This document shows, piece by piece, positions 1-43,605 of a stretch of DNA of 43,605 nt. Origin of the DNA: a virus; the IMG/VR virus record IMGVR_UViG_3300025162_000081, positions 1 to 43,605 of that record. One strand, given 5' to 3'. The notes under the pieces were generated by a model. That model had not been told where the DNA came from, did not search any database, and saw nothing but the letters and a program-made list of their open reading frames with translations. The position numbers and the translations under genes were made by a program. Positions within the stretch are counted from its first letter, which is position 1; each line of letters begins with the position of its first letter.

Positions 1-597
1 TGATAAATAATTATTTTTATTTAATTCTATTTTTTTATTTTCGTTTTCTTCATAAACTATATACATTATGAAATATTTTCCATTATATTTTGGCTGAAAT
101 AATATTTGCTTTATTTTACCATTAATTTTATACGTGAAATCTATTTCTAAATTTATACCATTGTTTAATGCTTTATATTCTTTACCTCTATGAAAAGTTA
201 ATTTGCCTTCTTTTATTTTACTATTTTGATTCGTAAATATTACATTAAAGCAGTCACCTTTCTTTTTATATTTTGGGATCTGTATTTTATCATCATATTG
301 TCCATTATTTTTCTTTTTTAATAAAGCAAAAAATGATCTATAATTTTGATCAACCAATTTAACTATTTGTTGTGATGATTGAACTGGTAGTAAATTATAA
401 TTTTCGTTTGATTTAACTTCTTTTTCTAAAACGCCATAACCAATATATTTTCCAGTTTGTTTAAAATAATTATTAGCAATATATAATGAATAATTATAAA
501 GATTATTTGAATAGTGAGAATAATCCTTCAAAATTTTATATTGAGTTTTATTAAGTCTGATATGTTGTTTTAGTGTTCTAATAATAAATATAATTTT
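1..597 (-). CDS. TnpB-like protein, N-terminal ~190 aa only. ORF is open to the window edge and has no in-frame ATG, so it is a possible pseudogene or non-ATG start.
   Basis: Reverse-strand translation of 1..597 is stop-free: ..IIRTLKQHIRLNKTQYKILKDYSHYSNNLYNYSLYIANNYFKQTGKYIGYGVLEKEVKSNENYNLLPVQSSQQIVKLVDQNYRSFFALLKKKNNGQYDDKIQIPKYKKKGDCFNV... This has the TnpB N-terminal pattern (YxSFF..LKKK, PKYKKKG) also seen in the complete TnpB at 17034..18242. Not in the supplied ORF track because it runs off the edge. Confidence 0.4.
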
Positions 598-649
598 TTA
601 TATCTTATATATAAATAAAATAAAGTCAAAAAAGTATATTTTTTAGTAA

Positions 650-1300
650 TTATTCATATTTCTTAATTATTTCTTTACATTTTTTTATAAATTGATAAGC
701 ATATATCTGTTCCTGACTTTTAAGATCATAAAATCTTATTTCAAATTGATGATACAGCCAATCATCATATATAGTTCCATTACCATACCTCTTATCTAAA
801 CATTTCCATTTTTTATTTAATGATGACATTATGTAAAACAATTTAACATTGACGTCATATTGTGGTGCAACCCAACTAAATTCACCACCACAATCATATT
901 CATCTTTCAATCTAAAAGATGGTTTATTCATTTTTTCAAACACTTCTCTTGTTATACCAAAACAGGCTGGTGCTGCATAAACAAAATTTGGACTTCTCGT
1001 TTGATTTACTTGTTCAACACCTATTATAGAGTTGTTGTCTTCTATTTTGGATACTATATGCTCATATAAACCTGGTTTTAATGGTATACAGTCAATGTCA
1101 AAAAAGATTAATATATCAAAGTCTAATGAGTTTATTTTAGAATCTAACCAATAGTCATGAAATGGTAAATTAGTTAGTTCTTGAGTTAACTCCATACCAA
1201 AAGTATCAAAAACTGCTTTCTGATACTGTGGTACTTTATCTGGTATATTCTTCATATAACAAGAAAATGCTTCTACTTTTCTCCCATTTATTAGCTGCAT
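650..1300 (-). CDS. putative nucleotide-sugar glycosyltransferase-like protein (DxD motif 'FFDIDC')
   Basis: 216-aa ORF; DxD-like motif; lies at the 3' end of a co-directional glycosyltransferase block (1300..3754). Confidence 0.3.
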   Translation of the reverse strand: MQLINGRKVEAFSCYMKNIPDKVPQYQKAVFDTFGMELTQELTNLPFHDYWLDSKINSLDFDILIFFDIDCIPLKPGLYEHIVSKIEDNNSIIGVEQVNQTRSPNFVYAAPACFGITREVFEKMNKPSFRLKDEYDCGGEFSWVAPQYDVNVKLFYIMSSLNKKWKCLDKRYGNGTIYDDWLYHQFEIRFYDLKSQEQIYAYQFIKKCKEIIKKYE

Positions 1301-2175
1301 TATCTATTCAATACTACCAAGTAGTCTGTTCCTTTTTTTGTGACATACATTTTTTCACCATCATCTATAATTTCTAAAATATCTGGCACAATATTCCAAT
1401 CTTTCAATTTCTTAACAAAAAATAATTCATTCTTTCTAACATGATCCTGTGACCATTGCCTATTTCCAGACTTATGATCATAATATAAATGATATATTTT
1501 TGCTTGTGGAATAATCAGCAAATCATATCCTTTCCTAAATATTTCATACGTAAAAATAGTTTCTTCTCTAATTGATGATGGTTGCAATTCTAATGGATAA
1601 TCATTTGCTAACTCTCTATTAAAGAAATAGTTAGAATAAATATGTTGAACTTTTTTAATATCATCAGATTGTTCATGAACCATCTGTATATTAAATTCTG
1701 AATAAACATTCTCTATTTTATTATAATAGCCATCTTCTTCAACTGGAATCTTACTTGAATCTTTCTTATAAAATTCTGCTAGATATTTATCTATAATAAC
1801 ACCACTCATTGCGCCAACTGTAGGTTTAATATTATTAACAAATAATTCTAAAACATTACAGGATAGTATATTATCATCATCAGTCTTAAAAACCCAGCCA
1901 TCTTCTATTTCATCTAATCCCATCTGAAGTGCTGGTACAGCGCCTTTGCTCTGACCATAAAAATAATCAAATTGTATTCCTTTTTCTTTGAAAAGAACTA
2001 ATATGTTTTTTAGTGTTGGATAATCGTAAAAGTGTTTTTCCTTACTATCATCAACTAAAACTACCCGATCTGGCGGGTAGCTTTGGTTGAAAATAGACAT
2101 TAGGCAAAGTGGCAAAGTAGTGTCGTATCTATTACAAGTTGCAAGTAATACTGTTATTTTATTTTTCTTCTTCAT
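1300..2175 (-). CDS. family 2 glycosyltransferase (GT-A fold)
   Basis: N-terminus ITVLLATCNR..LPLCLMSIFNQSYPPDRVVLVDDSK matches the GT2 signature (Rossmann start, DD after beta4). Start overlaps the upstream gene end. Confidence 0.7.
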   Translation of the reverse strand: MKKKNKITVLLATCNRYDTTLPLCLMSIFNQSYPPDRVVLVDDSKEKHFYDYPTLKNILVLFKEKGIQFDYFYGQSKGAVPALQMGLDEIEDGWVFKTDDDNILSCNVLELFVNNIKPTVGAMSGVIIDKYLAEFYKKDSSKIPVEEDGYYNKIENVYSEFNIQMVHEQSDDIKKVQHIYSNYFFNRELANDYPLELQPSSIREETIFTYEIFRKGYDLLIIPQAKIYHLYYDHKSGNRQWSQDHVRKNELFFVKKLKDWNIVPDILEIIDDGEKMYVTKKGTDYLVVLNR

Positions 2176-3754
2176 AAATTCGGAAAACTTCTTTTATAAC
2201 CTCTTCTGGATCAGGTAGGTAATCATAAAGTGTTTTTCCTTGTGGAATCATATCAATTGTATCTGTTTTAAATTCTGTGTGTCTTATTTCAAGATCATCA
2301 AGAAGTAATTTTTTATATAATGCTTTTGTTTTATATGATTGTGTACCATTTCTAAAAGGTAAAATGTGATCTTCATGTTTACATGTTGGCATAACAACAA
2401 TCCAATTATCAAATGCGCCTGCAATGTGCAATGGTGATGAATCATTTGTTACCAATACTTTAGATAATGAAATTAATGCCATTAGTTCACCTAATGATGT
2501 AATATCTCTAAAATCATATCCATTTGCTGGACATTTTACTGGTAAATATCCTTGTTTGTCATCAATTGTTTTTCCAACAATTCCAACACATAATTTTTCA
2601 GATAGTCCATCAATAACTTTTTGCCACCAATCAACTGGGAATGTTTTACTTGGCCACCATTTTCCAGGATGAATTAAAACCAATTTCTTATCGTGTGGTT
2701 TATCTTTCAACATATCAATAACTGTAGCAACATCGTCAACATCAAGTTTTAATTTAATAGTTTTGTCTTTATTTGGAATAGTTCTTTTAATCATACTCAT
2801 TGTTGCAAAATCTGTTGGATGAAAAAGTACGTGAGATAATTTGTGCTCAGCTTGTTCATCATCAGGGCAAGTATATAAAGTAAGAACTGCATCTTGCATA
2901 CCTTTCCATTGGTCATAATCAAAAACTGGCATATCTAAATGCTCAAATAATCTAGTGAAGTGAGATACAACAAATATATTTGCATCTGGATATACTTTTT
3001 CTGTATACCTAATTGCTGGCTCAGCACATAATTGATCACCCATACCAGCAGTCACTGAAATAAGAATGTTTCTAGTGTATTTATATTCTGGACCATCATT
3101 TTTCCATTGTTCAATATCTTTTTGTAGTACACCCAATAAAATTTCTTTTGGTGCACCAGCATAATGTACTATATATGAATCAAGTCTGGATATACCAATA
3201 AATTTATCAAGTAAGTCCATTCTATTGTATCTATAATCAAGATCAAACATTGATACATCATCATTAAGAATTCTTAAATTAATATATGGTTGATCTGTTT
3301 CAACAAAATTAATACCTTTTGGCATTTTGAATATTTGTTTATGCATTCTTGAAATAACCATTACTCCTGAATTGTAGAATTTGCCTTTCCATTTTTTCAA
3401 TGGTTCACCATAATAAGACGAAGCCTGTTCAAGATATTCAAAACGTGGAGCATAAGCACCTTCATTAAACATACCTAATTTGTTTTCTGGTACAACTTCA
3501 AAAAGATTTGGTGTATCTTCTCTAACAATAAGATCAATATCTAAATAAATTATTCTTTTATACTTGTTTAAGAGTTCGTGTATATGAAATTTGTTCCATT
3601 TTTGAGTGATGTAATTAGGATCTGTTTCTGTAATATTAATAAAATCTGCGCCTATTCTTTTTGCATATTTTTTAATTGAAGGTAATGTGTACAGGCTTAG
3701 ATTTTCATGAAAATCCCCTATTGAGATAGTTAAAACTAAATTTTCTTTATTCAT
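2159..3754 (-). CDS. two-domain glycosyltransferase: N-terminal DxD GT (GT8-like, 'YLDIDLIV') fused to C-terminal GT9 heptosyltransferase-like domain
   Basis: C-terminal ...KLVLIHPGKWWPSKTFPVDWWQKVIDGL...VLVTNDSSPLHIAGAFDNWIVVM resembles the ADP-heptose:LPS heptosyltransferase C-terminus (GNDSGPMHLAAALG..). 531 aa. Confidence 0.55.
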   Translation of the reverse strand: MNKENLVLTISIGDFHENLSLYTLPSIKKYAKRIGADFINITETDPNYITQKWNKFHIHELLNKYKRIIYLDIDLIVREDTPNLFEVVPENKLGMFNEGAYAPRFEYLEQASSYYGEPLKKWKGKFYNSGVMVISRMHKQIFKMPKGINFVETDQPYINLRILNDDVSMFDLDYRYNRMDLLDKFIGISRLDSYIVHYAGAPKEILLGVLQKDIEQWKNDGPEYKYTRNILISVTAGMGDQLCAEPAIRYTEKVYPDANIFVVSHFTRLFEHLDMPVFDYDQWKGMQDAVLTLYTCPDDEQAEHKLSHVLFHPTDFATMSMIKRTIPNKDKTIKLKLDVDDVATVIDMLKDKPHDKKLVLIHPGKWWPSKTFPVDWWQKVIDGLSEKLCVGIVGKTIDDKQGYLPVKCPANGYDFRDITSLGELMALISLSKVLVTNDSSPLHIAGAFDNWIVVMPTCKHEDHILPFRNGTQSYKTKALYKKLLLDDLEIRHTEFKTDTIDMIPQGKTLYDYLPDPEEVIKEVFRIYEEEK

Positions 3755-3766
3755 ATAAATGCATTT

Positions 3767-4495
3767 TTATTTTTTATAGTTTACTGTGATGTAATTGTTT
3801 ATTTTATCTTCTAAATCTTTATTAATCCATTCAATATAACCGTTTATAATACCTTTTCCAGGATTAAAATTTGGAAATCTTGTGTCATTTACTTTTGGTA
3901 ATTCGTCTCCAATCTTACGACCAATATAATTTTCAATTATTGCTTTTTGATTATTAAAATCTAGTAAAATATCTTCATAGTTTAATACAAGTAAATTATC
4001 TTGATATTTTAACCAACCATCAATATGCATTTTCCATCTATGTATATAATTGTCTGGTTCTATTATAATGTGAGGGTCTGGTGAATATGGTGGCAAAAAT
4101 TGTCGTCCAACATCATCTGGCTTCATAAATATCCAATCTTCAAATTTTGGAAATTTACCTAAATCTTCTGGAAATGGTATAAATTTATAATAACTAACAA
4201 GAACATCTTTTAGATTTCTTTTAAGATAAATAACTTTATATTTATCAAAAACAATATCTAAATATGGTTCCATAAATTCTACTTGATGATGTGATTTACA
4301 TACAATATCTTCTATATAAGAATTAACTACAATATCTTTATAAACTTGATGTTCATAATTAGATAAAGTATAAGGTATAGTATTTATTGGAATAAATCCA
4401 ATGGTACGAAATTGACCAAAATTGTATTGGTTTATAATGTTGATTAGTAGATGTGTACCTGAGCGTTCGTGAGTGATTACTAATATTGGTTTCAT
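3767..4495 (-). CDS. sulfotransferase-family protein
   Basis: 5'-PSB-like P-loop 'THERSGTHLL' near the N-terminus and a 3'-PB-like 'YLKRNLKDVLVSYY' (R-x-x-K-D-x-x-V-S). 242 aa. Confidence 0.5.
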   Translation of the reverse strand: MKPILVITHERSGTHLLINIINQYNFGQFRTIGFIPINTIPYTLSNYEHQVYKDIVVNSYIEDIVCKSHHQVEFMEPYLDIVFDKYKVIYLKRNLKDVLVSYYKFIPFPEDLGKFPKFEDWIFMKPDDVGRQFLPPYSPDPHIIIEPDNYIHRWKMHIDGWLKYQDNLLVLNYEDILLDFNNQKAIIENYIGRKIGDELPKVNDTRFPNFNPGKGIINGYIEWINKDLEDKINNYITVNYKK

Positions 4496-4528
4496 TCTTA
4501 ATATATAAAAATGAAAGATGTTTGTTTA

Positions 4529-5776
4529 TTAAAAATTACAAACTCTAACAGGAGTTAATCTTTGTAATGTAGTATTATCACCCAATTGTCCATAATTATT
4601 AACTCCCCAAGTCCAAACATGTCCATTATAATCTATTGCAGATGCATTATAAACACCTGCTGACAAATAACAAAATGTCTTTTTTGCACCTTGTATTGAC
4701 ACTGGTGTACAAATTGATGATGTAGAATTATTACCCAAATATCCATTAACATTAGAACCCCAGCCCCATATTTGTCCATTATTATCTAAACCAAGAGTAT
4801 AATGAAATTTTCCTGTTGAAATTTGACAAAATGTTTTTTTTGCACCTTTTATTGATACTGGTGTATATCTTGATACCGTTGAGTTGTCTCCCAATTCACC
4901 ATATCCATTAAGACCCCAACACCATATTTGTCCATTTTTATCTATTGCCGATACATTATCATTACCCACTGATATTTGACAAAATGTCTTTTTAGCACCT
5001 TGAATTGATACTGGCGTACATGTACATATTATTGAATTATTACCTAATTGACCATATTTGTTATATCCCCAACCCCAAGCTTGTCCTTTATAATCTATAC
5101 CACTTGAATGATAATGAGTACCAATTGAAATTTGGCAAAATGTTTTTTTGTTACCTTGTATTGATATTGGCGTGCGTTTTGATGTTGTGGAATTATCACC
5201 TAAACAACCAAAATTATTATACCCCCAACCCCATAATATTCCATTTTTATCTATTCCAAATCCCAAATAACTACCTGCTGATATTTGGCAAAATGTTTTT
5301 TTGTTACCTTGTATTGATACAGGTGTACATTTTGATGTTGTGGAATTATTACCTAACATTCCATAATAATTATACCCCCAACCCCATATTTGCCCATTTT
5401 TATCTATTCCAAAAGAATATTGTTCCGAAGAACTTGTGTATACCTTACAAAAAGTTTTTTTAGCACCCTGTATTGATACTGGTATACAAGTTGATACAGT
5501 AGAATTATTACCTAATTGACCTTTTGTATTATACCCCCAAGCCCAAGTTTGTCCACTCTTCAATAATATATTGCCAAATCCAGAACTAATCATCATAGCG
5601 ACCCCCCAAGGTGCTGGTGCTGTATAGACCCAATTACTATAATATCCCATACTTGTGAGCCAAGTTTGAGCAGATAAAGCATTAGGTAAATTGGTATGAA
5701 ATGCTCTATTAACAACAGTTAAAAAAGCAGCATCAGATTTACCAATAGAACGCCAGAAAGAAGGTTGAATTGACAT
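4529..5776 (-). CDS. RCC1 / alpha-tubulin-suppressor-like repeat protein (about 7 repeats)
   Basis: Repeated 'WGWGYN.(Y/K)GQLGNNST.S.CTPVSIQG.KKTFC' units (RCC1 signature G.N..GQLG). The underlying ~150-bp DNA units are near-identical tandem repeats across about 4560..5560. Confidence 0.7.
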   Translation of the reverse strand: MSIQPSFWRSIGKSDAAFLTVVNRAFHTNLPNALSAQTWLTSMGYYSNWVYTAPAPWGVAMMISSGFGNILLKSGQTWAWGYNTKGQLGNNSTVSTCIPVSIQGAKKTFCKVYTSSSEQYSFGIDKNGQIWGWGYNYYGMLGNNSTTSKCTPVSIQGNKKTFCQISAGSYLGFGIDKNGILWGWGYNNFGCLGDNSTTSKRTPISIQGNKKTFCQISIGTHYHSSGIDYKGQAWGWGYNKYGQLGNNSIICTCTPVSIQGAKKTFCQISVGNDNVSAIDKNGQIWCWGLNGYGELGDNSTVSRYTPVSIKGAKKTFCQISTGKFHYTLGLDNNGQIWGWGSNVNGYLGNNSTSSICTPVSIQGAKKTFCYLSAGVYNASAIDYNGHVWTWGVNNYGQLGDNTTLQRLTPVRVCNF

Positions 5777-5845
5777 TTATAAAAATTTTAGTTTTAATAT
5801 ATATAAAAAATAGAGTGCATATTTTTTTATTTCAGATATTGTTCT

Positions 5846-5853
5846 TATATTTG
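5846..5853 (+). promoter_or_regulatory. Bacteroidota-type -7 promoter box TATATTTG immediately upstream of the tRNA
   Basis: TAnnTTTG match ends 5 nt before the tRNA 5' end at 5858. Same extended box recurs upstream of many ORFs in the window. Confidence 0.35.
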
Positions 5854-5857
5854 TTGT

Positions 5858-6052
5858 GCCGATGTAGCTCAGTTGGAATAAGAGCGCCACCTTCGAAGGT
5901 GGAACATTGAAGTAGATGAATATCAGTTGCAAATGATATAAAATTTATGAATATGTAGAGGTTGAGATCGAAAGTTTGTGTAAGATGCATATAAGCAAAC
6001 ATATAGGTTAATACTGAAGGGTCACAGGTTCGAGTCCTGTCATTGGAGCAAT
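5858..6052 (+). tRNA. interrupted tRNA gene: 5' part (acceptor, D-arm, anticodon arm; about 5858..5905) and 3' part (T-arm, acceptor; about 6019..6052) separated by a ~113-nt insertion. Anticodon loop is TTCGAA, so Arg(UCG) or Ser(CGA); identity uncertain.
   Basis: 5' part: GCCGATG-TA-GCTC-AGTTGGAATAA-GAGC-G-CCACC-TTCGAA-GGTGG. 3' part: ACAGG-TTCGAGT-CCTGT (canonical T-arm) then CATTGGA-G, which pairs with the 5' acceptor GCCGATG at 6 of 7 positions (1-72 G.A). The anticodon loop is only 6 nt between two perfect 5-bp stems. The intervening 113 nt has no tRNA-like fold I can see. Confidence 0.5.
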
Positions 6053-6665
6053 TTTAAGTTCTTTGAAAATATTAAAATGTTGTGAATTATAACCAGTAGA
6101 TAAGGGCGCAATCGGACTCTTTAAACATCGTGGGAATGCGTCTCTCCCAATGAGGCTGGAGTAATTCACAGTAAATGGGCTAAACATTGAGCCTTTGTGA
6201 AAAAATTGTGTAGTGAAAACGGAGGGGATGGCAATCCCACAAGATAGGAGTATAAATTTGTCCCTGCTCAGGTCCGCAAGACAATTCTTTGAGTAGAATC
6301 GGCAGAAAACCGAGAACCATGCGCCGTGCCTATCACGCAAAAATTTCACATAAAGATGATAATCCAGTAAATGGATGTTGGATATCAAGACGTCTTGATT
6401 TGAAAAGTAAACGCACCTAACGATTCAGAAATGAACCGAGGACAAAATTCTTAGGTCACCAACGGAGAAATCCTATACGTATCGTTACCATTGAGCAAGG
6501 TAAAACGGAACAGATGCTATGTCTGAAACAAGTACAATAAAAGTACAGTGATTTGATTTATCAAATCTAGGAAAACCGTCCAGACGATACGAATGAGTGC
6601 TCAGCCAAACCCTACTTACTATGTGGGAGTTTTCCGTCAGGGTAATTTCCAATCAGGTTAGAAGA
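6053..6665. ncRNA. unclassified structured-RNA candidate: ~600-nt G+C-enriched ORF-free segment next to the tRNA
   Basis: No ORF of 60 aa or more on the + strand. The only minus-strand ORF (6008..6388) is antisense to the tRNA and has atypical composition. G+C is visibly about 40-45% against about 25% background. Many local hairpins: GGGAT-GGCA-ATCCC at about 6225, GGGCT..AGCCT at about 6176, perfect palindrome ATCAAGACGTCTTGAT at about 6384. Strand and class undetermined. Confidence 0.3.
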
Positions 6666-6691
6666 GGGTGCTAAAATTAAAAATTAAAGAA

Positions 6692-6877
6692 ATGGTAACA
6701 TTATTTTGGATAATTTGGTATATTTTGGGTATATTAGGCGCATTAATTTATAATTCGTTTATGAAATATGAGAACACATTTCTAAAATATATTTGGAATG
6801 CTATTGTAGCATGTAGTGGTGGATTTGGATTTCTTATTTCAATTCTACATTGGATAGGTGTTAAATTTATAAAATAA
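6692..6877 (+). CDS. small membrane protein (2 TM)
   Basis: ORF-track 6668..6877 starts at GTG. First ATG is at 6692 (MVTLFWIIWYILGILGALIYN...). Hydrophobic. Confidence 0.35.
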   Translation: MVTLFWIIWYILGILGALIYNSFMKYENTFLKYIWNAIVACSGGFGFLISILHWIGVKFIK

Positions 6878-7000
6878 ATATTTTTTATTATCAAAAAAAA
6901 TGCACTATTATCAGTCAAATGATATCCTAGATATAATACAAAAGAAACAAAAGAAACAAAAGAAAAAAGAAAATCGACATTTTTAGAAAATGGATTTCCT

Positions 7001-7255
7001 ATGAAAAATAAAAAACATAGTGAAGAAACCAAACATAAGATAAGTGAAAGTAAAATTGGTCGCAAAGTATCAGAAGAAACTAAAAAGAAAATGAGTGATA
7101 CGAAACAGAACGTATCAGAAGAAACTAGAAATAAATTAAGAAAAGCGAAAAAAGGAATATCTATGAGAAAAATAAATTGTCCATATTGTAATAAAATTGG
7201 TGGTATATCACAAATGAGGCAATGGCATTTTGAAAATTGTAAAGATAAAAAATAA
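7001..7255 (+). CDS. free-standing NUMOD3-repeat protein with C-terminal Cys/His zinc finger (homing-endonuclease DNA-binding-domain-like)
   Basis: SEETKHKISESKIG / SEETKKKMSD / SEETRNKLRKAKKG NUMOD3-type repeats, then CPYCNK..HFENC. No catalytic GIY-YIG or HNH part. Confidence 0.5.
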   Translation: MKNKKHSEETKHKISESKIGRKVSEETKKKMSDTKQNVSEETRNKLRKAKKGISMRKINCPYCNKIGGISQMRQWHFENCKDKK

Positions 7256-7928
7256 TATGAATATCACATTTTTGTCGGATACACACAGCAAACATAAACA
7301 ATTGCTCAATCATCTTCCTGGAGGTGATTTAATTGTCCACGCGGGAGACTTAACCTCAGTTGGTTTCAAACATGAAATTGAAGATTTTTGTAAATGGTTT
7401 GAAAAATTAAAATATTCCAATAAAGTATTTATTGCTGGTAATCATGATCACGGATTTGAAAGAGATCATAATAGTGCATATGAAATTGTTAAAAAATATA
7501 AAATAAACTATCTTCAAGATAGTATGATTGAAATTGATGGAATTAATATATGGGGGTCACCTTGGCAACCAGAATTTTGTAATTGGGCATTCAATTTACC
7601 AAGAAACGGTTGGCAACTTGCAGAAAAATGGAACTATATACCAGAAGATACTGACATTTTAATTACTCACGGTCCACCATTTGGATGTTTAGATATTGTA
7701 AATGGTAGAAAAGAAAATATAGGATGTGAGTTATTAACTGAACGTCTTAAAATAGTTAAACCTAAAATTCATGTTTATGGACATATACATTCTGGATATG
7801 GTTATAAGTTCGATGGTAATACACATTATTTTAATGCTTCTGTATTAAATGAAAAATATGAATATACTAATAAGCCATTGACAATTGATTGGAATAAAGA
7901 AACAAATGAAATAACATTTTTAAAATGA
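7230..7928 (+). CDS. calcineurin-like metallophosphoesterase
   Basis: Motifs LSDTH, HAGDL (GD), FIAGNHD (GNHD), ITHGPP, YGHIH. Alternative ATG at 7257 avoids the overlap with 7001..7255. Confidence 0.75.
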   Translation: MKIVKIKNNMNITFLSDTHSKHKQLLNHLPGGDLIVHAGDLTSVGFKHEIEDFCKWFEKLKYSNKVFIAGNHDHGFERDHNSAYEIVKKYKINYLQDSMIEIDGINIWGSPWQPEFCNWAFNLPRNGWQLAEKWNYIPEDTDILITHGPPFGCLDIVNGRKENIGCELLTERLKIVKPKIHVYGHIHSGYGYKFDGNTHYFNASVLNEKYEYTNKPLTIDWNKETNEITFLK

Positions 7929-8197
7929 ATGAAGAATATAAAAAAGTTTGGAAAGAATATTTGACTGAATATTTAAAAGACTACACAGTAAAAGATAATA
8001 AAAGTATTTATAGTCATTATAATGGTTATAATGATGATTACAAATTAAAGATTGTGGATTACACTCAAATGTTGAAAGAGAAAAAAGAAGATCCTAAAGT
8101 AGCAAATGAAAAAATTTTAGAAAAAATACCTATTGCTGAAATTGAAAAATTCTTACGTAAAAAGAAATTAGAAAATTTAAAAAATAAAGAAGAATGA
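7925..8197 (+). CDS. small hypothetical protein ending in the shared C-terminal tail ..KFLRKKKLENLKNKEE
   Basis: ATGA start/stop coupling with neighbours. Tail is shared with at least 9 other small ORFs (see findings). Confidence 0.5.
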   Translation: MNEEYKKVWKEYLTEYLKDYTVKDNKSIYSHYNGYNDDYKLKIVDYTQMLKEKKEDPKVANEKILEKIPIAEIEKFLRKKKLENLKNKEE

Positions 8198-8412
8198 ATT
8201 ATTCATTAGAAGATATTATGAAAGATATCTCAATTATAAAATATAGAAATCAATTTGAATGTGACTTTAATGACCATGAATATGAATATCAAAGGGAGTA
8301 TCGTAGAATGGAAGTTGAATGGAAAGAAAAATTGGATAATATTGATATTAAGTACATTGAAAAGTATTTGAGAAAAAAGAAATTAGAAAAATTAGAAAAA
8401 ATAAATCAATAA
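8194..8412 (+). CDS. small hypothetical protein ending ..KYLRKKKLEKLEKINQ (shared tail)
   Basis: 72-aa ORF, overlapping start/stop with neighbours. Confidence 0.5.
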   Translation: MNYSLEDIMKDISIIKYRNQFECDFNDHEYEYQREYRRMEVEWKEKLDNIDIKYIEKYLRKKKLEKLEKINQ

Positions 8413-8634
8413 ATGAGCAAAACAACAAAAAATGGAAGTAGTTTATCAGTAACTATATTTCTTATATTTTTAATCTTAAAACTTACTGGTACAATAACTT
8501 GGTCATGGTTGTGGGTGACTAGTCCATTATGGTTAGGCGTTGCACTATTTTTTGTAGGTGCATTTTTAATGTTACTATTTACTACTATAATAGTAGTATT
8601 AGGCACAATATTTGGAAGTAAAAATAATTTTTAA
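8413..8634 (+). CDS. small membrane protein (2 TM)
   Basis: Hydrophobic segments LSVTIFLIFLILKL and LGVALFFVGAFLMLLFTTIIVVLG. Confidence 0.45.
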   Translation: MSKTTKNGSSLSVTIFLIFLILKLTGTITWSWLWVTSPLWLGVALFFVGAFLMLLFTTIIVVLGTIFGSKNNF

Positions 8635-8636
8635 TT

Positions 8637-8894
8637 ATGAAACAAGACGTTTATCCTGAGATTAACCTTTCTCAAAGAATCATTTATGCTCTTAATGAAA
8701 CTTATCAACAAGGTGAAAAAGTTTATTATGATAATGGCTCAATTAGTGGATTTGGCACTGTATGTGGGCAATCATCTAATCCAGTTATATTTGTTGGTGC
8801 AACATATATTATTAGACCTGATGTTCCATTTGATCCTGCTGTGTATAATTTTACACATTTTGCCATACAACAACTTTATATGAAAAAACTTTAA
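8637..8894 (+). CDS. hypothetical protein
   Basis: 85-aa ORF following in the same operon-like block. Confidence 0.4.
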   Translation: MKQDVYPEINLSQRIIYALNETYQQGEKVYYDNGSISGFGTVCGQSSNPVIFVGATYIIRPDVPFDPAVYNFTHFAIQQLYMKKL

Positions 8895-8924
8895 AATTAA
8901 TTTGTTTATTCAAAAATTTAGTTT

Positions 8925-8932
8925 TACTTTTG
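8925..8932 (+). promoter_or_regulatory. -7 promoter box TACTTTTG (extended ..TTTGTAC)
   Basis: 25 nt upstream of a 36-aa ORF (ATG 8958). Confidence 0.3.
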
Positions 8933-9101
8933 TACAGTAAACTTAAAACAAACAATTATGAAACGCATTGGTAATAAATTAGTAGTTTTTGACGCAGGAG
9001 AATACACAGTAATTGGTACTTTCAAAAAGGACTCTAATGGACAAGAATACGTAGAGTATTCTATCTAAGATTTTCCGTTGACTTACGAAATCAACACCTC
9101 C

Positions 9102-9141
9102 AGACCCTTTCACAATTTGCAGAGTGAAAGGGTCTTTTCTT
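9102..9141. terminator. intrinsic terminator (12-bp stem AGACCCTTTCAC / GTGAAAGGGTCT + T-tract), bidirectional position
   Basis: Perfect 12-bp inverted repeat followed by TTTTCTT. Sits between the + block ending about 9068 and the minus gene ending 9143. Confidence 0.6.
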
Positions 9142-9142
9142 G

Positions 9143-9430
9143 TTATAAACTATTATGAATTGTATTTAACATTTCAATAGCGTCTTCAATATTATCAGAT
9201 TGATACAGAATATTTGGTTTATATAAACTATCAGTCATATCATCGTCACCAATTATAAGGGTATTGTTAAAGTAATATCTAATTACGATAGTGTTTATAT
9301 AATCAACTTCAGTATTAATGACTTTGTGTAATTCGATATACTTAAAATTATTACAATTTCTAACTATATTTTTAACAATAATATAATCATCAACTTCATT
9401 GATAACTGTTTGTTCAAATTTATGTTTCAT
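9143..9430 (-). CDS. hypothetical protein
   Basis: 95-aa ORF. Start abuts the upstream gene stop. Confidence 0.4.
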   Translation of the reverse strand: MKHKFEQTVINEVDDYIIVKNIVRNCNNFKYIELHKVINTEVDYINTIVIRYYFNNTLIIGDDDMTDSLYKPNILYQSDNIEDAIEMLNTIHNSL

Positions 9431-9678
9431 TAAATTTTTAGTGAATTATATGTTTGAATCTCTTCTATTGTCAATAATCTAATTATTTCATTTTCACTTA
9501 TCCACAAGGATCTAAGACCAATTGTTGAACACAAATATTGATTTGTTACATCTATATCTACTATTTTACAATAATACGACTCAATTGTTGTATAATCTTG
9601 TGGATAATAAATTAAAACATAATCATTTACAACATATAAAAGGCTGGGGTTAAAATAGTCTTCATGAATTTTTTCCAT
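9430..9678 (-). CDS. hypothetical protein
   Basis: 82-aa ORF. Confidence 0.4.
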   Translation of the reverse strand: MEKIHEDYFNPSLLYVVNDYVLIYYPQDYTTIESYYCKIVDIDVTNQYLCSTIGLRSLWISENEIIRLLTIEEIQTYNSLKI

Positions 9679-9715
9679 ATATTATATATTATTTTTTTAA
9701 TTGAAGTATTTTTCA

Positions 9716-9723
9716 TATCTTTG
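9716..9723 (+). promoter_or_regulatory. -7 promoter box TATCTTTG
   Basis: 23 nt upstream of ATG 9746. Same 'TATCTTTGT' as at 42032 and 42795. Confidence 0.35.
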
Positions 9724-9745
9724 TTCCTTATTAAATAAAAAGGCA

Positions 9746-10006
9746 ATGGACAATACAACTAAATGGTATAATTCAAATTATGATTGTTACGGTAATCCAC
9801 TAGGATATATTCAAGATGATATTCAAATAGGGGACACAGTTGAATATGCTTATGCAGATAACCATATGTCTGATGAAAGTGGTAGACCAAAAAGTAAAAG
9901 AGTAACTGTTAAAGTACAAGGTGTATGGGATGGTGAAAAGGCTTGTTTTAATGACAAAAAAAACGTTGTAGTAAGAGCTAAAGCCTGGTTAAAACTTGTT
10001 AAATAA
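9746..10006 (+). CDS. hypothetical protein
   Basis: ORF-track 9701 start is TTG. First ATG 9746 (MDNTTKWYNS..). Confidence 0.4.
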   Translation: MDNTTKWYNSNYDCYGNPLGYIQDDIQIGDTVEYAYADNHMSDESGRPKSKRVTVKVQGVWDGEKACFNDKKNVVVRAKAWLKLVK

Positions 10007-10455
10007 TGGAAAAGGAAATTAAAAGGCTTGAGGAACAGATTGCTAAATGTGATGTTAAATTATCAAATAGTTCTTTTGTTGATAAAGCACCAAAAGATAT
10101 TATTTTAAAAGAACAACAAAAAAAGAAAGACTTTACAGCACAATTAGAAATTATAAGAAAACAATTAGAAAATTCTAAATCAGTTAGTAAAGATTACTAT
10201 GACGATGAAATTTGTCAATTCACAGTTGGCACAACTGTTTCCTATTTTAAGATACCAAGAACAGAAAGAAAAAAAGAATTTCTAATTTCTAAATTAGATA
10301 GTGTAGAAAAAATAAATTGGCATATTCAATATTTACGTGAACAAAAGACTAATATTGAAATATACAGTGAAGAATGGTATAACTTTATTTATAATGAGGA
10401 AATCACATCTAATGAAATAAATGAATTATTTGAAATTTTTAGGAAATTTGTATGA
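10006..10455 (+). CDS. hypothetical coiled-coil protein
   Basis: 149 aa. ATGG/TAATG-type coupling to neighbours. Confidence 0.45.
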   Translation: MEKEIKRLEEQIAKCDVKLSNSSFVDKAPKDIILKEQQKKKDFTAQLEIIRKQLENSKSVSKDYYDDEICQFTVGTTVSYFKIPRTERKKEFLISKLDSVEKINWHIQYLREQKTNIEIYSEEWYNFIYNEEITSNEINELFEIFRKFV

Positions 10456-10853
10456 AAGATATTCTGAGAAAAATAATATATGGTGCAGAAATAACAATTG
10501 TAAATGACACTGATGCATATTTGAATAAATATAGAAATGCTTCTCAAAAAATTGATATTTCTTATGCTAATATTCTACTATTCTTAAAAATAATAGGCTT
10601 TGATAGTGGAAATTTTGAAACTGGTGAAAGACATTATAGATTAGAAGAACCATTTTATTCTGTTAAAGATAAAATTAAAACTATTCATCTTGGAAAAATT
10701 GGAGAATGTATTGAAAGTCATAAACCAGCATACTATGTTACATATCCAGTATTTAAAGAATTAGAAAAAGCATATAATGATTTGAGAAATCAATTATTAC
10801 GAAAAGAAAAATTAAAAAAAATAGAAAATTATGGGAGTAATGAGTTGCTATAG
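10452..10853 (+). CDS. hypothetical protein ending ..LLRKEKLKKIENYGSNELL (variant of the shared tail)
   Basis: 133 aa. Confidence 0.45.
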   Translation: MKDILRKIIYGAEITIVNDTDAYLNKYRNASQKIDISYANILLFLKIIGFDSGNFETGERHYRLEEPFYSVKDKIKTIHLGKIGECIESHKPAYYVTYPVFKELEKAYNDLRNQLLRKEKLKKIENYGSNELL

Positions 10854-11088
10854 AAATAATTGTGAAAATATAATGTGTGATATATATGTTAATGGTATTG
10901 GTTATGTTTGTTACGAATGTCAGAGTGAGTTTAAAGAATATTTAGCATCAAACGGAATTGTAGTAGAAACAGAAGGAGAAATAAAAAGAGAGTTACAAAA
11001 ATTTATGGAGTCTGAAAAAGATGCATACACAAAAGGAAAAAATATGAGTGTTGACGAATTTTTTAATGAATATAGAAAAGATTATTGA
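10831..11088 (+). CDS. small Cys-rich (probable zinc-binding) protein
   Basis: CYRNNCENIMC .. CYECQ pattern in the first 40 aa. Confidence 0.4.
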   Translation: MGVMSCYRNNCENIMCDIYVNGIGYVCYECQSEFKEYLASNGIVVETEGEIKRELQKFMESEKDAYTKGKNMSVDEFFNEYRKDY

Positions 11089-11240
11089 TATGATATTAGT
11101 AATTTTAATTATAATAGTATTTATTGATATGAATATCATTAATATGATAAGATTTTTTGTTTCAAAAAAATACTTTGATACATTTTTTATCACTCAAAAA
11201 CAATTAAGAAAACTTAAATTAATTAAAATACAAAAAAATA

Positions 11241-11474
11241 GTGAAAACTTGTAAAAAGATTTCAACTGGAGAGATATTTGAATATGAACAATGTGTTTCT
11301 TATCCTGTATTTGATAGAACTCGAAATAACGGCACAATATATTTTGAATTAATTTCAAAAGGTAAGTTTGTTCTGGGTAAGTATATTGGTGAGGACGAAT
11401 TTTATGATGAATATATTGATATTAAAAAAGAAAGAAGACTTAAATTAGAAAAATTAAATCAAATTCTCCAATAA
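11241..11474 (+). CDS. hypothetical protein (GTG start) ending ..KKERRLKLEKLNQILQ (tail variant)
   Basis: No ATG start; weak. Confidence 0.25.
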   Translation: MKTCKKISTGEIFEYEQCVSYPVFDRTRNNGTIYFELISKGKFVLGKYIGEDEFYDEYIDIKKERRLKLEKLNQILQ

Positions 11475-12397
11475 AACCCTTTATATTTAGTATTTTTTGC
11501 TATCGCCTTTCTTAAGTTTTGAATACATATTTCATTATAATTTTTTATTTCCTTAATATTATTCCAAATCCTAACTATACTTCCTTTTTCGTCTATTTGT
11601 TTAATGTTAGTATATTCTCTCGTATTTAAATTTAATTTTTTAATATTATTCTCAATTTCGGCTTTTTCTAAAAAGTTTAATGAATAATAATAATTTTTAG
11701 CATGCCTACATCTATCTTGTAAAACGAAACTTATAGAACGTGGATTAACATTCATTTCTCTTGAGCATTCTTTTATACTGTTAAATTTTTTTATATAATT
11801 TCCAAACATATCATATTGATATATCTCTATGTTTGTACATTTATTTTTATTATCTCTTATTGGTATATTATTTTCTTTTAATATTTTAGTAATAGTTTCT
11901 CTATCAATTTTTAATTCTATTGATATTTTTTTAATTGATAATTTATTAAAATATAATTCTTTAACTACATCAAGATATTTGCTCCTTTTTAATTTGTATG
12001 CTTTTGATACATTATTTCTATGTTCGTTTGTCCATTTCAATTCTAAATTTGTTGCCGCAAATGCTCTAGAATTATATCCATTTTTATAAGAGTTATATTC
12101 ATCAATATAATACTGTTCTCTTTTTATGCAACTATCACGATCACACTCTTCAATTATTTCAAATATTATATTATCAATTCCATACTTATTGACCGCATTT
12201 TGTAAAGAAGGTGAGTTAGATATATTTTTTGATAGTTTTAAAATATGACTGAGCCATCTTTTATGAAACCCATTTTTATTAGAAGTACTACCAATATAAA
12301 CTTTACCATTATTGTTAATAAAACTTATCTTATATACACCAATACTTTTAGGGAATATTTTTTTATCATTTATCGTATATTTCATTTTATATTTCAT
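11459..12397 (-). CDS. GIY-YIG homing endonuclease with NUMOD1-type C-terminal DNA-binding modules
   Basis: N-terminus IGVYKISFINNNGKVYIGSTSN....R...H is the GIY-YIG motif. C-terminal ..KGFYWRI helix module. Confidence 0.8.
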   Translation of the reverse strand: MKYKMKYTINDKKIFPKSIGVYKISFINNNGKVYIGSTSNKNGFHKRWLSHILKLSKNISNSPSLQNAVNKYGIDNIIFEIIEECDRDSCIKREQYYIDEYNSYKNGYNSRAFAATNLELKWTNEHRNNVSKAYKLKRSKYLDVVKELYFNKLSIKKISIELKIDRETITKILKENNIPIRDNKNKCTNIEIYQYDMFGNYIKKFNSIKECSREMNVNPRSISFVLQDRCRHAKNYYYSLNFLEKAEIENNIKKLNLNTREYTNIKQIDEKGSIVRIWNNIKEIKNYNEICIQNLRKAIAKNTKYKGFYWRI

Positions 12398-12399
12398 TT

Positions 12400-12570
12400 T
12401 TATAAAATAACATTATCTGTATTTATATTATTGTTATGAAGATATTCTAATATTATATATTCTATCAATCGGCTTTTATTTGTAGATAATTCATCAATTC
12501 TTTTTAAAATTTCACGATTTATAGTGATATTTATTTTTCTTTTCAGTTTTTTATTTGTAATATTGTCCAT
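12400..12570 (-). CDS. ribbon-helix-helix (CopG/Arc-like) small protein, 56 aa, directly upstream of the GIY-YIG gene
   Basis: Own translation: MDNITNKKLKRKINITINREILKRIDELSTNKSRLIEYIILEYLHNNNINTDNVIL. Beta-strand INITINREIL then two helices, the typical RHH layout. Stop is 2 nt before the endonuclease ATG. Below the ORF-track size cut-off. Confidence 0.45.
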   Translation of the reverse strand: MDNITNKKLKRKINITINREILKRIDELSTNKSRLIEYIILEYLHNNNINTDNVIL

Positions 12571-12640
12571 AATTAAAATGTTTTTATTTATATATAAATA
12601 TTTAAAAATGAAAAAGTGTGATTTCTATACACATTTTATA

Positions 12641-12670
12641 AAATTAACATAAATTAACATAAATTAACAA
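12641..12670 (+). repeat. 3 perfect tandem 10-bp repeats AAATTAACAT / AAATTAACAT / AAATTAACAA ending 8 nt before the ATG of the RHH gene (candidate operator)
   Basis: Exact 10-bp phasing (one helical turn). A related TTAACATTA x3 set is at 18315..18344. Confidence 0.6.
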
Positions 12671-12677
12671 TAAGAAT

Positions 12678-12848
12678 ATGCCTAGAAAAAAAATGCCAGA
12701 CGAAGAAAAAAAAACAAGATTAACATTAAAAATAAATGATAATCTACTTCATAAATTTGATAGCCTATTAAAATTAGATGATAAAAAAAGATCAACTAAA
12801 ATTGAAGAATTATTACAAGAATATATTAATAAAAGAAATAATGACTGA
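12678..12848 (+). CDS. ribbon-helix-helix small protein, 56 aa (candidate antitoxin or repressor)
   Basis: Own translation: MPRKKMPDEEKKTRLTLKINDNLLHKFDSLLKLDDKKRSTKIEELLQEYINKRNND. Stop TGA overlaps the ATG of the next gene (ATGACTGA). Confidence 0.5.
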   Translation: MPRKKMPDEEKKTRLTLKINDNLLHKFDSLLKLDDKKRSTKIEELLQEYINKRNND

Positions 12849-13452
12849 AGCAGAGAAAATATGTGATGAATTAAATATAGATTACTCTAAAGTTTTGAAC
12901 ATCTACATGTATGGTTCGAAAATTTACGGTACTAATGATGAGTTTTCTGATAGTGATTATATCATTGTTTTTAAATCGTCGTTGCTTCCAAGCGGCGCAT
13001 TTAGAGATAATGCTATTTCATCTGTGGATTATAGCACGCAAGCCGTTTGTTATTCAAGATCAGGCTTCATTGATGCAATAAACAACTACGAAATTGGTGC
13101 TTTAGAATGTATTTTCTTACCAGAAGATAAGATAGTTCAGAAGAAAATGAACTTTGGTATTACAAAATACAACGACAAAGAATTATCAAAAAAAATTATT
13201 CAAAAGGCATCTGCAAGTTGGCACTTTGCAACTTTAGCACACAAAGATGATAATATGGAATCTTGTGCTAAGAATGTTTTTCATGCTTTGAGAATTTTAG
13301 ATTTTGGTATTCAAGTTAAAAGAAACAAAACAATTGTCGATTATTCAAGTATGAATAAAATACAGGCTGAAATAATGAACAACTTTAATTATTTTAATCC
13401 ATATGATTATTATGATATGTTTATAAATTTAAGTGAGGAAATTAAGAAATGA
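12841..13452 (+). CDS. minimal nucleotidyltransferase (Pol-beta superfamily) with helical C-terminal domain
   Basis: hG[GS]x9-13DxD motif: YMYGSKIYGTNDEFSDSDYIIVF. I prefer the 12841 start (MTEAEK..), coupled to the RHH stop, over the track's 12778 start, which would overlap the RHH ORF. Confidence 0.55.
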   Translation: MTEAEKICDELNIDYSKVLNIYMYGSKIYGTNDEFSDSDYIIVFKSSLLPSGAFRDNAISSVDYSTQAVCYSRSGFIDAINNYEIGALECIFLPEDKIVQKKMNFGITKYNDKELSKKIIQKASASWHFATLAHKDDNMESCAKNVFHALRILDFGIQVKRNKTIVDYSSMNKIQAEIMNNFNYFNPYDYYDMFINLSEEIKK

Positions 13453-13649
13453 TAACACTATTTATTAATATTAAAAATATATTTAAGTATGCTAAAAAAG
13501 AATTAGTGTACACTTGGATATTCTTTTTATTTTTGGGATTAGCAAGTAAATCACCACACAATTTTTTTGAAAATGTAATACTAAGTGGACTAATGACAAT
13601 TTGTATGGTGATAATAGCAGGAATAATGAAAACTCTTAAATTATTATGA
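13449..13649 (+). CDS. small membrane protein
   Basis: Hydrophobic WIFFLFLGL.. and LSGLMTICMVIIAGIM. Confidence 0.35.
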   Translation: MITLFINIKNIFKYAKKELVYTWIFFLFLGLASKSPHNFFENVILSGLMTICMVIIAGIMKTLKLL

Positions 13650-14257
13650 AACCAATAATTTCACCAGTAATTCATATGTTAAATATGAATCAAGTCAGAG
13701 ATAATATTAATACTTGTTTAAGTGTTGGTATTGATCATGTTTTTATTATTAATCATGTTACAGGAGTCCCAGAATTGATTACTTGTACATTAAAAATGAG
13801 GGAAGAATTTCCTGATCTTTGGATAGGAATGAATGCGCTTGGTTATTATCCTTGGCAAGCACTTAATTTTGATTTAGATATTAATGCGCTTTGGATTGAT
13901 GAAACAATAACTACGGAAGAAAGAAATTTCAAAGGACTTGTTTTTGGTGGGCTTGCATTCAAATATCAAAAACAACCAAGTGATATAGAATTAGCTTGTA
14001 AAGATGCAATTAAATTTACTAATGTGGCTTGTACAAGTGGGCCTGGCACTGGAAAAGCACCAGCTATTGAAAAAATAAAAACATTAAGACATTATCTTGG
14101 TGATCACCCATTAGCTATTGCTTCAGGTGTTTCAGTTGATAATGTTCATTTGTATTCAGAATATGTTGATTATTTGATGGTTGCATCTAGCATAACAGAT
14201 AAAAATGAAATGATTAATAAAGATAAATTATATCACTTGTATGAAAGAATTATGTGA
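13646..14257 (+). CDS. predicted TIM-barrel protein, BtpA/SgcQ-family-like
   Basis: N-terminus KPIISPVIHML resembles BtpA KPIIGMLHL. G-rich phosphate-binding-like TSGPGTGKAP and ASGVSVDNV near the C-terminus. Assignment tentative. Confidence 0.35.
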   Translation: MKPIISPVIHMLNMNQVRDNINTCLSVGIDHVFIINHVTGVPELITCTLKMREEFPDLWIGMNALGYYPWQALNFDLDINALWIDETITTEERNFKGLVFGGLAFKYQKQPSDIELACKDAIKFTNVACTSGPGTGKAPAIEKIKTLRHYLGDHPLAIASGVSVDNVHLYSEYVDYLMVASSITDKNEMINKDKLYHLYERIM

Positions 14258-14501
14258 TTGTGGTAAAATTGCAATTTGGTTTTATGCGCCAGTAACTGAT
14301 ATTAAGAGAAATCCTTACTATTGTGATGGTTGTGTGCCAAGAGGTTGCTCTTGTAATCATTATCATGTAGATGAAAATGTACATTCTGAAGAAGATCAAC
14401 CTATAAAATGGATAGAAGAAGATAAAGTTTGGTGTAGTGTTGATGAACAAGGTAGAGAATATCCTTGTTGTGAATATTGGTATGATGAATATGGATGGTA
14501 A
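14241..14501 (+). CDS. Cys-rich small protein (CDCG .. CDGC .. CSC .. CC)
   Basis: 86 aa with at least 9 Cys in paired motifs. Confidence 0.4.
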   Translation: MKELCDCGKIAIWFYAPVTDIKRNPYYCDGCVPRGCSCNHYHVDENVHSEEDQPIKWIEEDKVWCSVDEQGREYPCCEYWYDEYGW

Positions 14502-14549
14502 GTTGAAGAATAAAAAAAGCCTCAAAGATGGATGGGAAGTTGAAGAATA

Positions 14550-14584
14550 AAAAAAGCCTCAAATTTTGAGGCTTTTTTTATTTG
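14550..14584. terminator. bidirectional intrinsic terminator AAAAAAGCCTCAAA-TT-TTGAGGCTTTTTTTA between convergent genes
   Basis: Perfect stem with A-tract and T-tract. The 26-bp unit AGTTGAAGAATAAAAAAAGCCTCAAA is duplicated directly upstream (about 14497..14522). Confidence 0.65.
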
Positions 14585-15003
14585 TTATCTCTATTTTTAC
14601 CTAGATGATATCCATCACAGTAAATACATTTATACACTGAAAAATGTTTATCCATTTTTTTCGCCATACTATCTGCAGCTTTCTTTGCTGTTTCCTTAGT
14701 ATTATACATCACCTTTAGTTTACCATCCTCTCTCTGGTGACTTCTAATACTAAATAGACCCATTGCGTTGCCTGTAATAAAAAAGTTCTTAAAGGCTCTC
14801 TTTAATGGTAATTGTTCTTTAAGTCCAAGAAACAAATTTTCAACTTTAATTTTCTTATATTTTAATAATAAGTCAATTGCAATCCACAAAATTGCTAATA
14901 TACTACAAATAGCGCCAAACCACAAATAAAATTGGTGTATATGGTAAATAACTAACCATACACTAAGTAACAATATAAATAACGGATATTTTAATGTTTT
15001 CAT
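14578..15003 (-). CDS. membrane protein with C-terminal Cys motif (..YKCIYCDGYH)
   Basis: Two N-terminal TM segments. Confidence 0.45.
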   Translation of the reverse strand: MKTLKYPLFILLLSVWLVIYHIHQFYLWFGAICSILAILWIAIDLLLKYKKIKVENLFLGLKEQLPLKRAFKNFFITGNAMGLFSIRSHQREDGKLKVMYNTKETAKKAADSMAKKMDKHFSVYKCIYCDGYHLGKNRDNK

Positions 15004-15287
15004 TTTAATAATCTTAATTTTTCTAGTTTTTGTTTTCTGATATTTTGAATTTTTTTCATTTCAAATAATTTGATATCATATTCTGTAAATATGTCTTTAA
15101 TTGATTGTGTTGAGTCTATGTAAGTATATAATAATTTATTTTTTAAAAATATTTGTTTTTTATTTGTGCCTAATTTTTTTAAAATATTTTTAAAGAAATT
15201 GAACCCAAGTAAAAGGTAAAAAATCATAAATATAGAACATATAAATGATATAAAAAATAGTATTATTAATATTAAAACATCTAGCAT
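15000..15287 (-). CDS. small membrane protein ending ..IRKQKLEKLRLLK (tail variant)
   Basis: N-terminal TM. 95 aa. Confidence 0.4.
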   Translation of the reverse strand: MLDVLILIILFFISFICSIFMIFYLLLGFNFFKNILKKLGTNKKQIFLKNKLLYTYIDSTQSIKDIFTEYDIKLFEMKKIQNIRKQKLEKLRLLK

Positions 15288-15326
15288 TGTAATTTAGAAT
15301 TTAATTTTCACAAAGATAATAAAAAA

Positions 15327-15340
15327 TATCATAAGTGATA
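15327..15340. promoter_or_regulatory. operator-like inverted repeat TATCAtaagTGATA (copy 1)
   Basis: In the divergent intergenic region between 15287(-) and 15550(+). Second copy TATCAtaggTGATA at 15388..15401. Both followed by CTTT. Confidence 0.4.
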
Positions 15341-15387
15341 CTTTTTTTAAGTAATTATATAAAAATATTTCACCTAGATAGTAAAAG

Positions 15388-15401
15388 TATCATAGGTGAT
15401 A
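15388..15401. promoter_or_regulatory. operator-like inverted repeat TATCAtaggTGATA (copy 2)
   Basis: 61 bp from copy 1. Confidence 0.4.
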
Positions 15402-15518
15402 CTTTATATTTTGTTTATATATAACTAATTAATATACATATTTGTCCAGTTATTTTTGTTAAAAAGATGACATTTTTATTTTTTTACATCATTCCTTGTT
15501 TATATGAAGTTTTTTTTG

Positions 15519-15526
15519 TACTTTTG
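15519..15526 (+). promoter_or_regulatory. -7 promoter box TACTTTTG(TAC)
   Basis: 24 nt upstream of ATG 15550. Confidence 0.35.
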
Positions 15527-15549
15527 TACCATTAAATAAAAACTATTTT

Positions 15550-15807
15550 ATGGAACTGAAATATCAATTAGACAAAGAGACATTAGATATGTTCTCAGCA
15601 AAAGTAAACAGAAGTAAAAACCAGACTCAATTTTTATTTAACCTAGTTGATGGTGATTTTGAAAAATTGAAACAACTTGAAATGCAATTGTACAATTGCT
15701 TTGTTTGTTCTTGTCCAGGTGATAAAGAAGAAGTTGAAGAAGTTATGAAATTGGTTCCTAAAAAACAACATTTGGTTTTAGAAGAACCAGATTTTTTGAA
15801 TCAGTAA
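15550..15807 (+). CDS. hypothetical protein
   Basis: 85 aa. Confidence 0.45.
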   Translation: MELKYQLDKETLDMFSAKVNRSKNQTQFLFNLVDGDFEKLKQLEMQLYNCFVCSCPGDKEEVEEVMKLVPKKQHLVLEEPDFLNQ

Positions 15808-15823
15808 ATTTATAAAAAGTATA

Positions 15824-16078
15824 ATGAAAGAAAAAATATTATGTGCTGCAGTTAATTTCAATGGAGTTATAATTCCTGGTTTTAGGCATGTGGATTGTTA
15901 TGATGTACTAATAAAATTGGGTATTAAGTATGTTGATGAAGAACAAGGATTTCTAACTTCATATAATAGATTTGTTAGTAGGAGAGAAGCATGGATAATT
16001 GCCAAGAAAAATAACCAAATCAGTCCTGAAATATTGAAACAAGATTATTTAGAATTAATTAGTGAAGATTTATATTAA
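15824..16078 (+). CDS. hypothetical protein
   Basis: 84 aa. Confidence 0.45.
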   Translation: MKEKILCAAVNFNGVIIPGFRHVDCYDVLIKLGIKYVDEEQGFLTSYNRFVSRREAWIIAKKNNQISPEILKQDYLELISEDLY

Positions 16079-16358
16079 AATTATGAAATATTTAACTTTA
16101 GAACATTTAGGTACATTACCTACACCAAGATTACTTACTTACTATAAAATAGTTAGAAGGAAAATTAGAAGGCATCAGAATTCATTATATTGTGAGTGTT
16201 GTGGCACACCTGTTTATCAATTATATGGTAAATTAAATACAAAAGAAGAAAATGAAAAATTGAAACTAGAATTTGAAACTGATCTTCATGATAGTGAAAA
16301 CTATCTTGAATCAATAAAAACATTATTAAACACAAGAGAACACGTAAAACGAAAATGA
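16062..16358 (+). CDS. hypothetical protein (CxxC pair)
   Basis: 98 aa. CECCGTP motif. Confidence 0.4.
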   Translation: MKIYIKIMKYLTLEHLGTLPTPRLLTYYKIVRRKIRRHQNSLYCECCGTPVYQLYGKLNTKEENEKLKLEFETDLHDSENYLESIKTLLNTREHVKRK

Positions 16359-17029
16359 AACATTACGATAGTTTTGAGAATATTAAGTACGACCAACTTT
16401 TGTTGGGTGAAGAAATCTGGGCATCAAATAAAATTGATGGTCAGAATTTTTGTGCTAAATATTCACCGAGACAAAAAGAATTTACTATGTTTGGATCTAA
16501 AAATCAAAATGTAGATGAAACAAGTGAGCAATTTGGTAAAGCAGTTTTGTATTTCAAACAAAATATGGCTGATACTCTAAAACAAATCATCATAAACAAT
16601 TCAAAAAAAGGTGGAGTATTTACTGGCGTTGAAGAAATTACAGTATTTTGTGAGTGGTACGGTGAGAACACTTTTAGTGGATTTCATGTGCCTGGCGAAG
16701 AATTAAAATTATGTCTAATAGATGTGTTCTTGAAAAAGAAAGGCTACATTGAACCAAAAATATTCTATAAACTCTTTGATGGCTACAGTAATATTGAAGT
16801 ACCAGAACTCATATATAGTGGCAAACTAACAAAGGATTTCATCAATTCTATTGTGAATAATGATTGGACTAAGCCTGGTTGTTTATATCCAACTGTTAAA
16901 GAAGGTGTAGTTTGTAAACGATCAACTTTAATGAAAGGTCAAAGAATGCCAAAGGCAAAAATAAAAACTGGATGGTGGTTAAATAAATTGACAGAATTAT
17001 ATCCTGATAGATGGAAAGAATTAGAATGA
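16355..17029 (+). CDS. Rnl2-family RNA ligase, nucleotidyltransferase domain only
   Basis: N-terminus aligns with T4 RNA ligase 2 as I recall it: HYDSFENIKYDQL...IWASNKIDGQNFC vs KYSSLENHYNSKF...EWVAREKIHGTNFS (motif I KxxG lysine). Later EEITVFCEWYGE and EGVVCKR (motifs IV/V). 224 aa, so it lacks the Rnl2 C-terminal domain. Confidence 0.65.
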   Translation: MKHYDSFENIKYDQLLLGEEIWASNKIDGQNFCAKYSPRQKEFTMFGSKNQNVDETSEQFGKAVLYFKQNMADTLKQIIINNSKKGGVFTGVEEITVFCEWYGENTFSGFHVPGEELKLCLIDVFLKKKGYIEPKIFYKLFDGYSNIEVPELIYSGKLTKDFINSIVNNDWTKPGCLYPTVKEGVVCKRSTLMKGQRMPKAKIKTGWWLNKLTELYPDRWKELE

Positions 17030-18242
17030 ACTACTAAGTAGTTTCCTTACAAAGATTATACTTTATAAGAACTTTAGATAAATCTAAAGGCTCGTTCATA
17101 GAAGCAAAGTGATTTCCGAACCACCTATTCAATATATTTATGGCTGAATTTAAATCACGGTCTATAATTATGGTGTCTGATAACTGAACTTCCCTATTAC
17201 CAAGACTTATTTTATCTTTAAATAGTTTTCCAGTTAGACAGTTAATTTGTGTTGTCCATTTTTCATCAATTTTCACCAAGTTGGTATTTTTTGCTTGACA
17301 CTTATATGTAAGGAATTGTAGAAACATATTGATATTAGATTGACTAAATGACTTTCTAATACCTTTTTTATTCTCATTCACTCCTTCTGTTGACATTAGC
17401 CTCTTAACTGTTAGATCACCAACTACAATTGTATTGTAGTTCATATTCGATAACTTTTTACTCTGAATATGAAGAGTTTGTTTTATTTGTTCGTTCTTTT
17501 TATGATAACATTTATTTAATGTTTTTTTCAATAATAAGTTTCTATTTGATCCTTTTGTTGTTTTACTCCTTTTGTTTTGTATTTTTGCTATTTGTTTCTG
17601 ATAATAATCATTAATTTTTTTAGATTTATTTTTTAATACAATCATACCACCTTTATTATCTATTCCTGTTCCTAATTTACTTAACCCCAAATCAATAGCA
17701 AGAACTTTAGTTTTAACATTAACATCATTAAAATATTCTATTTTATCGTCAATCACCAAATCACACAACCATTTATGTCTAATAAATTTAATTCTTATTT
17801 CTTTTATTTTTAAATCTTTAATATTTAAATTTGATTTATATTCAAATGGAATTTGATTTAGAAAGAACAATCCTTTTTTTATCATCCATCCTGATTGATT
17901 AAAAGAAATAGTATGAAAATAATTATTTTCTATTTTTCTTGGTGGTTTAGCATTTTTATCTTTTTTTATCAAATTAAAAAATGACCTATAAGATCCATAT
18001 AATTCTGTTGCTATTGTTTGAATTGCCTTTGAATTTAATTTCTTCCAATCTGGATATTCTTCTTTTAATAATGGTAATAAATTATTTAACTTGAATTTAT
18101 CTAAAATTATTTTATCTGTTTCATATTTATCTTGTTGTATATCAAGCAATTTATTCCATATATCTTTACGAATATCAGATAATTCTTGTAATTCAAGAAT
18201 TTGTTCTTTTGATGGAAATAATCTTATTTGATACGTCTTCAT
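17030..18242 (-). mobile_element. IS200/IS605-family tnpB-only (IS1341-like) element; ends not determined
   Basis: TnpB ORF with no adjacent tnpA. Its stop is only 5 nt from the convergent RNA-ligase stop, so any right-end/omega-RNA scaffold must overlap 3' sequence there. Confidence 0.3.
17034..18242 (-). CDS. tnpB: TnpB (IS605 OrfB) RuvC-like RNA-guided-nuclease family protein
   Basis: N-terminus MKTYQIRLFPSKEQ. RuvC-I VLAIDLGLSKLGTG. C-terminal CLTGK...IIDRDLNSAINIL (RuvC-III DRDxNAAxNI). 402 aa. Confidence 0.8.
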   Translation of the reverse strand: MKTYQIRLFPSKEQILELQELSDIRKDIWNKLLDIQQDKYETDKIILDKFKLNNLLPLLKEEYPDWKKLNSKAIQTIATELYGSYRSFFNLIKKDKNAKPPRKIENNYFHTISFNQSGWMIKKGLFFLNQIPFEYKSNLNIKDLKIKEIRIKFIRHKWLCDLVIDDKIEYFNDVNVKTKVLAIDLGLSKLGTGIDNKGGMIVLKNKSKKINDYYQKQIAKIQNKRSKTTKGSNRNLLLKKTLNKCYHKKNEQIKQTLHIQSKKLSNMNYNTIVVGDLTVKRLMSTEGVNENKKGIRKSFSQSNINMFLQFLTYKCQAKNTNLVKIDEKWTTQINCLTGKLFKDKISLGNREVQLSDTIIIDRDLNSAINILNRWFGNHFASMNEPLDLSKVLIKYNLCKETT

Positions 18243-18314
18243 TTTACTTATACAACATTTTTTATACTATTATATATAAATATAATAAAATCAAAAAGGC
18301 TATTTTAGTGTCTT

Positions 18315-18344
18315 TTAACATTATTTAACATTAAATTAACATTA
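18315..18344 (+). repeat. three phased copies of TTAACATTA (spacing 10/11 bp) in the tnpB/NADAR divergent region
   Basis: Same core as the AAATTAACAT x3 array at 12641..12670. Confidence 0.5.
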
Positions 18345-18361
18345 AATATAAACAAATATTA

Positions 18362-18369
18362 TATATTTG
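18362..18369 (+). promoter_or_regulatory. -7 promoter box TATATTTG(TA)
   Basis: 35 nt upstream of ATG 18404. Confidence 0.35.
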
Positions 18370-18403
18370 TATAAATCTTGTAAGCAAACGAATAAAAATA
18401 AAT

Positions 18404-18862
18404 ATGGAAAAGAAATATACATTTTTTTGGAATGGAGTTTTTAGTAACTGGCATAGAGCGATATTCAAAGTGGATGGTGTTACATTTAGTTCTGGGGAAC
18501 AGTACTTCATGTACAAAAAGGCTATTGTGTTTCACGATTTTGACTCTGCAGAAAAGATTATGAATGAAGAACATCCAAGAAGGCAAAAGGCTTTAGGAAA
18601 ATTAGTAAAGAATTTTAACAAAAAAACTTGGGATGATCTTTGTTATGATATAGTTAAGGATGGATTACGTGAAAAGTTTAAGCAAAATCCTGATATGAAA
18701 GAATATCTAATTAGTTGTAAAGACACTATTATTGTTGAAGCATCACCAGAGGATAGAATTTGGGGAATTGGATACGGAGAATGGGAAGCACTTGAAAATA
18801 TTGATGATTGGGGTCAAAATCTGTTAGGTAAAATATGTACTGAATTGGCTAATGAACTATGA
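18404..18862 (+). CDS. NADAR (YbiA/DUF1768) family protein
   Basis: FFWNGVFSNWHRAIFKVDGVTFSSGEQYFMYKKA...HPRRQKALGK...KFKQNPD...IVEASPEDRIWGIGYG is the family signature end to end. Confidence 0.7.
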   Translation: MEKKYTFFWNGVFSNWHRAIFKVDGVTFSSGEQYFMYKKAIVFHDFDSAEKIMNEEHPRRQKALGKLVKNFNKKTWDDLCYDIVKDGLREKFKQNPDMKEYLISCKDTIIVEASPEDRIWGIGYGEWEALENIDDWGQNLLGKICTELANEL

Positions 18863-19077
18863 AAAAATATTTTGTAATTAAAAACCGTGGTTGGGGTGCA
18901 TTAAAAGAAGGAGACGTGGTTGGTATAACCACTAATGAAGAATATGCAAAATCAAGAGTGGAATGGGCAACTTATTACGAAGAAGTTAAAATGCTTGATT
19001 TTCCAGATTCAATTAAAAAGATTAGAAAAAAGAAATTAAAAAAAATAAATAAAAATGGAAAAGAAATTACCAATTGA
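18859..19077 (+). CDS. small hypothetical protein ending ..IKKIRKKKLKKINKNGKEITN (tail variant)
   Basis: 72 aa. Confidence 0.4.
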   Translation: MKKYFVIKNRGWGALKEGDVVGITTNEEYAKSRVEWATYYEEVKMLDFPDSIKKIRKKKLKKINKNGKEITN

Positions 19078-19405
19078 ACTTTTAATCTGTGCTTGTCATA
19101 ACACAGAACATCAACTTATTCTATCACATGAATATGATGAAGATATAAAATTAGATGCTGATGGTAATGAAATGAAGGATGCAAATGGCAAATTTATCTA
19201 CGATAAAAAGTATCCTATTTGTTATGCTCATGTTCATCTTAAAAAACATTATTTTTGGAGTAGACTTAAATATGCTATTAAACATATTTTTGGCTATCAG
19301 TGTAGATATGGAGCTTTTGATGAATTTATTTTTAAGCCAGAAGATGCTCCAAGATTACAGCAGTTAGTTGATCATCTAAATGAACAAATAAAATCAGAAG
19401 AATAA
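19055..19405 (+). CDS. hypothetical protein
   Basis: 116 aa. Confidence 0.4.
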   Translation: MEKKLPIELLICACHNTEHQLILSHEYDEDIKLDADGNEMKDANGKFIYDKKYPICYAHVHLKKHYFWSRLKYAIKHIFGYQCRYGAFDEFIFKPEDAPRLQQLVDHLNEQIKSEE

Positions 19406-19467
19406 ATAATAAATTTGGTGGTCTCATATAAAAGCAGTATCTTTGTTCTACACTTAAAAACAATAAT

Positions 19468-19818
19468 ATGAACTACTCAGAGATCAAAATGTTAGAAGGT
19501 TCAATCAAAAATGAACTTCAGAAAAGGTTTCCTTATTCATCTACAAAGGTTTCCACATTAGGAGGTGAAAGTAAAGCAACAATCTTTTTCACTTTTAGTC
19601 TTGACAAATCAAGCACTTGGGAAAATGGCATCATGCAGAACAGTCGTTATTTTATCTTCAGTGTAACATACAAAGGTGAAGTAGAATGTATCAGTAAGTC
19701 AGTTAAAGAAGTGAACGTAAGAAAATTCACAATTGAAAATACTGAAAAGTTATTGATCAAGATTTCTAAAGTATTGGATGAAGTTAAAACTAAGGCAAAT
19801 AAAAAAGTTACTGCATAA
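19468..19818 (+). CDS. hypothetical protein
   Basis: 116 aa. Confidence 0.4.
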   Translation: MNYSEIKMLEGSIKNELQKRFPYSSTKVSTLGGESKATIFFTFSLDKSSTWENGIMQNSRYFIFSVTYKGEVECISKSVKEVNVRKFTIENTEKLLIKISKVLDEVKTKANKKVTA

Positions 19819-19823
19819 TGAAA

Positions 19824-20279
19824 TTAAAATTTAGAGAGCAATTTTTGTTCTCTAAATTTTTTCATAGAATTTGAGATTTTATTTTTTTGTTCCTCACTAA
19901 GTTTAGTATAAACTCTTCCATTTCTTGCAGATTGTATATGTTCAACTGACTTCTTTTTACCCTTTGATGCCTTAGACATTTTTTCTCTTGTCTCTACTGA
20001 AAATATCCTACCAGTGCAACCTTTTCTTATTTTTTCTTTTCTATCATTTGATAACTTGGTACCTGTTAATGTTTTTGATATTTTTTCTTTAGTTTCATCA
20101 CTTAATGGTCCTTTTAGTACACCCTTTAATCTTTTTGACATTTTTTCTTTTGATTCTTCACTCATTTTTTGACCCTTATGTGACTCTGAATTTTTTAATG
20201 TGTGTTCAATTGATTTTTTCTTACCCTTTAATGCAGCAGACATCTTCAATTTTGTTTCTTCAGTATGATGATATCCCAT
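19824..20279 (-). CDS. free-standing NUMOD3-repeat protein (about 5 repeats)
   Basis: EETKLKMSAALKGKKKS / SEESKEKMSKRLKG / SDETKEKISKTLTG / SVETREKMSKASKGKKKS / SEEQKNKISNSMKK. Confidence 0.5.
   Translation of the reverse strand: MGYHHTEETKLKMSAALKGKKKSIEHTLKNSESHKGQKMSEESKEKMSKRLKGVLKGPLSDETKEKISKTLTGTKLSNDRKEKIRKGCTGRIFSVETREKMSKASKGKKKSVEHIQSARNGRVYTKLSEEQKNKISNSMKKFREQKLLSKF
19829..19866 (+). terminator. candidate intrinsic terminator TTAGAGA-gcaatttttgt-TCTCTAA + T-tract
   Basis: Follows stop 19818. Overlaps the last codons of the convergent minus gene. Confidence 0.3.
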
Positions 20280-20355
20280 TATTGTATCGCCACCAATAGT
20301 TAAATTATAACTTGCATACTTATTAAAAATATTTTTTTATTTGCTAAATTTTTTG

Positions 20356-20363
20356 TATATTTG
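20356..20363 (+). promoter_or_regulatory. -7 promoter box TATATTTG
   Basis: 24 nt upstream of ATG 20387. Confidence 0.35.
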
Positions 20364-20386
20364 CACTAACAATAAAAAAATAAATT

Positions 20387-20860
20387 ATGGATATAGGATC
20401 AGGGAAAGAGTACCCATCAAATGCTCTTAGTAATTTCGCACCACATCCATTTATATTTGATGGTGTAGATGTTTCTTCAATGGAAGGACTCCTACAGTCG
20501 TTTAAATATAAGAATTTTGATATGCAGAAAGAAATATGTAAACTCGTGGGGAAAGCAGCAAAATTCAAAGGTAAAAAGAAAAACTGGTACACAGATCAGA
20601 AGCTATATTGGAATGGTGCTGTATATGAAAGAGAATCAAAGGAATATCAATCTTTGTTAGATAGAGCCTTCGATGCTTTGGCTGAGAACACAGGATTTCA
20701 AAAAGCATTAATTGCATCTGGAAAATCAGTATTAACACACGAAATTGGAAAATCAAAAGAAAGTGAAACTGTTTTAACAAAAAGAGAATTCATTTCAAGG
20801 CTAAACAAAATTCGTGAGAGACTATTCAAAGAAAAAACTGGATTTAAATTTTCAGAATAA
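20387..20860 (+). CDS. divergent NADAR-like protein (tentative)
   Basis: N-terminus ALSNFAPHPFIFDGVDVSSMEGLLQSFKY fits the NADAR N-terminal block (LSNF.P.PF..DG..Y.S.EH.FQA.KF). C-terminal half is not clearly alignable. Confidence 0.35.
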   Translation: MDIGSGKEYPSNALSNFAPHPFIFDGVDVSSMEGLLQSFKYKNFDMQKEICKLVGKAAKFKGKKKNWYTDQKLYWNGAVYERESKEYQSLLDRAFDALAENTGFQKALIASGKSVLTHEIGKSKESETVLTKREFISRLNKIRERLFKEKTGFKFSE

Positions 20861-20863
20861 AAT

Positions 20864-20896
20864 AAAAAAAGAGGACTTTTCAGTCCTCTTTTTTTA
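20864..20896. terminator. bidirectional intrinsic terminator AAAAAAAGAGGACT-tttc-AGTCCTCTTTTTTTAT
   Basis: Perfect 7-bp GC-containing stem with flanking A and T tracts, between convergent genes. Confidence 0.6.
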
Positions 20897-21359
20897 TATT
20901 TGCCTTTGTCCATTCTTCTGAAATCTTTCTTAAAGATGTACCTTTTACTAATTTATGATCAAAAAATCTAAACCTTAAAGGTATATGTTTTAATACTTTA
21001 ATAACCTTATATGGTAGGTTGACATTTTCTTTTATCCATTCAAATATTTCTTCATGTTCTTTTGGTATAATAAAAATTCTTTCACCTTCTGCATCTGATT
21101 GTAATATACCAAATCTTTCTTCTAACTCTTCATAGGCACAGGACAAACCGTCTCCAAAATATTTTAATCTCCAGTCACGTTGTGTAATACCTATAAATTT
21201 TTCAAATAATTGCCAAAAGAAAACATGGTATTGCATTGCTCTTTCACTGTGTTGTTCAGGTAAAGGCAGATTATTTTTATCTGATTTATCTAATAGATAT
21301 TTACTTGCATAAACTCTAATTTTTATTATGTAATAATCTTTACAATTAAATTTTTTCAT
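20880..21359 (-). CDS. hypothetical protein
   Basis: 159 aa. Confidence 0.4.
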   Translation of the reverse strand: MKKFNCKDYYIIKIRVYASKYLLDKSDKNNLPLPEQHSERAMQYHVFFWQLFEKFIGITQRDWRLKYFGDGLSCAYEELEERFGILQSDAEGERIFIIPKEHEEIFEWIKENVNLPYKVIKVLKHIPLRFRFFDHKLVKGTSLRKISEEWTKANIKKED

Positions 21360-22081
21360 TCTACTAATTTTTTAAGAACTGAATATTCATTTTTTTTCTT
21401 ATCAAGCATTTCAATCATTAACTGTAGATGATCATTATTTTTAGTACTGAACAAATGCCTATTGTTTTCTGTATGTTCTATAAATTTCCAAGCATCTTCT
21501 ATTAAATCATTTCTAAATTTTGAAAATTGCTCAACTTTATGTTTTGGTATATAAACATCTTTTGAAGATAGAAATCTAAGTCTATCAGGAAGAAAACCAT
21601 CTCTCCCACCATGATCACAAATAACTCTCATAATTTCTAGAACATCTGCATCTTGTACAATTTGTTTATTTATACTCCAATCACCATGTTTTTCAATAAA
21701 TCTGGAAACATGATATGAATATTCTTCATTTAATCCATTAGATCCCAAATAACTATAACACAAATCTGCGCTATCACTTTCCCAAAGATCAATACCATTT
21801 CCTTGTCTGCCAGAATCGTGAAATGCAATTGCGTGTCTTATTCCGTTAAAATCAACATCTAATCCAAGATCATTGTAGAACCTTGCCATAAGTTCTGAAA
21901 ACAACACAGCTCTTGTAATATGTCTTCTACCGTGAATACCATAAGGGTCGAATGTAGCTTCGTGATTCTGGTAATGTGGTAATATATGTATTTCTAAATC
22001 TTTTGTAAAATTATTCCAACCTTCAATATTTCTAATCATTCTTTTTATTATTTTTATCTTCTGCTCTATATTTTTCTGCAA
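21356..22081 (-). CDS. HD-domain phosphohydrolase-like protein
   Basis: HGRRH...AFHDSGR (H...HD) metal-binding pattern. 241 aa. Confidence 0.5.
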   Translation of the reverse strand: MQKNIEQKIKIIKRMIRNIEGWNNFTKDLEIHILPHYQNHEATFDPYGIHGRRHITRAVLFSELMARFYNDLGLDVDFNGIRHAIAFHDSGRQGNGIDLWESDSADLCYSYLGSNGLNEEYSYHVSRFIEKHGDWSINKQIVQDADVLEIMRVICDHGGRDGFLPDRLRFLSSKDVYIPKHKVEQFSKFRNDLIEDAWKFIEHTENNRHLFSTKNNDHLQLMIEMLDKKKNEYSVLKKLVE

Positions 22082-22415
22082 GAAGTTCTATGAAAATTTT
22101 TCTTTCTCTTAATTCTTCTGGAGTTAATGTGCATAATTCCTTATTAATGAATTCTTTAACCTTATTAATATTTTCTTCATTCCAAATAGTACCAGGTAAA
22201 TATTCAGCATTATCAATATACCAAGCGCCAAATTTATCTCTCCAAAGTGTATCAGACATACCACATTCATAAGCTTCATGCTTTAATTCTGATGGTAATT
22301 GCTTAAATATTTCTTTAAGTTCTTTTTTTGAACAATTTAGTTTTGTAGTATCCCAAGTTATATCGAGTATGCAATCGTGCATATGATCCCAATCATTCTT
22401 TGTAAATTTTTTCAA
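22032..22415 (-). CDS. hypothetical protein
   Basis: 127 aa. Confidence 0.4.
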   Translation of the reverse strand: MKKFTKNDWDHMHDCILDITWDTTKLNCSKKELKEIFKQLPSELKHEAYECGMSDTLWRDKFGAWYIDNAEYLPGTIWNEENINKVKEFINKELCTLTPEELRERKIFIELLAEKYRAEDKNNKKND

Positions 22416-22699
22416 TTTTCTTCTTTTTGTTTATAAACTATATATCTTTCTTCTATTGGAATGTTTTTATCAGTTATAAAATATATCCATTCTTCTTTAA
22501 CAATAGACCAATAAGGATCGTACTGAATTTCACCCATCCATAAATATTTATCATGAATGCATACTATATCTCCTTGATCATATTTTGGCTGTTTCGATAA
22601 AAATTCTTCAAATAATAATTTATAGTATCTGCTATCACCATTTTTTAAATGATTATTATTTATTAACCATCTACCAAATCTTATTGAGGCATTTTCCAT
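22412..22699 (-). CDS. hypothetical protein
   Basis: 95 aa. Confidence 0.4.
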   Translation of the reverse strand: MENASIRFGRWLINNNHLKNGDSRYYKLLFEEFLSKQPKYDQGDIVCIHDKYLWMGEIQYDPYWSIVKEEWIYFITDKNIPIEERYIVYKQKEEN

Positions 22700-22700
22700 T

Positions 22701-22907
22701 TTATATACAGTTATTCATTATTTCAATAATTTTATCTTTATCTATTATTGTACATTTTTCAATTTGTTTATAAATTCTAGATGAGAATTTATCAGTTAAA
22801 ATAACAGCATCTGGTGATTTGAAATATCTATAAAAATTTTCAAAATCACCAGATGTTGCTATTAATCTAATTGAATCTTCAGATATGTATCTTTTATTGA
22901 ATCCCAT
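22701..22907 (-). CDS. hypothetical protein
   Basis: 68 aa. Confidence 0.3.
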   Translation of the reverse strand: MGFNKRYISEDSIRLIATSGDFENFYRYFKSPDAVILTDKFSSRIYKQIEKCTIIDKDKIIEIMNNCI

Positions 22908-23121
22908 TTATTCTATCTTGTATTTGTTCTAAAACATGCTCAGACGCTTCACCATAATCATATGGTTCTTTATTCATATGATCAATATCATATGAGATAC
23001 CTTTGATACATTTTTTTAATGTATTCAATTCAGTTCTTAATTCCTGTATTTCTCTTTTGTATTCTAATTCTTTTTCTTTATTCATTTCCATTTGTTTGAC
23101 CCAATCTATTTTTAAGTTCAA
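22894..23121 (-). CDS. hypothetical coiled-coil protein
   Basis: 75 aa. Confidence 0.35.
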   Translation of the reverse strand: MNLKIDWVKQMEMNKEKELEYKREIQELRTELNTLKKCIKGISYDIDHMNKEPYDYGEASEHVLEQIQDRINGIQ

Positions 23122-23563
23122 TGAGCTGATTTTTTATACTATCAATACTCATTGAATTAATATTTTCAATCATATAATCAATATCTTCACATGCTATTCT
23201 TTTTAGTTTAGCTTTCCTTTCAAGTTTCAACTTTCTAGCACTATTTAGAACAATTGGTGCTGAATTTCCACTTACACTTGCATATGGCTTAATATAACCT
23301 CCACCACCCCAAGTATAAAATCCACTCATTTCATTTGCAGCATATTCAAGAACATCTTTAAATGTACCTTCAACATTACCTAAAAATGGATTAGAGTGAG
23401 ATCCACCCATATCACAATTATGGTCTTCTCCATAAACAGAATAAACAGTATAGCCAGCATCAACAGATGAATAGGCACTATACCTTAGATCATCAAATTT
23501 CTTTTTAGTTTTCATTTCTTTCAATATATGGTTTAACAATATTCCAAGCAAGAATCCAACCAC
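23078..23563 (-). CDS. hypothetical protein (N-terminal hydrophobic segment, Gly-rich centre)
   Basis: 161 aa. Confidence 0.4.
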   Translation of the reverse strand: MVGFLLGILLNHILKEMKTKKKFDDLRYSAYSSVDAGYTVYSVYGEDHNCDMGGSHSNPFLGNVEGTFKDVLEYAANEMSGFYTWGGGGYIKPYASVSGNSAPIVLNSARKLKLERKAKLKRIACEDIDYMIENINSMSIDSIKNQLIELKNRLGQTNGNE

Positions 23564-23648
23564 CTATAACGCATAACATCATTGATAATGTACCATTAGC
23601 TAAAACACCAAAAATTAATATTTATTTTTTTATGTTAATATTTTTTAA

Positions 23649-23656
23649 TACTTTTG
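23649..23656 (+). promoter_or_regulatory. -7 promoter box TACTTTTG
   Basis: Upstream of the HNH remnant and the radical-SAM operon. Confidence 0.35.
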
Positions 23657-23715
23657 ATTAAAATATTATATAAGTAATATGGCAACAAAATTTTATGGTG
23701 ATTTGTGGGAAATAG

Positions 23716-23862
23716 AAGATAGTGGCGTTTGATAAGACTAAGGCATTGGATTTAAATAATGGAATAACATTATGTGAAAAGTGTCACAAATTATTTCATA
23801 AAAATTATGGTAAAAAAGAAAATAATATAGAACAATTAAATGAATTTTTAAATGAAAAATAA
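23716..23862 (+). pseudogene. C-terminal remnant of an HNH endonuclease (..ALDLNNGITLCEKCHKLFHKNYG..)
   Basis: Frame contains D..N...LC..CH...H, the second half of the HNH motif. The N-terminal H/GG half is missing, and the upstream ATG at 23689 is out of frame and terminates after 17 codons. Confidence 0.4.
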
Positions 23863-24865
23863 ATTAGAAGAAATAGGTTTTTATACATTAAGTGACAAAA
23901 GAGCAGAAAATGTTTCTATGGAATCACAAATGAAAAGATGTGAAATGATCATAACAGAGTACTGCAATTTTTCTTGCGGTTATTGTAGAGGGTTAAAACC
24001 TGAAATATACGGCAATAGAAAGATAAAAGAATTATCTTTTGATGAAGTATGTAGGAATATTGATCTTTGGTGTGAAAACCAGCCATTAGAAAATATTAGG
24101 TTTTCTGGTGGTGAGCCAACATTACATAAAAATATTGTTGAGATAATATCTTATGCTAAAAGTAAAGGTATTAAAAGAATTGCAATTTCAACAAATGGTA
24201 GCAATAAAATGGAGTTATATACAGCATTAATTAACGCTGGATGTAATGACTTTTCTATATCATTAGATGCTTGTTGTTCTGATGATGGTGATAAAATGGC
24301 AGGTAATATTAATGGTTCTTGGAATGTTGTTGTAAAAAATATAGAAGAAATATCAAAATTAACTTACGTTACTGTTGGTGTTGTTTTAACACCAGATAAT
24401 ATTGATAAAACTATTGATACTATTAGATTTGCGCATAAGTTAGGTGTTGCAGATATTAGAATTATCAGCGCAGCACAATGGAACCAGCCAATACCAAGAT
24501 TAAATGAGGTTGAAGATTATATTAAAGATTCTCATCCAATCTTAAAATATAGAATTAACCACTTCTCAGAAGGAATTAATGTGAGAGGTCTTGTTGATAG
24601 CGACAGTAAAAAGTGCGCTATTGTGTTGGATGATAGCATAATAGGAGGAGAATATTTCTTTCCTTGCGTAATTTACATGAGAGAACAAGGTGAATCTATC
24701 GGAAAAGTTGGTCCAAATATGAGAAAAGAAAGATTTGAATGGTTTAAAACTCATAACACTCACACAGATGATATTTGCAAAAATAATTGTCTTGATGTTT
24801 GTCGGGATATAAATAATAAGATAAGAGATACAAATAAAAAATTAGCAGAATTTTACAATGATTAG
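23852..24865 (+). CDS. radical SAM enzyme (MoaA/viperin-like core, Cys-rich C-terminal extension)
   Basis: CNFSCGYC (CxxxCxxC) at residues about 38-45. GGEPTL SAM-binding motif. ISTNGS..ISLD barrel strands. C-terminal CxnC..CxxxC. Confidence 0.75.
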   Translation: MKNKLEEIGFYTLSDKRAENVSMESQMKRCEMIITEYCNFSCGYCRGLKPEIYGNRKIKELSFDEVCRNIDLWCENQPLENIRFSGGEPTLHKNIVEIISYAKSKGIKRIAISTNGSNKMELYTALINAGCNDFSISLDACCSDDGDKMAGNINGSWNVVVKNIEEISKLTYVTVGVVLTPDNIDKTIDTIRFAHKLGVADIRIISAAQWNQPIPRLNEVEDYIKDSHPILKYRINHFSEGINVRGLVDSDSKKCAIVLDDSIIGGEYFFPCVIYMREQGESIGKVGPNMRKERFEWFKTHNTHTDDICKNNCLDVCRDINNKIRDTNKKLAEFYND

Positions 24866-25133
24866 AAGAATACCAGCAGTCCAATTTACTTATGATCTAT
24901 GGAGAGCAGGTTCACTCAATGAATTAGGAATAAGGCATAGAGAATGGGCAATAACTGAAAGAAGTAGATTCATAAGGAAAATGGCTATTGGTTTTACTGA
25001 AGGTGAAAAACTACTGCTTAGAAGAAAAGAAAATCATATTGCAGTAATGTTTTATGATACAAATTTGAAACACTTTTGGACACACTTAACACTTAGAGAA
25101 TTTTACATATGTTTTCCAGAGTTACAAAAATAA
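24858..25133 (+). CDS. hypothetical protein (middle gene of radical-SAM/GGDEF operon)
   Basis: Start overlaps radical-SAM stop by 8 nt. Its stop overlaps the GGDEF start. Confidence 0.4.
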   Translation: MIRRIPAVQFTYDLWRAGSLNELGIRHREWAITERSRFIRKMAIGFTEGEKLLLRRKENHIAVMFYDTNLKHFWTHLTLREFYICFPELQK

Positions 25134-25534
25134 TAAGAGAATTTAAGGAATGGAAGTATCTTGCTTATCACGACTCATTAACTGGGTTATTAAACAGGAA
25201 CTGGCTTAATGCTTATAAAATGAGCATTAAGAATCCTTACGTTTATTTTATTGATATAAATAACTTGACTAAAATTAACAAAATGGGTCATACTGTTGGT
25301 GATATGCACATTATAAATGTTGTTAAGCACATTCCACAAGTTGATGGAGACTATTTAGTTCGTTATGCTGGAGATGAATTTATTTTATTCTCTAATTCTG
25401 AAAATTTAATTAGTACCAACAAATTATATTCTGTTGGTATGTCAATAAATATAGGTGATTTATCAAACTCTATTATGGAAGCTGACATTAAAATGATAGA
25501 ATCTAAAAAAAGATTTAAGAATGAGAACATTTAA
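25109..25534 (+). CDS. stand-alone minimal GGDEF-domain protein (signature AGDEF)
   Basis: YHDSLTGLLNR (DxLTGLxNR). YFIDINNLTKINKMGHTVGD (substrate and metal site). RYAGDEF in place of RYGGEEF. C-terminal EADIKMIESKKRFKN. No sensor or I-site region. 141 aa. Confidence 0.6.
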   Translation: MFSRVTKIIREFKEWKYLAYHDSLTGLLNRNWLNAYKMSIKNPYVYFIDINNLTKINKMGHTVGDMHIINVVKHIPQVDGDYLVRYAGDEFILFSNSENLISTNKLYSVGMSINIGDLSNSIMEADIKMIESKKRFKNENI

Positions 25535-25766
25535 AGAAGGTGACAAATTGCTATGTTGTAAAAAATTTGATCATTTAAAAATTGGAAAATATTATGAAAT
25601 TATTTTATGCGGTTCATACCGACCATCTAATTGTTTTAATATAAGCGGATTTTGGTTTTCATTAAATAAAACATCATCAGTATACCCATATGTTTATGAA
25701 TATTTCTTTACTGAAAAAGAAGAAAGAAAATTAAAATTACAAATACTTAAATTAAAATCTATATGA
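25521..25766 (+). CDS. hypothetical protein ending ..EKEERKLKLQILKLKSI (tail variant)
   Basis: 81 aa. Confidence 0.4.
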   Translation: MRTFKEGDKLLCCKKFDHLKIGKYYEIILCGSYRPSNCFNISGFWFSLNKTSSVYPYVYEYFFTEKEERKLKLQILKLKSI

Positions 25767-26053
25767 AAAATAAATGGCTCTGGTCAATGGTCATAGTAAA
25801 TATGTCAATTGTTATAGGTAGTGTTATACTAAATATTTTCACTAAAAATTATGTTGCTCTAACAGCTTGGGTCAACACTGGATTGTGGATATTTATTACA
25901 TTTATGACTCAAAAAAAAATGTACAAACAACAGGAAGAAATAGGTGATATGTGGACTGAAAATATTGAGTTTATTTTAGGTAGATTTAAAATCGATGAAA
26001 TTCAAAAATGGTTACGTAAAAAGAAATTAGAAAATTTAAAAAACAAAGAATAA
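25763..26053 (+). CDS. small membrane protein ending ..EIQKWLRKKKLENLKNKE (shared tail)
   Basis: Two TM segments. The tail DNA is near-identical to 8150..8194. Confidence 0.45.
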   Translation: MKNKWLWSMVIVNMSIVIGSVILNIFTKNYVALTAWVNTGLWIFITFMTQKKMYKQQEEIGDMWTENIEFILGRFKIDEIQKWLRKKKLENLKNKE

Positions 26054-26056
26054 AAA

Positions 26057-26530
26057 ATGAAGGTACTACTTATTGACATGGATGGTGTTGTAGTTGATTT
26101 ACAACAAAATATAACTGATTGGTTTGAAAAACATCCACATTTACATTCTAAATATGAACATTGTCCAGATCATATACCTGGAATATTTAGAAATCCTAAA
26201 CCTTATCCTGGAGCAATAGAAGCAATTAATAAGCTCTATGAATCAGGCAAATATGATATGTATATTGCAACTGCCGCACCTTGGGGTAATCCTGATGCAG
26301 CAACAGATAAAAGATATTGGATAGAAACTTACTTTGAAAATATGTTTCACAAAAGATTAATTCTTACACATAGAAAAGATATGTTAAAAGGAGACATATT
26401 AATTGATGATAGAGAAAAGAATGGAGCTGCTGAATTTGAAGGTGAACTAATAAGGTTTGGTTATAATCATATGACAGATAGTATGAATGAATATGAAGAT
26501 TGGAATGCAGTATTAGAACATTTATTATGA
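26057..26530 (+). CDS. HAD-superfamily 5'(3')-deoxyribonucleotidase-like
   Basis: LLIDMDGVVVD (DxDGV motif I). ..ILIDDR.. motif. 157 aa. Confidence 0.6.
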   Translation: MKVLLIDMDGVVVDLQQNITDWFEKHPHLHSKYEHCPDHIPGIFRNPKPYPGAIEAINKLYESGKYDMYIATAAPWGNPDAATDKRYWIETYFENMFHKRLILTHRKDMLKGDILIDDREKNGAAEFEGELIRFGYNHMTDSMNEYEDWNAVLEHLL

Positions 26531-26688
26531 TAGAAGAGAAAGATATAACAGAAAAACTTAGAGAAAGTATAGTTCTGTCACTAGATTTTGTGTGGGACTA
26601 TAAAATAGATCCATCACTTATTAAAATCGAAAGAACTAAAGGTATTGGGATATTGCAGTTATATTATATCCTCTTGCCAAATTATTAA
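26500..26688 (+). CDS. hypothetical protein
   Basis: 62 aa. Confidence 0.3.
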   Translation: MECSIRTFIMIEEKDITEKLRESIVLSLDFVWDYKIDPSLIKIERTKGIGILQLYYILLPNY

Positions 26689-26690
26689 AA

Positions 26691-26906
26691 ATGCCTTTAG
26701 ATGATTTTAGTTATATTTTAGGTGATTGTATTCTTTTTTATATGCCAGAAATATCTAAATATGAAATTATTAAAGGCTTCTTAAATTTAAAAATAAGTGA
26801 TGCTTATTTAATTTCAAGATTATTTTATGTTCAAAAATATTGTGAAGAATTAGAAAGAAGGTCGAAAGAAAATATATATACTCCAAAAAAAGAAGATGAA
26901 GCATAG
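26691..26906 (+). CDS. hypothetical protein
   Basis: 71 aa. Confidence 0.35.
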   Translation: MPLDDFSYILGDCILFYMPEISKYEIIKGFLNLKISDAYLISRLFYVQKYCEELERRSKENIYTPKKEDEA

Positions 26907-27063
26907 AAATATAAATTCAGAACTTGAGGAATTAAAAGATCAAATAAAATTATTAGAAGAAGAAAACGAAAAATTAAAAAACGAAATAAGAGGTTATTTA
27001 ATAAGTGAAAATGAATTGAAAGCTCAAATAACCACAGAAAGATGTATGAAAAGGAATTATTAA
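26894..27063 (+). CDS. small coiled-coil protein (56 aa; below track cut-off)
   Basis: Own translation: MKHRNINSELEELKDQIKLLEEENEKLKNEIRGYLISENELKAQITTERCMKRNY. Stop TAA directly precedes ATG 27064. Confidence 0.25.
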
Positions 27064-27621
27064 ATGAAGATATATACAAAAACTGGTGATAAAGGCACAA
27101 CATCTTTAATAGGAGGAACTAGAGTATCTAAATATGATGAAAGAGTTGAAGCATATGGAACTTTAGATGAATTGAATTCTTTTTTAGGTTTAATAAGAGA
27201 TTATGATATTGATCAAAAAACTAAAAATCTAATTATTGAAATTCAAGATAGAATATTTACAGCAGAATCTTTGCTTGCGGTAGATCCAGAAAAAATAGTA
27301 AGAAATCTACCAGTGTTATTAGAATATGATATTGAGCTTTTAGAAATTGAAATTGATAAGATGAATGTTGAATTGCCAGAAATATCAAATTTCATCCTAC
27401 CTGGAGGACATAAGGTCGTATCAATTTGTCACATAGCAAGAACTATATGTAGAAGGGGTGAGAGATGTGTCATAAAACTAGTAGAGCATCAACCAAAAAC
27501 AATACAGTCAGAAATGATACTTAAATACTTAAATAGACTATCTGACTTTTTATTTGTGTTATCAAGAAAACTTTCAAAGGATTTTAATGCTACTGAGACT
27601 CCTTGGTCTCCGAAGTATTAA
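27064..27621 (+). CDS. ATP:cob(I)alamin adenosyltransferase, PduO/MMAB type
   Basis: MKIYTKTGDKGTTSL.., ..FILPGG.., ..LNRLSDFLF.. all match the PduO-type family (compare human MMAB KIYTKTGDKG, FILPSGG, LNRLSDYLF as I recall them). Confidence 0.85.
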   Translation: MKIYTKTGDKGTTSLIGGTRVSKYDERVEAYGTLDELNSFLGLIRDYDIDQKTKNLIIEIQDRIFTAESLLAVDPEKIVRNLPVLLEYDIELLEIEIDKMNVELPEISNFILPGGHKVVSICHIARTICRRGERCVIKLVEHQPKTIQSEMILKYLNRLSDFLFVLSRKLSKDFNATETPWSPKY

Positions 27622-27754
27622 TTTCTTTTTCCTCTTTTTCTTCCTCTTTCGTTATTTTAATTCCTTTACCACCACAATCATTACATCTAGCTTTAGTTTC
27701 ACGAATATAACCACTGGCATCACACGTGAGACAAATTTTATAGGTATATCCCAT
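27590..27754 (-). CDS. small zinc-ribbon protein (CxxC..CxxCGGKG), 54 aa
   Basis: Own translation: MGYTYKICLTCDASGYIRETKARCNDCGGKGIKITKEEEKEEKEINTSETKESQ. ATG overlaps upstream stop (TAATG). 3' end overlaps the convergent cobalamin-ATR gene by about 30 nt. Confidence 0.3.
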   Translation of the reverse strand: MGYTYKICLTCDASGYIRETKARCNDCGGKGIKITKEEEKEEKEINTSETKESQ

Positions 27755-28221
27755 TAGATATTATATTTTTCTCTATTTTTTATCACTTCTAACTTTTGAG
27801 CTAATAAACCTTCAACATAATTATATACTCTAACTTTAAATTTAGGTGAAGCATTCTCATTTTTATATTCAATAAACAATGAGTGCCATTTATCATCAGC
27901 ATCTATTTTTACTAAAATGTCAGAATCATGATATTTAGGATTTTCAAATGTAATATCTTTACACACTCCTATAATATTATGTTTTTTGTTTTTCTCATTA
28001 GAAAAATCAGACAAATAACACCAATAGCATTGAAATGCTATTTTTTTATCTAATACAATTTCTTTAACCAAATCATAAAAGCTAATATCATATTTTCTAC
28101 AATCTGACTTTAAATCCTTCAAAATAAATGATTTATAATTTACATCCTTCATTTTTGAAAATTCATCTCTAACTGGTTGATCTCTATGAACAAATATTTC
28201 ATATAATTGTAGATGTATCAT
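27754..28221 (-). CDS. paralogue-family protein (N-terminus MIHLQLYEIF.., C-terminus ..EKYNI)
   Basis: Shares internal block IIGVCKDITFEN with 29700..30167 (TGICKDVIFNG) and the family C-terminal KYNI. Confidence 0.45.
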   Translation of the reverse strand: MIHLQLYEIFVHRDQPVRDEFSKMKDVNYKSFILKDLKSDCRKYDISFYDLVKEIVLDKKIAFQCYWCYLSDFSNEKNKKHNIIGVCKDITFENPKYHDSDILVKIDADDKWHSLFIEYKNENASPKFKVRVYNYVEGLLAQKLEVIKNREKYNI

Positions 28222-28697
28222 ATATTATATTTTTCTGTTTCTTTCTTTAATTTTACCATTTTATGTAATGGTTTAGTATCAGCATCATAACCATCAATTA
28301 ATATTGCTGTGTTATTTTTAATTAAAAACCATTCGTCATTTGTATTATCATAATCAATAAATTCTTTATTTTTTTGAATTTTTGGATTTTCTAATTTTAC
28401 TTTAACAAAAAATTCATCTTTATATGAAAAATAGTCAACTTCTGTAATTTTACCTTTAACTGTTGGGTGTTTAAAAATCTTATTTTCACTCTGAAATATA
28501 ATACTTTTATTCATAAGTACTTCATCAAAAAATTCCATAATATTATCAATATACGGACTTTCTGGTATAGATTGATCCATAATATCAGAATCTGCTTTCA
28601 GATATTTCATAATATCGTTTATAAAGAACATATTATTTCCAGGAAACATATACCAGTTATTCGTATATTTTTCGAATATTTTAAAATTTGTTATCAT
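28218..28697 (-). CDS. paralogue-family protein (N-terminus MITNFKIFEKY.., C-terminus ..EKYNI)
   Basis: 159 aa. ATGA overlap with downstream gene. Confidence 0.45.
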   Translation of the reverse strand: MITNFKIFEKYTNNWYMFPGNNMFFINDIMKYLKADSDIMDQSIPESPYIDNIMEFFDEVLMNKSIIFQSENKIFKHPTVKGKITEVDYFSYKDEFFVKVKLENPKIQKNKEFIDYDNTNDEWFLIKNNTAILIDGYDADTKPLHKMVKLKKETEKYNI

Positions 28698-28925
28698 TTA
28701 TTTCTCTTTTTTGTATCTTTAACAGCATCTCTTTTAACATACAATAGATACTCACCTTTAGTCGTTGTTAGATTATAAACAAACTGACCCTCATTAATAG
28801 CACTTATTATTTCAAGATACTCATCAATTTCATCTTTAGATAATTGACTGCACTTTGATAGTTCTTGTAATGCCATTTCTTTGGTAATTTCTTCAGATTT
28901 TATTATCTCTGTCTTTTTCATAGTT
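28694..28925 (-). CDS. small hypothetical protein (MKKTEIIKSEE.., 77 aa)
   Basis: I prefer the internal ATG at 28925. The track's longer 28694..29065 form would overlap the ankyrin gene by about 100 nt. Confidence 0.35.
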
Positions 28926-28967
28926 GGTAAACTTATATTTTGTATAATAAACCTTATTAGTTTATTA

Positions 28968-29699
28968 TCATAAATTGTATTTATCATTCTCTTTTTTAAG
29001 ATTATATCTCTCAAATTGTTTAGGATATTTTTCTTGTAACTCTTTAACTTTATCTTCGTCTCCATTATTTATCAAATAATCTATGAAATCATCCCCATTT
29101 TCATCTTTAAAATTCCAATCTGCTCCCAACTCTATTAATTTATCTACAACACTATAATAATTATAAACTTTATATCTAATATGTGTAGCAAACATTAAAG
29201 CTGTTCTTTTAGTATAGGATTGCGCATCTAAATCCGCACCATATTTTAATAATAATTCAATGACTTTAGTTACTTTTGATGGTGTAAATTTCAAATTAGT
29301 AATGGCATTCATTATTGGAGTTTTATTTACACCATTTCTTACATTTGGATCTGCGCCTTGATTCAATAAGTCTTCTATCTTATCCAAATTTAAATTTCTT
29401 ATAGCTCCAAATAATTCTTTACTATTAACTGTATTTGACTCAGATATGTTATTTTTTTTTATAAAATTCTTATGAACTAAATATTTCAAATAATTATACA
29501 TCTCTTTAGAATTTGTTAAATCTACACCATAGTTATTAAATAAATAATGATTTATAAATTCTAAAACATGATCCTCAGTCACTGATTCATGTAAATCTTT
29601 AATATTTTTAATGGATTTTTTATATAGCGCGGGAAATAAACTTGTTATAAGTTTAAGATTAACGTTAATTCCCTCATATACTTTAAATTTAGTTATCAT
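28968..29699 (-). CDS. ankyrin-repeat protein with family termini (MITKFKVYEGI.. / ..KYNL)
   Basis: About 4 ankyrin repeats (..GADPNVRNGVNKTPIMNAI.., ..LLKYGADLDAQSYTKRTALMFAT.., ..LIELGADWNFKDENGDDFIDYLI..). Confidence 0.65.
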   Translation of the reverse strand: MITKFKVYEGINVNLKLITSLFPALYKKSIKNIKDLHESVTEDHVLEFINHYLFNNYGVDLTNSKEMYNYLKYLVHKNFIKKNNISESNTVNSKELFGAIRNLNLDKIEDLLNQGADPNVRNGVNKTPIMNAITNLKFTPSKVTKVIELLLKYGADLDAQSYTKRTALMFATHIRYKVYNYYSVVDKLIELGADWNFKDENGDDFIDYLINNGDEDKVKELQEKYPKQFERYNLKKENDKYNL

Positions 29700-30167
29700 T
29701 CATAAATTAAATTTAGTTCTAAGTTTATATTGTTCAGTATCTTCATCTGAATGCACTATTACTTCATCATCTATTGAAGCATCATCTTCTAAACTATCCA
29801 ATGAAATATGAATATGTTCTATATTAAAAGTATTTTCTGGTTTAGCTTCAAATCCACCATTAAAAATAACATCTTTACATATTCCAGTTAGATTTTTACC
29901 ATAATCCTCACTATCAAATGTTATAAGTTTGCCAACTAATAATTTTTTAACAAATCTAATATATTCTTCTTCTTTATCTTTTACTATGTTTTTATCATCA
30001 GGTATATAATATCCACCTCTTACAAATTTTTTAGTTTCTCTTTCATTATTAGCAGATTCTTCCATTTCATTAGCAAGTTTATACAAACTAATATATAGAT
30101 TCCCATCTTTTTCAACTATGCCATTCCACTTAAACCTATATTCTTCATATGTTTTTAGATATTTCAT
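29700..30167 (-). CDS. paralogue-family protein (MKYLKTYEEY.. / ..TKFNL)
   Basis: 155 aa. Paralogue of 27754..28221. Confidence 0.45.
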   Translation of the reverse strand: MKYLKTYEEYRFKWNGIVEKDGNLYISLYKLANEMEESANNERETKKFVRGGYYIPDDKNIVKDKEEEYIRFVKKLLVGKLITFDSEDYGKNLTGICKDVIFNGGFEAKPENTFNIEHIHISLDSLEDDASIDDEVIVHSDEDTEQYKLRTKFNL

Positions 30168-30492
30168 AGATTATATTTTTTAATTCTTCTACTTGCTTGT
30201 CAAATTCTTCTTCATTTTCAATAAGATTACCATTACCATCACATAGTTCATATTGATAATGATTAGCACCCTCACCTGATTCATTAAGCCACTCTTCTAT
30301 TCCATAAGTAATACACTCTGATCTGTTCCTTTCGGAAGATGCAGATCCTGTGTTATAATACTTATTAAAATATTCAGTATCTTCTATTTTTTTTAATGGA
30401 ACATCAAGACTACCACTGAAAGTAACTTTCAAAATTTTTTCAGTAGGATCATATTTTTTATTTAAGGATTCGTTAAATCTTTTAATTTTCAT
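30145..30492 (-). CDS. paralogue-family-like small acidic protein (MKIKRFNESL..)
   Basis: 115 aa. 23-nt overlap with next gene. Confidence 0.4.
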   Translation of the reverse strand: MKIKRFNESLNKKYDPTEKILKVTFSGSLDVPLKKIEDTEYFNKYYNTGSASSERNRSECITYGIEEWLNESGEGANHYQYELCDGNGNLIENEEEFDKQVEELKNIIYEISKNI

Positions 30493-30514
30493 ATTCTATA
30501 TATTATTTTTTAAA

Positions 30515-30538
30515 ATAAAAAAACCTCAGAGGTTTTCA
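30515..30538. terminator. weak hairpin AAACC-tcaga-GGTTT with T-tract on the minus strand
   Basis: A/T tracts on both sides. Function uncertain. Confidence 0.25.
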
Positions 30539-30595
30539 CTTTGAAAATGTTAAAATACGACTTATTTATATTTATATATACATATAAAACTTTGT

Positions 30596-30739
30596 ATGAA
30601 AATTCAAAAAACATTCACAATTGAAGAAGATATTTCTAAGGAATTTGATAAAATATCAAAAGAGAAATCAATTAATAAATCTTTATTTTTAGAAAATGCA
30701 ATGAAAGATTTTATTGAAAAAAATAAGAAAGAAAAATGA
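30596..30739 (+). CDS. ribbon-helix-helix small protein, 47 aa, directly upstream of a GIY-YIG gene
   Basis: Own translation: MKIQKTFTIEEDISKEFDKISKEKSINKSLFLENAMKDFIEKNKKEK. Stop TGA overlaps endonuclease ATG (ATGA). Confidence 0.45.
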   Translation: MKIQKTFTIEEDISKEFDKISKEKSINKSLFLENAMKDFIEKNKKEK

Positions 30740-31386
30740 TAGGTATATACAAAATTACAAATATTATAAATAATAAATGTTATATAGGTTCATCAGTAGA
30801 TATTGTAGGTAGATGGTATCATCATAAAACAACATTAAAATTTAATAAACATCATTCAATAAAATTACAAAGATCCTATAATAAATACGGTTCAGATAAT
30901 TTTAAGTATGAAATTGTAGAAGAATGTGAAACAGAATTATTATTAATTAGAGAAGAATACTATATCAACTTATTTGATTGTTATAATAATGGATATAATT
31001 TTTCAATACCATCGAATTGTGTTATGCTTGGCAGACATCATAGTGAAGAAACAAAAGAAATACTTAGAGAAAAAAGTAAGGGTAATAAAAATAGATTAAA
31101 TATGACATTTAGTGATGAATCTAAAAAGAAAATAAGTGACAAATTAAAAGGACGGAAATTGTCAGATGAAACTAAACTAAATATGAGCAAAGGACAGAAG
31201 AATAGAATTTATTCAGACGAAGACTTGAAAAAAATTACTGAAATAAATAAATCTAGAATAGGAATACCGTTATCAGATGAGCATAAACTTAAATTAAGTT
31301 TAGCAAAAGTAGGAAAGAAACAAAGTCCAGAAACTATTGCAAAAAGAGTACAAAAAAACACTGGTCAAAAAAGAAAAAAAACTTAA
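30736..31386 (+). CDS. GIY-YIG homing endonuclease with NUMOD3 repeats
   Basis: MIGIYKITNIINNKCYIGSSVDIVGRWYHH (GIY..YIG..R..H). Several SEETK/SDESKKKIS/SDETK NUMOD3 repeats in the C-terminal half. Confidence 0.8.
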   Translation: MIGIYKITNIINNKCYIGSSVDIVGRWYHHKTTLKFNKHHSIKLQRSYNKYGSDNFKYEIVEECETELLLIREEYYINLFDCYNNGYNFSIPSNCVMLGRHHSEETKEILREKSKGNKNRLNMTFSDESKKKISDKLKGRKLSDETKLNMSKGQKNRIYSDEDLKKITEINKSRIGIPLSDEHKLKLSLAKVGKKQSPETIAKRVQKNTGQKRKKT

Positions 31387-31449
31387 TTATTTTTATTACT
31401 ATATAGTATGTGGAATTTTCCGCAAATAAAAATAAATAATAAATTAAAA

Positions 31450-31647
31450 ATGAGTAAATTGAATGGAAAAGTCAAATTTTTTTCTGATAAAGGATTTGGC
31501 TTCATCGTTGAAAATCAAACAGGTGTAGAAGTATTCGTACACGCTACAGGTTTGCTTGATGAAATCAGAGAGAATGACGAAGTTGAGTATGAAGTTGTGC
31601 CAGGTAAAAAAGGCAACAATGCAGTGAATGTTAGAGTTTTAAACTAA
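31450..31647 (+). CDS. cold-shock protein (CspA family)
   Basis: MSKLNGKVKFFSDKGFGFI..VFVHAT. RNP1 KGFGFI and RNP2-like VFVH. 65 aa. Track start 31408 is an upstream in-frame ATG. Confidence 0.8.
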   Translation: MSKLNGKVKFFSDKGFGFIVENQTGVEVFVHATGLLDEIRENDEVEYEVVPGKKGNNAVNVRVLN

Positions 31648-31671
31648 GATATTTTAATCATATTGTCTAAT

Positions 31672-31706
31672 AAAAGAGCCTCAAAAATGAGGCTCTTTTT
31701 ATTTAA
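31672..31706. terminator. bidirectional intrinsic terminator AAAAGAGCCTCA-aaaat-TGAGGCTCTTTTTATTT
   Basis: Perfect 9-bp stem with A and T tracts. Follows csp stop. Confidence 0.65.
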
Positions 31707-31890
31707 CAAACATCCAGCCATCAACTATCGTCACATAACATTTACAGTTCATACCTCTAACACCCGTGCTTACTTCAATTGGCATTGATTTAGCTCCAAC
31801 GATGAAGAATTTCAAAATCAGCATCCTCTAATTTTTCTGCAAATATTGCATGTAACTGATTCGTAAAAACACAATTTCTTGATACAGAAA

Positions 31891-32298
31891 TCATTTCTGG
31901 TAATATAGTTCTTTGATTTGCCATTGTCTAATAATTATTTTTTGGTTTTGATTAATAAATAAAGCGTCACATAACCTATCTTTACTCTTTATATCTCTTT
32001 TAATATTCCATTCAACAAACTTTCTTTTTGTTAAAAACTTAATGTTGTGTATTTCTTCTATTTTAGTGATGTCTTTGAAATATTCATCATTTAGATAATA
32101 AACATCTTGAAAATCAGTATTATCAAATACAAAAATTAGCTTACTATCTAAGTGATTTCTTAGAATGTCAGCTAATTTCCAGTTTTTATTTTGTCTTGTA
32201 AGTTTCCTAATTTCTAGGACTTCATCAACACATAATTTACATAATACATCATCAGTATCTGTACGTTCAAAACAAGAATATATAAATTCTAAATTCAT
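31891..32298 (-). CDS. hypothetical protein
   Basis: 135 aa. Confidence 0.4.
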   Translation of the reverse strand: MNLEFIYSCFERTDTDDVLCKLCVDEVLEIRKLTRQNKNWKLADILRNHLDSKLIFVFDNTDFQDVYYLNDEYFKDITKIEEIHNIKFLTKRKFVEWNIKRDIKSKDRLCDALFINQNQKIIIRQWQIKELYYQK

Positions 32299-32525
32299 TT
32301 TAAAGATTCTTTAATATAAGGTCTCAATTTTTTCATAACATAACCTTCCATTGCAAATTGCTTAGATGATGTCCATTCTAATTTAGATTCATCCCAATAT
32401 AAAGTTACGTCTTCAACTTCACCGCAAGAACTACCATGATTTGGTGCACGAAAACTTTCAACTTTACTTTTTAAAACACCACTTGCAGTAAGTTCTTTAA
32501 TCAAGTCTAAAAATTCTGGTTTCAT
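32295..32525 (-). CDS. hypothetical protein
   Basis: 76 aa. Confidence 0.4.
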   Translation of the reverse strand: MKPEFLDLIKELTASGVLKSKVESFRAPNHGSSCGEVEDVTLYWDESKLEWTSSKQFAMEGYVMKKLRPYIKESLK

Positions 32526-32574
32526 ATCTGATAGTTTTTAATTTGATATACAAAGATACAAAAAGTAATTGATA

Positions 32575-32949
32575 TTACCTAATTCCAATACCAATATTTA
32601 CATTATTATTAAAATACCTAGATTCTTCTATTCTCGAAATTTCTTTTCCTTTAACTTTTAAGGTGGCTCTATTTAACCTATTTTCTGGCATACCAATATC
32701 TGAATGCATTACTTGATATGAAACTTCTCCAGTTGATTTAATAATTTTTTTACCATAGTAAACTATTCCATATCTCATTTGAAATCCAATGCTAGTAATA
32801 ACATAATAAGAATCAATGGATGTACCTAAGTTACAAGTAACAACATCACCAATTTTAAGATTTGCATTTTCAGAAACATATTTTTCAATGTTAGATTTCA
32901 ACTCTAAAAATGATGTGTTAATTTTTTGTTCTAATTCTTGAAAGTTCAT
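32575..32949 (-). CDS. hypothetical protein
   Basis: 124 aa. Confidence 0.4.
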   Translation of the reverse strand: MNFQELEQKINTSFLELKSNIEKYVSENANLKIGDVVTCNLGTSIDSYYVITSIGFQMRYGIVYYGKKIIKSTGEVSYQVMHSDIGMPENRLNRATLKVKGKEISRIEESRYFNNNVNIGIGIR

Positions 32950-32951
32950 AT

Positions 32952-33137
32952 TTATTTTTTTAAATGTAAATCATATTCAGCATTATAATCTTCTTCCTCA
33001 ACATCACCAACAATGTTTTGTTCCCATATTTGACTAATTTCACCAAATATATTTTCTGCAACACTAATATCACTTGATTTACGAAGTATTTCTACTATTT
33101 CAAGTGTTAATTTTCTAACTTCATCAGGCTTTACCAT
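32952..33137 (-). CDS. small acidic hypothetical protein
   Basis: 61 aa. Confidence 0.3.
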   Translation of the reverse strand: MVKPDEVRKLTLEIVEILRKSSDISVAENIFGEISQIWEQNIVGDVEEEDYNAEYDLHLKK

Positions 33138-33157
33138 TTATCACATTTTTAATTAGA

Positions 33158-33370
33158 CTACAAAGATACAAAAAATAAATTAAAAAAACAAGAAAGGAAG
33201 TAACATTTTTTAATATATAACATCCAGTTATATGACACTTCATATAATTCTAAATAGTCTTTGATATAGAAAATTTTATTAATAATATTTTTTAATCTTC
33301 TTGCTACTTTATTGCCTTCCTTTTCTTCTGGCTTTAATTTTATATCTTCAAATGCCTTAATATGTTTCAT
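33158..33370 (-). CDS. paralogue-family small protein (MKHIKAFEDI..)
   Basis: First about 30 nt are near-identical in DNA to the start of 33367..33969. Confidence 0.4.
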   Translation of the reverse strand: MKHIKAFEDIKLKPEEKEGNKVARRLKNIINKIFYIKDYLELYEVSYNWMLYIKKCYFLSCFFNLFFVSL

Positions 33371-42802: not shown

Positions 42803-42823
42803 TACTATTAAAATAGAGATATT

Positions 42824-43582
42824 ATGAAAGTTTCACAAGAAGTTATTGAAAAACTTAAGCCACTTAAAGGTATTAACCTTGACGTGGCTTTTCGTATTTT
42901 TAAGTCAAAGAAGCTTGATGTTAAAGCCGCAGGGTTTGTAGAAAATCTTATCGCTCTCTTACTTGATAGGGAATTACCTAAAAATGAGCGTGGTATGGAC
43001 TTCAAAGGTCTTTTTGAAGTTAAAGAAATCAAAGTACATTTTACAAAAAGTGGACAAATGAGAACTGGTGGTGACACAAATATTAGTTCTTATTTGAATT
43101 CTGAGCCAAACTTTTTTGAATCAAATATTTGGGACAAAACAAGCAAAATCCTAATTGTTTGTGTTGATGAAAATAGGGTCATTGTTGATGTTAGATTCTT
43201 TGATGGTGAGCCTTTTGCAGAACAAATGAAACAAGATTATGAAGCAATCAAAACAGCCAGAAATCTTTGTCGTCAGAATAATAAAATCCTAGTTTTTAAG
43301 ACTGGTTTCAATTCAATTATGCTTAAAGGTAATTGTGCTATTGATATGAGCGAAAGTATCATTGAAGATGAAAACGAAATTGAAAACCAAGATTCTTACA
43401 TTCGTGGTCTTTTTGATCATAAGTTTCAATCTTATCAGGAAAAATTAAAAACTATTGTTGATAGTATTTTAGCACTTATGAACAGTGCATCTCTGAAAGA
43501 TTTGCAATTGATTATGAAAATGGCTGAAGCTAGAATGAAAGAAAGTGTTGGATTTGATGCAAATGTTGAAATGCCTTTTTAA
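42824..43582 (+). CDS. hypothetical protein, possible PD-(D/E)xK nuclease fold (DFKGLFEVK)
   Basis: 252 aa. D-x6-E-x-K arrangement near residue 60-70. Tentative. Confidence 0.4.
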   Translation: MKVSQEVIEKLKPLKGINLDVAFRIFKSKKLDVKAAGFVENLIALLLDRELPKNERGMDFKGLFEVKEIKVHFTKSGQMRTGGDTNISSYLNSEPNFFESNIWDKTSKILIVCVDENRVIVDVRFFDGEPFAEQMKQDYEAIKTARNLCRQNNKILVFKTGFNSIMLKGNCAIDMSESIIEDENEIENQDSYIRGLFDHKFQSYQEKLKTIVDSILALMNSASLKDLQLIMKMAEARMKESVGFDANVEMPF

Positions 43583-43605
43583 TTAAAAAAAATATATGAA
43601 AACAG

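Follow-up and report, generated by a model that had tools for sequence, protein, structure and literature searches.

Why does a phage genome carry two NADAR genes in close proximity, and do their products protect phage DNA against ADP-ribosylation? The genes lie in a window of 43,605 nucleotides, the whole stretch of viral DNA that was analysed here (record IMGVR_UViG_3300025162_000081). The original prediction had placed a complete NADAR protein at 18404..18862 (ORF1) and a divergent one at 20387..20860 (ORF2), and had proposed both as candidate anti-DarT factors. Both ORFs are found at exactly these positions (Table 1), and the proposed function is supported by homology, as the family of ORF2 contains the T4 protein AdfN, a proven antagonist of DarTG1 (PMC11825919, PMC11125620). 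Judged from the sequence, two stand-alone N-glycohydrolases of the NADAR superfamily, from different families, are encoded in a conserved block of small genes of early type: ORF2 is the counterpart of T4 gp30.3 (AdfN), and ORF1 is a Glu-type NADAR that most resembles AdfN-Bas60. The best overall explanation, which we consider probable, is that the two NADARs remove ADP-ribose from the bases of phage DNA, and the locus can be regarded as a well-supported yet unremarkable further instance of a counter-defence that is already known.

Table 1. Features at the two-NADAR locus; positions refer to the window.
Feature	Position	Strand	Evidence or remark
RNA ligase gene	16355..17029	+	PF09414, Pfam 4.9e-9
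TnpB insertion	17033..18391		separates RNA ligase from ORF1 in the window
ORF1, predicted stand-alone Glu-type NADAR ADP-ribosyl N-glycohydrolase, 152 aa	18404..18862	+	sequence and structure model
Three small ORFs, function not assigned	18859..19818	+	between the NADAR genes, co-oriented
Small ORF, 72 aa	18859..19077	+	start overlaps ORF1 stop as ATGA
Small ORF, 116 aa	19055..19405	+	ORF list
Small ORF, 116 aa	19468..19818	+	ORF list
ORF2, predicted phage-type (gp30.3/AdfN) His-type NADAR, 157 aa	20387..20860	+	sequence and structure model
Intrinsic-terminator-like hairpin	20862..20897	bidirectional	terminator scan, both strands; sequence read directly

The complete NADAR/YbiA signature expected in ORF1 was recovered by two profile models, each above its cut-off. 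ORF1 matches Pfam NADAR (PF08719) with an E value of 4.4e-45 over model positions 10 to 162 of 163 (154 bits; cut-off 35.1 bits), and TIGR02464 with 141.8 bits (cut-off 73.7). TIGR02464 is a domain-level model that is named "riboflavin biosynthesis intermediates N-glycosidase". Searches of PDB sequences returned 8bau (5e-13) and 2b3w (3e-9). The AF2 model of ORF1 (pLDDT 97, pTM 0.90) is predicted to have the NADAR/YbiA alpha+beta fold and gave the same two structures in Foldseek, 8bau (E 2.8e-11, TM 0.88) and 2b3w (E 4.4e-8, TM 0.81), with no other significant match. These are PnNADAR with bound ADP-ribose and E. coli YbiA, respectively, and their fold is common to both ORFs. All of the PnNADAR residues E43, K50, W89, E125, D130 and W133 are kept in ORF1, as E32, K39, W76, E112, D117 and W120, while Lys66 is found at R79 and Cys80 at the pyrophosphate-contacting R93; E112 lies within the motif VEASPEDRIWGIG. 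Across 16 members of the ORF1 clade, E32, K39, W76, D117 and W120 are invariant.

ORF1 is 41% identical to AdfN-Bas60 (E 7e-32), 34% to PnNADAR and 29% to E. coli YbiA. AdfN-Bas60 is bas60_0111 of Escherichia phage PaulScherrer, the NADAR of a phi92-like Justusliebigvirus. The two proteins have the same Glu/Lys/Glu/Asp catalytic set, both belong to a NADAR group that is neither DarT-associated nor K-12-YbiA-like, and both are stand-alone proteins of large myovirus-type genomes. They differ in that ORF1 is shorter (152 against 183 aa), is without the insertion that AdfN-Bas60 carries between its first strands and has Trp120 where AdfN-Bas60 has Tyr. Among 185,579 bacterial and archaeal species genomes, the closest matches to ORF1 show 38 to 52% identity and are spread over phyla, and relatives with 59 to 94% identity are on phage or uncultured contigs. 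In a tree, ORF1 falls apart from chromosomal Bacteroidota NADARs and E. coli YbiA, in a separate group of uncultured-phage NADARs. The grouping with YbiA enzymes of the host lineage, which would have spoken against the original proposal, was not seen in the species-genome matches, the phage-borne relatives or the tree. Recent capture of a host YbiA as the origin of ORF1 is unsupported by the species-genome matches and the tree.

ORF2 had been read as matching the N-terminal NADAR block only, and this reading has to be revised. It matches PF08010 (Phage_30_3) with an E value of 3.4e-55 over model positions 2 to 138 of 138, and it aligns end to end with T4 gp30.3 (40% identity over 149 aa, E 1e-27 to 1e-31). 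Since ORF2 is related to this family across its entire length, the anti-DarT proposal stands. T4 gp30.3 is AdfN (anti-DarT factor NADAR), of the PF08010 "phage NADAR" family, and ORF2 is a full-length member. At 152 aa in T4 and 157 aa here, both phage-type proteins have a core-only NADAR fold, which the model predicts to be complete in ORF2. PDB sequence searches with ORF2 or with its profile gave chance matches alone, so that the relationship required profile-profile and fold comparison. E33 and K40 align with T4 E36 and K43 and are invariant in alignments of 12 and 28 sequences; H118 aligns with T4 H123, is invariant in one alignment and is at least 90% conserved in another. The catalytic residues are conserved in both ORFs: E32, K39, E112 and D117 in ORF1 and E33, K40 and His118 in ORF2. 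ORF2 and T4 gp30.3 have His where YbiA-type enzymes have Glu and DarG1 NADARs have Asp; relative to PnNADAR, ORF2 has His for E125 and lacks the D130/W133 loop, and an 8-residue deletion follows H118, as in T4 gp30.3. In the model, the C-terminal helix is intact at residues 132 to 151. It aligns with the T4 C terminus, and the RB69 allele, which is inactive, has it truncated. There are more than 3,200 ORF2-type genes, on contigs that reach 643 kb, and this clade is phage-borne like that of ORF1.

Neither ORF can be identified with DarG1, the BC4488-family DarTG1 antitoxin (PDB 8BAT). The Asp at the E125 position is absent (Glu in ORF1, His in ORF2), both proteins are core-only without the N-terminal beta-beta-alpha DNA-binding extension, and there is no adjacent DarT. 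ORF1 gave no match to 8bat, and no PADLOC DarG model matched in the window.

The window genome is that of a large tailed phage with 26% GC, and it appears to be distant DNA-level kin of the Lak megaphages; the link is about 66 to 67% DNA identity in one gene. The standard genetic code is used: TAG closes just 5 of 54 ORFs of at least 100 aa, and TAG readthrough gains little. Lak-like stop-codon recoding was considered for both NADAR genes and rejected, as TAG does act as a stop, if rarely, and both ORFs are independent of it (ORF1 ends in TGA and ORF2 in TAA, and the upstream in-frame stop is TAA in both). The related phage L008 has counterparts of ORF1 and ORF2 in the same order. The three small ORFs between them are syntenic with L008 10618-11590, with order kept and 85.6% DNA identity; they gave no match in Pfam or PADLOC, and their PHROG matches are to families of unknown function alone (e.g., phrog_3308, 3e-10). 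L008 has an additional 58-aa ORF directly downstream of its ORF1 counterpart, a position that varies between relatives. Ancestrally, the RNA ligase gene lay immediately upstream of ORF1, and in L008 the gap between ligase and NADAR is 38 nt. Purifying selection is evident from dN/dS values of 0.11 to 0.15 across ORF1 and ORF2 (0.11 for ORF1 against its L008 orthologue). The hairpin, a 16-bp stem with runs of A and T on its flanks, lies 2 nt past the ORF2 stop and between ORF2 and a convergent ORF (20880..21359, minus strand). The Bacteroidota-type promoter TTTG..TAnnTTTG, considered as a possible hint to the host, was not enriched upstream of the two genes (7 seen against 5.85 expected), sigma-70-like sites were fewer than in the shuffled expectation, and the window gave no matches when scanned for tRNAs and against Rfam.

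What such proteins can do is known from published work, and here the emphasis of the original prediction, a clear ORF1 and a divergent ORF2, is reversed, as it is the family of ORF2 that has direct genetic and biochemical anti-DarT proof. T4 AdfN strips ADP-ribose from DarT1-modified DNA in vitro (PMC11825919), which was independently confirmed (PMC11125620). Resistance of T4 to DarTG1 requires AdfN, AdfN suffices to rescue RB69, and the protein is impaired by E36A and K43A (PMC11825919). AdfN-Bas60 on its own neutralises DarT1 and rescues three phages (PMC11825919). Guanine-ADP-ribose on DNA and RNA is hydrolysed by all four NADAR families tested (PMC11125620, PMC11833690, PMC12945103). We therefore regard it as very likely that each ORF is an active base-ADP-ribose hydrolase with activity on guanine-ADP-ribose.

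In the mechanism that we propose, a DarT1-type (or pierisin/ScARP-like) ADP-ribosyltransferase of the host would place ADP-ribose on guanine N2 of the phage DNA after infection, which would block replication and transcription. Both NADARs would use conserved Lys, Trp and basic residues to bind the ADP-ribose. The conserved Glu (E32 or E33) and a second catalytic residue (E112 in ORF1, H118 in ORF2) would serve to cut the ribose-base N-glycosidic bond. Free ADP-ribose would be released and the DNA would again be unmodified, so that both enzymes would serve as orphan "antitoxins". Counter-defence against a DNA-ADP-ribosylating system is probably the role of both proteins, and likelier that of ORF2 than of ORF1. 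Against this role stand the lack of ADP-ribosyltransferase genes, DarT included, in the window and around the genes of relatives, the TIGR02464 match of ORF1 and its Cys80 in place of PnNADAR R93. AdfN-T4 is fully effective only in T-even infection and gives no rescue from DarT1 in uninfected cells (PMC11825919, PMC11125620), and a T-even-specific cofactor is suspected; outside its own kind of phage, a NADAR of the T4 type may therefore depend on a partner. ORF2, whose activity is a predicted one, resides in a 26% GC non-T-even phage and, unlike T4 gp30.3, its neighbours do not include 30.2, 30.4 or alt. As E. coli YbiA and the T4 NADAR are active in vitro but unprotective in vivo, homology of this kind leaves the physiological substrate unfixed. 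That substrate is less certain for ORF1 than for ORF2.

The two enzymes may instead divide the work, with ORF2 reversing guanine-ADP-ribose on DNA (anti-DarT1) and ORF1 acting on another physiological substrate: cytidine-ADP-ribose, tRNA, rRNA or mRNA that is ADP-ribosylated by RNA-targeting transferases, or soluble ADP-ribose derivatives from host immune signalling or RNA repair. Cytidine-ADP-ribose is removed by the Glu-type ScNADAR and AqNADAR and by YbiA-type enzymes, but not by the His-type T4 NADAR, the Asp-type DarG1s or E. coli NADAR (PMC12945103), and the split between Glu112 in ORF1 and His118 in ORF2 fits this division, as does the use of RNA guanine-ADP-ribose as a substrate by every family tested (PMC11833690). 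Iyer et al. also favour soluble ADP-ribose derivatives or RNA-repair by-products as what phage NADARs mostly act on (PMC9503650), and the window contains a cREC_REC RNA-end-processing domain besides the ancestral ligase neighbour. However, the ligase is absent near three ORF1 relatives (53 to 60% identity), which lie amid small unknown ORFs or replication genes, and in Lak-C1 the ligase and NADAR genes are distant from each other. We rejected the adjacency as evidence for RNA repair, as it is confined to the window phage and a close relative and absent elsewhere in the ORF1 clade. Moreover, AdfN-Bas60, the nearest tested relative of ORF1, neutralises DarT1, and we consider this division of labour unlikely.

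That ORF1 is an auxiliary metabolic gene, a YbiA-type N-glycosidase that clears reactive riboflavin-pathway intermediates and has no role in defence, seems highly improbable. The TIGR02464 score is above the cut-off and some phage homologues are annotated as YbiA-like or as GTP cyclohydrolase II, but E. coli YbiA itself hydrolyses guanine-ADP-ribose (PMC11125620), so the name of the model is compatible with activity on nucleic acids. We rejected the K-12 YbiA class for ORF1, which lies far from YbiA in the tree, is less identical to it than to AdfN-Bas60 and has no fitting gene context: riboflavin genes are absent both from the window and from the flanks of relatives, no rib, dinG or ybiB genes lie near ORF1, the eukaryotic or LexA-operon context of PnNADAR and YbiA is absent, and the clade is phage-borne amid early-type small genes. 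Very doubtful, too, is that one or both NADARs serve ADP-ribosylation machinery of the phage itself, as the antitoxin or immunity partner of a phage transferase (a module like YarT-YbiA or DarT-NADAR that would serve in superinfection exclusion) or as the eraser by which Alt/Mod-like host-modifying transferases are kept in check. NADARs are known antitoxins of DarT1 and YarT (PMC11543638, PMC11125620), T4 gene 30.3 is about 3 kb from alt, the small ORFs beside ORF1 are uncharacterised, and ORF1 matches PADLOC PDC-M42C, a candidate defence-system component (E 1.2e-39). Its match to the NCBIfam model "NADAR family anti-phage protein" (NF053876) is weak, however, with a score of 45 far under the cut-off of 240; neither the window nor the flanking genes of relatives yielded a DarT (DUF4433) or other ADP-ribosyltransferase in Pfam scans, and the ORF just downstream of ORF1 differs between relatives.

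Counter-defence by removal of base ADP-ribose thus remains our preferred reading. It would carry the AdfN counter-defence, which experiments have until now defined in coliphages, over to an uncultured Lak-type lineage of very large, low-GC phages. One genome retains two NADARs, one T4-type (His) and the other Bas60-like (Glu), with purifying selection on both, which suggests that modifying nucleic acids with ADP-ribose is a significant defence in the host community. The two form a natural pair for asking whether the Glu/His difference sets the substrate range (guanine versus cytidine, DNA versus RNA), and could help to show whether a T4-type AdfN needs a phage cofactor. A more tentative possibility is that the paired Glu112 and His118 NADARs form a broad-spectrum "eraser" module of two enzymes, one that would be recurrent among large phages. 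In such a module, ORF2 might handle DarT1-type guanine-ADP-ribose on DNA and ORF1 might handle cytidine-ADP-ribose and/or RNA-linked ADP-ribose from other host transferases; if true, the pair could reverse more kinds of base ADP-ribosylation than one of the enzymes alone. A third NADAR paralogue was sought in the window and not found, and L008 has two ORF2 paralogues. An ORF1-type gene lies within 10 kb of an ORF2-type gene in 6 of 80 viral loci, with the two adjacent in one of them.

Two NADAR-family genes, ORF1 and ORF2, lie in the window at exactly the coordinates that the original prediction had given them. The ORF1 product is a classic NADAR domain, with a PF08719 match over nearly the full model length (E 4.4e-45, positions 10-162 of 163) and a TIGR02464 score well above the cut-off (142 bits versus 74). 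This bears out the complete signature claimed for it, and searches of PDB sequences returned PnNADAR (8BAU; 5e-13) and E. coli YbiA (2B3W; 3e-9). AlphaFold predicts the fold with very high confidence (pLDDT 97, pTM 0.90), and in the PDB the model significantly matches only ADP-ribose-bound PnNADAR (TM 0.88) and YbiA (TM 0.81). Residue roles in PnNADAR have been defined by structure and mutagenesis (Schuller et al., PMC11543638). The ORF1 equivalents are E32 (E43), K39 (K50), W76 (W89), E112 (E125), D117 (D130) and W120 (W133), and all six are invariant in the 16 clade members compared. Two phosphate-contacting arginines are substituted (Lys66 at R79, Cys80 at R93). With a Glu at the E125 position, ORF1 falls in the Glu-type families and not with the Asp-type DarG1 or the His-type phage family.

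Among one genome per species from 185,579 bacterial and archaeal species, we found 569 bacterial relatives of ORF1, and the best of these, spread across Bacteroidota, Bacillota, Myxococcota, Actinomycetota and Proteobacteria, are only 38-52% identical. The top match lies on a 15 kb MAG contig of 30% GC that is crowded with small, unassigned ORFs. Uncultured contigs carry proteins 59-94% identical to ORF1; all three contigs inspected are phage-like, and one is T4-like (Gp23, gp32, DNA polymerase B). In a neighbour-joining tree, ORF1 clusters with short NADARs of uncultured contigs; YbiA, the Lak-C1 NADAR and the chromosomal NADARs of Bacteroidota fall elsewhere. The closest experimentally tested protein is AdfN-Bas60, which we identified as bas60_0111 of phage PaulScherrer (41% identity, E 7e-32), ahead of PnNADAR (34%) and E. 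coli YbiA (29%). The scattered bacterial matches, the phage-like relatives and the tree position indicate that ORF1 falls outside the metabolic YbiA enzymes of a host lineage, a grouping that would have told against the original prediction.

ORF2 was predicted to match the N-terminal NADAR block only. This holds for BLASTP against ORF1, which aligns just 34 residues (E 0.027), but not at the family level. ORF2 matches Phage_30_3 (PF08010), the family of T4 gene 30.3, over its full length (E 3.4e-55, positions 2-138 of 138), and hhalign of the two families pairs ORF2 12-117 with ORF1 11-111 (probability 94%, E 1.5e-7). A NADAR-type PADLOC model matches ORF2 13-117, and one database protein (P0239) bears both Pfam labels, PF08719 and PF08010. 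Judged from these matches, the families of ORF1 and ORF2 are homologous well past the N-terminal block. PDB sequence searches with ORF2 or its family profile found nothing. The concern that ORF2 might prove unrelated on full-length alignment is answered by its 40% identity to T4 30.3 over 149 residues, in which E33 and K40 align exactly with T4 E36 and K43, and H118 with T4 H123. A histidine in place of E125 is a trait of the "phage NADARs" (PMC11543638, PMC12945103). ORF2 also shares with T4 30.3 an 8-residue deletion after this histidine, and its C-terminal helix is intact. ORF2 thus shows every sequence and structural feature of the gp30.3/AdfN family that could be assessed here.

T4 gp30.3 was renamed AdfN, for "anti-DarT factor NADAR", by Johannesman et al. 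(PMC11825919). T4 needs AdfN to resist DarTG1, and AdfN alone is enough to rescue RB69, whose own allele, without the last 15 residues, is defective. In vitro, AdfN strips ADP-ribose off DarT1-modified DNA, and its function depends on E36 and K43; AdfN-Bas60 needed no further phage factors to neutralise DarT1 in E. coli, and it rescued three unrelated phages (PMC11825919). Guanine-ADP-ribose hydrolysis by gp30.3 was shown independently by Cihlova et al. (PMC11125620). ORF2 belongs to the family of the T4 protein, while ORF1, which also has the features of Glu-type NADARs, resembles AdfN-Bas60. DarG1 proteins differ from both ORFs in their Asp residue, N-terminal extension and adjacent DarT. 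A putative DarT1-like host defence would place ADP-ribose on phage nucleic acid, and the two proteins would act as orphan, antitoxin-like erasers that remove it. This reading is the best supported because all four NADAR families cleave the N-glycosidic bond that joins ADP-ribose to N2 of guanine, both in DNA and in RNA (PMC11543638, PMC11125620, PMC11833690, PMC12945103). Each ORF very probably encodes an active base-ADP-ribose hydrolase. That counter-defence against DNA ADP-ribosylation is the selected role seems somewhat favoured, more firmly for ORF2 than for ORF1. A caveat is that AdfN-T4 is fully active only in T-even infection (PMC11825919, PMC11125620), and NADAR activity in vitro is no guarantee of protection in vivo.

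It is also possible that ORF1 acts on a different substrate from ORF2. Cytidine-ADP-ribose is removed by the Glu-type ScNADAR, sponge AqNADAR and YbiA-type enzymes and not by His-type T4 NADAR, Asp-type DarG1s or E. coli NADAR (PMC12945103), and Iyer et al. favoured soluble ADP-ribose derivatives or RNA-repair by-products as substrates of phage NADARs (PMC9503650). The adjacency of RNA ligase and NADAR genes in the related phage would be consistent with a different substrate, but it is not kept in the ORF1 clade. NADARs also leave Tpt1-type phosphate-end adducts untouched (PMC11833690). A metabolic riboflavin role, suggested by the name of TIGR02464, is opposed by phylogeny and gene context. 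A further, unlikely alternative is that the NADARs are partners of a phage-encoded ADP-ribosyltransferase or part of a defence-type module. A PADLOC PDC-M42C match points to such a module; however, Pfam scans of essentially all window ORFs revealed no ADP-ribosyltransferase, DarT, macrodomain or NAD-salvage gene.

Features of the NADAR locus and related genes in the window
Feature	Coordinates	Strand	Remarks
TnpB insertion, 1.36 kb	17033..18391 (tnpB 17034..18242)	-	exactly between RNA ligase and ORF1
ORF1	18404..18862	+	152 aa, TGA stop
Three small ORFs between the NADAR genes	18859..19818	+	order kept in related phage
NUMOD3-only ORF, 151 aa	19824..20279	-	NUMOD3 repeats alone, without nuclease domain; upstream of ORF2
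ORF2	20387..20860	+	157 aa, TAA stop
Inverted segment 3' of ORF2	20861..21360		159-aa ORF 20880..21359 (-)
Other GIY-YIG/NUMOD genes, at least three	11459..12397, 30736..31386, 37972..38742		

Purifying selection acts on both NADAR genes (dN/dS 0.11 and 0.145, versus 0.10 for the RNA ligase gene). On an 85.9 kb contig of a related phage (ENA ERZ27297473, including stretches L007 and L008), one strand carries, in order, RNA ligase, a NADAR that shares 80% identity with ORF1, a run of five small ORFs, another two ORFs and a 30.3 gene whose product is 88.5% identical to ORF2. The window differs by three changes. The TnpB insertion, encoding a 402-aa protein (HTH_OrfB_IS605, OrfB_IS605, Cas12f1-like TNB), is absent from L008, where ligase and NADAR are 38 nt apart. 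The stops of tnpB and the ligase gene are 4 nt apart, so a right end or omega-RNA, if there is one, would have to be inside the tnpB 3' end; the insertion has no Rfam match. The NUMOD3 ORF, which looks like a homing-endonuclease remnant and has a 207-aa version in strain variants, stands in place of three small ORFs of L008. The inverted segment is 68% identical to L008 13309..13825, and its breakpoint lies at a strong bidirectional terminator hairpin directly 3' of ORF2. No family could be detected for the small ORFs between the NADAR genes. The first of them overlaps the stop of ORF1 (ATGA), and motifs rich in Cys and His occur in a 116-aa ORF (19055..19405).

An ENA metagenome contig matches the window at 99.995% identity. 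Prevotella Lak megaphages are the window's only DNA-level relatives in the phage collection, with about 66-67% identity across the gene for RNA ligase (16355..17029). Because Lak phages recode TAG, we checked the genetic code. TAG terminates 5 of 54 ORFs of at least 100 aa under the standard code, and read-through gains little coding length; TAA bounds both NADAR ORFs upstream, and neither relies on TAG.

T4 gp30.3/AdfN-type and Glu-type NADARs are already known kinds, and the two ORFs are further members. Their pairing is recurrent, not a local rule: of 80 IMG/VR loci that hold an ORF2-type gene, six also carry an ORF1-type NADAR no more than 10 kb away, and one of these, from a 376 kb contig, has the two side by side. 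The spacing is about 1.5 kb in the window and about 2.1 kb in L008. AdfN-type duplication also seems recurrent, as one of the 80 loci has 30.3 in tandem (L131 9191..10459) and the related phage has two paralogues about 79 kb apart (L007 10001..10474 and L008 12579..13052; 77% and 88.5% identical to ORF2). That a lineage of very large, uncultured phages keeps a His-type and a Glu-type NADAR together makes the idea of complementary substrate ranges testable.

Elsewhere in the window, a cREC_REC (cyclic-phosphate-processing receiver) domain protein (38727..39095, +) and a stand-alone ValRS C-terminal tRNA-binding arm (10006..10455, +) hint, with the RNA ligase, at a group of genes for RNA repair or tRNA-related functions. 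An 803-aa protein (34998..37409, +) has major-vault-protein domains (MVP_shoulder E 1.7e-26, Vault_3, SPFH/Band_7), a set unusual in phage. There are also an RCC1-repeat protein (4529..5776, -), a radical SAM enzyme (23852..24865), a small GGDEF-domain protein (25109..25534), a Cob(I)alamin adenosyltransferase-like protein (27064..27621) and an ankyrin-repeat protein (28968..29699). Such eukaryote-like and signalling domains are typical of very large phages. A glycosyltransferase cluster (GT2, GT8, GT9-like) with a sulfotransferase-domain protein (650..4495, -) may have a role in glycan or DNA modification.

Follow-up and report, generated by a model that had tools for sequence, protein, structure and literature searches.

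A radical SAM gene, the gene of a 91-residue protein (p91) and the gene of a stand-alone GGDEF domain form a real conserved unit, on which synteny, natural fusions and correlated divergence concur. Because these genes recur together, sometimes fused, in many uncultured phages, their products probably act as one nucleotide-modifying machine; to the specific form of this reading, in which large uncultured phages encode a single, self-contained complex of enzymes acting on a guanine nucleotide, we assign a probability of about 0.4. The window (the whole 43,605-nucleotide stretch of DNA that was analysed) is of phage origin, as shown by the presence of PHROG families and of an endolysin, and the host of this phage is bacterial.

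Organization and conservation of the module

A check of ORFs and motifs placed the three genes, together with a remnant of an HNH gene, at positions 23722-25534 of the window, all on the + strand. Stops and starts overlap, in agreement with the three-gene unit described previously from the letters of the DNA (hereafter the sequence-only reading), and consecutive genes along the module run share 11, 8, 25 and 14 nt. The features are:

23722..23862, + strand: remnant of an HNH homing endonuclease of the free-standing type (46 aa, GTG start)
23852..24865, + strand: radical SAM enzyme, putative twitch/SPASM class (337 aa), slow-evolving core of the module
24858..25133, + strand: p91, accessory protein, new domain family (91 aa)
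25109..25534, + strand: stand-alone minimal GGDEF protein (141 aa), with an AGDEF motif and a short N-terminal helix

The same-strand order radical SAM-p91-GGDEF was found on a 501-kb contig, on contigs of MAGs labelled Omnitrophota and on many IMG/VR contigs. The co-occurrence check thus upheld the trio as a syntenic unit, dozens of uncultured viral contigs carrying it, and the gene arrangement is not due to chance, since it recurs in many independent contigs. When IMG/VR loci were found via the small GGDEF gene, a radical SAM gene was present upstream on the same strand in 18/18 cases. These two genes stay linked despite rearrangements and despite inserted endonucleases, which span up to 6 kb, and the divergence of the radical SAM enzyme is correlated with that of the GGDEF protein (r = 0.66, Mantel p ~5e-4).

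Two kinds of fusion were observed. First, in the 735-kb phage LR756501 (L001, 488 aa), a divergent GGDEF-like domain is fused N-terminally to the radical SAM enzyme. Second, in P0377, P0430, P0403, P0438 and L057, the radical SAM enzyme carries p91 as its C-terminal domain. In another branch, a type-2 GGDEF-like variant either precedes the radical SAM enzyme as a separate upstream gene or forms its N-terminal part; the guanine motif GH..GD is lost from this variant, which has no Pfam match and keeps D..N..R..SGDE. A further viral scan yielded no extra type-2 loci.

The GGDEF gene is a non-universal add-on of one large branch, because the radical SAM gene also occurs alone or with p91 only: no GGDEF was detectable inside 5-6 kb of the radical SAM genes of L019, L021, L022 and L025-27 or of distant MAG homologues, and L045, L048, L049 and L057 have radical SAM and p91 only. 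A 144-aa ORF that follows the radical SAM-p91 fusion in L037 was considered and is not GGDEF-like.

ORFs 25521-25766 and 25763-26053, the NT5C gene, the 'HD' ORF and PduO lie outside the module, since none of them has a counterpart beside the trio outside the phage population of the window. Two of these neighbours had been named by the sequence-only reading. The NT5C-like gene at 26057-26530 was confirmed by a match to PF06941 (E = 7.9e-19); the proposed HD phosphohydrolase at 21356-22081 was not supported, as it gave no match in any library or PDB sequence search. An H...HD pattern was seen by eye in the latter ORF. A promoter and terminator scan returned fewer promoter-like sites than shuffled sequence, and no terminators.

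The HNH remnant keeps the C-terminal half alone (N..LCxxCH..H). It matches Pfam HNH_2 (23.2 bits, cut-off 21, E = 6.4e-5) and PHROG HNH (E = 2e-6), spanning profile positions 37-61 of 66, and the first catalytic His and the full beta-beta-alpha-metal motif are missing. Stops interrupt the frames upstream of it. Sibling contigs L078 and L079 carry an identical remnant, and a 196-aa gene occupies its position in another sibling contig. The remnant merely flanks the module and has no share in its function. In relatives, GIY-YIG and HNH genes repeatedly adjoin, separate or interrupt the genes of the trio, and three further GIY-YIG genes are present within the window. The idea that the module was acquired by HNH-seeded insertion therefore gives way to that of a homing-endonuclease hot spot; such clustering is expected, because the target is very conserved. 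The interrupted radical SAM genes, represented by L028-L030, gave no group I intron signal.

The radical SAM enzyme and p91

The 337-residue protein belongs to the radical SAM superfamily (PF04055, 80 bits, cut-off 29.5). Its cluster motif, C38-x3-C42-x2-C45, is kept in 43/43 sequences, and the SGGEP motif is present as SGGEPTL. The N-terminal half has the MoaA-like motifs IRFSGGEP and SISLDA, and MoaA models were its top curated matches. Arg83 aligns with MoaA Arg71, a residue that contacts the phosphates of GTP.

Assignment to MoaA (GTP 3',8-cyclase, TIGR02666; PDB 1tv7/2fb3) was rejected: the model scored 86.3 bits versus 284, and the N-terminal half alone aligned. Where MoaA has CxxCx13C and a Gly-Gly tail, the window protein has five conserved C-terminal cysteines, C255, C272, C309, C313 and C317, in the pattern C-x16-C...C-x3-C-x3-C and ends in ...EFYND. 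No MoaC or other molybdopterin genes lie nearby, and the window family is viral. Viperin/pVip (NF038283) and QueE (TIGR03963) were likewise rejected, and so were NrdG and the named RiPP maturases, all with sub-threshold matches to the core only (NCBIfam, Pfam, PHROGs, PADLOC). Thus, of the earlier assignment, the motifs and the superfamily stand, and membership of viperin, MoaA or QueE does not, all scores being far under every curated cut-off. PADLOC pVip models match the core over residues 32-169 (E = 3.5e-17).

A BFVD fold search gave no match above ~23% identity, and tblastn against 50,697 phage records gave three matches only, all from uncultured huge phages (LR756501, LR756503 and LR745208). 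Mean identity is 74% for the radical SAM enzyme, versus 52% for the GGDEF protein and 48% for p91. The enzyme, the conserved catalytic core of the module, represents a distinct, very slowly evolving family, putatively of the twitch/SPASM class; its very strong conservation is compatible with a small, invariant substrate.

No match to p91 was found in Pfam, NCBIfam, PHROGs or PADLOC. Its fold is predicted with confidence and has no known relative; the protein is conserved along its entire length, with W, R, K and H residues kept. p91 is an accessory domain of the radical SAM enzyme, encoded by a separate gene here and as a C-terminal fusion elsewhere.

Twitch/SPASM enzymes such as SkfB, PqqE and anSME raise the possibility that the radical SAM enzyme is a protein or peptide maturase, whose target might be p91, the GGDEF protein or another phage or host protein. 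PqqE-PqqD pairs resemble the radical SAM-p91 pair in that a radical SAM/SPASM enzyme has a ~90-aa partner that is sometimes fused to it. Unlike PqqD, p91 shows no RRE/PqqD-like fold or sequence, and there is no evident precursor peptide. We consider a maturase distinctly unlikely. A RiPP system as such was rejected on the lack of RRE-like features in p91, on its full-length conservation and on its fusion to the radical SAM enzyme.

The GGDEF protein

The small AGDEF protein is, by its sequence, a GGDEF domain that looks catalytically intact. PF00990 gave 43.2 bits (cut-off 23.8, E = 4.5e-11), TIGR00254 barely passed (37.6, cut-off 37.4), and a profile search against the PDB aligned residues 11-98 and 116-134 with 4urs, a diguanylate cyclase of Thermotoga maritima (T. 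maritima), at E = 7.5e-16. The motif reads RYAGDEF. D49, N57, R85, D89, E90 and K133 are kept in 121/121 homologues, D65 in 120/121, and G60, H61, G64, G88, F91 and D126 in 120 or 121/121; in 119/121 the motif starts with Ala instead of Gly. The signature residues of diguanylate cyclases (metal, GG[D/E]EF, guanine and phosphate ligands) are therefore in place, and the degenerate scaffold that the sequence-only reading had envisaged as an alternative was not what the 121 homologues revealed, as they keep the catalytic Asp/Glu and the metal ligands.

The Pfam alignment covers profile positions 1-92 of 161, short of the full ~160-residue architecture, and the segment from the GGDEF hairpin to the last strand/helix has 18 residues instead of the 42 of 4urs. 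Because ~24 residues of the canonical fold are thus missing, activity of the protein is not assured. The AGDEF-type cyclase VCA0965 is active (PMC3974145), and some AGDEF domains, such as that of NbdA, are inactive (bioRxiv 10.64898/2026.03.20.713172).

As proposed earlier, neither a sensor domain nor an I-site was found: the RxxD position, whose last residue lies five before GGDEF, is occupied by VDGD (V78-D-G-D81), and no family member has Arg at that column. A conserved N-terminal helix of ~18 residues, stalk-like and matching the linker of the T. maritima diguanylate cyclase, is the sole candidate for a pairing element and could serve as such.

In common with diguanylate cyclases (PleD, WspR, TM1788 4urs, VCA0965), the protein has the DxLTGLxNR linker, the metal Asp, the guanine Asn/Asp, RxxGDEF and the C-terminal AD..K. 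It differs from the canonical enzymes in being a stand-alone protein of 141 aa, in the absence of sensor and I-site, in the deletion, which falls in the helix region after the hairpin, and in its obligate linkage to a radical SAM gene; its activity is a prediction. These likenesses would suit independent genes, in which case a conventional diguanylate cyclase would increase c-di-GMP in the host (for biofilm, motility or superinfection control) and would simply adjoin an unrelated radical SAM-p91 pair in a packed phage operon. All the signature residues, the cyclase-like helix and the bacterial host agree with this, and the absence of an I-site would permit unrestrained synthesis. Against it stand the natural fusion between a GGDEF-like domain and the radical SAM enzyme, the exclusive co-occurrence at all 18 loci, the correlated divergence and the linkage that outlasts rearrangements and insertions, and no Rfam family, c-di-GMP riboswitches included, was found in the window. 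Independence of the genes is therefore very improbable.

The linkage could also reflect regulation. The GGDEF protein, perhaps with p91, might sense the level of GTP or c-di-GMP and gate a radical SAM reaction on another substrate, no GGDEF product being of importance. The GGDEF-like domain of L001 is N-terminal, the usual place of sensor domains; the type-2 form lacks the guanine-binding GH..GD and falls under Pfam detection; many genomes have the radical SAM gene with no GGDEF neighbour; and the W, R, K and H residues kept in p91 could hold a nucleotide. Strict conservation of D49, D89/E90, K133 and R85 throughout the family, however, points to catalysis over mere binding, D..N..R..SGDE survives even in type 2, and the I-site, where GGDEF domains usually sense c-di-GMP, is absent. 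We regard a sensor function as rather unlikely.

Proposed chemistry and related systems

For the guanine nucleotide-modifying complex that we favour, we infer substrate, reaction order, product and biological role as follows. The GGDEF subunit would bind GTP through its guanine-reading Asn57 and Asp65 and catalyse a Mg-dependent nucleotidyl transfer from a 3'-OH; it would be free of product inhibition, because it has no I-site. The radical SAM subunit, which may bear a C-terminal auxiliary Fe-S site, would convert SAM to a 5'-deoxyadenosyl radical, which would abstract hydrogen from the guanine nucleotide that the GGDEF subunit handles, be it GTP as substrate or a product of the pppGpG or c-di-GMP type. 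From this would come a guanine mono- or dinucleotide with a radical-type modification, which the phage would use in infection to take over the host, to interfere with nucleotide-based immunity or with signalling, or as a precursor. The signalling, anti-defence or nucleotide-modification role suggested by the sequence-only reading is plausible.

A more specific proposal, which we put forward with considerable doubt, is that a holoenzyme made up of GGDEF, radical SAM and a new accessory domain makes a novel nucleotide for host takeover or for jamming immunity or c-di-GMP signalling. This nucleotide might be the radical-modified guanine mono- or dinucleotide or, by analogy with the SAM-AMP of Cas10, GMP conjugated to SAM or to 5'-deoxyadenosine. 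The palms of Cas10 and of minimal CRISPR polymerases (mCpol) are small GGDEF-type domains with products other than c-di-GMP: in SAM-AMP, ATP is joined to the 3'-OH of S-adenosylmethionine (PMC10600005), and decoy cyclic nucleotides are made by GGDEF-type palm domains (PMC12657218). These domains offer a precedent for the handling of SAM, the cofactor of radical SAM enzymes, by an enzyme of the GGDEF type. Unlike Cas10, the window protein matches classical GGDEF models, has no PADLOC match and stands in no CRISPR or effector context.

Among the closest known systems are also the twitch radical SAM enzymes that act on nucleoside or nucleotide sugars, BlsE (7vob) and DesII (8hzy). In concept, pVips with their nucleotide kinases resemble the window module, as an NTP-modifying radical SAM enzyme stands beside, or is fused to, a second nucleotide-handling enzyme.

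Both GGDEF cyclases and enzymes of the radical SAM superfamily have been well studied; in the full-text literature, we found no account of a radical SAM/GGDEF phage module or of an obligate, fusion-supported partnership between the two. Should both enzymes work on one nucleotide, this would be new chemistry among the messengers and antimetabolites exchanged between phages and bacteria, beside ddhNTPs, cyclic oligonucleotides and SAM-AMP, and a gene family that is abundant and very conserved in large uncultured phages would gain a defined function.

The three proteins of the trio are small and soluble-looking.

Layout of the locus

Four overlapping plus-strand ORFs, with successive overlaps of 11, 8 and 25 nt, occupy positions 23722–25534, and two further genes of interest follow on the same strand.

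23722–23862, plus strand: HNH remnant (46 aa, GTG start, C-terminal half of an HNH endonuclease only; Pfam HNH_2 E = 6.4e-5, PHROG HNH E = 2e-6)
23852–24865, plus strand: radical SAM enzyme (337 aa; C38-x3-C42-x2-C45, SGGEPTL; PF04055 80 bits)
24858–25133, plus strand: p91 (91 aa; no match in Pfam, NCBIfam, PHROGs or PADLOC)
25109–25534, plus strand: GGDEF protein (141 aa, RYAGDEF; PF00990 E = 4.5e-11; TIGR00254 barely above cut-off)
26057–26530, plus strand: NT5C-type nucleotidase, in the same-strand gene run, past two small ORFs after the GGDEF gene
27064–27621, plus strand: PduO-type ATP:cob(I)alamin adenosyltransferase (PF01923 E = 7.7e-57), in the same gene run, 1.5 kb downstream of the trio

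The row of radical SAM, unknown and minimal GGDEF genes described in the sequence-only reading was thus borne out, as was its NT5C-like nucleotidase; the HD phosphohydrolase that it placed at 21356–22081 found no support in any profile library or PDB sequence search. The PduO-type gene was kept in sibling strains, and none was found beside the trio in other phages. The decamer GAATTTTACA (24845–24860; 25095–25111) lies just 5' of the ATG of both the p91 and GGDEF genes, abutting the former and 2 nt upstream of the latter; in each case it is generated by '..EFY..', close to the C terminus of the protein encoded just upstream, and it may serve both genes as a translational-coupling signal or may be coincidental.

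Conservation and fusion of the three genes

Metagenomic homologues of the radical SAM enzyme numbered in the hundreds, at 72–84% identity, and the matches in phage collections were to uncultured huge phages only (LR756501 and LR756503, 735 kb, 63% identity; LR745208, 485 kb, 55% identity). Synteny of the trio, raised earlier as a check, was found elsewhere: the order radical SAM, small ORF, 140-aa GGDEF was repeated in a 501-kb contig and in contigs of Omnitrophota-labelled MAGs. In profile searches of 33 loci, 28 of them from IMG/VR, about two thirds carried the full trio, or radical SAM and GGDEF genes, on one strand in every case. Conversely, searches from the small GGDEF protein revealed a radical SAM gene upstream in 18 of 18 IMG/VR loci, including one where the pair was 6 kb apart and one ordered p91, radical SAM, GGDEF. 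A further 23 loci were present in MAGs of unrelated labels (Omnitrophota, Methanothrix, Pacearchaeota, Gracilibacteria and others), which are most simply viral contigs wrongly binned. The radical SAM and GGDEF proteins co-vary in pairwise identity (r = 0.66; Mantel p about 5e-4), and the radical SAM enzyme evolves much more slowly (mean identity 74%, compared with 52% for GGDEF and 48% for p91). We regard it as improbable that the module genes are unrelated neighbours.

A second, different radical SAM/SPASM gene precedes the trio by some 6 kb in the 501-kb phage contig (L003 1–25), and tRNA gene arrays flank the LR745208 locus on both sides (L002 473–3153 and 12052–12547).

Two types of fusion were found. 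First, the LR756501 radical SAM ORF is 488 aa long, and its N-terminal ~150 aa form a divergent GGDEF-like domain (D..FG.Y.R,.DF..LN, GR.FSGDE). This form, type 2, also occurs as a separate gene abutting or upstream of the radical SAM gene (loci L030, L018, L033 and L051); it had no Pfam match, and profile-profile comparison aligned its catalytic half with the window GGDEF family (probability 90%, E = 1.5e-6). Second, a p91 profile search of 1.8 billion cluster representatives returned 198 relatives, and p91 is the C-terminal domain of the same radical SAM family in the 413–415-aa proteins P0377 and P0430, in fragments P0403 and P0438, and in L057. Close p91 homologues are small and strongly conserved (motifs FT.xLWRAGS, RPK and HFWTHLT), and 108 diverse members share the core residues F10, W15, G45, R55, K57, M64, W74, H76, E81 and F82.

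Distant radical SAM homologues (42–59% identity) often have p91 adjacent or fused, without GGDEF, and at some loci the radical SAM gene is alone; therefore, the radical SAM enzyme is the core of the module. p91 is its commonest accessory, and the GGDEF domain was recruited in one large branch, in two different forms.

Divergent cellular homologues (42–44% identity) were found in a Chloroflexia MAG (L058 3965–6996, 663-kb contig) and in Anaerolineales (L059 6004–6985, 1.75-Mb contig). They lack one or more auxiliary cysteines, and neither p91 nor GGDEF was found near them; one is preceded by a tyrosine integrase and a WYL/WCX regulator, and the other is frameshifted.

Catalytic signatures and proposed activity

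The radical SAM enzyme had been likened to viperin and MoaA, and no named family reached its curated cut-off: scores were 86 bits for MoaA (cut-off 284), 49 for viperin (180) and 39 for QueE (260), and all named RiPP maturases were far under threshold. No close relative was found among the predicted viral structures of BFVD.

Every one of 43 diverse members keeps the radical SAM cysteines together with C255, C272, C309 and C313, and 41 of them also have C317. These C-terminal cysteines constitute a putative twitch/SPASM-type auxiliary-cluster signature; the Pfam SPASM model did not match. In sequence, the N-terminal half most closely resembles MoaA (IRFSGGEP and SISLDA, compared with IRITGGEP and NVSLDA), in which Arg71, aligned with a residue of the window enzyme, presumably contacts the GTP phosphates. 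A role as a protein or peptide maturase appears unlikely.

Among 121 homologues of the small GGDEF protein, D22, T25, N29, D49, N51, N57, G60, H61, G64, R85, G88, D89, E90, F91, G110 and K133 are invariant, R30, D65 and D126 are present in 120, and the first residue of the motif is Ala in 119. On the standard diguanylate cyclase map in PleD numbering, we take these residues to include the metal-binding Asp, both residues that read guanine, the Arg preceding the motif, the catalytic Asp/Glu pair and the Lys that binds phosphate. Retention of the catalytic pair and metal ligands, an earlier point to be checked, is thus predicted across the family, and the claimed absence of an I-site was confirmed (no RxxD). 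The family profile matched the T. maritima diguanylate cyclase 4urs (E = 7.5e-16), including its stalk-proximal 'KELxYxAYHDxLTGLxNR' segment. Between the post-GGDEF strand and the final strand and helix, 4urs has 42 residues and the window family 18, and the helix normally packed there is missing; it is speculation that a partner protein completes the trimmed fold. VCA0965 is an example of an active AGDEF site (PMC3974145), and inactive AGDEF domains also exist, such as that of NbdA (bioRxiv 10.64898/2026.03.20.713172). That the GGDEF domain serves as a sensor is rather unlikely.

The three proteins are inherited together, naturally fused and intact in their catalytic signatures. Our preferred reading, to which we give a probability of about 40%, is that they act as one complex on one guanine nucleotide: the GGDEF subunit would bind GTP and transfer a nucleotidyl group, the radical SAM subunit would abstract hydrogen from the same nucleotide or from the GGDEF product, and a modified mono- or dinucleotide would result. 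An attractive, less likely variant, suggested by Cas10, whose GGDEF-type palm joins ATP to SAM (PMC10600005), is that the GGDEF subunit might nucleotidylate SAM or 5'-deoxyadenosine. No description of a radical SAM/GGDEF phage module was found in the literature; its parts belong to known superfamilies, and we found no earlier account of the obligate partnership, of either fusion type, of the trimmed GGDEF or of the new p91 domain.

Homing endonucleases and other genes of the window

The frames upstream of the HNH remnant are broken by stops; a 196-aa gene replaces it in one sibling contig, and an HNH gene is upstream in loci L004 and L005. Added genes separate the radical SAM gene from p91 or GGDEF in L006, L011, L014, L020 and L010/L072. 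In L028–L030, the coding sequence of the radical SAM enzyme is split at residues 207–213 (IRIISAAQ/WN) by a GIY-YIG/NUMOD gene (~0.85 kb), and each half has its own stop or start. A second break follows residue ~71 in L032; in LR745208 the copy lacks the CxxxCxxC motif, beginning only at residue 75. Rfam detected no group I intron in the interrupted genes.

Interruptions of the radical SAM gene, and the shortened LR745208 copy:
L028, 5615–6459
L029, 5615–6402
L030, 5627–6518
L032, after 5204
L002 (LR745208), 5776–6834

Homing endonucleases are thus common at this locus, a pattern that fits the targeting of a very conserved gene. Acquisition of the module by an HNH homing insertion, as the sequence-only reading proposed, does not follow, endonucleases recurring at, between and inside the relatives' genes.

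An endolysin domain and members of several PHROG families mark the window as phage DNA. Its glycosyltransferases, RCC1 and ankyrin repeats, three GIY-YIG endonucleases and TnpB make a gene content typical of a large phage, and contigs 99.5–99.7% identical to it are present in several metagenomes.

650–5776, minus strand: gene cluster: glycosyltransferases (GT2; GT8/GT9 fusion), sulfotransferase, 415-aa RCC1-repeat protein
7230–7928, plus strand: calcineurin-like phosphoesterase
10006–10455, plus strand: 149-aa protein resembling the valyl-tRNA synthetase tRNA-binding arm (E = 3.3e-14)
11459–12397, minus strand: GIY-YIG/NUMOD homing endonuclease
16355–17029, plus strand: RNA ligase
17034–18242, minus strand: TnpB (OrfB_IS605)
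19824–20279, minus strand: homing-endonuclease fragment
28968–29699: ankyrin-repeat protein
30736–31386, plus strand: GIY-YIG/NUMOD homing endonuclease
34998–37409, plus strand: major vault protein (MVP)-domain protein (803 aa; MVP shoulder E = 1.7e-26, Vault_3, weak SPFH/Band 7 match)
37972–38742, plus strand: GIY-YIG/NUMOD homing endonuclease

The density of selfish elements (three GIY-YIG/NUMOD genes, one fragment and one TnpB) is high for 43.6 kb. The MVP-domain gene, unusual for a phage, is also present in sibling contigs.

Follow-up and report, generated by a model that had tools for sequence, protein, structure and literature searches.

The proteins encoded by the gene family that we analysed on this stretch of viral DNA (the window, 43,605 nt in full) share a short N-terminal leader and, in most cases, a C-terminal K(Y/F)N(I/L) tail. 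Selection acts on both at the amino-acid level, the two are coupled, and neither depends on the fold of the body that lies between them. Between near-identical strains, arrays of these genes come and go, fuse and recombine at the boundaries of cassettes. Judged from sequence, we read the leader as a signal like the capsid-targeting sequence (CTS) of phage T4, which would load polymorphic, fast-turnover cargo into the prohead, with KYN(I/L) as a lineage-specific second handle, and we regard this reading as evenly poised between right and wrong.

A preliminary description had placed eight minus-strand members of the family in the window, and an open reading frame is present for each at those coordinates. 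They are given here with one interposed gene and, for context, the neighbouring major-vault-protein (MVP) gene:

27754..28221, minus strand: family member, 155 aa, MIHLQLYEIF ... REKYNI
28218..28697, minus strand: family member, 159 aa, MITNFKIFEKY ... TEKYNI
28694..28921, minus strand: interposed 75-aa gene with neither motif, not of the family, MKKTEIIKSEE..KKRNK, kept in relatives
28968..29699, minus strand: family member, 243 aa, MITKFKVYEGI, an N-terminal domain, ankyrin repeats, ..ERYNLKKENDKYNL
29700..30167, minus strand: family member, 155 aa, MKYLKTYEEY ... RTKFNL
30145..30492, minus strand: family member with variant leader MKIKRFNESL, opens the array, in-frame C motif gone
33158..33370, minus strand: short leader-bearing ORF, 70 aa, MKHIKAFEDI
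33367..33969, minus strand: family member, 200 aa, (MS)MKHIKTFEDF ... SIKFNI
34998..37409, plus strand: MVP homolog, 803 aa, gene neighbour
39324..39854, minus strand: solo family member, 176 aa, MRYINIFDKY ... EKFNLLLNIKKFNL

The start motif had been ascribed to all eight genes; seven carry it, in the form M-(K/R/I)-x-(I/L)-K-x-(F/Y)-E-x-(F/Y/I), and the eighth does not. The K(Y/F)N(I/L) ending was borne out, with six of the eight genes terminating in KYNI, KYNL, KFNL or KFNI, and the motif is present twice in both 28968..29699 and 39324..39854. Leaders in the window take the form M-K-x-(I/L)-K-x-(F/Y)-E-x-(F/Y) or the interchangeable M-I-T-x-F-K-x-(F/Y)-E, and both variants occur on the same body type. 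The ankyrin assignment of 28968..29699 also holds, with Pfam matches to Ank_2 (E=2e-11), Ank_4 (E=2e-10) and Ank (E=5e-10), all past gathering thresholds. Beyond these repeats, Pfam and PHROGs searches of the family members returned sub-threshold matches only (E of at least 0.016), and neither database gave a family for any leader-protein body beyond known domains.

Several members call for individual comment. The final cassette of the array that runs from 30492 to 27590, namely 27754..28221, has a body paralogous to those of 28218..28697 and 29700..30167, and its relatives (P0024, P0039, P0040 and others) retain the leader and ..KYN[IL]. The N-terminus of 33367..33969 as called is MSMKHIKTFEDF, and its true start is likely the second ATG, at 33963. 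For 33158..33370, possibly a truncated or decaying gene, no homolog was found, and it is the sole family gene without any trace of the C motif. The solo gene 39324..39854 lies directly downstream of a glucosaminidase gene, and its TAA stop is followed by a terminator-like hairpin, with no further gene on the minus strand.

The two motifs occur together far more often than chance would allow. Within the window the C motif is found on 6 of 7 N-motif genes and on 0 of 80 other genes (Fisher p=1.4e-8), and adding five related loci brings the coupling to p=2e-14; in a survey of 80 MVP-centred viral loci with 2334 called genes in total, the 75 unrelated ones had 0 ORF starts that matched the strict regular expression for the N motif. 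When all six frames of the window were scanned for K[YF]N[ILVM] followed by a stop, we recovered six family genes, one 5-codon chance ORF and one out-of-frame copy, KKYNL-stop, which ends at 30164 within the 3' end of 30145..30492. Since a close relative, L254, has an ortholog of this gene whose in-frame end is ..IIKKYNV-stop, with an ATGA overlap, the window gene has lost its C motif via a 1-nt deletion; the L011 counterpart of the same variant-leader gene reads MKIKKFNQ..NKYNL.

Relatives of the 155-aa body type tell the same story. A word-indexed protein search gave merely 3 and 1 close homologs, whereas an exhaustive HMM profile search yielded 60 cluster representatives (50%-identity clusters), nearly all of which start with MKY[IL]K.[FY]E or MIT.FK.[FY]E and end in ..KYN[IL]. 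Mean column identity across 36 bodies of the 28218 type (A3) is 0.57 in the N-terminal 10 residues and 0.78 in the C-terminal 5, against 0.42 in the body. Where the leader has been replaced by TM segments, in P0047, the KYNL tail is missing too. The tails are also lineage-specific: KYN(I/L) in the window lineage, NADDFGFFDN in LR756500 and GDDPLAGL in a third group. An AF2 model of 28218..28697 from a 36-sequence alignment (pLDDT 87 overall; with 3 sequences pLDDT was 50 and the model unusable) predicts a flexible N-terminal leader, with residues 1-10 at a pLDDT of ~50 and forming a detached helix, then a compact core of helix and bent beta-sheet, and a confident C-terminal helix ending in KYNI. 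Foldseek against the PDB gave a weak Sm-like match alone (E=8e-3), on which we do not rely.

Beyond the window, a longer form of the leader, with the 13-mer consensus MK[HY]IK[LT]FE.F[IV][NS]E, begins ORFs in over 100 contigs of uncultured viruses; the window leaders are without its second half (..[IV][NS]E). As a DNA pattern, MKxIKx[FY]Ex[FY] has at least 150 matches in at least 120 IMG/VR loci, at least 122 of them at ORF starts. In 596 Gb of cellular genomes the same pattern gave 121 matches, 30 of them start-like and with heterogeneous free positions, and many of the cellular matches are C5-methyltransferase N-termini. A logo of 111 non-redundant leaders is informative at the unconstrained positions 3, 6, 9, 11, 12 and 13 and reaches background from position 14-16, so that conservation stops after residue 13. 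Glu13, preceded by [IVL]-[NS], is found in 51% of these 111 leaders; the invariance of Glu8 among them is not independent evidence, since the search itself required GAA at codon 8. The bodies behind the leader are unrelated and comprise ANK, LRR, RimK ATP-grasp, SAM methyltransferase, CHAP and FAD oxidase types. Synonymous codons vary at every free leader position, and in the window motifs TAT/TAC, AAT/AAC and ATA/ATC/TTA, together with the stops TGA and TAA, are all in use. A tblastn search of 50,697 GenBank phage records gave no match to any of four queries, two of them family members and two of them leader proteins from IMG/VR, and blastn with the 39-nt consensus leader against GenBank phages gave noise only, huge-phage records excepted. 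We found no prior description in the literature of the leader string, of a CTS in metagenomic phages or of MVP in huge phages.

Comparison of close strains demonstrates how quickly the arrays change. One relative, L003, matches the window at 99.75% identity as far as the cassette junction at 29708 and has different cassettes beyond it, with a mosaic 165-aa variant and an extra degenerate cassette at the position of 29700..30167. The set of cassettes in L060 and L254, whose MVP is 91% identical, also differs from that of the window. Gene 33367..33969 is a fusion in which the N-terminal part of a 438-aa gene of L060 (74% identity) meets the body of a 110-aa gene of L060 (56% identity), the join falling at a vestigial internal leader (..TFQDFESEDF..). 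The internal-protein loci of T4 are likewise hypervariable between close strains.

A T4-type head module, with a gp20-like portal, gp21-like protease and gp23-like capsid protein, is present in leader carriers, and LR756500 also has one. In six loci (L009, L041, L066, L096, L100 and L110) the gene order is portal, leader protein, gp21-like protease/scaffold and gp23-like MCP, and the leader protein, of 112-116 aa and with an acidic tail, occupies the slot of T4 gp67/gp68. The 43,605 nt of the window hold no head gene and no protease, and its link to T4-type heads is drawn through cassette-sharing relatives: L011 (L011/L342), L049, L339 and L347 have the same MITKFK../..KYN[IL] cassettes and encode a gp55-like sigma factor, a gp4-like protein, a gp20-like portal and a gp21-like protease. 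A T4 gp30.3-like gene lies in the window. Leader genes are near the protease in 17 of 80 listed loci vs near MVP in 5 of 80 (p=0.01). However, they make up ~2% of genes around the protease, not clearly above their share in LR756500 (9 of ~240 called genes, 168 kb sampled), so no enrichment in the head module is demonstrated. With 18 copies observed against 16.8 expected, two of them upstream of the array, the window shows no enrichment of the T4 late-promoter motif TATAAATA, and we therefore draw no inference on the timing of array expression.

The T4 CTS, MKTYQEFIAE, is cut once by gp21 (PMC8442874), and the gp21-type proteases of T4, phiKZ, 201phi2-1 and SPN3US cut C-terminal to Glu in a (small/hydrophobic)-x-E context, e.g. 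TFE-275 (PMC5694885). At the putative cleavage motif the window leaders follow the sequence pattern K-(T/A/I/V/L)-(F/Y)-E, with the individual triplets TFE, AFE, TYE, IFE, VYE and LYE, plus IFD and FNE. Alignment of the leader with the T4 CTS gives ~5/10 identities with a 3-residue gap, in a peptide too short for homology statistics. T4 IPI starts MKTFKEF (NC_000866); leader and T4 IP both begin with MK, F7 is common to them ungapped, and [FY][EQ][QE]FI.E aligns with a 3-residue gap, again over a short peptide. The analogy with T4 capsid targeting drawn in the preliminary description is supported indirectly by the detachable leader, the amino-acid selection, the Glu end, the gp21-type protease and head module in relatives, the position of some leader genes within this module, and the turnover, although the similarity to the T4 CTS itself is modest.

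Under the capsid-targeting reading, the window genes would be cassettes of a polymorphic cargo family in an AT-rich huge phage, each protein being tripartite, with a short N-terminal leader, an arbitrary body and the lineage C-terminus ..K-(Y/F)-N-(I/L)-COOH. The leader would dock the cargo onto the prohead scaffolding core and would then be removed after Glu8 (Glu13 in the long form) by a gp21-type prohead protease, while the mature cargo would remain in the head, enter the host together with the DNA and work there against host defences or as an early effector. The KYN(I/L) tail may be a second, lineage-specific handle for docking or retention. Among the bodies, those of the FAD oxidase and RimK types are not obvious as injected effectors, and the C-terminal tail is unexplained by the T4 model.

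Should the leader prove to be a capsid-targeting signal, a 13-residue string would reveal the packed and injected proteins of uncultured huge phages directly from metagenomes, and factors for host takeover and anti-defence are likely to be in that set. Domains of the ankyrin, LRR, ATP-grasp, methyltransferase and peptidase kinds were seen among the bodies. The capsid-targeting mechanism has so far been established mainly for T-even phages; it would then also apply to a broad group of phages that have T4-type heads and are abundant in the environment, and the leader would offer a natural means of tagging foreign proteins so that they are loaded into these capsids. Varying with lineage and lacking a T4 precedent, the coupled C-terminal tail is a concrete and testable addition to the model.

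The closest known system is that of T4, where IPI, IPII and IPIII similarly bear a short N-terminal peptide that starts with MK, contains aromatic residues and ends in Glu, on otherwise unrelated proteins of a phage with a gp20/gp21/gp23-type head module. Even the T4 order e, ipIII, ipII is mirrored by the lysin gene 39858-40391 followed by family gene 39324-39854. Unlike in T4, the leader consensus here is different and longer (MK[HY]IK[LT]FE.F[IV][NS]E vs MKTYQEFIAE), members are far more numerous per genome and stand in tandem arrays, the bodies include repeat domains and enzymes, and there is the coupled K[YF]N[IL] tail, which T4 does not have. The giant phages phiKZ, 201phi2-1 and SPN3US share the use of a gp21-type protease, cutting after (A/S/G/T)-x-E, and gp53 and gp54 of SPN3US are paralogous head proteins with identical N-termini and diverged bodies (PMC5694885). 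However, the N-terminal propeptides on ejection and inner-head proteins of these giant phages are mostly at least 100 residues long and family-specific, whereas here one 10-13-residue leader is common to unrelated families and lineages. By analogy, the leader described here most likely serves to bring cargo into the phage head, the role that the CTS has in T4.

Of the competing explanations, the one that survives best is that leader and tail serve together as a common handle by which the proteins dock to a different partner made by the phage, such as a hub, chaperone or intracellular compartment, and that these proteins do their work within the cell, never being packaged. This would fit a leader that is modular and detached from the fold, the otherwise accessory, early-type genes of the window region, the enzymatic bodies (FAD oxidase, RimK) that bear the leader, and a coupled tail without T4 precedent. 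We nevertheless consider it unlikely, given that conserved leader genes lie within the head module beside portal and protease in several lineages, that the leader ends in Glu as gp21 substrates do, and that no candidate hub was identified.

It is a good deal less probable that these are ordinary tandem paralogs whose conserved ends are the first and last secondary-structure elements of a shared fold, with no role as signals. Three window members do have a body core in common, the AF2 model includes the C-terminal helix in the fold with confidence, and the last 20 residues are the most conserved block of the subfamily. On the other hand, the same ends are found on unrelated folds (ANK, LRR, methyltransferase, ATP-grasp, CHAP), leader conservation breaks off abruptly at residue 13, the leader is of low pLDDT and detached in the AF2 model, and one body type carries two different leader variants.

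Slightly less credible still, and in our view very unlikely, is a leader that acts as a tag for expression or processing, such as an AT-rich start with an N-terminal helix that would aid translation initiation or co-translational handling in a non-Shine-Dalgarno host. AT-rich leader codons, AAA as the second codon and a mild codon bias at some leader positions (CTA, TAC and CAC over-used) would agree with such a tag, but residues F/Y7, E8 and F10 are conserved with free synonymous variation, most genes of the same phages are without a leader, and an expression tag leaves the coupling to the C-terminal tail unexplained.

Equally improbable is the proposal that the tags send cargo into the vault-like shell of the neighbouring MVP homolog, like encapsulin cargo-loading peptides or the vault INT domain. 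It draws on proximity: all eight window genes are within 7.3 kb of the MVP gene, leader genes are also near MVP in L060/L254 (MVP 91% identical) and L255 (80%), and the distant LR756500 (MVP 53%) has 7 leader genes 4-9 kb from its MVP gene. The clusters had been described as lying just upstream of MVP, a placement that holds only roughly: one cluster is 1 kb away and divergent from MVP, another is at 4.5-7 kb, and the solo gene is 1.9 kb downstream. Shell targeting is not supported by the wider survey, in which 75 of 80 MVP-centred viral loci (±10 kb) have no leader gene, including four with 72% MVP identity; LR756501 has none within ±20 kb of MVP, further leader genes of LR756500 are 158 kb away from its MVP gene, MVP is present in only one (L060) among the 120 leader loci listed, and the excess near the protease noted above points the same way. 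No INT-like domain was found in a Pfam search of the window genes, and the window contains no encapsulin gene. The likeness to encapsulins and vaults is that of a terminal tag on diverse cargo beside a shell gene; unlike those systems, the family lacks general shell-gene co-occurrence across 80 MVP loci as well as an INT domain, and its tag is N-terminal with a separate C-terminal tail. A functional link between MVP (34998..37409) and the family is unsupported by the tests made. A combined version, to which we give marginally less credence, would have the N leader load the prohead core and the C tail dock the MVP shell, as two labels for two phage-built containers; the shell could then sit within a very large capsid as an inner body, and the MVP-adjacent arrays could be the cargo manifest of a phage vault.

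Finally, that the motifs are by-products of a junction element acting in DNA or RNA (translational coupling, promoter or recombination site), which the preliminary description had offered as a refutation, can be rejected in its pure form and is extremely improbable in any: ATGA stop/start overlaps occur at several junctions, AAATATAAT includes TATAAT, and strain homology breaks exactly at junctions while the fusion gene joins at a leader, but synonymous codons vary within the motifs, the solo gene keeps both motifs with a TAA stop and no downstream gene on its strand, the last array gene retains KYNI ahead of an unrelated gene, homologs in 50%-identity clusters keep both motifs across GC 21-42%, the C motif is at times duplicated internally in frame, and its single out-of-frame copy is accounted for by the 1-nt deletion. 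The breaks and the fusion join do indicate that the junction sequence serves as a recombination substrate. KYNI as a -10-like TATAAT or as an ATGA overlap was rejected separately, the solo and terminal genes keeping the motif with other stop codons, and the idea of N- and C-terminal DNA as inverted repeats flanking the cassettes was set aside because the motifs vary synonymously. A parallel exists in the PeSLs of T4-type phages, which are intergenic nucleotide elements (promoter and stem-loop), small ORFs in hyperplastic regions being shuffled at these conserved boundaries. Our cassettes resemble them as small ORFs recombined at conserved boundaries, but differ from them in that neighbouring genes adjoin or overlap directly and that the conserved boundary is itself coding, with selection on its amino acids.

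Eight minus-strand genes of the window had been singled out in a preliminary description for their shared protein ends, and proposed as cargo for a capsid or for a shell of the major-vault-protein (MVP) homolog. All eight ORFs are present, in an operon-like array of six genes (30492 down to 27754), a pair (33969 down to 33158) and a solo gene (39854 down to 39324). The shared ends also held up: seven of the eight start M-(K/R/I)-x-(I/L)-K-x-(F/Y)-(E/D)-x-(F/Y/I) or with a variant one residue longer, M-I-T-x-F-K-x-(F/Y)-E, the eighth starts MKIKRFNESL, a form seen again in relatives (MKIKKFNQ in locus L011), and six of the eight finish in K(Y/F)N(I/L). Outside those six genes, a six-frame scan of the 43.6 kb found this ending only in one 5-codon chance ORF and in an out-of-frame KKYNL-stop that gene 30145-30492 has at its 3' end. 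The two ends are coupled, with the tail present in 6/7 genes bearing the N-terminal leader versus 0/80 other genes (p=1.4e-8; p=2e-14 with five related loci added). A strict leader pattern gave no match at ORF starts of 75 unrelated MVP loci, and the tail motif is duplicated internally in three window genes.

It had also been allowed that the motifs might be purely a DNA repeat of gene junctions, which we reject, since synonymous codons vary and the solo and last array genes keep the motifs. The tail is written in the window with TAT/TAC, AAT/AAC and ATA/ATC/TTA and stops TGA or TAA, and each free codon position of 111 non-redundant viral leaders shows several synonymous codons. The solo gene carries both motifs despite a terminator-like hairpin after it and no same-strand gene downstream, the final array gene retains KYNI ahead of an unrelated gene, and homologs from 50%-identity clusters retain both ends. 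Junctions do act as recombination substrates, which tells how the family evolves and not what the motifs are for: locus L003 matches the window at 99.75% identity as far as 29708 and has different cassettes (tagged genes) beyond, and gene 33367-33969 joins, in frame and at a vestigial leader, parts of two cassettes that L060/L254 has as separate genes; the likely start of this fusion is its second ATG, 33963. Gene 30145-30492 differs by a 1-nt deletion (window GAAGAATT, L254 GAAATAATT) that may be a true mutation or an assembly error; it shifts the frame at 30164-30185, so that the protein runs 22 nt into the next gene and ends ..ELKNIIYEISKNI in place of ..KKYNL-stop. The ortholog in L254, which is the same contig as L060 and has an MVP 91% identical to the window's, ends in frame with ..IIKKYNV-stop and an ATGA overlap with the next gene.

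What the window shows as its N motif is a widespread viral leader in local form. Scanned for as degenerate DNA, MKxIKx[FY]Ex[FY] matched at least 120 IMG/VR loci; among the matches listed, 122/150 fall on the start of an ORF, frequently in tandem, as many as six to a locus, on contigs of 21-42% GC and 6-500 kb. In a cellular control of 596 Gb of genomes, the same pattern gave 121 matches, just 30 of them start-like and with heterogeneous free positions; many were C5-methyltransferase N-termini, and a few lay on probable phage contigs within MAGs. The leader logo, MK[HY]IK[LT]FE[QDEN]F[IVL][NS]E, holds information at every unconstrained position through residue 13 and reaches background from position 14-16. 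Behind it stand diverse bodies, such as RimK ATP-grasp (domain from residue 25), an FAD/NAD oxidase with its Rossmann fold from residue 14 on, SAM methyltransferase, CHAP, LRR and, in the window, ankyrin. The huge-phage genome LR756500 has seven leader genes 4-9 kb from its MVP gene, starting MKYIKEYEEF(I/V), two of them LRR proteins, and two additional ones 158 kb away from MVP; six of the seven end in NADDFG(F/M/L)(F/L)DN and not KYN(I/L). This acidic-aromatic tail occurs at L007 26351-31661 and LR756500 179973-181730, and may be akin to the C-terminal tips of SSB or ribosomal stalk P proteins.

Using three window paralogs and two orthologs as query, exhaustive profile searching recovered 60 cluster representatives, 34 of them at E≤1e-10. 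Nearly all have 137-181 aa, a start MKY[IL]K.[FY]E or MIT.FK.[FY]E, with both leader variants found on one body type, and an end ..(A)EKYN[IL] with minor variants. Mean column identity in a 36-sequence alignment of the 28218-type body is 0.57 over the first 10 residues, 0.78 over the last 5 and 0.42 in the body. An AlphaFold2 model from 36 sequences (pLDDT 87, pTM 0.79) places residues 1-10 in a detached helix of ~50 pLDDT, followed by a core of a helix and a bent beta-sheet and by a confident C-terminal helix (143-156) before the last three residues; its best PDB matches, archaeal Sm proteins, are weak. Across 33 KYN(I/L)-lineage members, many have a longer tail of ~15 residues, roughly [FY]E.Y.[LI]KK...KYN[LI]. 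One representative, P0047, has TM segments in place of the leader and is the sole member so changed; because its KYNL ending is gone too, it hints that leader and tail may work together. The tail is lineage-specific, KYN(I/L) in the window, while LR756500 has NADDFGFFDN and the L009 group GDDPLAGL; this specificity suggests a co-evolving partner.

The window has no head genes. A gp21-like protease is encoded by four relatives (L011, L049, L339, L347; GC 24-29%) that share its MITKFK../MKIKKFN../..KYN[IL] cassettes, together with a gp55-like sigma factor, a gp4-like protein and a gp20-like portal; L347 and L339 carry theirs, the cassettes, between the gp4-like gene and the portal. In L009-type loci, the large protein adjoining the leader gene is assigned to phrog_207, 'head maturation protease' (E=5e-45). 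It matches LR756500 and other huge phages and, in T4-like cyanophages, Campylobacter phages and coliphages, the gp21/gp22 'prohead core' genes. Six such loci (L009, L041, L066, L096, L100, L110) share the order gp55-like, gp4-like, x, portal, leader protein, protease/scaffold and major capsid protein (MCP), the leader protein being of 112-116 aa with an acidic tail ..GDDPLAGL; in T4, the prohead core proteins gp67/gp68 occupy exactly that portal-protease slot. A conserved 157-158-aa leader gene (MRHLRKFEELDYSTY..) stands immediately 5' of the portal in ~12 additional loci. Of 80 listed protease loci, 17 have leader genes within ±6 kb, versus 5 of 80 listed MVP loci within ±10 kb (p=0.01). Our claim is that particular conserved leader genes associate with the head module and not that there is a general enrichment, because the leader share of genes near the protease (~2%) is not clearly higher than that across LR756500. 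In L009, L041, L066, L096 and L110, portal C-termini (..EAEDPFAM, ..ADPMGGLGF, ..ENPMMGM) resemble the adjacent leader-protein tails (..GDDPLAGL, ..EEDPLAGL), a possible sign of a common binding partner, and the MCP starts MANLINE(A/S)EI, comparable to MAKINELLRE of T4 gp24.

The T4 internal proteins (IPs) offer a parallel. IPI, IPII and IPIII are unrelated basic proteins whose sole common part is a capsid targeting sequence (CTS) of ~10 residues at the N-terminus, MKTYQEFIAE. The CTS carries the IPs into the scaffolding core, and one gp21 cut takes it off; foreign proteins with a fused CTS get packaged (PMC8442874; PMC3012670). IPI starts MKTFKEF. Proteases of the gp21 type in T4, phiKZ, 201phi2-1 and SPN3US cut C-terminal to Glu in (small/hydrophobic)-x-E, for example TFE-275 (PMC5694885). 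Glu8 of the leader is preceded by [LT]-F (TFE, AFE, TYE, IFE, VYE and LYE in window members), and a frequent Glu13 by [IVL]-[NS]. IP loci are polymorphic among T-even phages and encode anti-restriction factors (PMC3012670); the window arrays likewise vary between close strains 99.7% identical elsewhere. Given the Glu context, the IP parallels and the array turnover, we rank first, though with belief and doubt in equal measure, a CTS-like prohead-targeting leader on polymorphic injected cargo: the leader would dock the cargo in the prohead and be cleaved off, and the cargo would be injected. The proposal of capsid cargo is supported indirectly, by leader pattern, the protease of relatives and turnover, and docking, cleavage and injection are its conjectural part. 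A CTS-like model does not explain the C-terminal tail.

Targeting of cargo to an MVP shell is not supported and is of low probability. Leader genes do adjoin MVP in the window, L254/L255 and LR756500, but this adjacency may reflect a common hyperplastic region; 75/80 listed MVP-centred loci lack a leader gene, four of them with 72% MVP identity, and none lies within ±20 kb of the LR756501 MVP. Viral contigs commonly encode MVP homologs, with at least 137 of them in IMG/VR (including L254-L333), at 22% to 60% GC on contigs of 5 kb to 500 kb, and the best GenBank relatives of the window's are in LR756500, LR756501 and LR756503, 'uncultured phage' genomes of 462-735 kb.

The MVP homolog and other features of the window
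11459-12397, minus strand: GIY-YIG homing-endonuclease-like gene, one of three paralogs
17034-18242, minus strand: TnpB/IS605 OrfB gene
27590-27754, minus strand: zinc-ribbon-like gene closing the array, 54 aa, two CxxC pairs (CLTC..CNDCGGKG)
30736-31386, plus strand: second GIY-YIG paralog
34998-37409, plus strand: MVP homolog (MVP_shoulder, E=2e-26)
37972-38742, plus strand: third GIY-YIG paralog

The principle of such tags is already known from T4. The consensus is new, as are its spread over phages, the arrangement in arrays, the variety of bodies and the C-terminal tail coupled to the leader. The searchable literature yielded no description of the leader or the KYN(I/L) tail, nor of CTS-like tags in phages that are huge or uncultured, and Pfam and PHROG hold no families for the tagged proteins beyond known body domains.

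The window (GC ~26%, short and densely packed genes) also encodes glycosyl- and sulfotransferases, an RCC1-repeat protein, a T4 gp30.3-like protein, NADAR, radical-SAM and GGDEF proteins and a glucosaminidase, and contigs near-identical to it come from freshwater lake metagenomes. Two of the three GIY-YIG genes flank the cassette arrays and the MVP gene. The 54-aa gene has, by eye, a DnaJ-type zinc-finger look and is kept in all near-identical strains. The divergent intergenic region 30493-30740 has, on the minus strand at 30563-30576, two copies of TATAAATA that overlap. Just upstream of the array start it also has a GC-rich hairpin with a T-run after it, and, on the strand opposite the array and ahead of a GIY-YIG gene, there is a 47-aa ORF (30596-30739) that is ribbon-helix-helix-like by eye. 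The solo gene (39324-39854, minus strand) comes directly after the lysin-like glucosaminidase gene (39858-40391, minus strand), an order like that of e (lysozyme), ipIII and ipII in T4. An RNA ligase (16355-17029, plus strand; Pfam RNA_ligase from residue 19) has a leader-like start, MKHYDSFENIKYD, and T4 57B, a neighbour of ipI, is likewise annotated as RNA ligase.

A second terminal motif, (L/I)RK(K/E)KL(E/K)x(L/I).., falls within the last 22 residues of 10/92 called window genes versus ~0.6 expected from its internal frequency; the bodies are otherwise dissimilar, several with N-terminal TM-like segments.

Genes with C-terminal (L/I)RK(K/E)KL(E/K)x(L/I)
7925-8197
8194-8412
10452-10853
11066-11254
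15000-15287, minus strand
18859-19077
25521-25766
25763-26053
34480-34863
40800-41303
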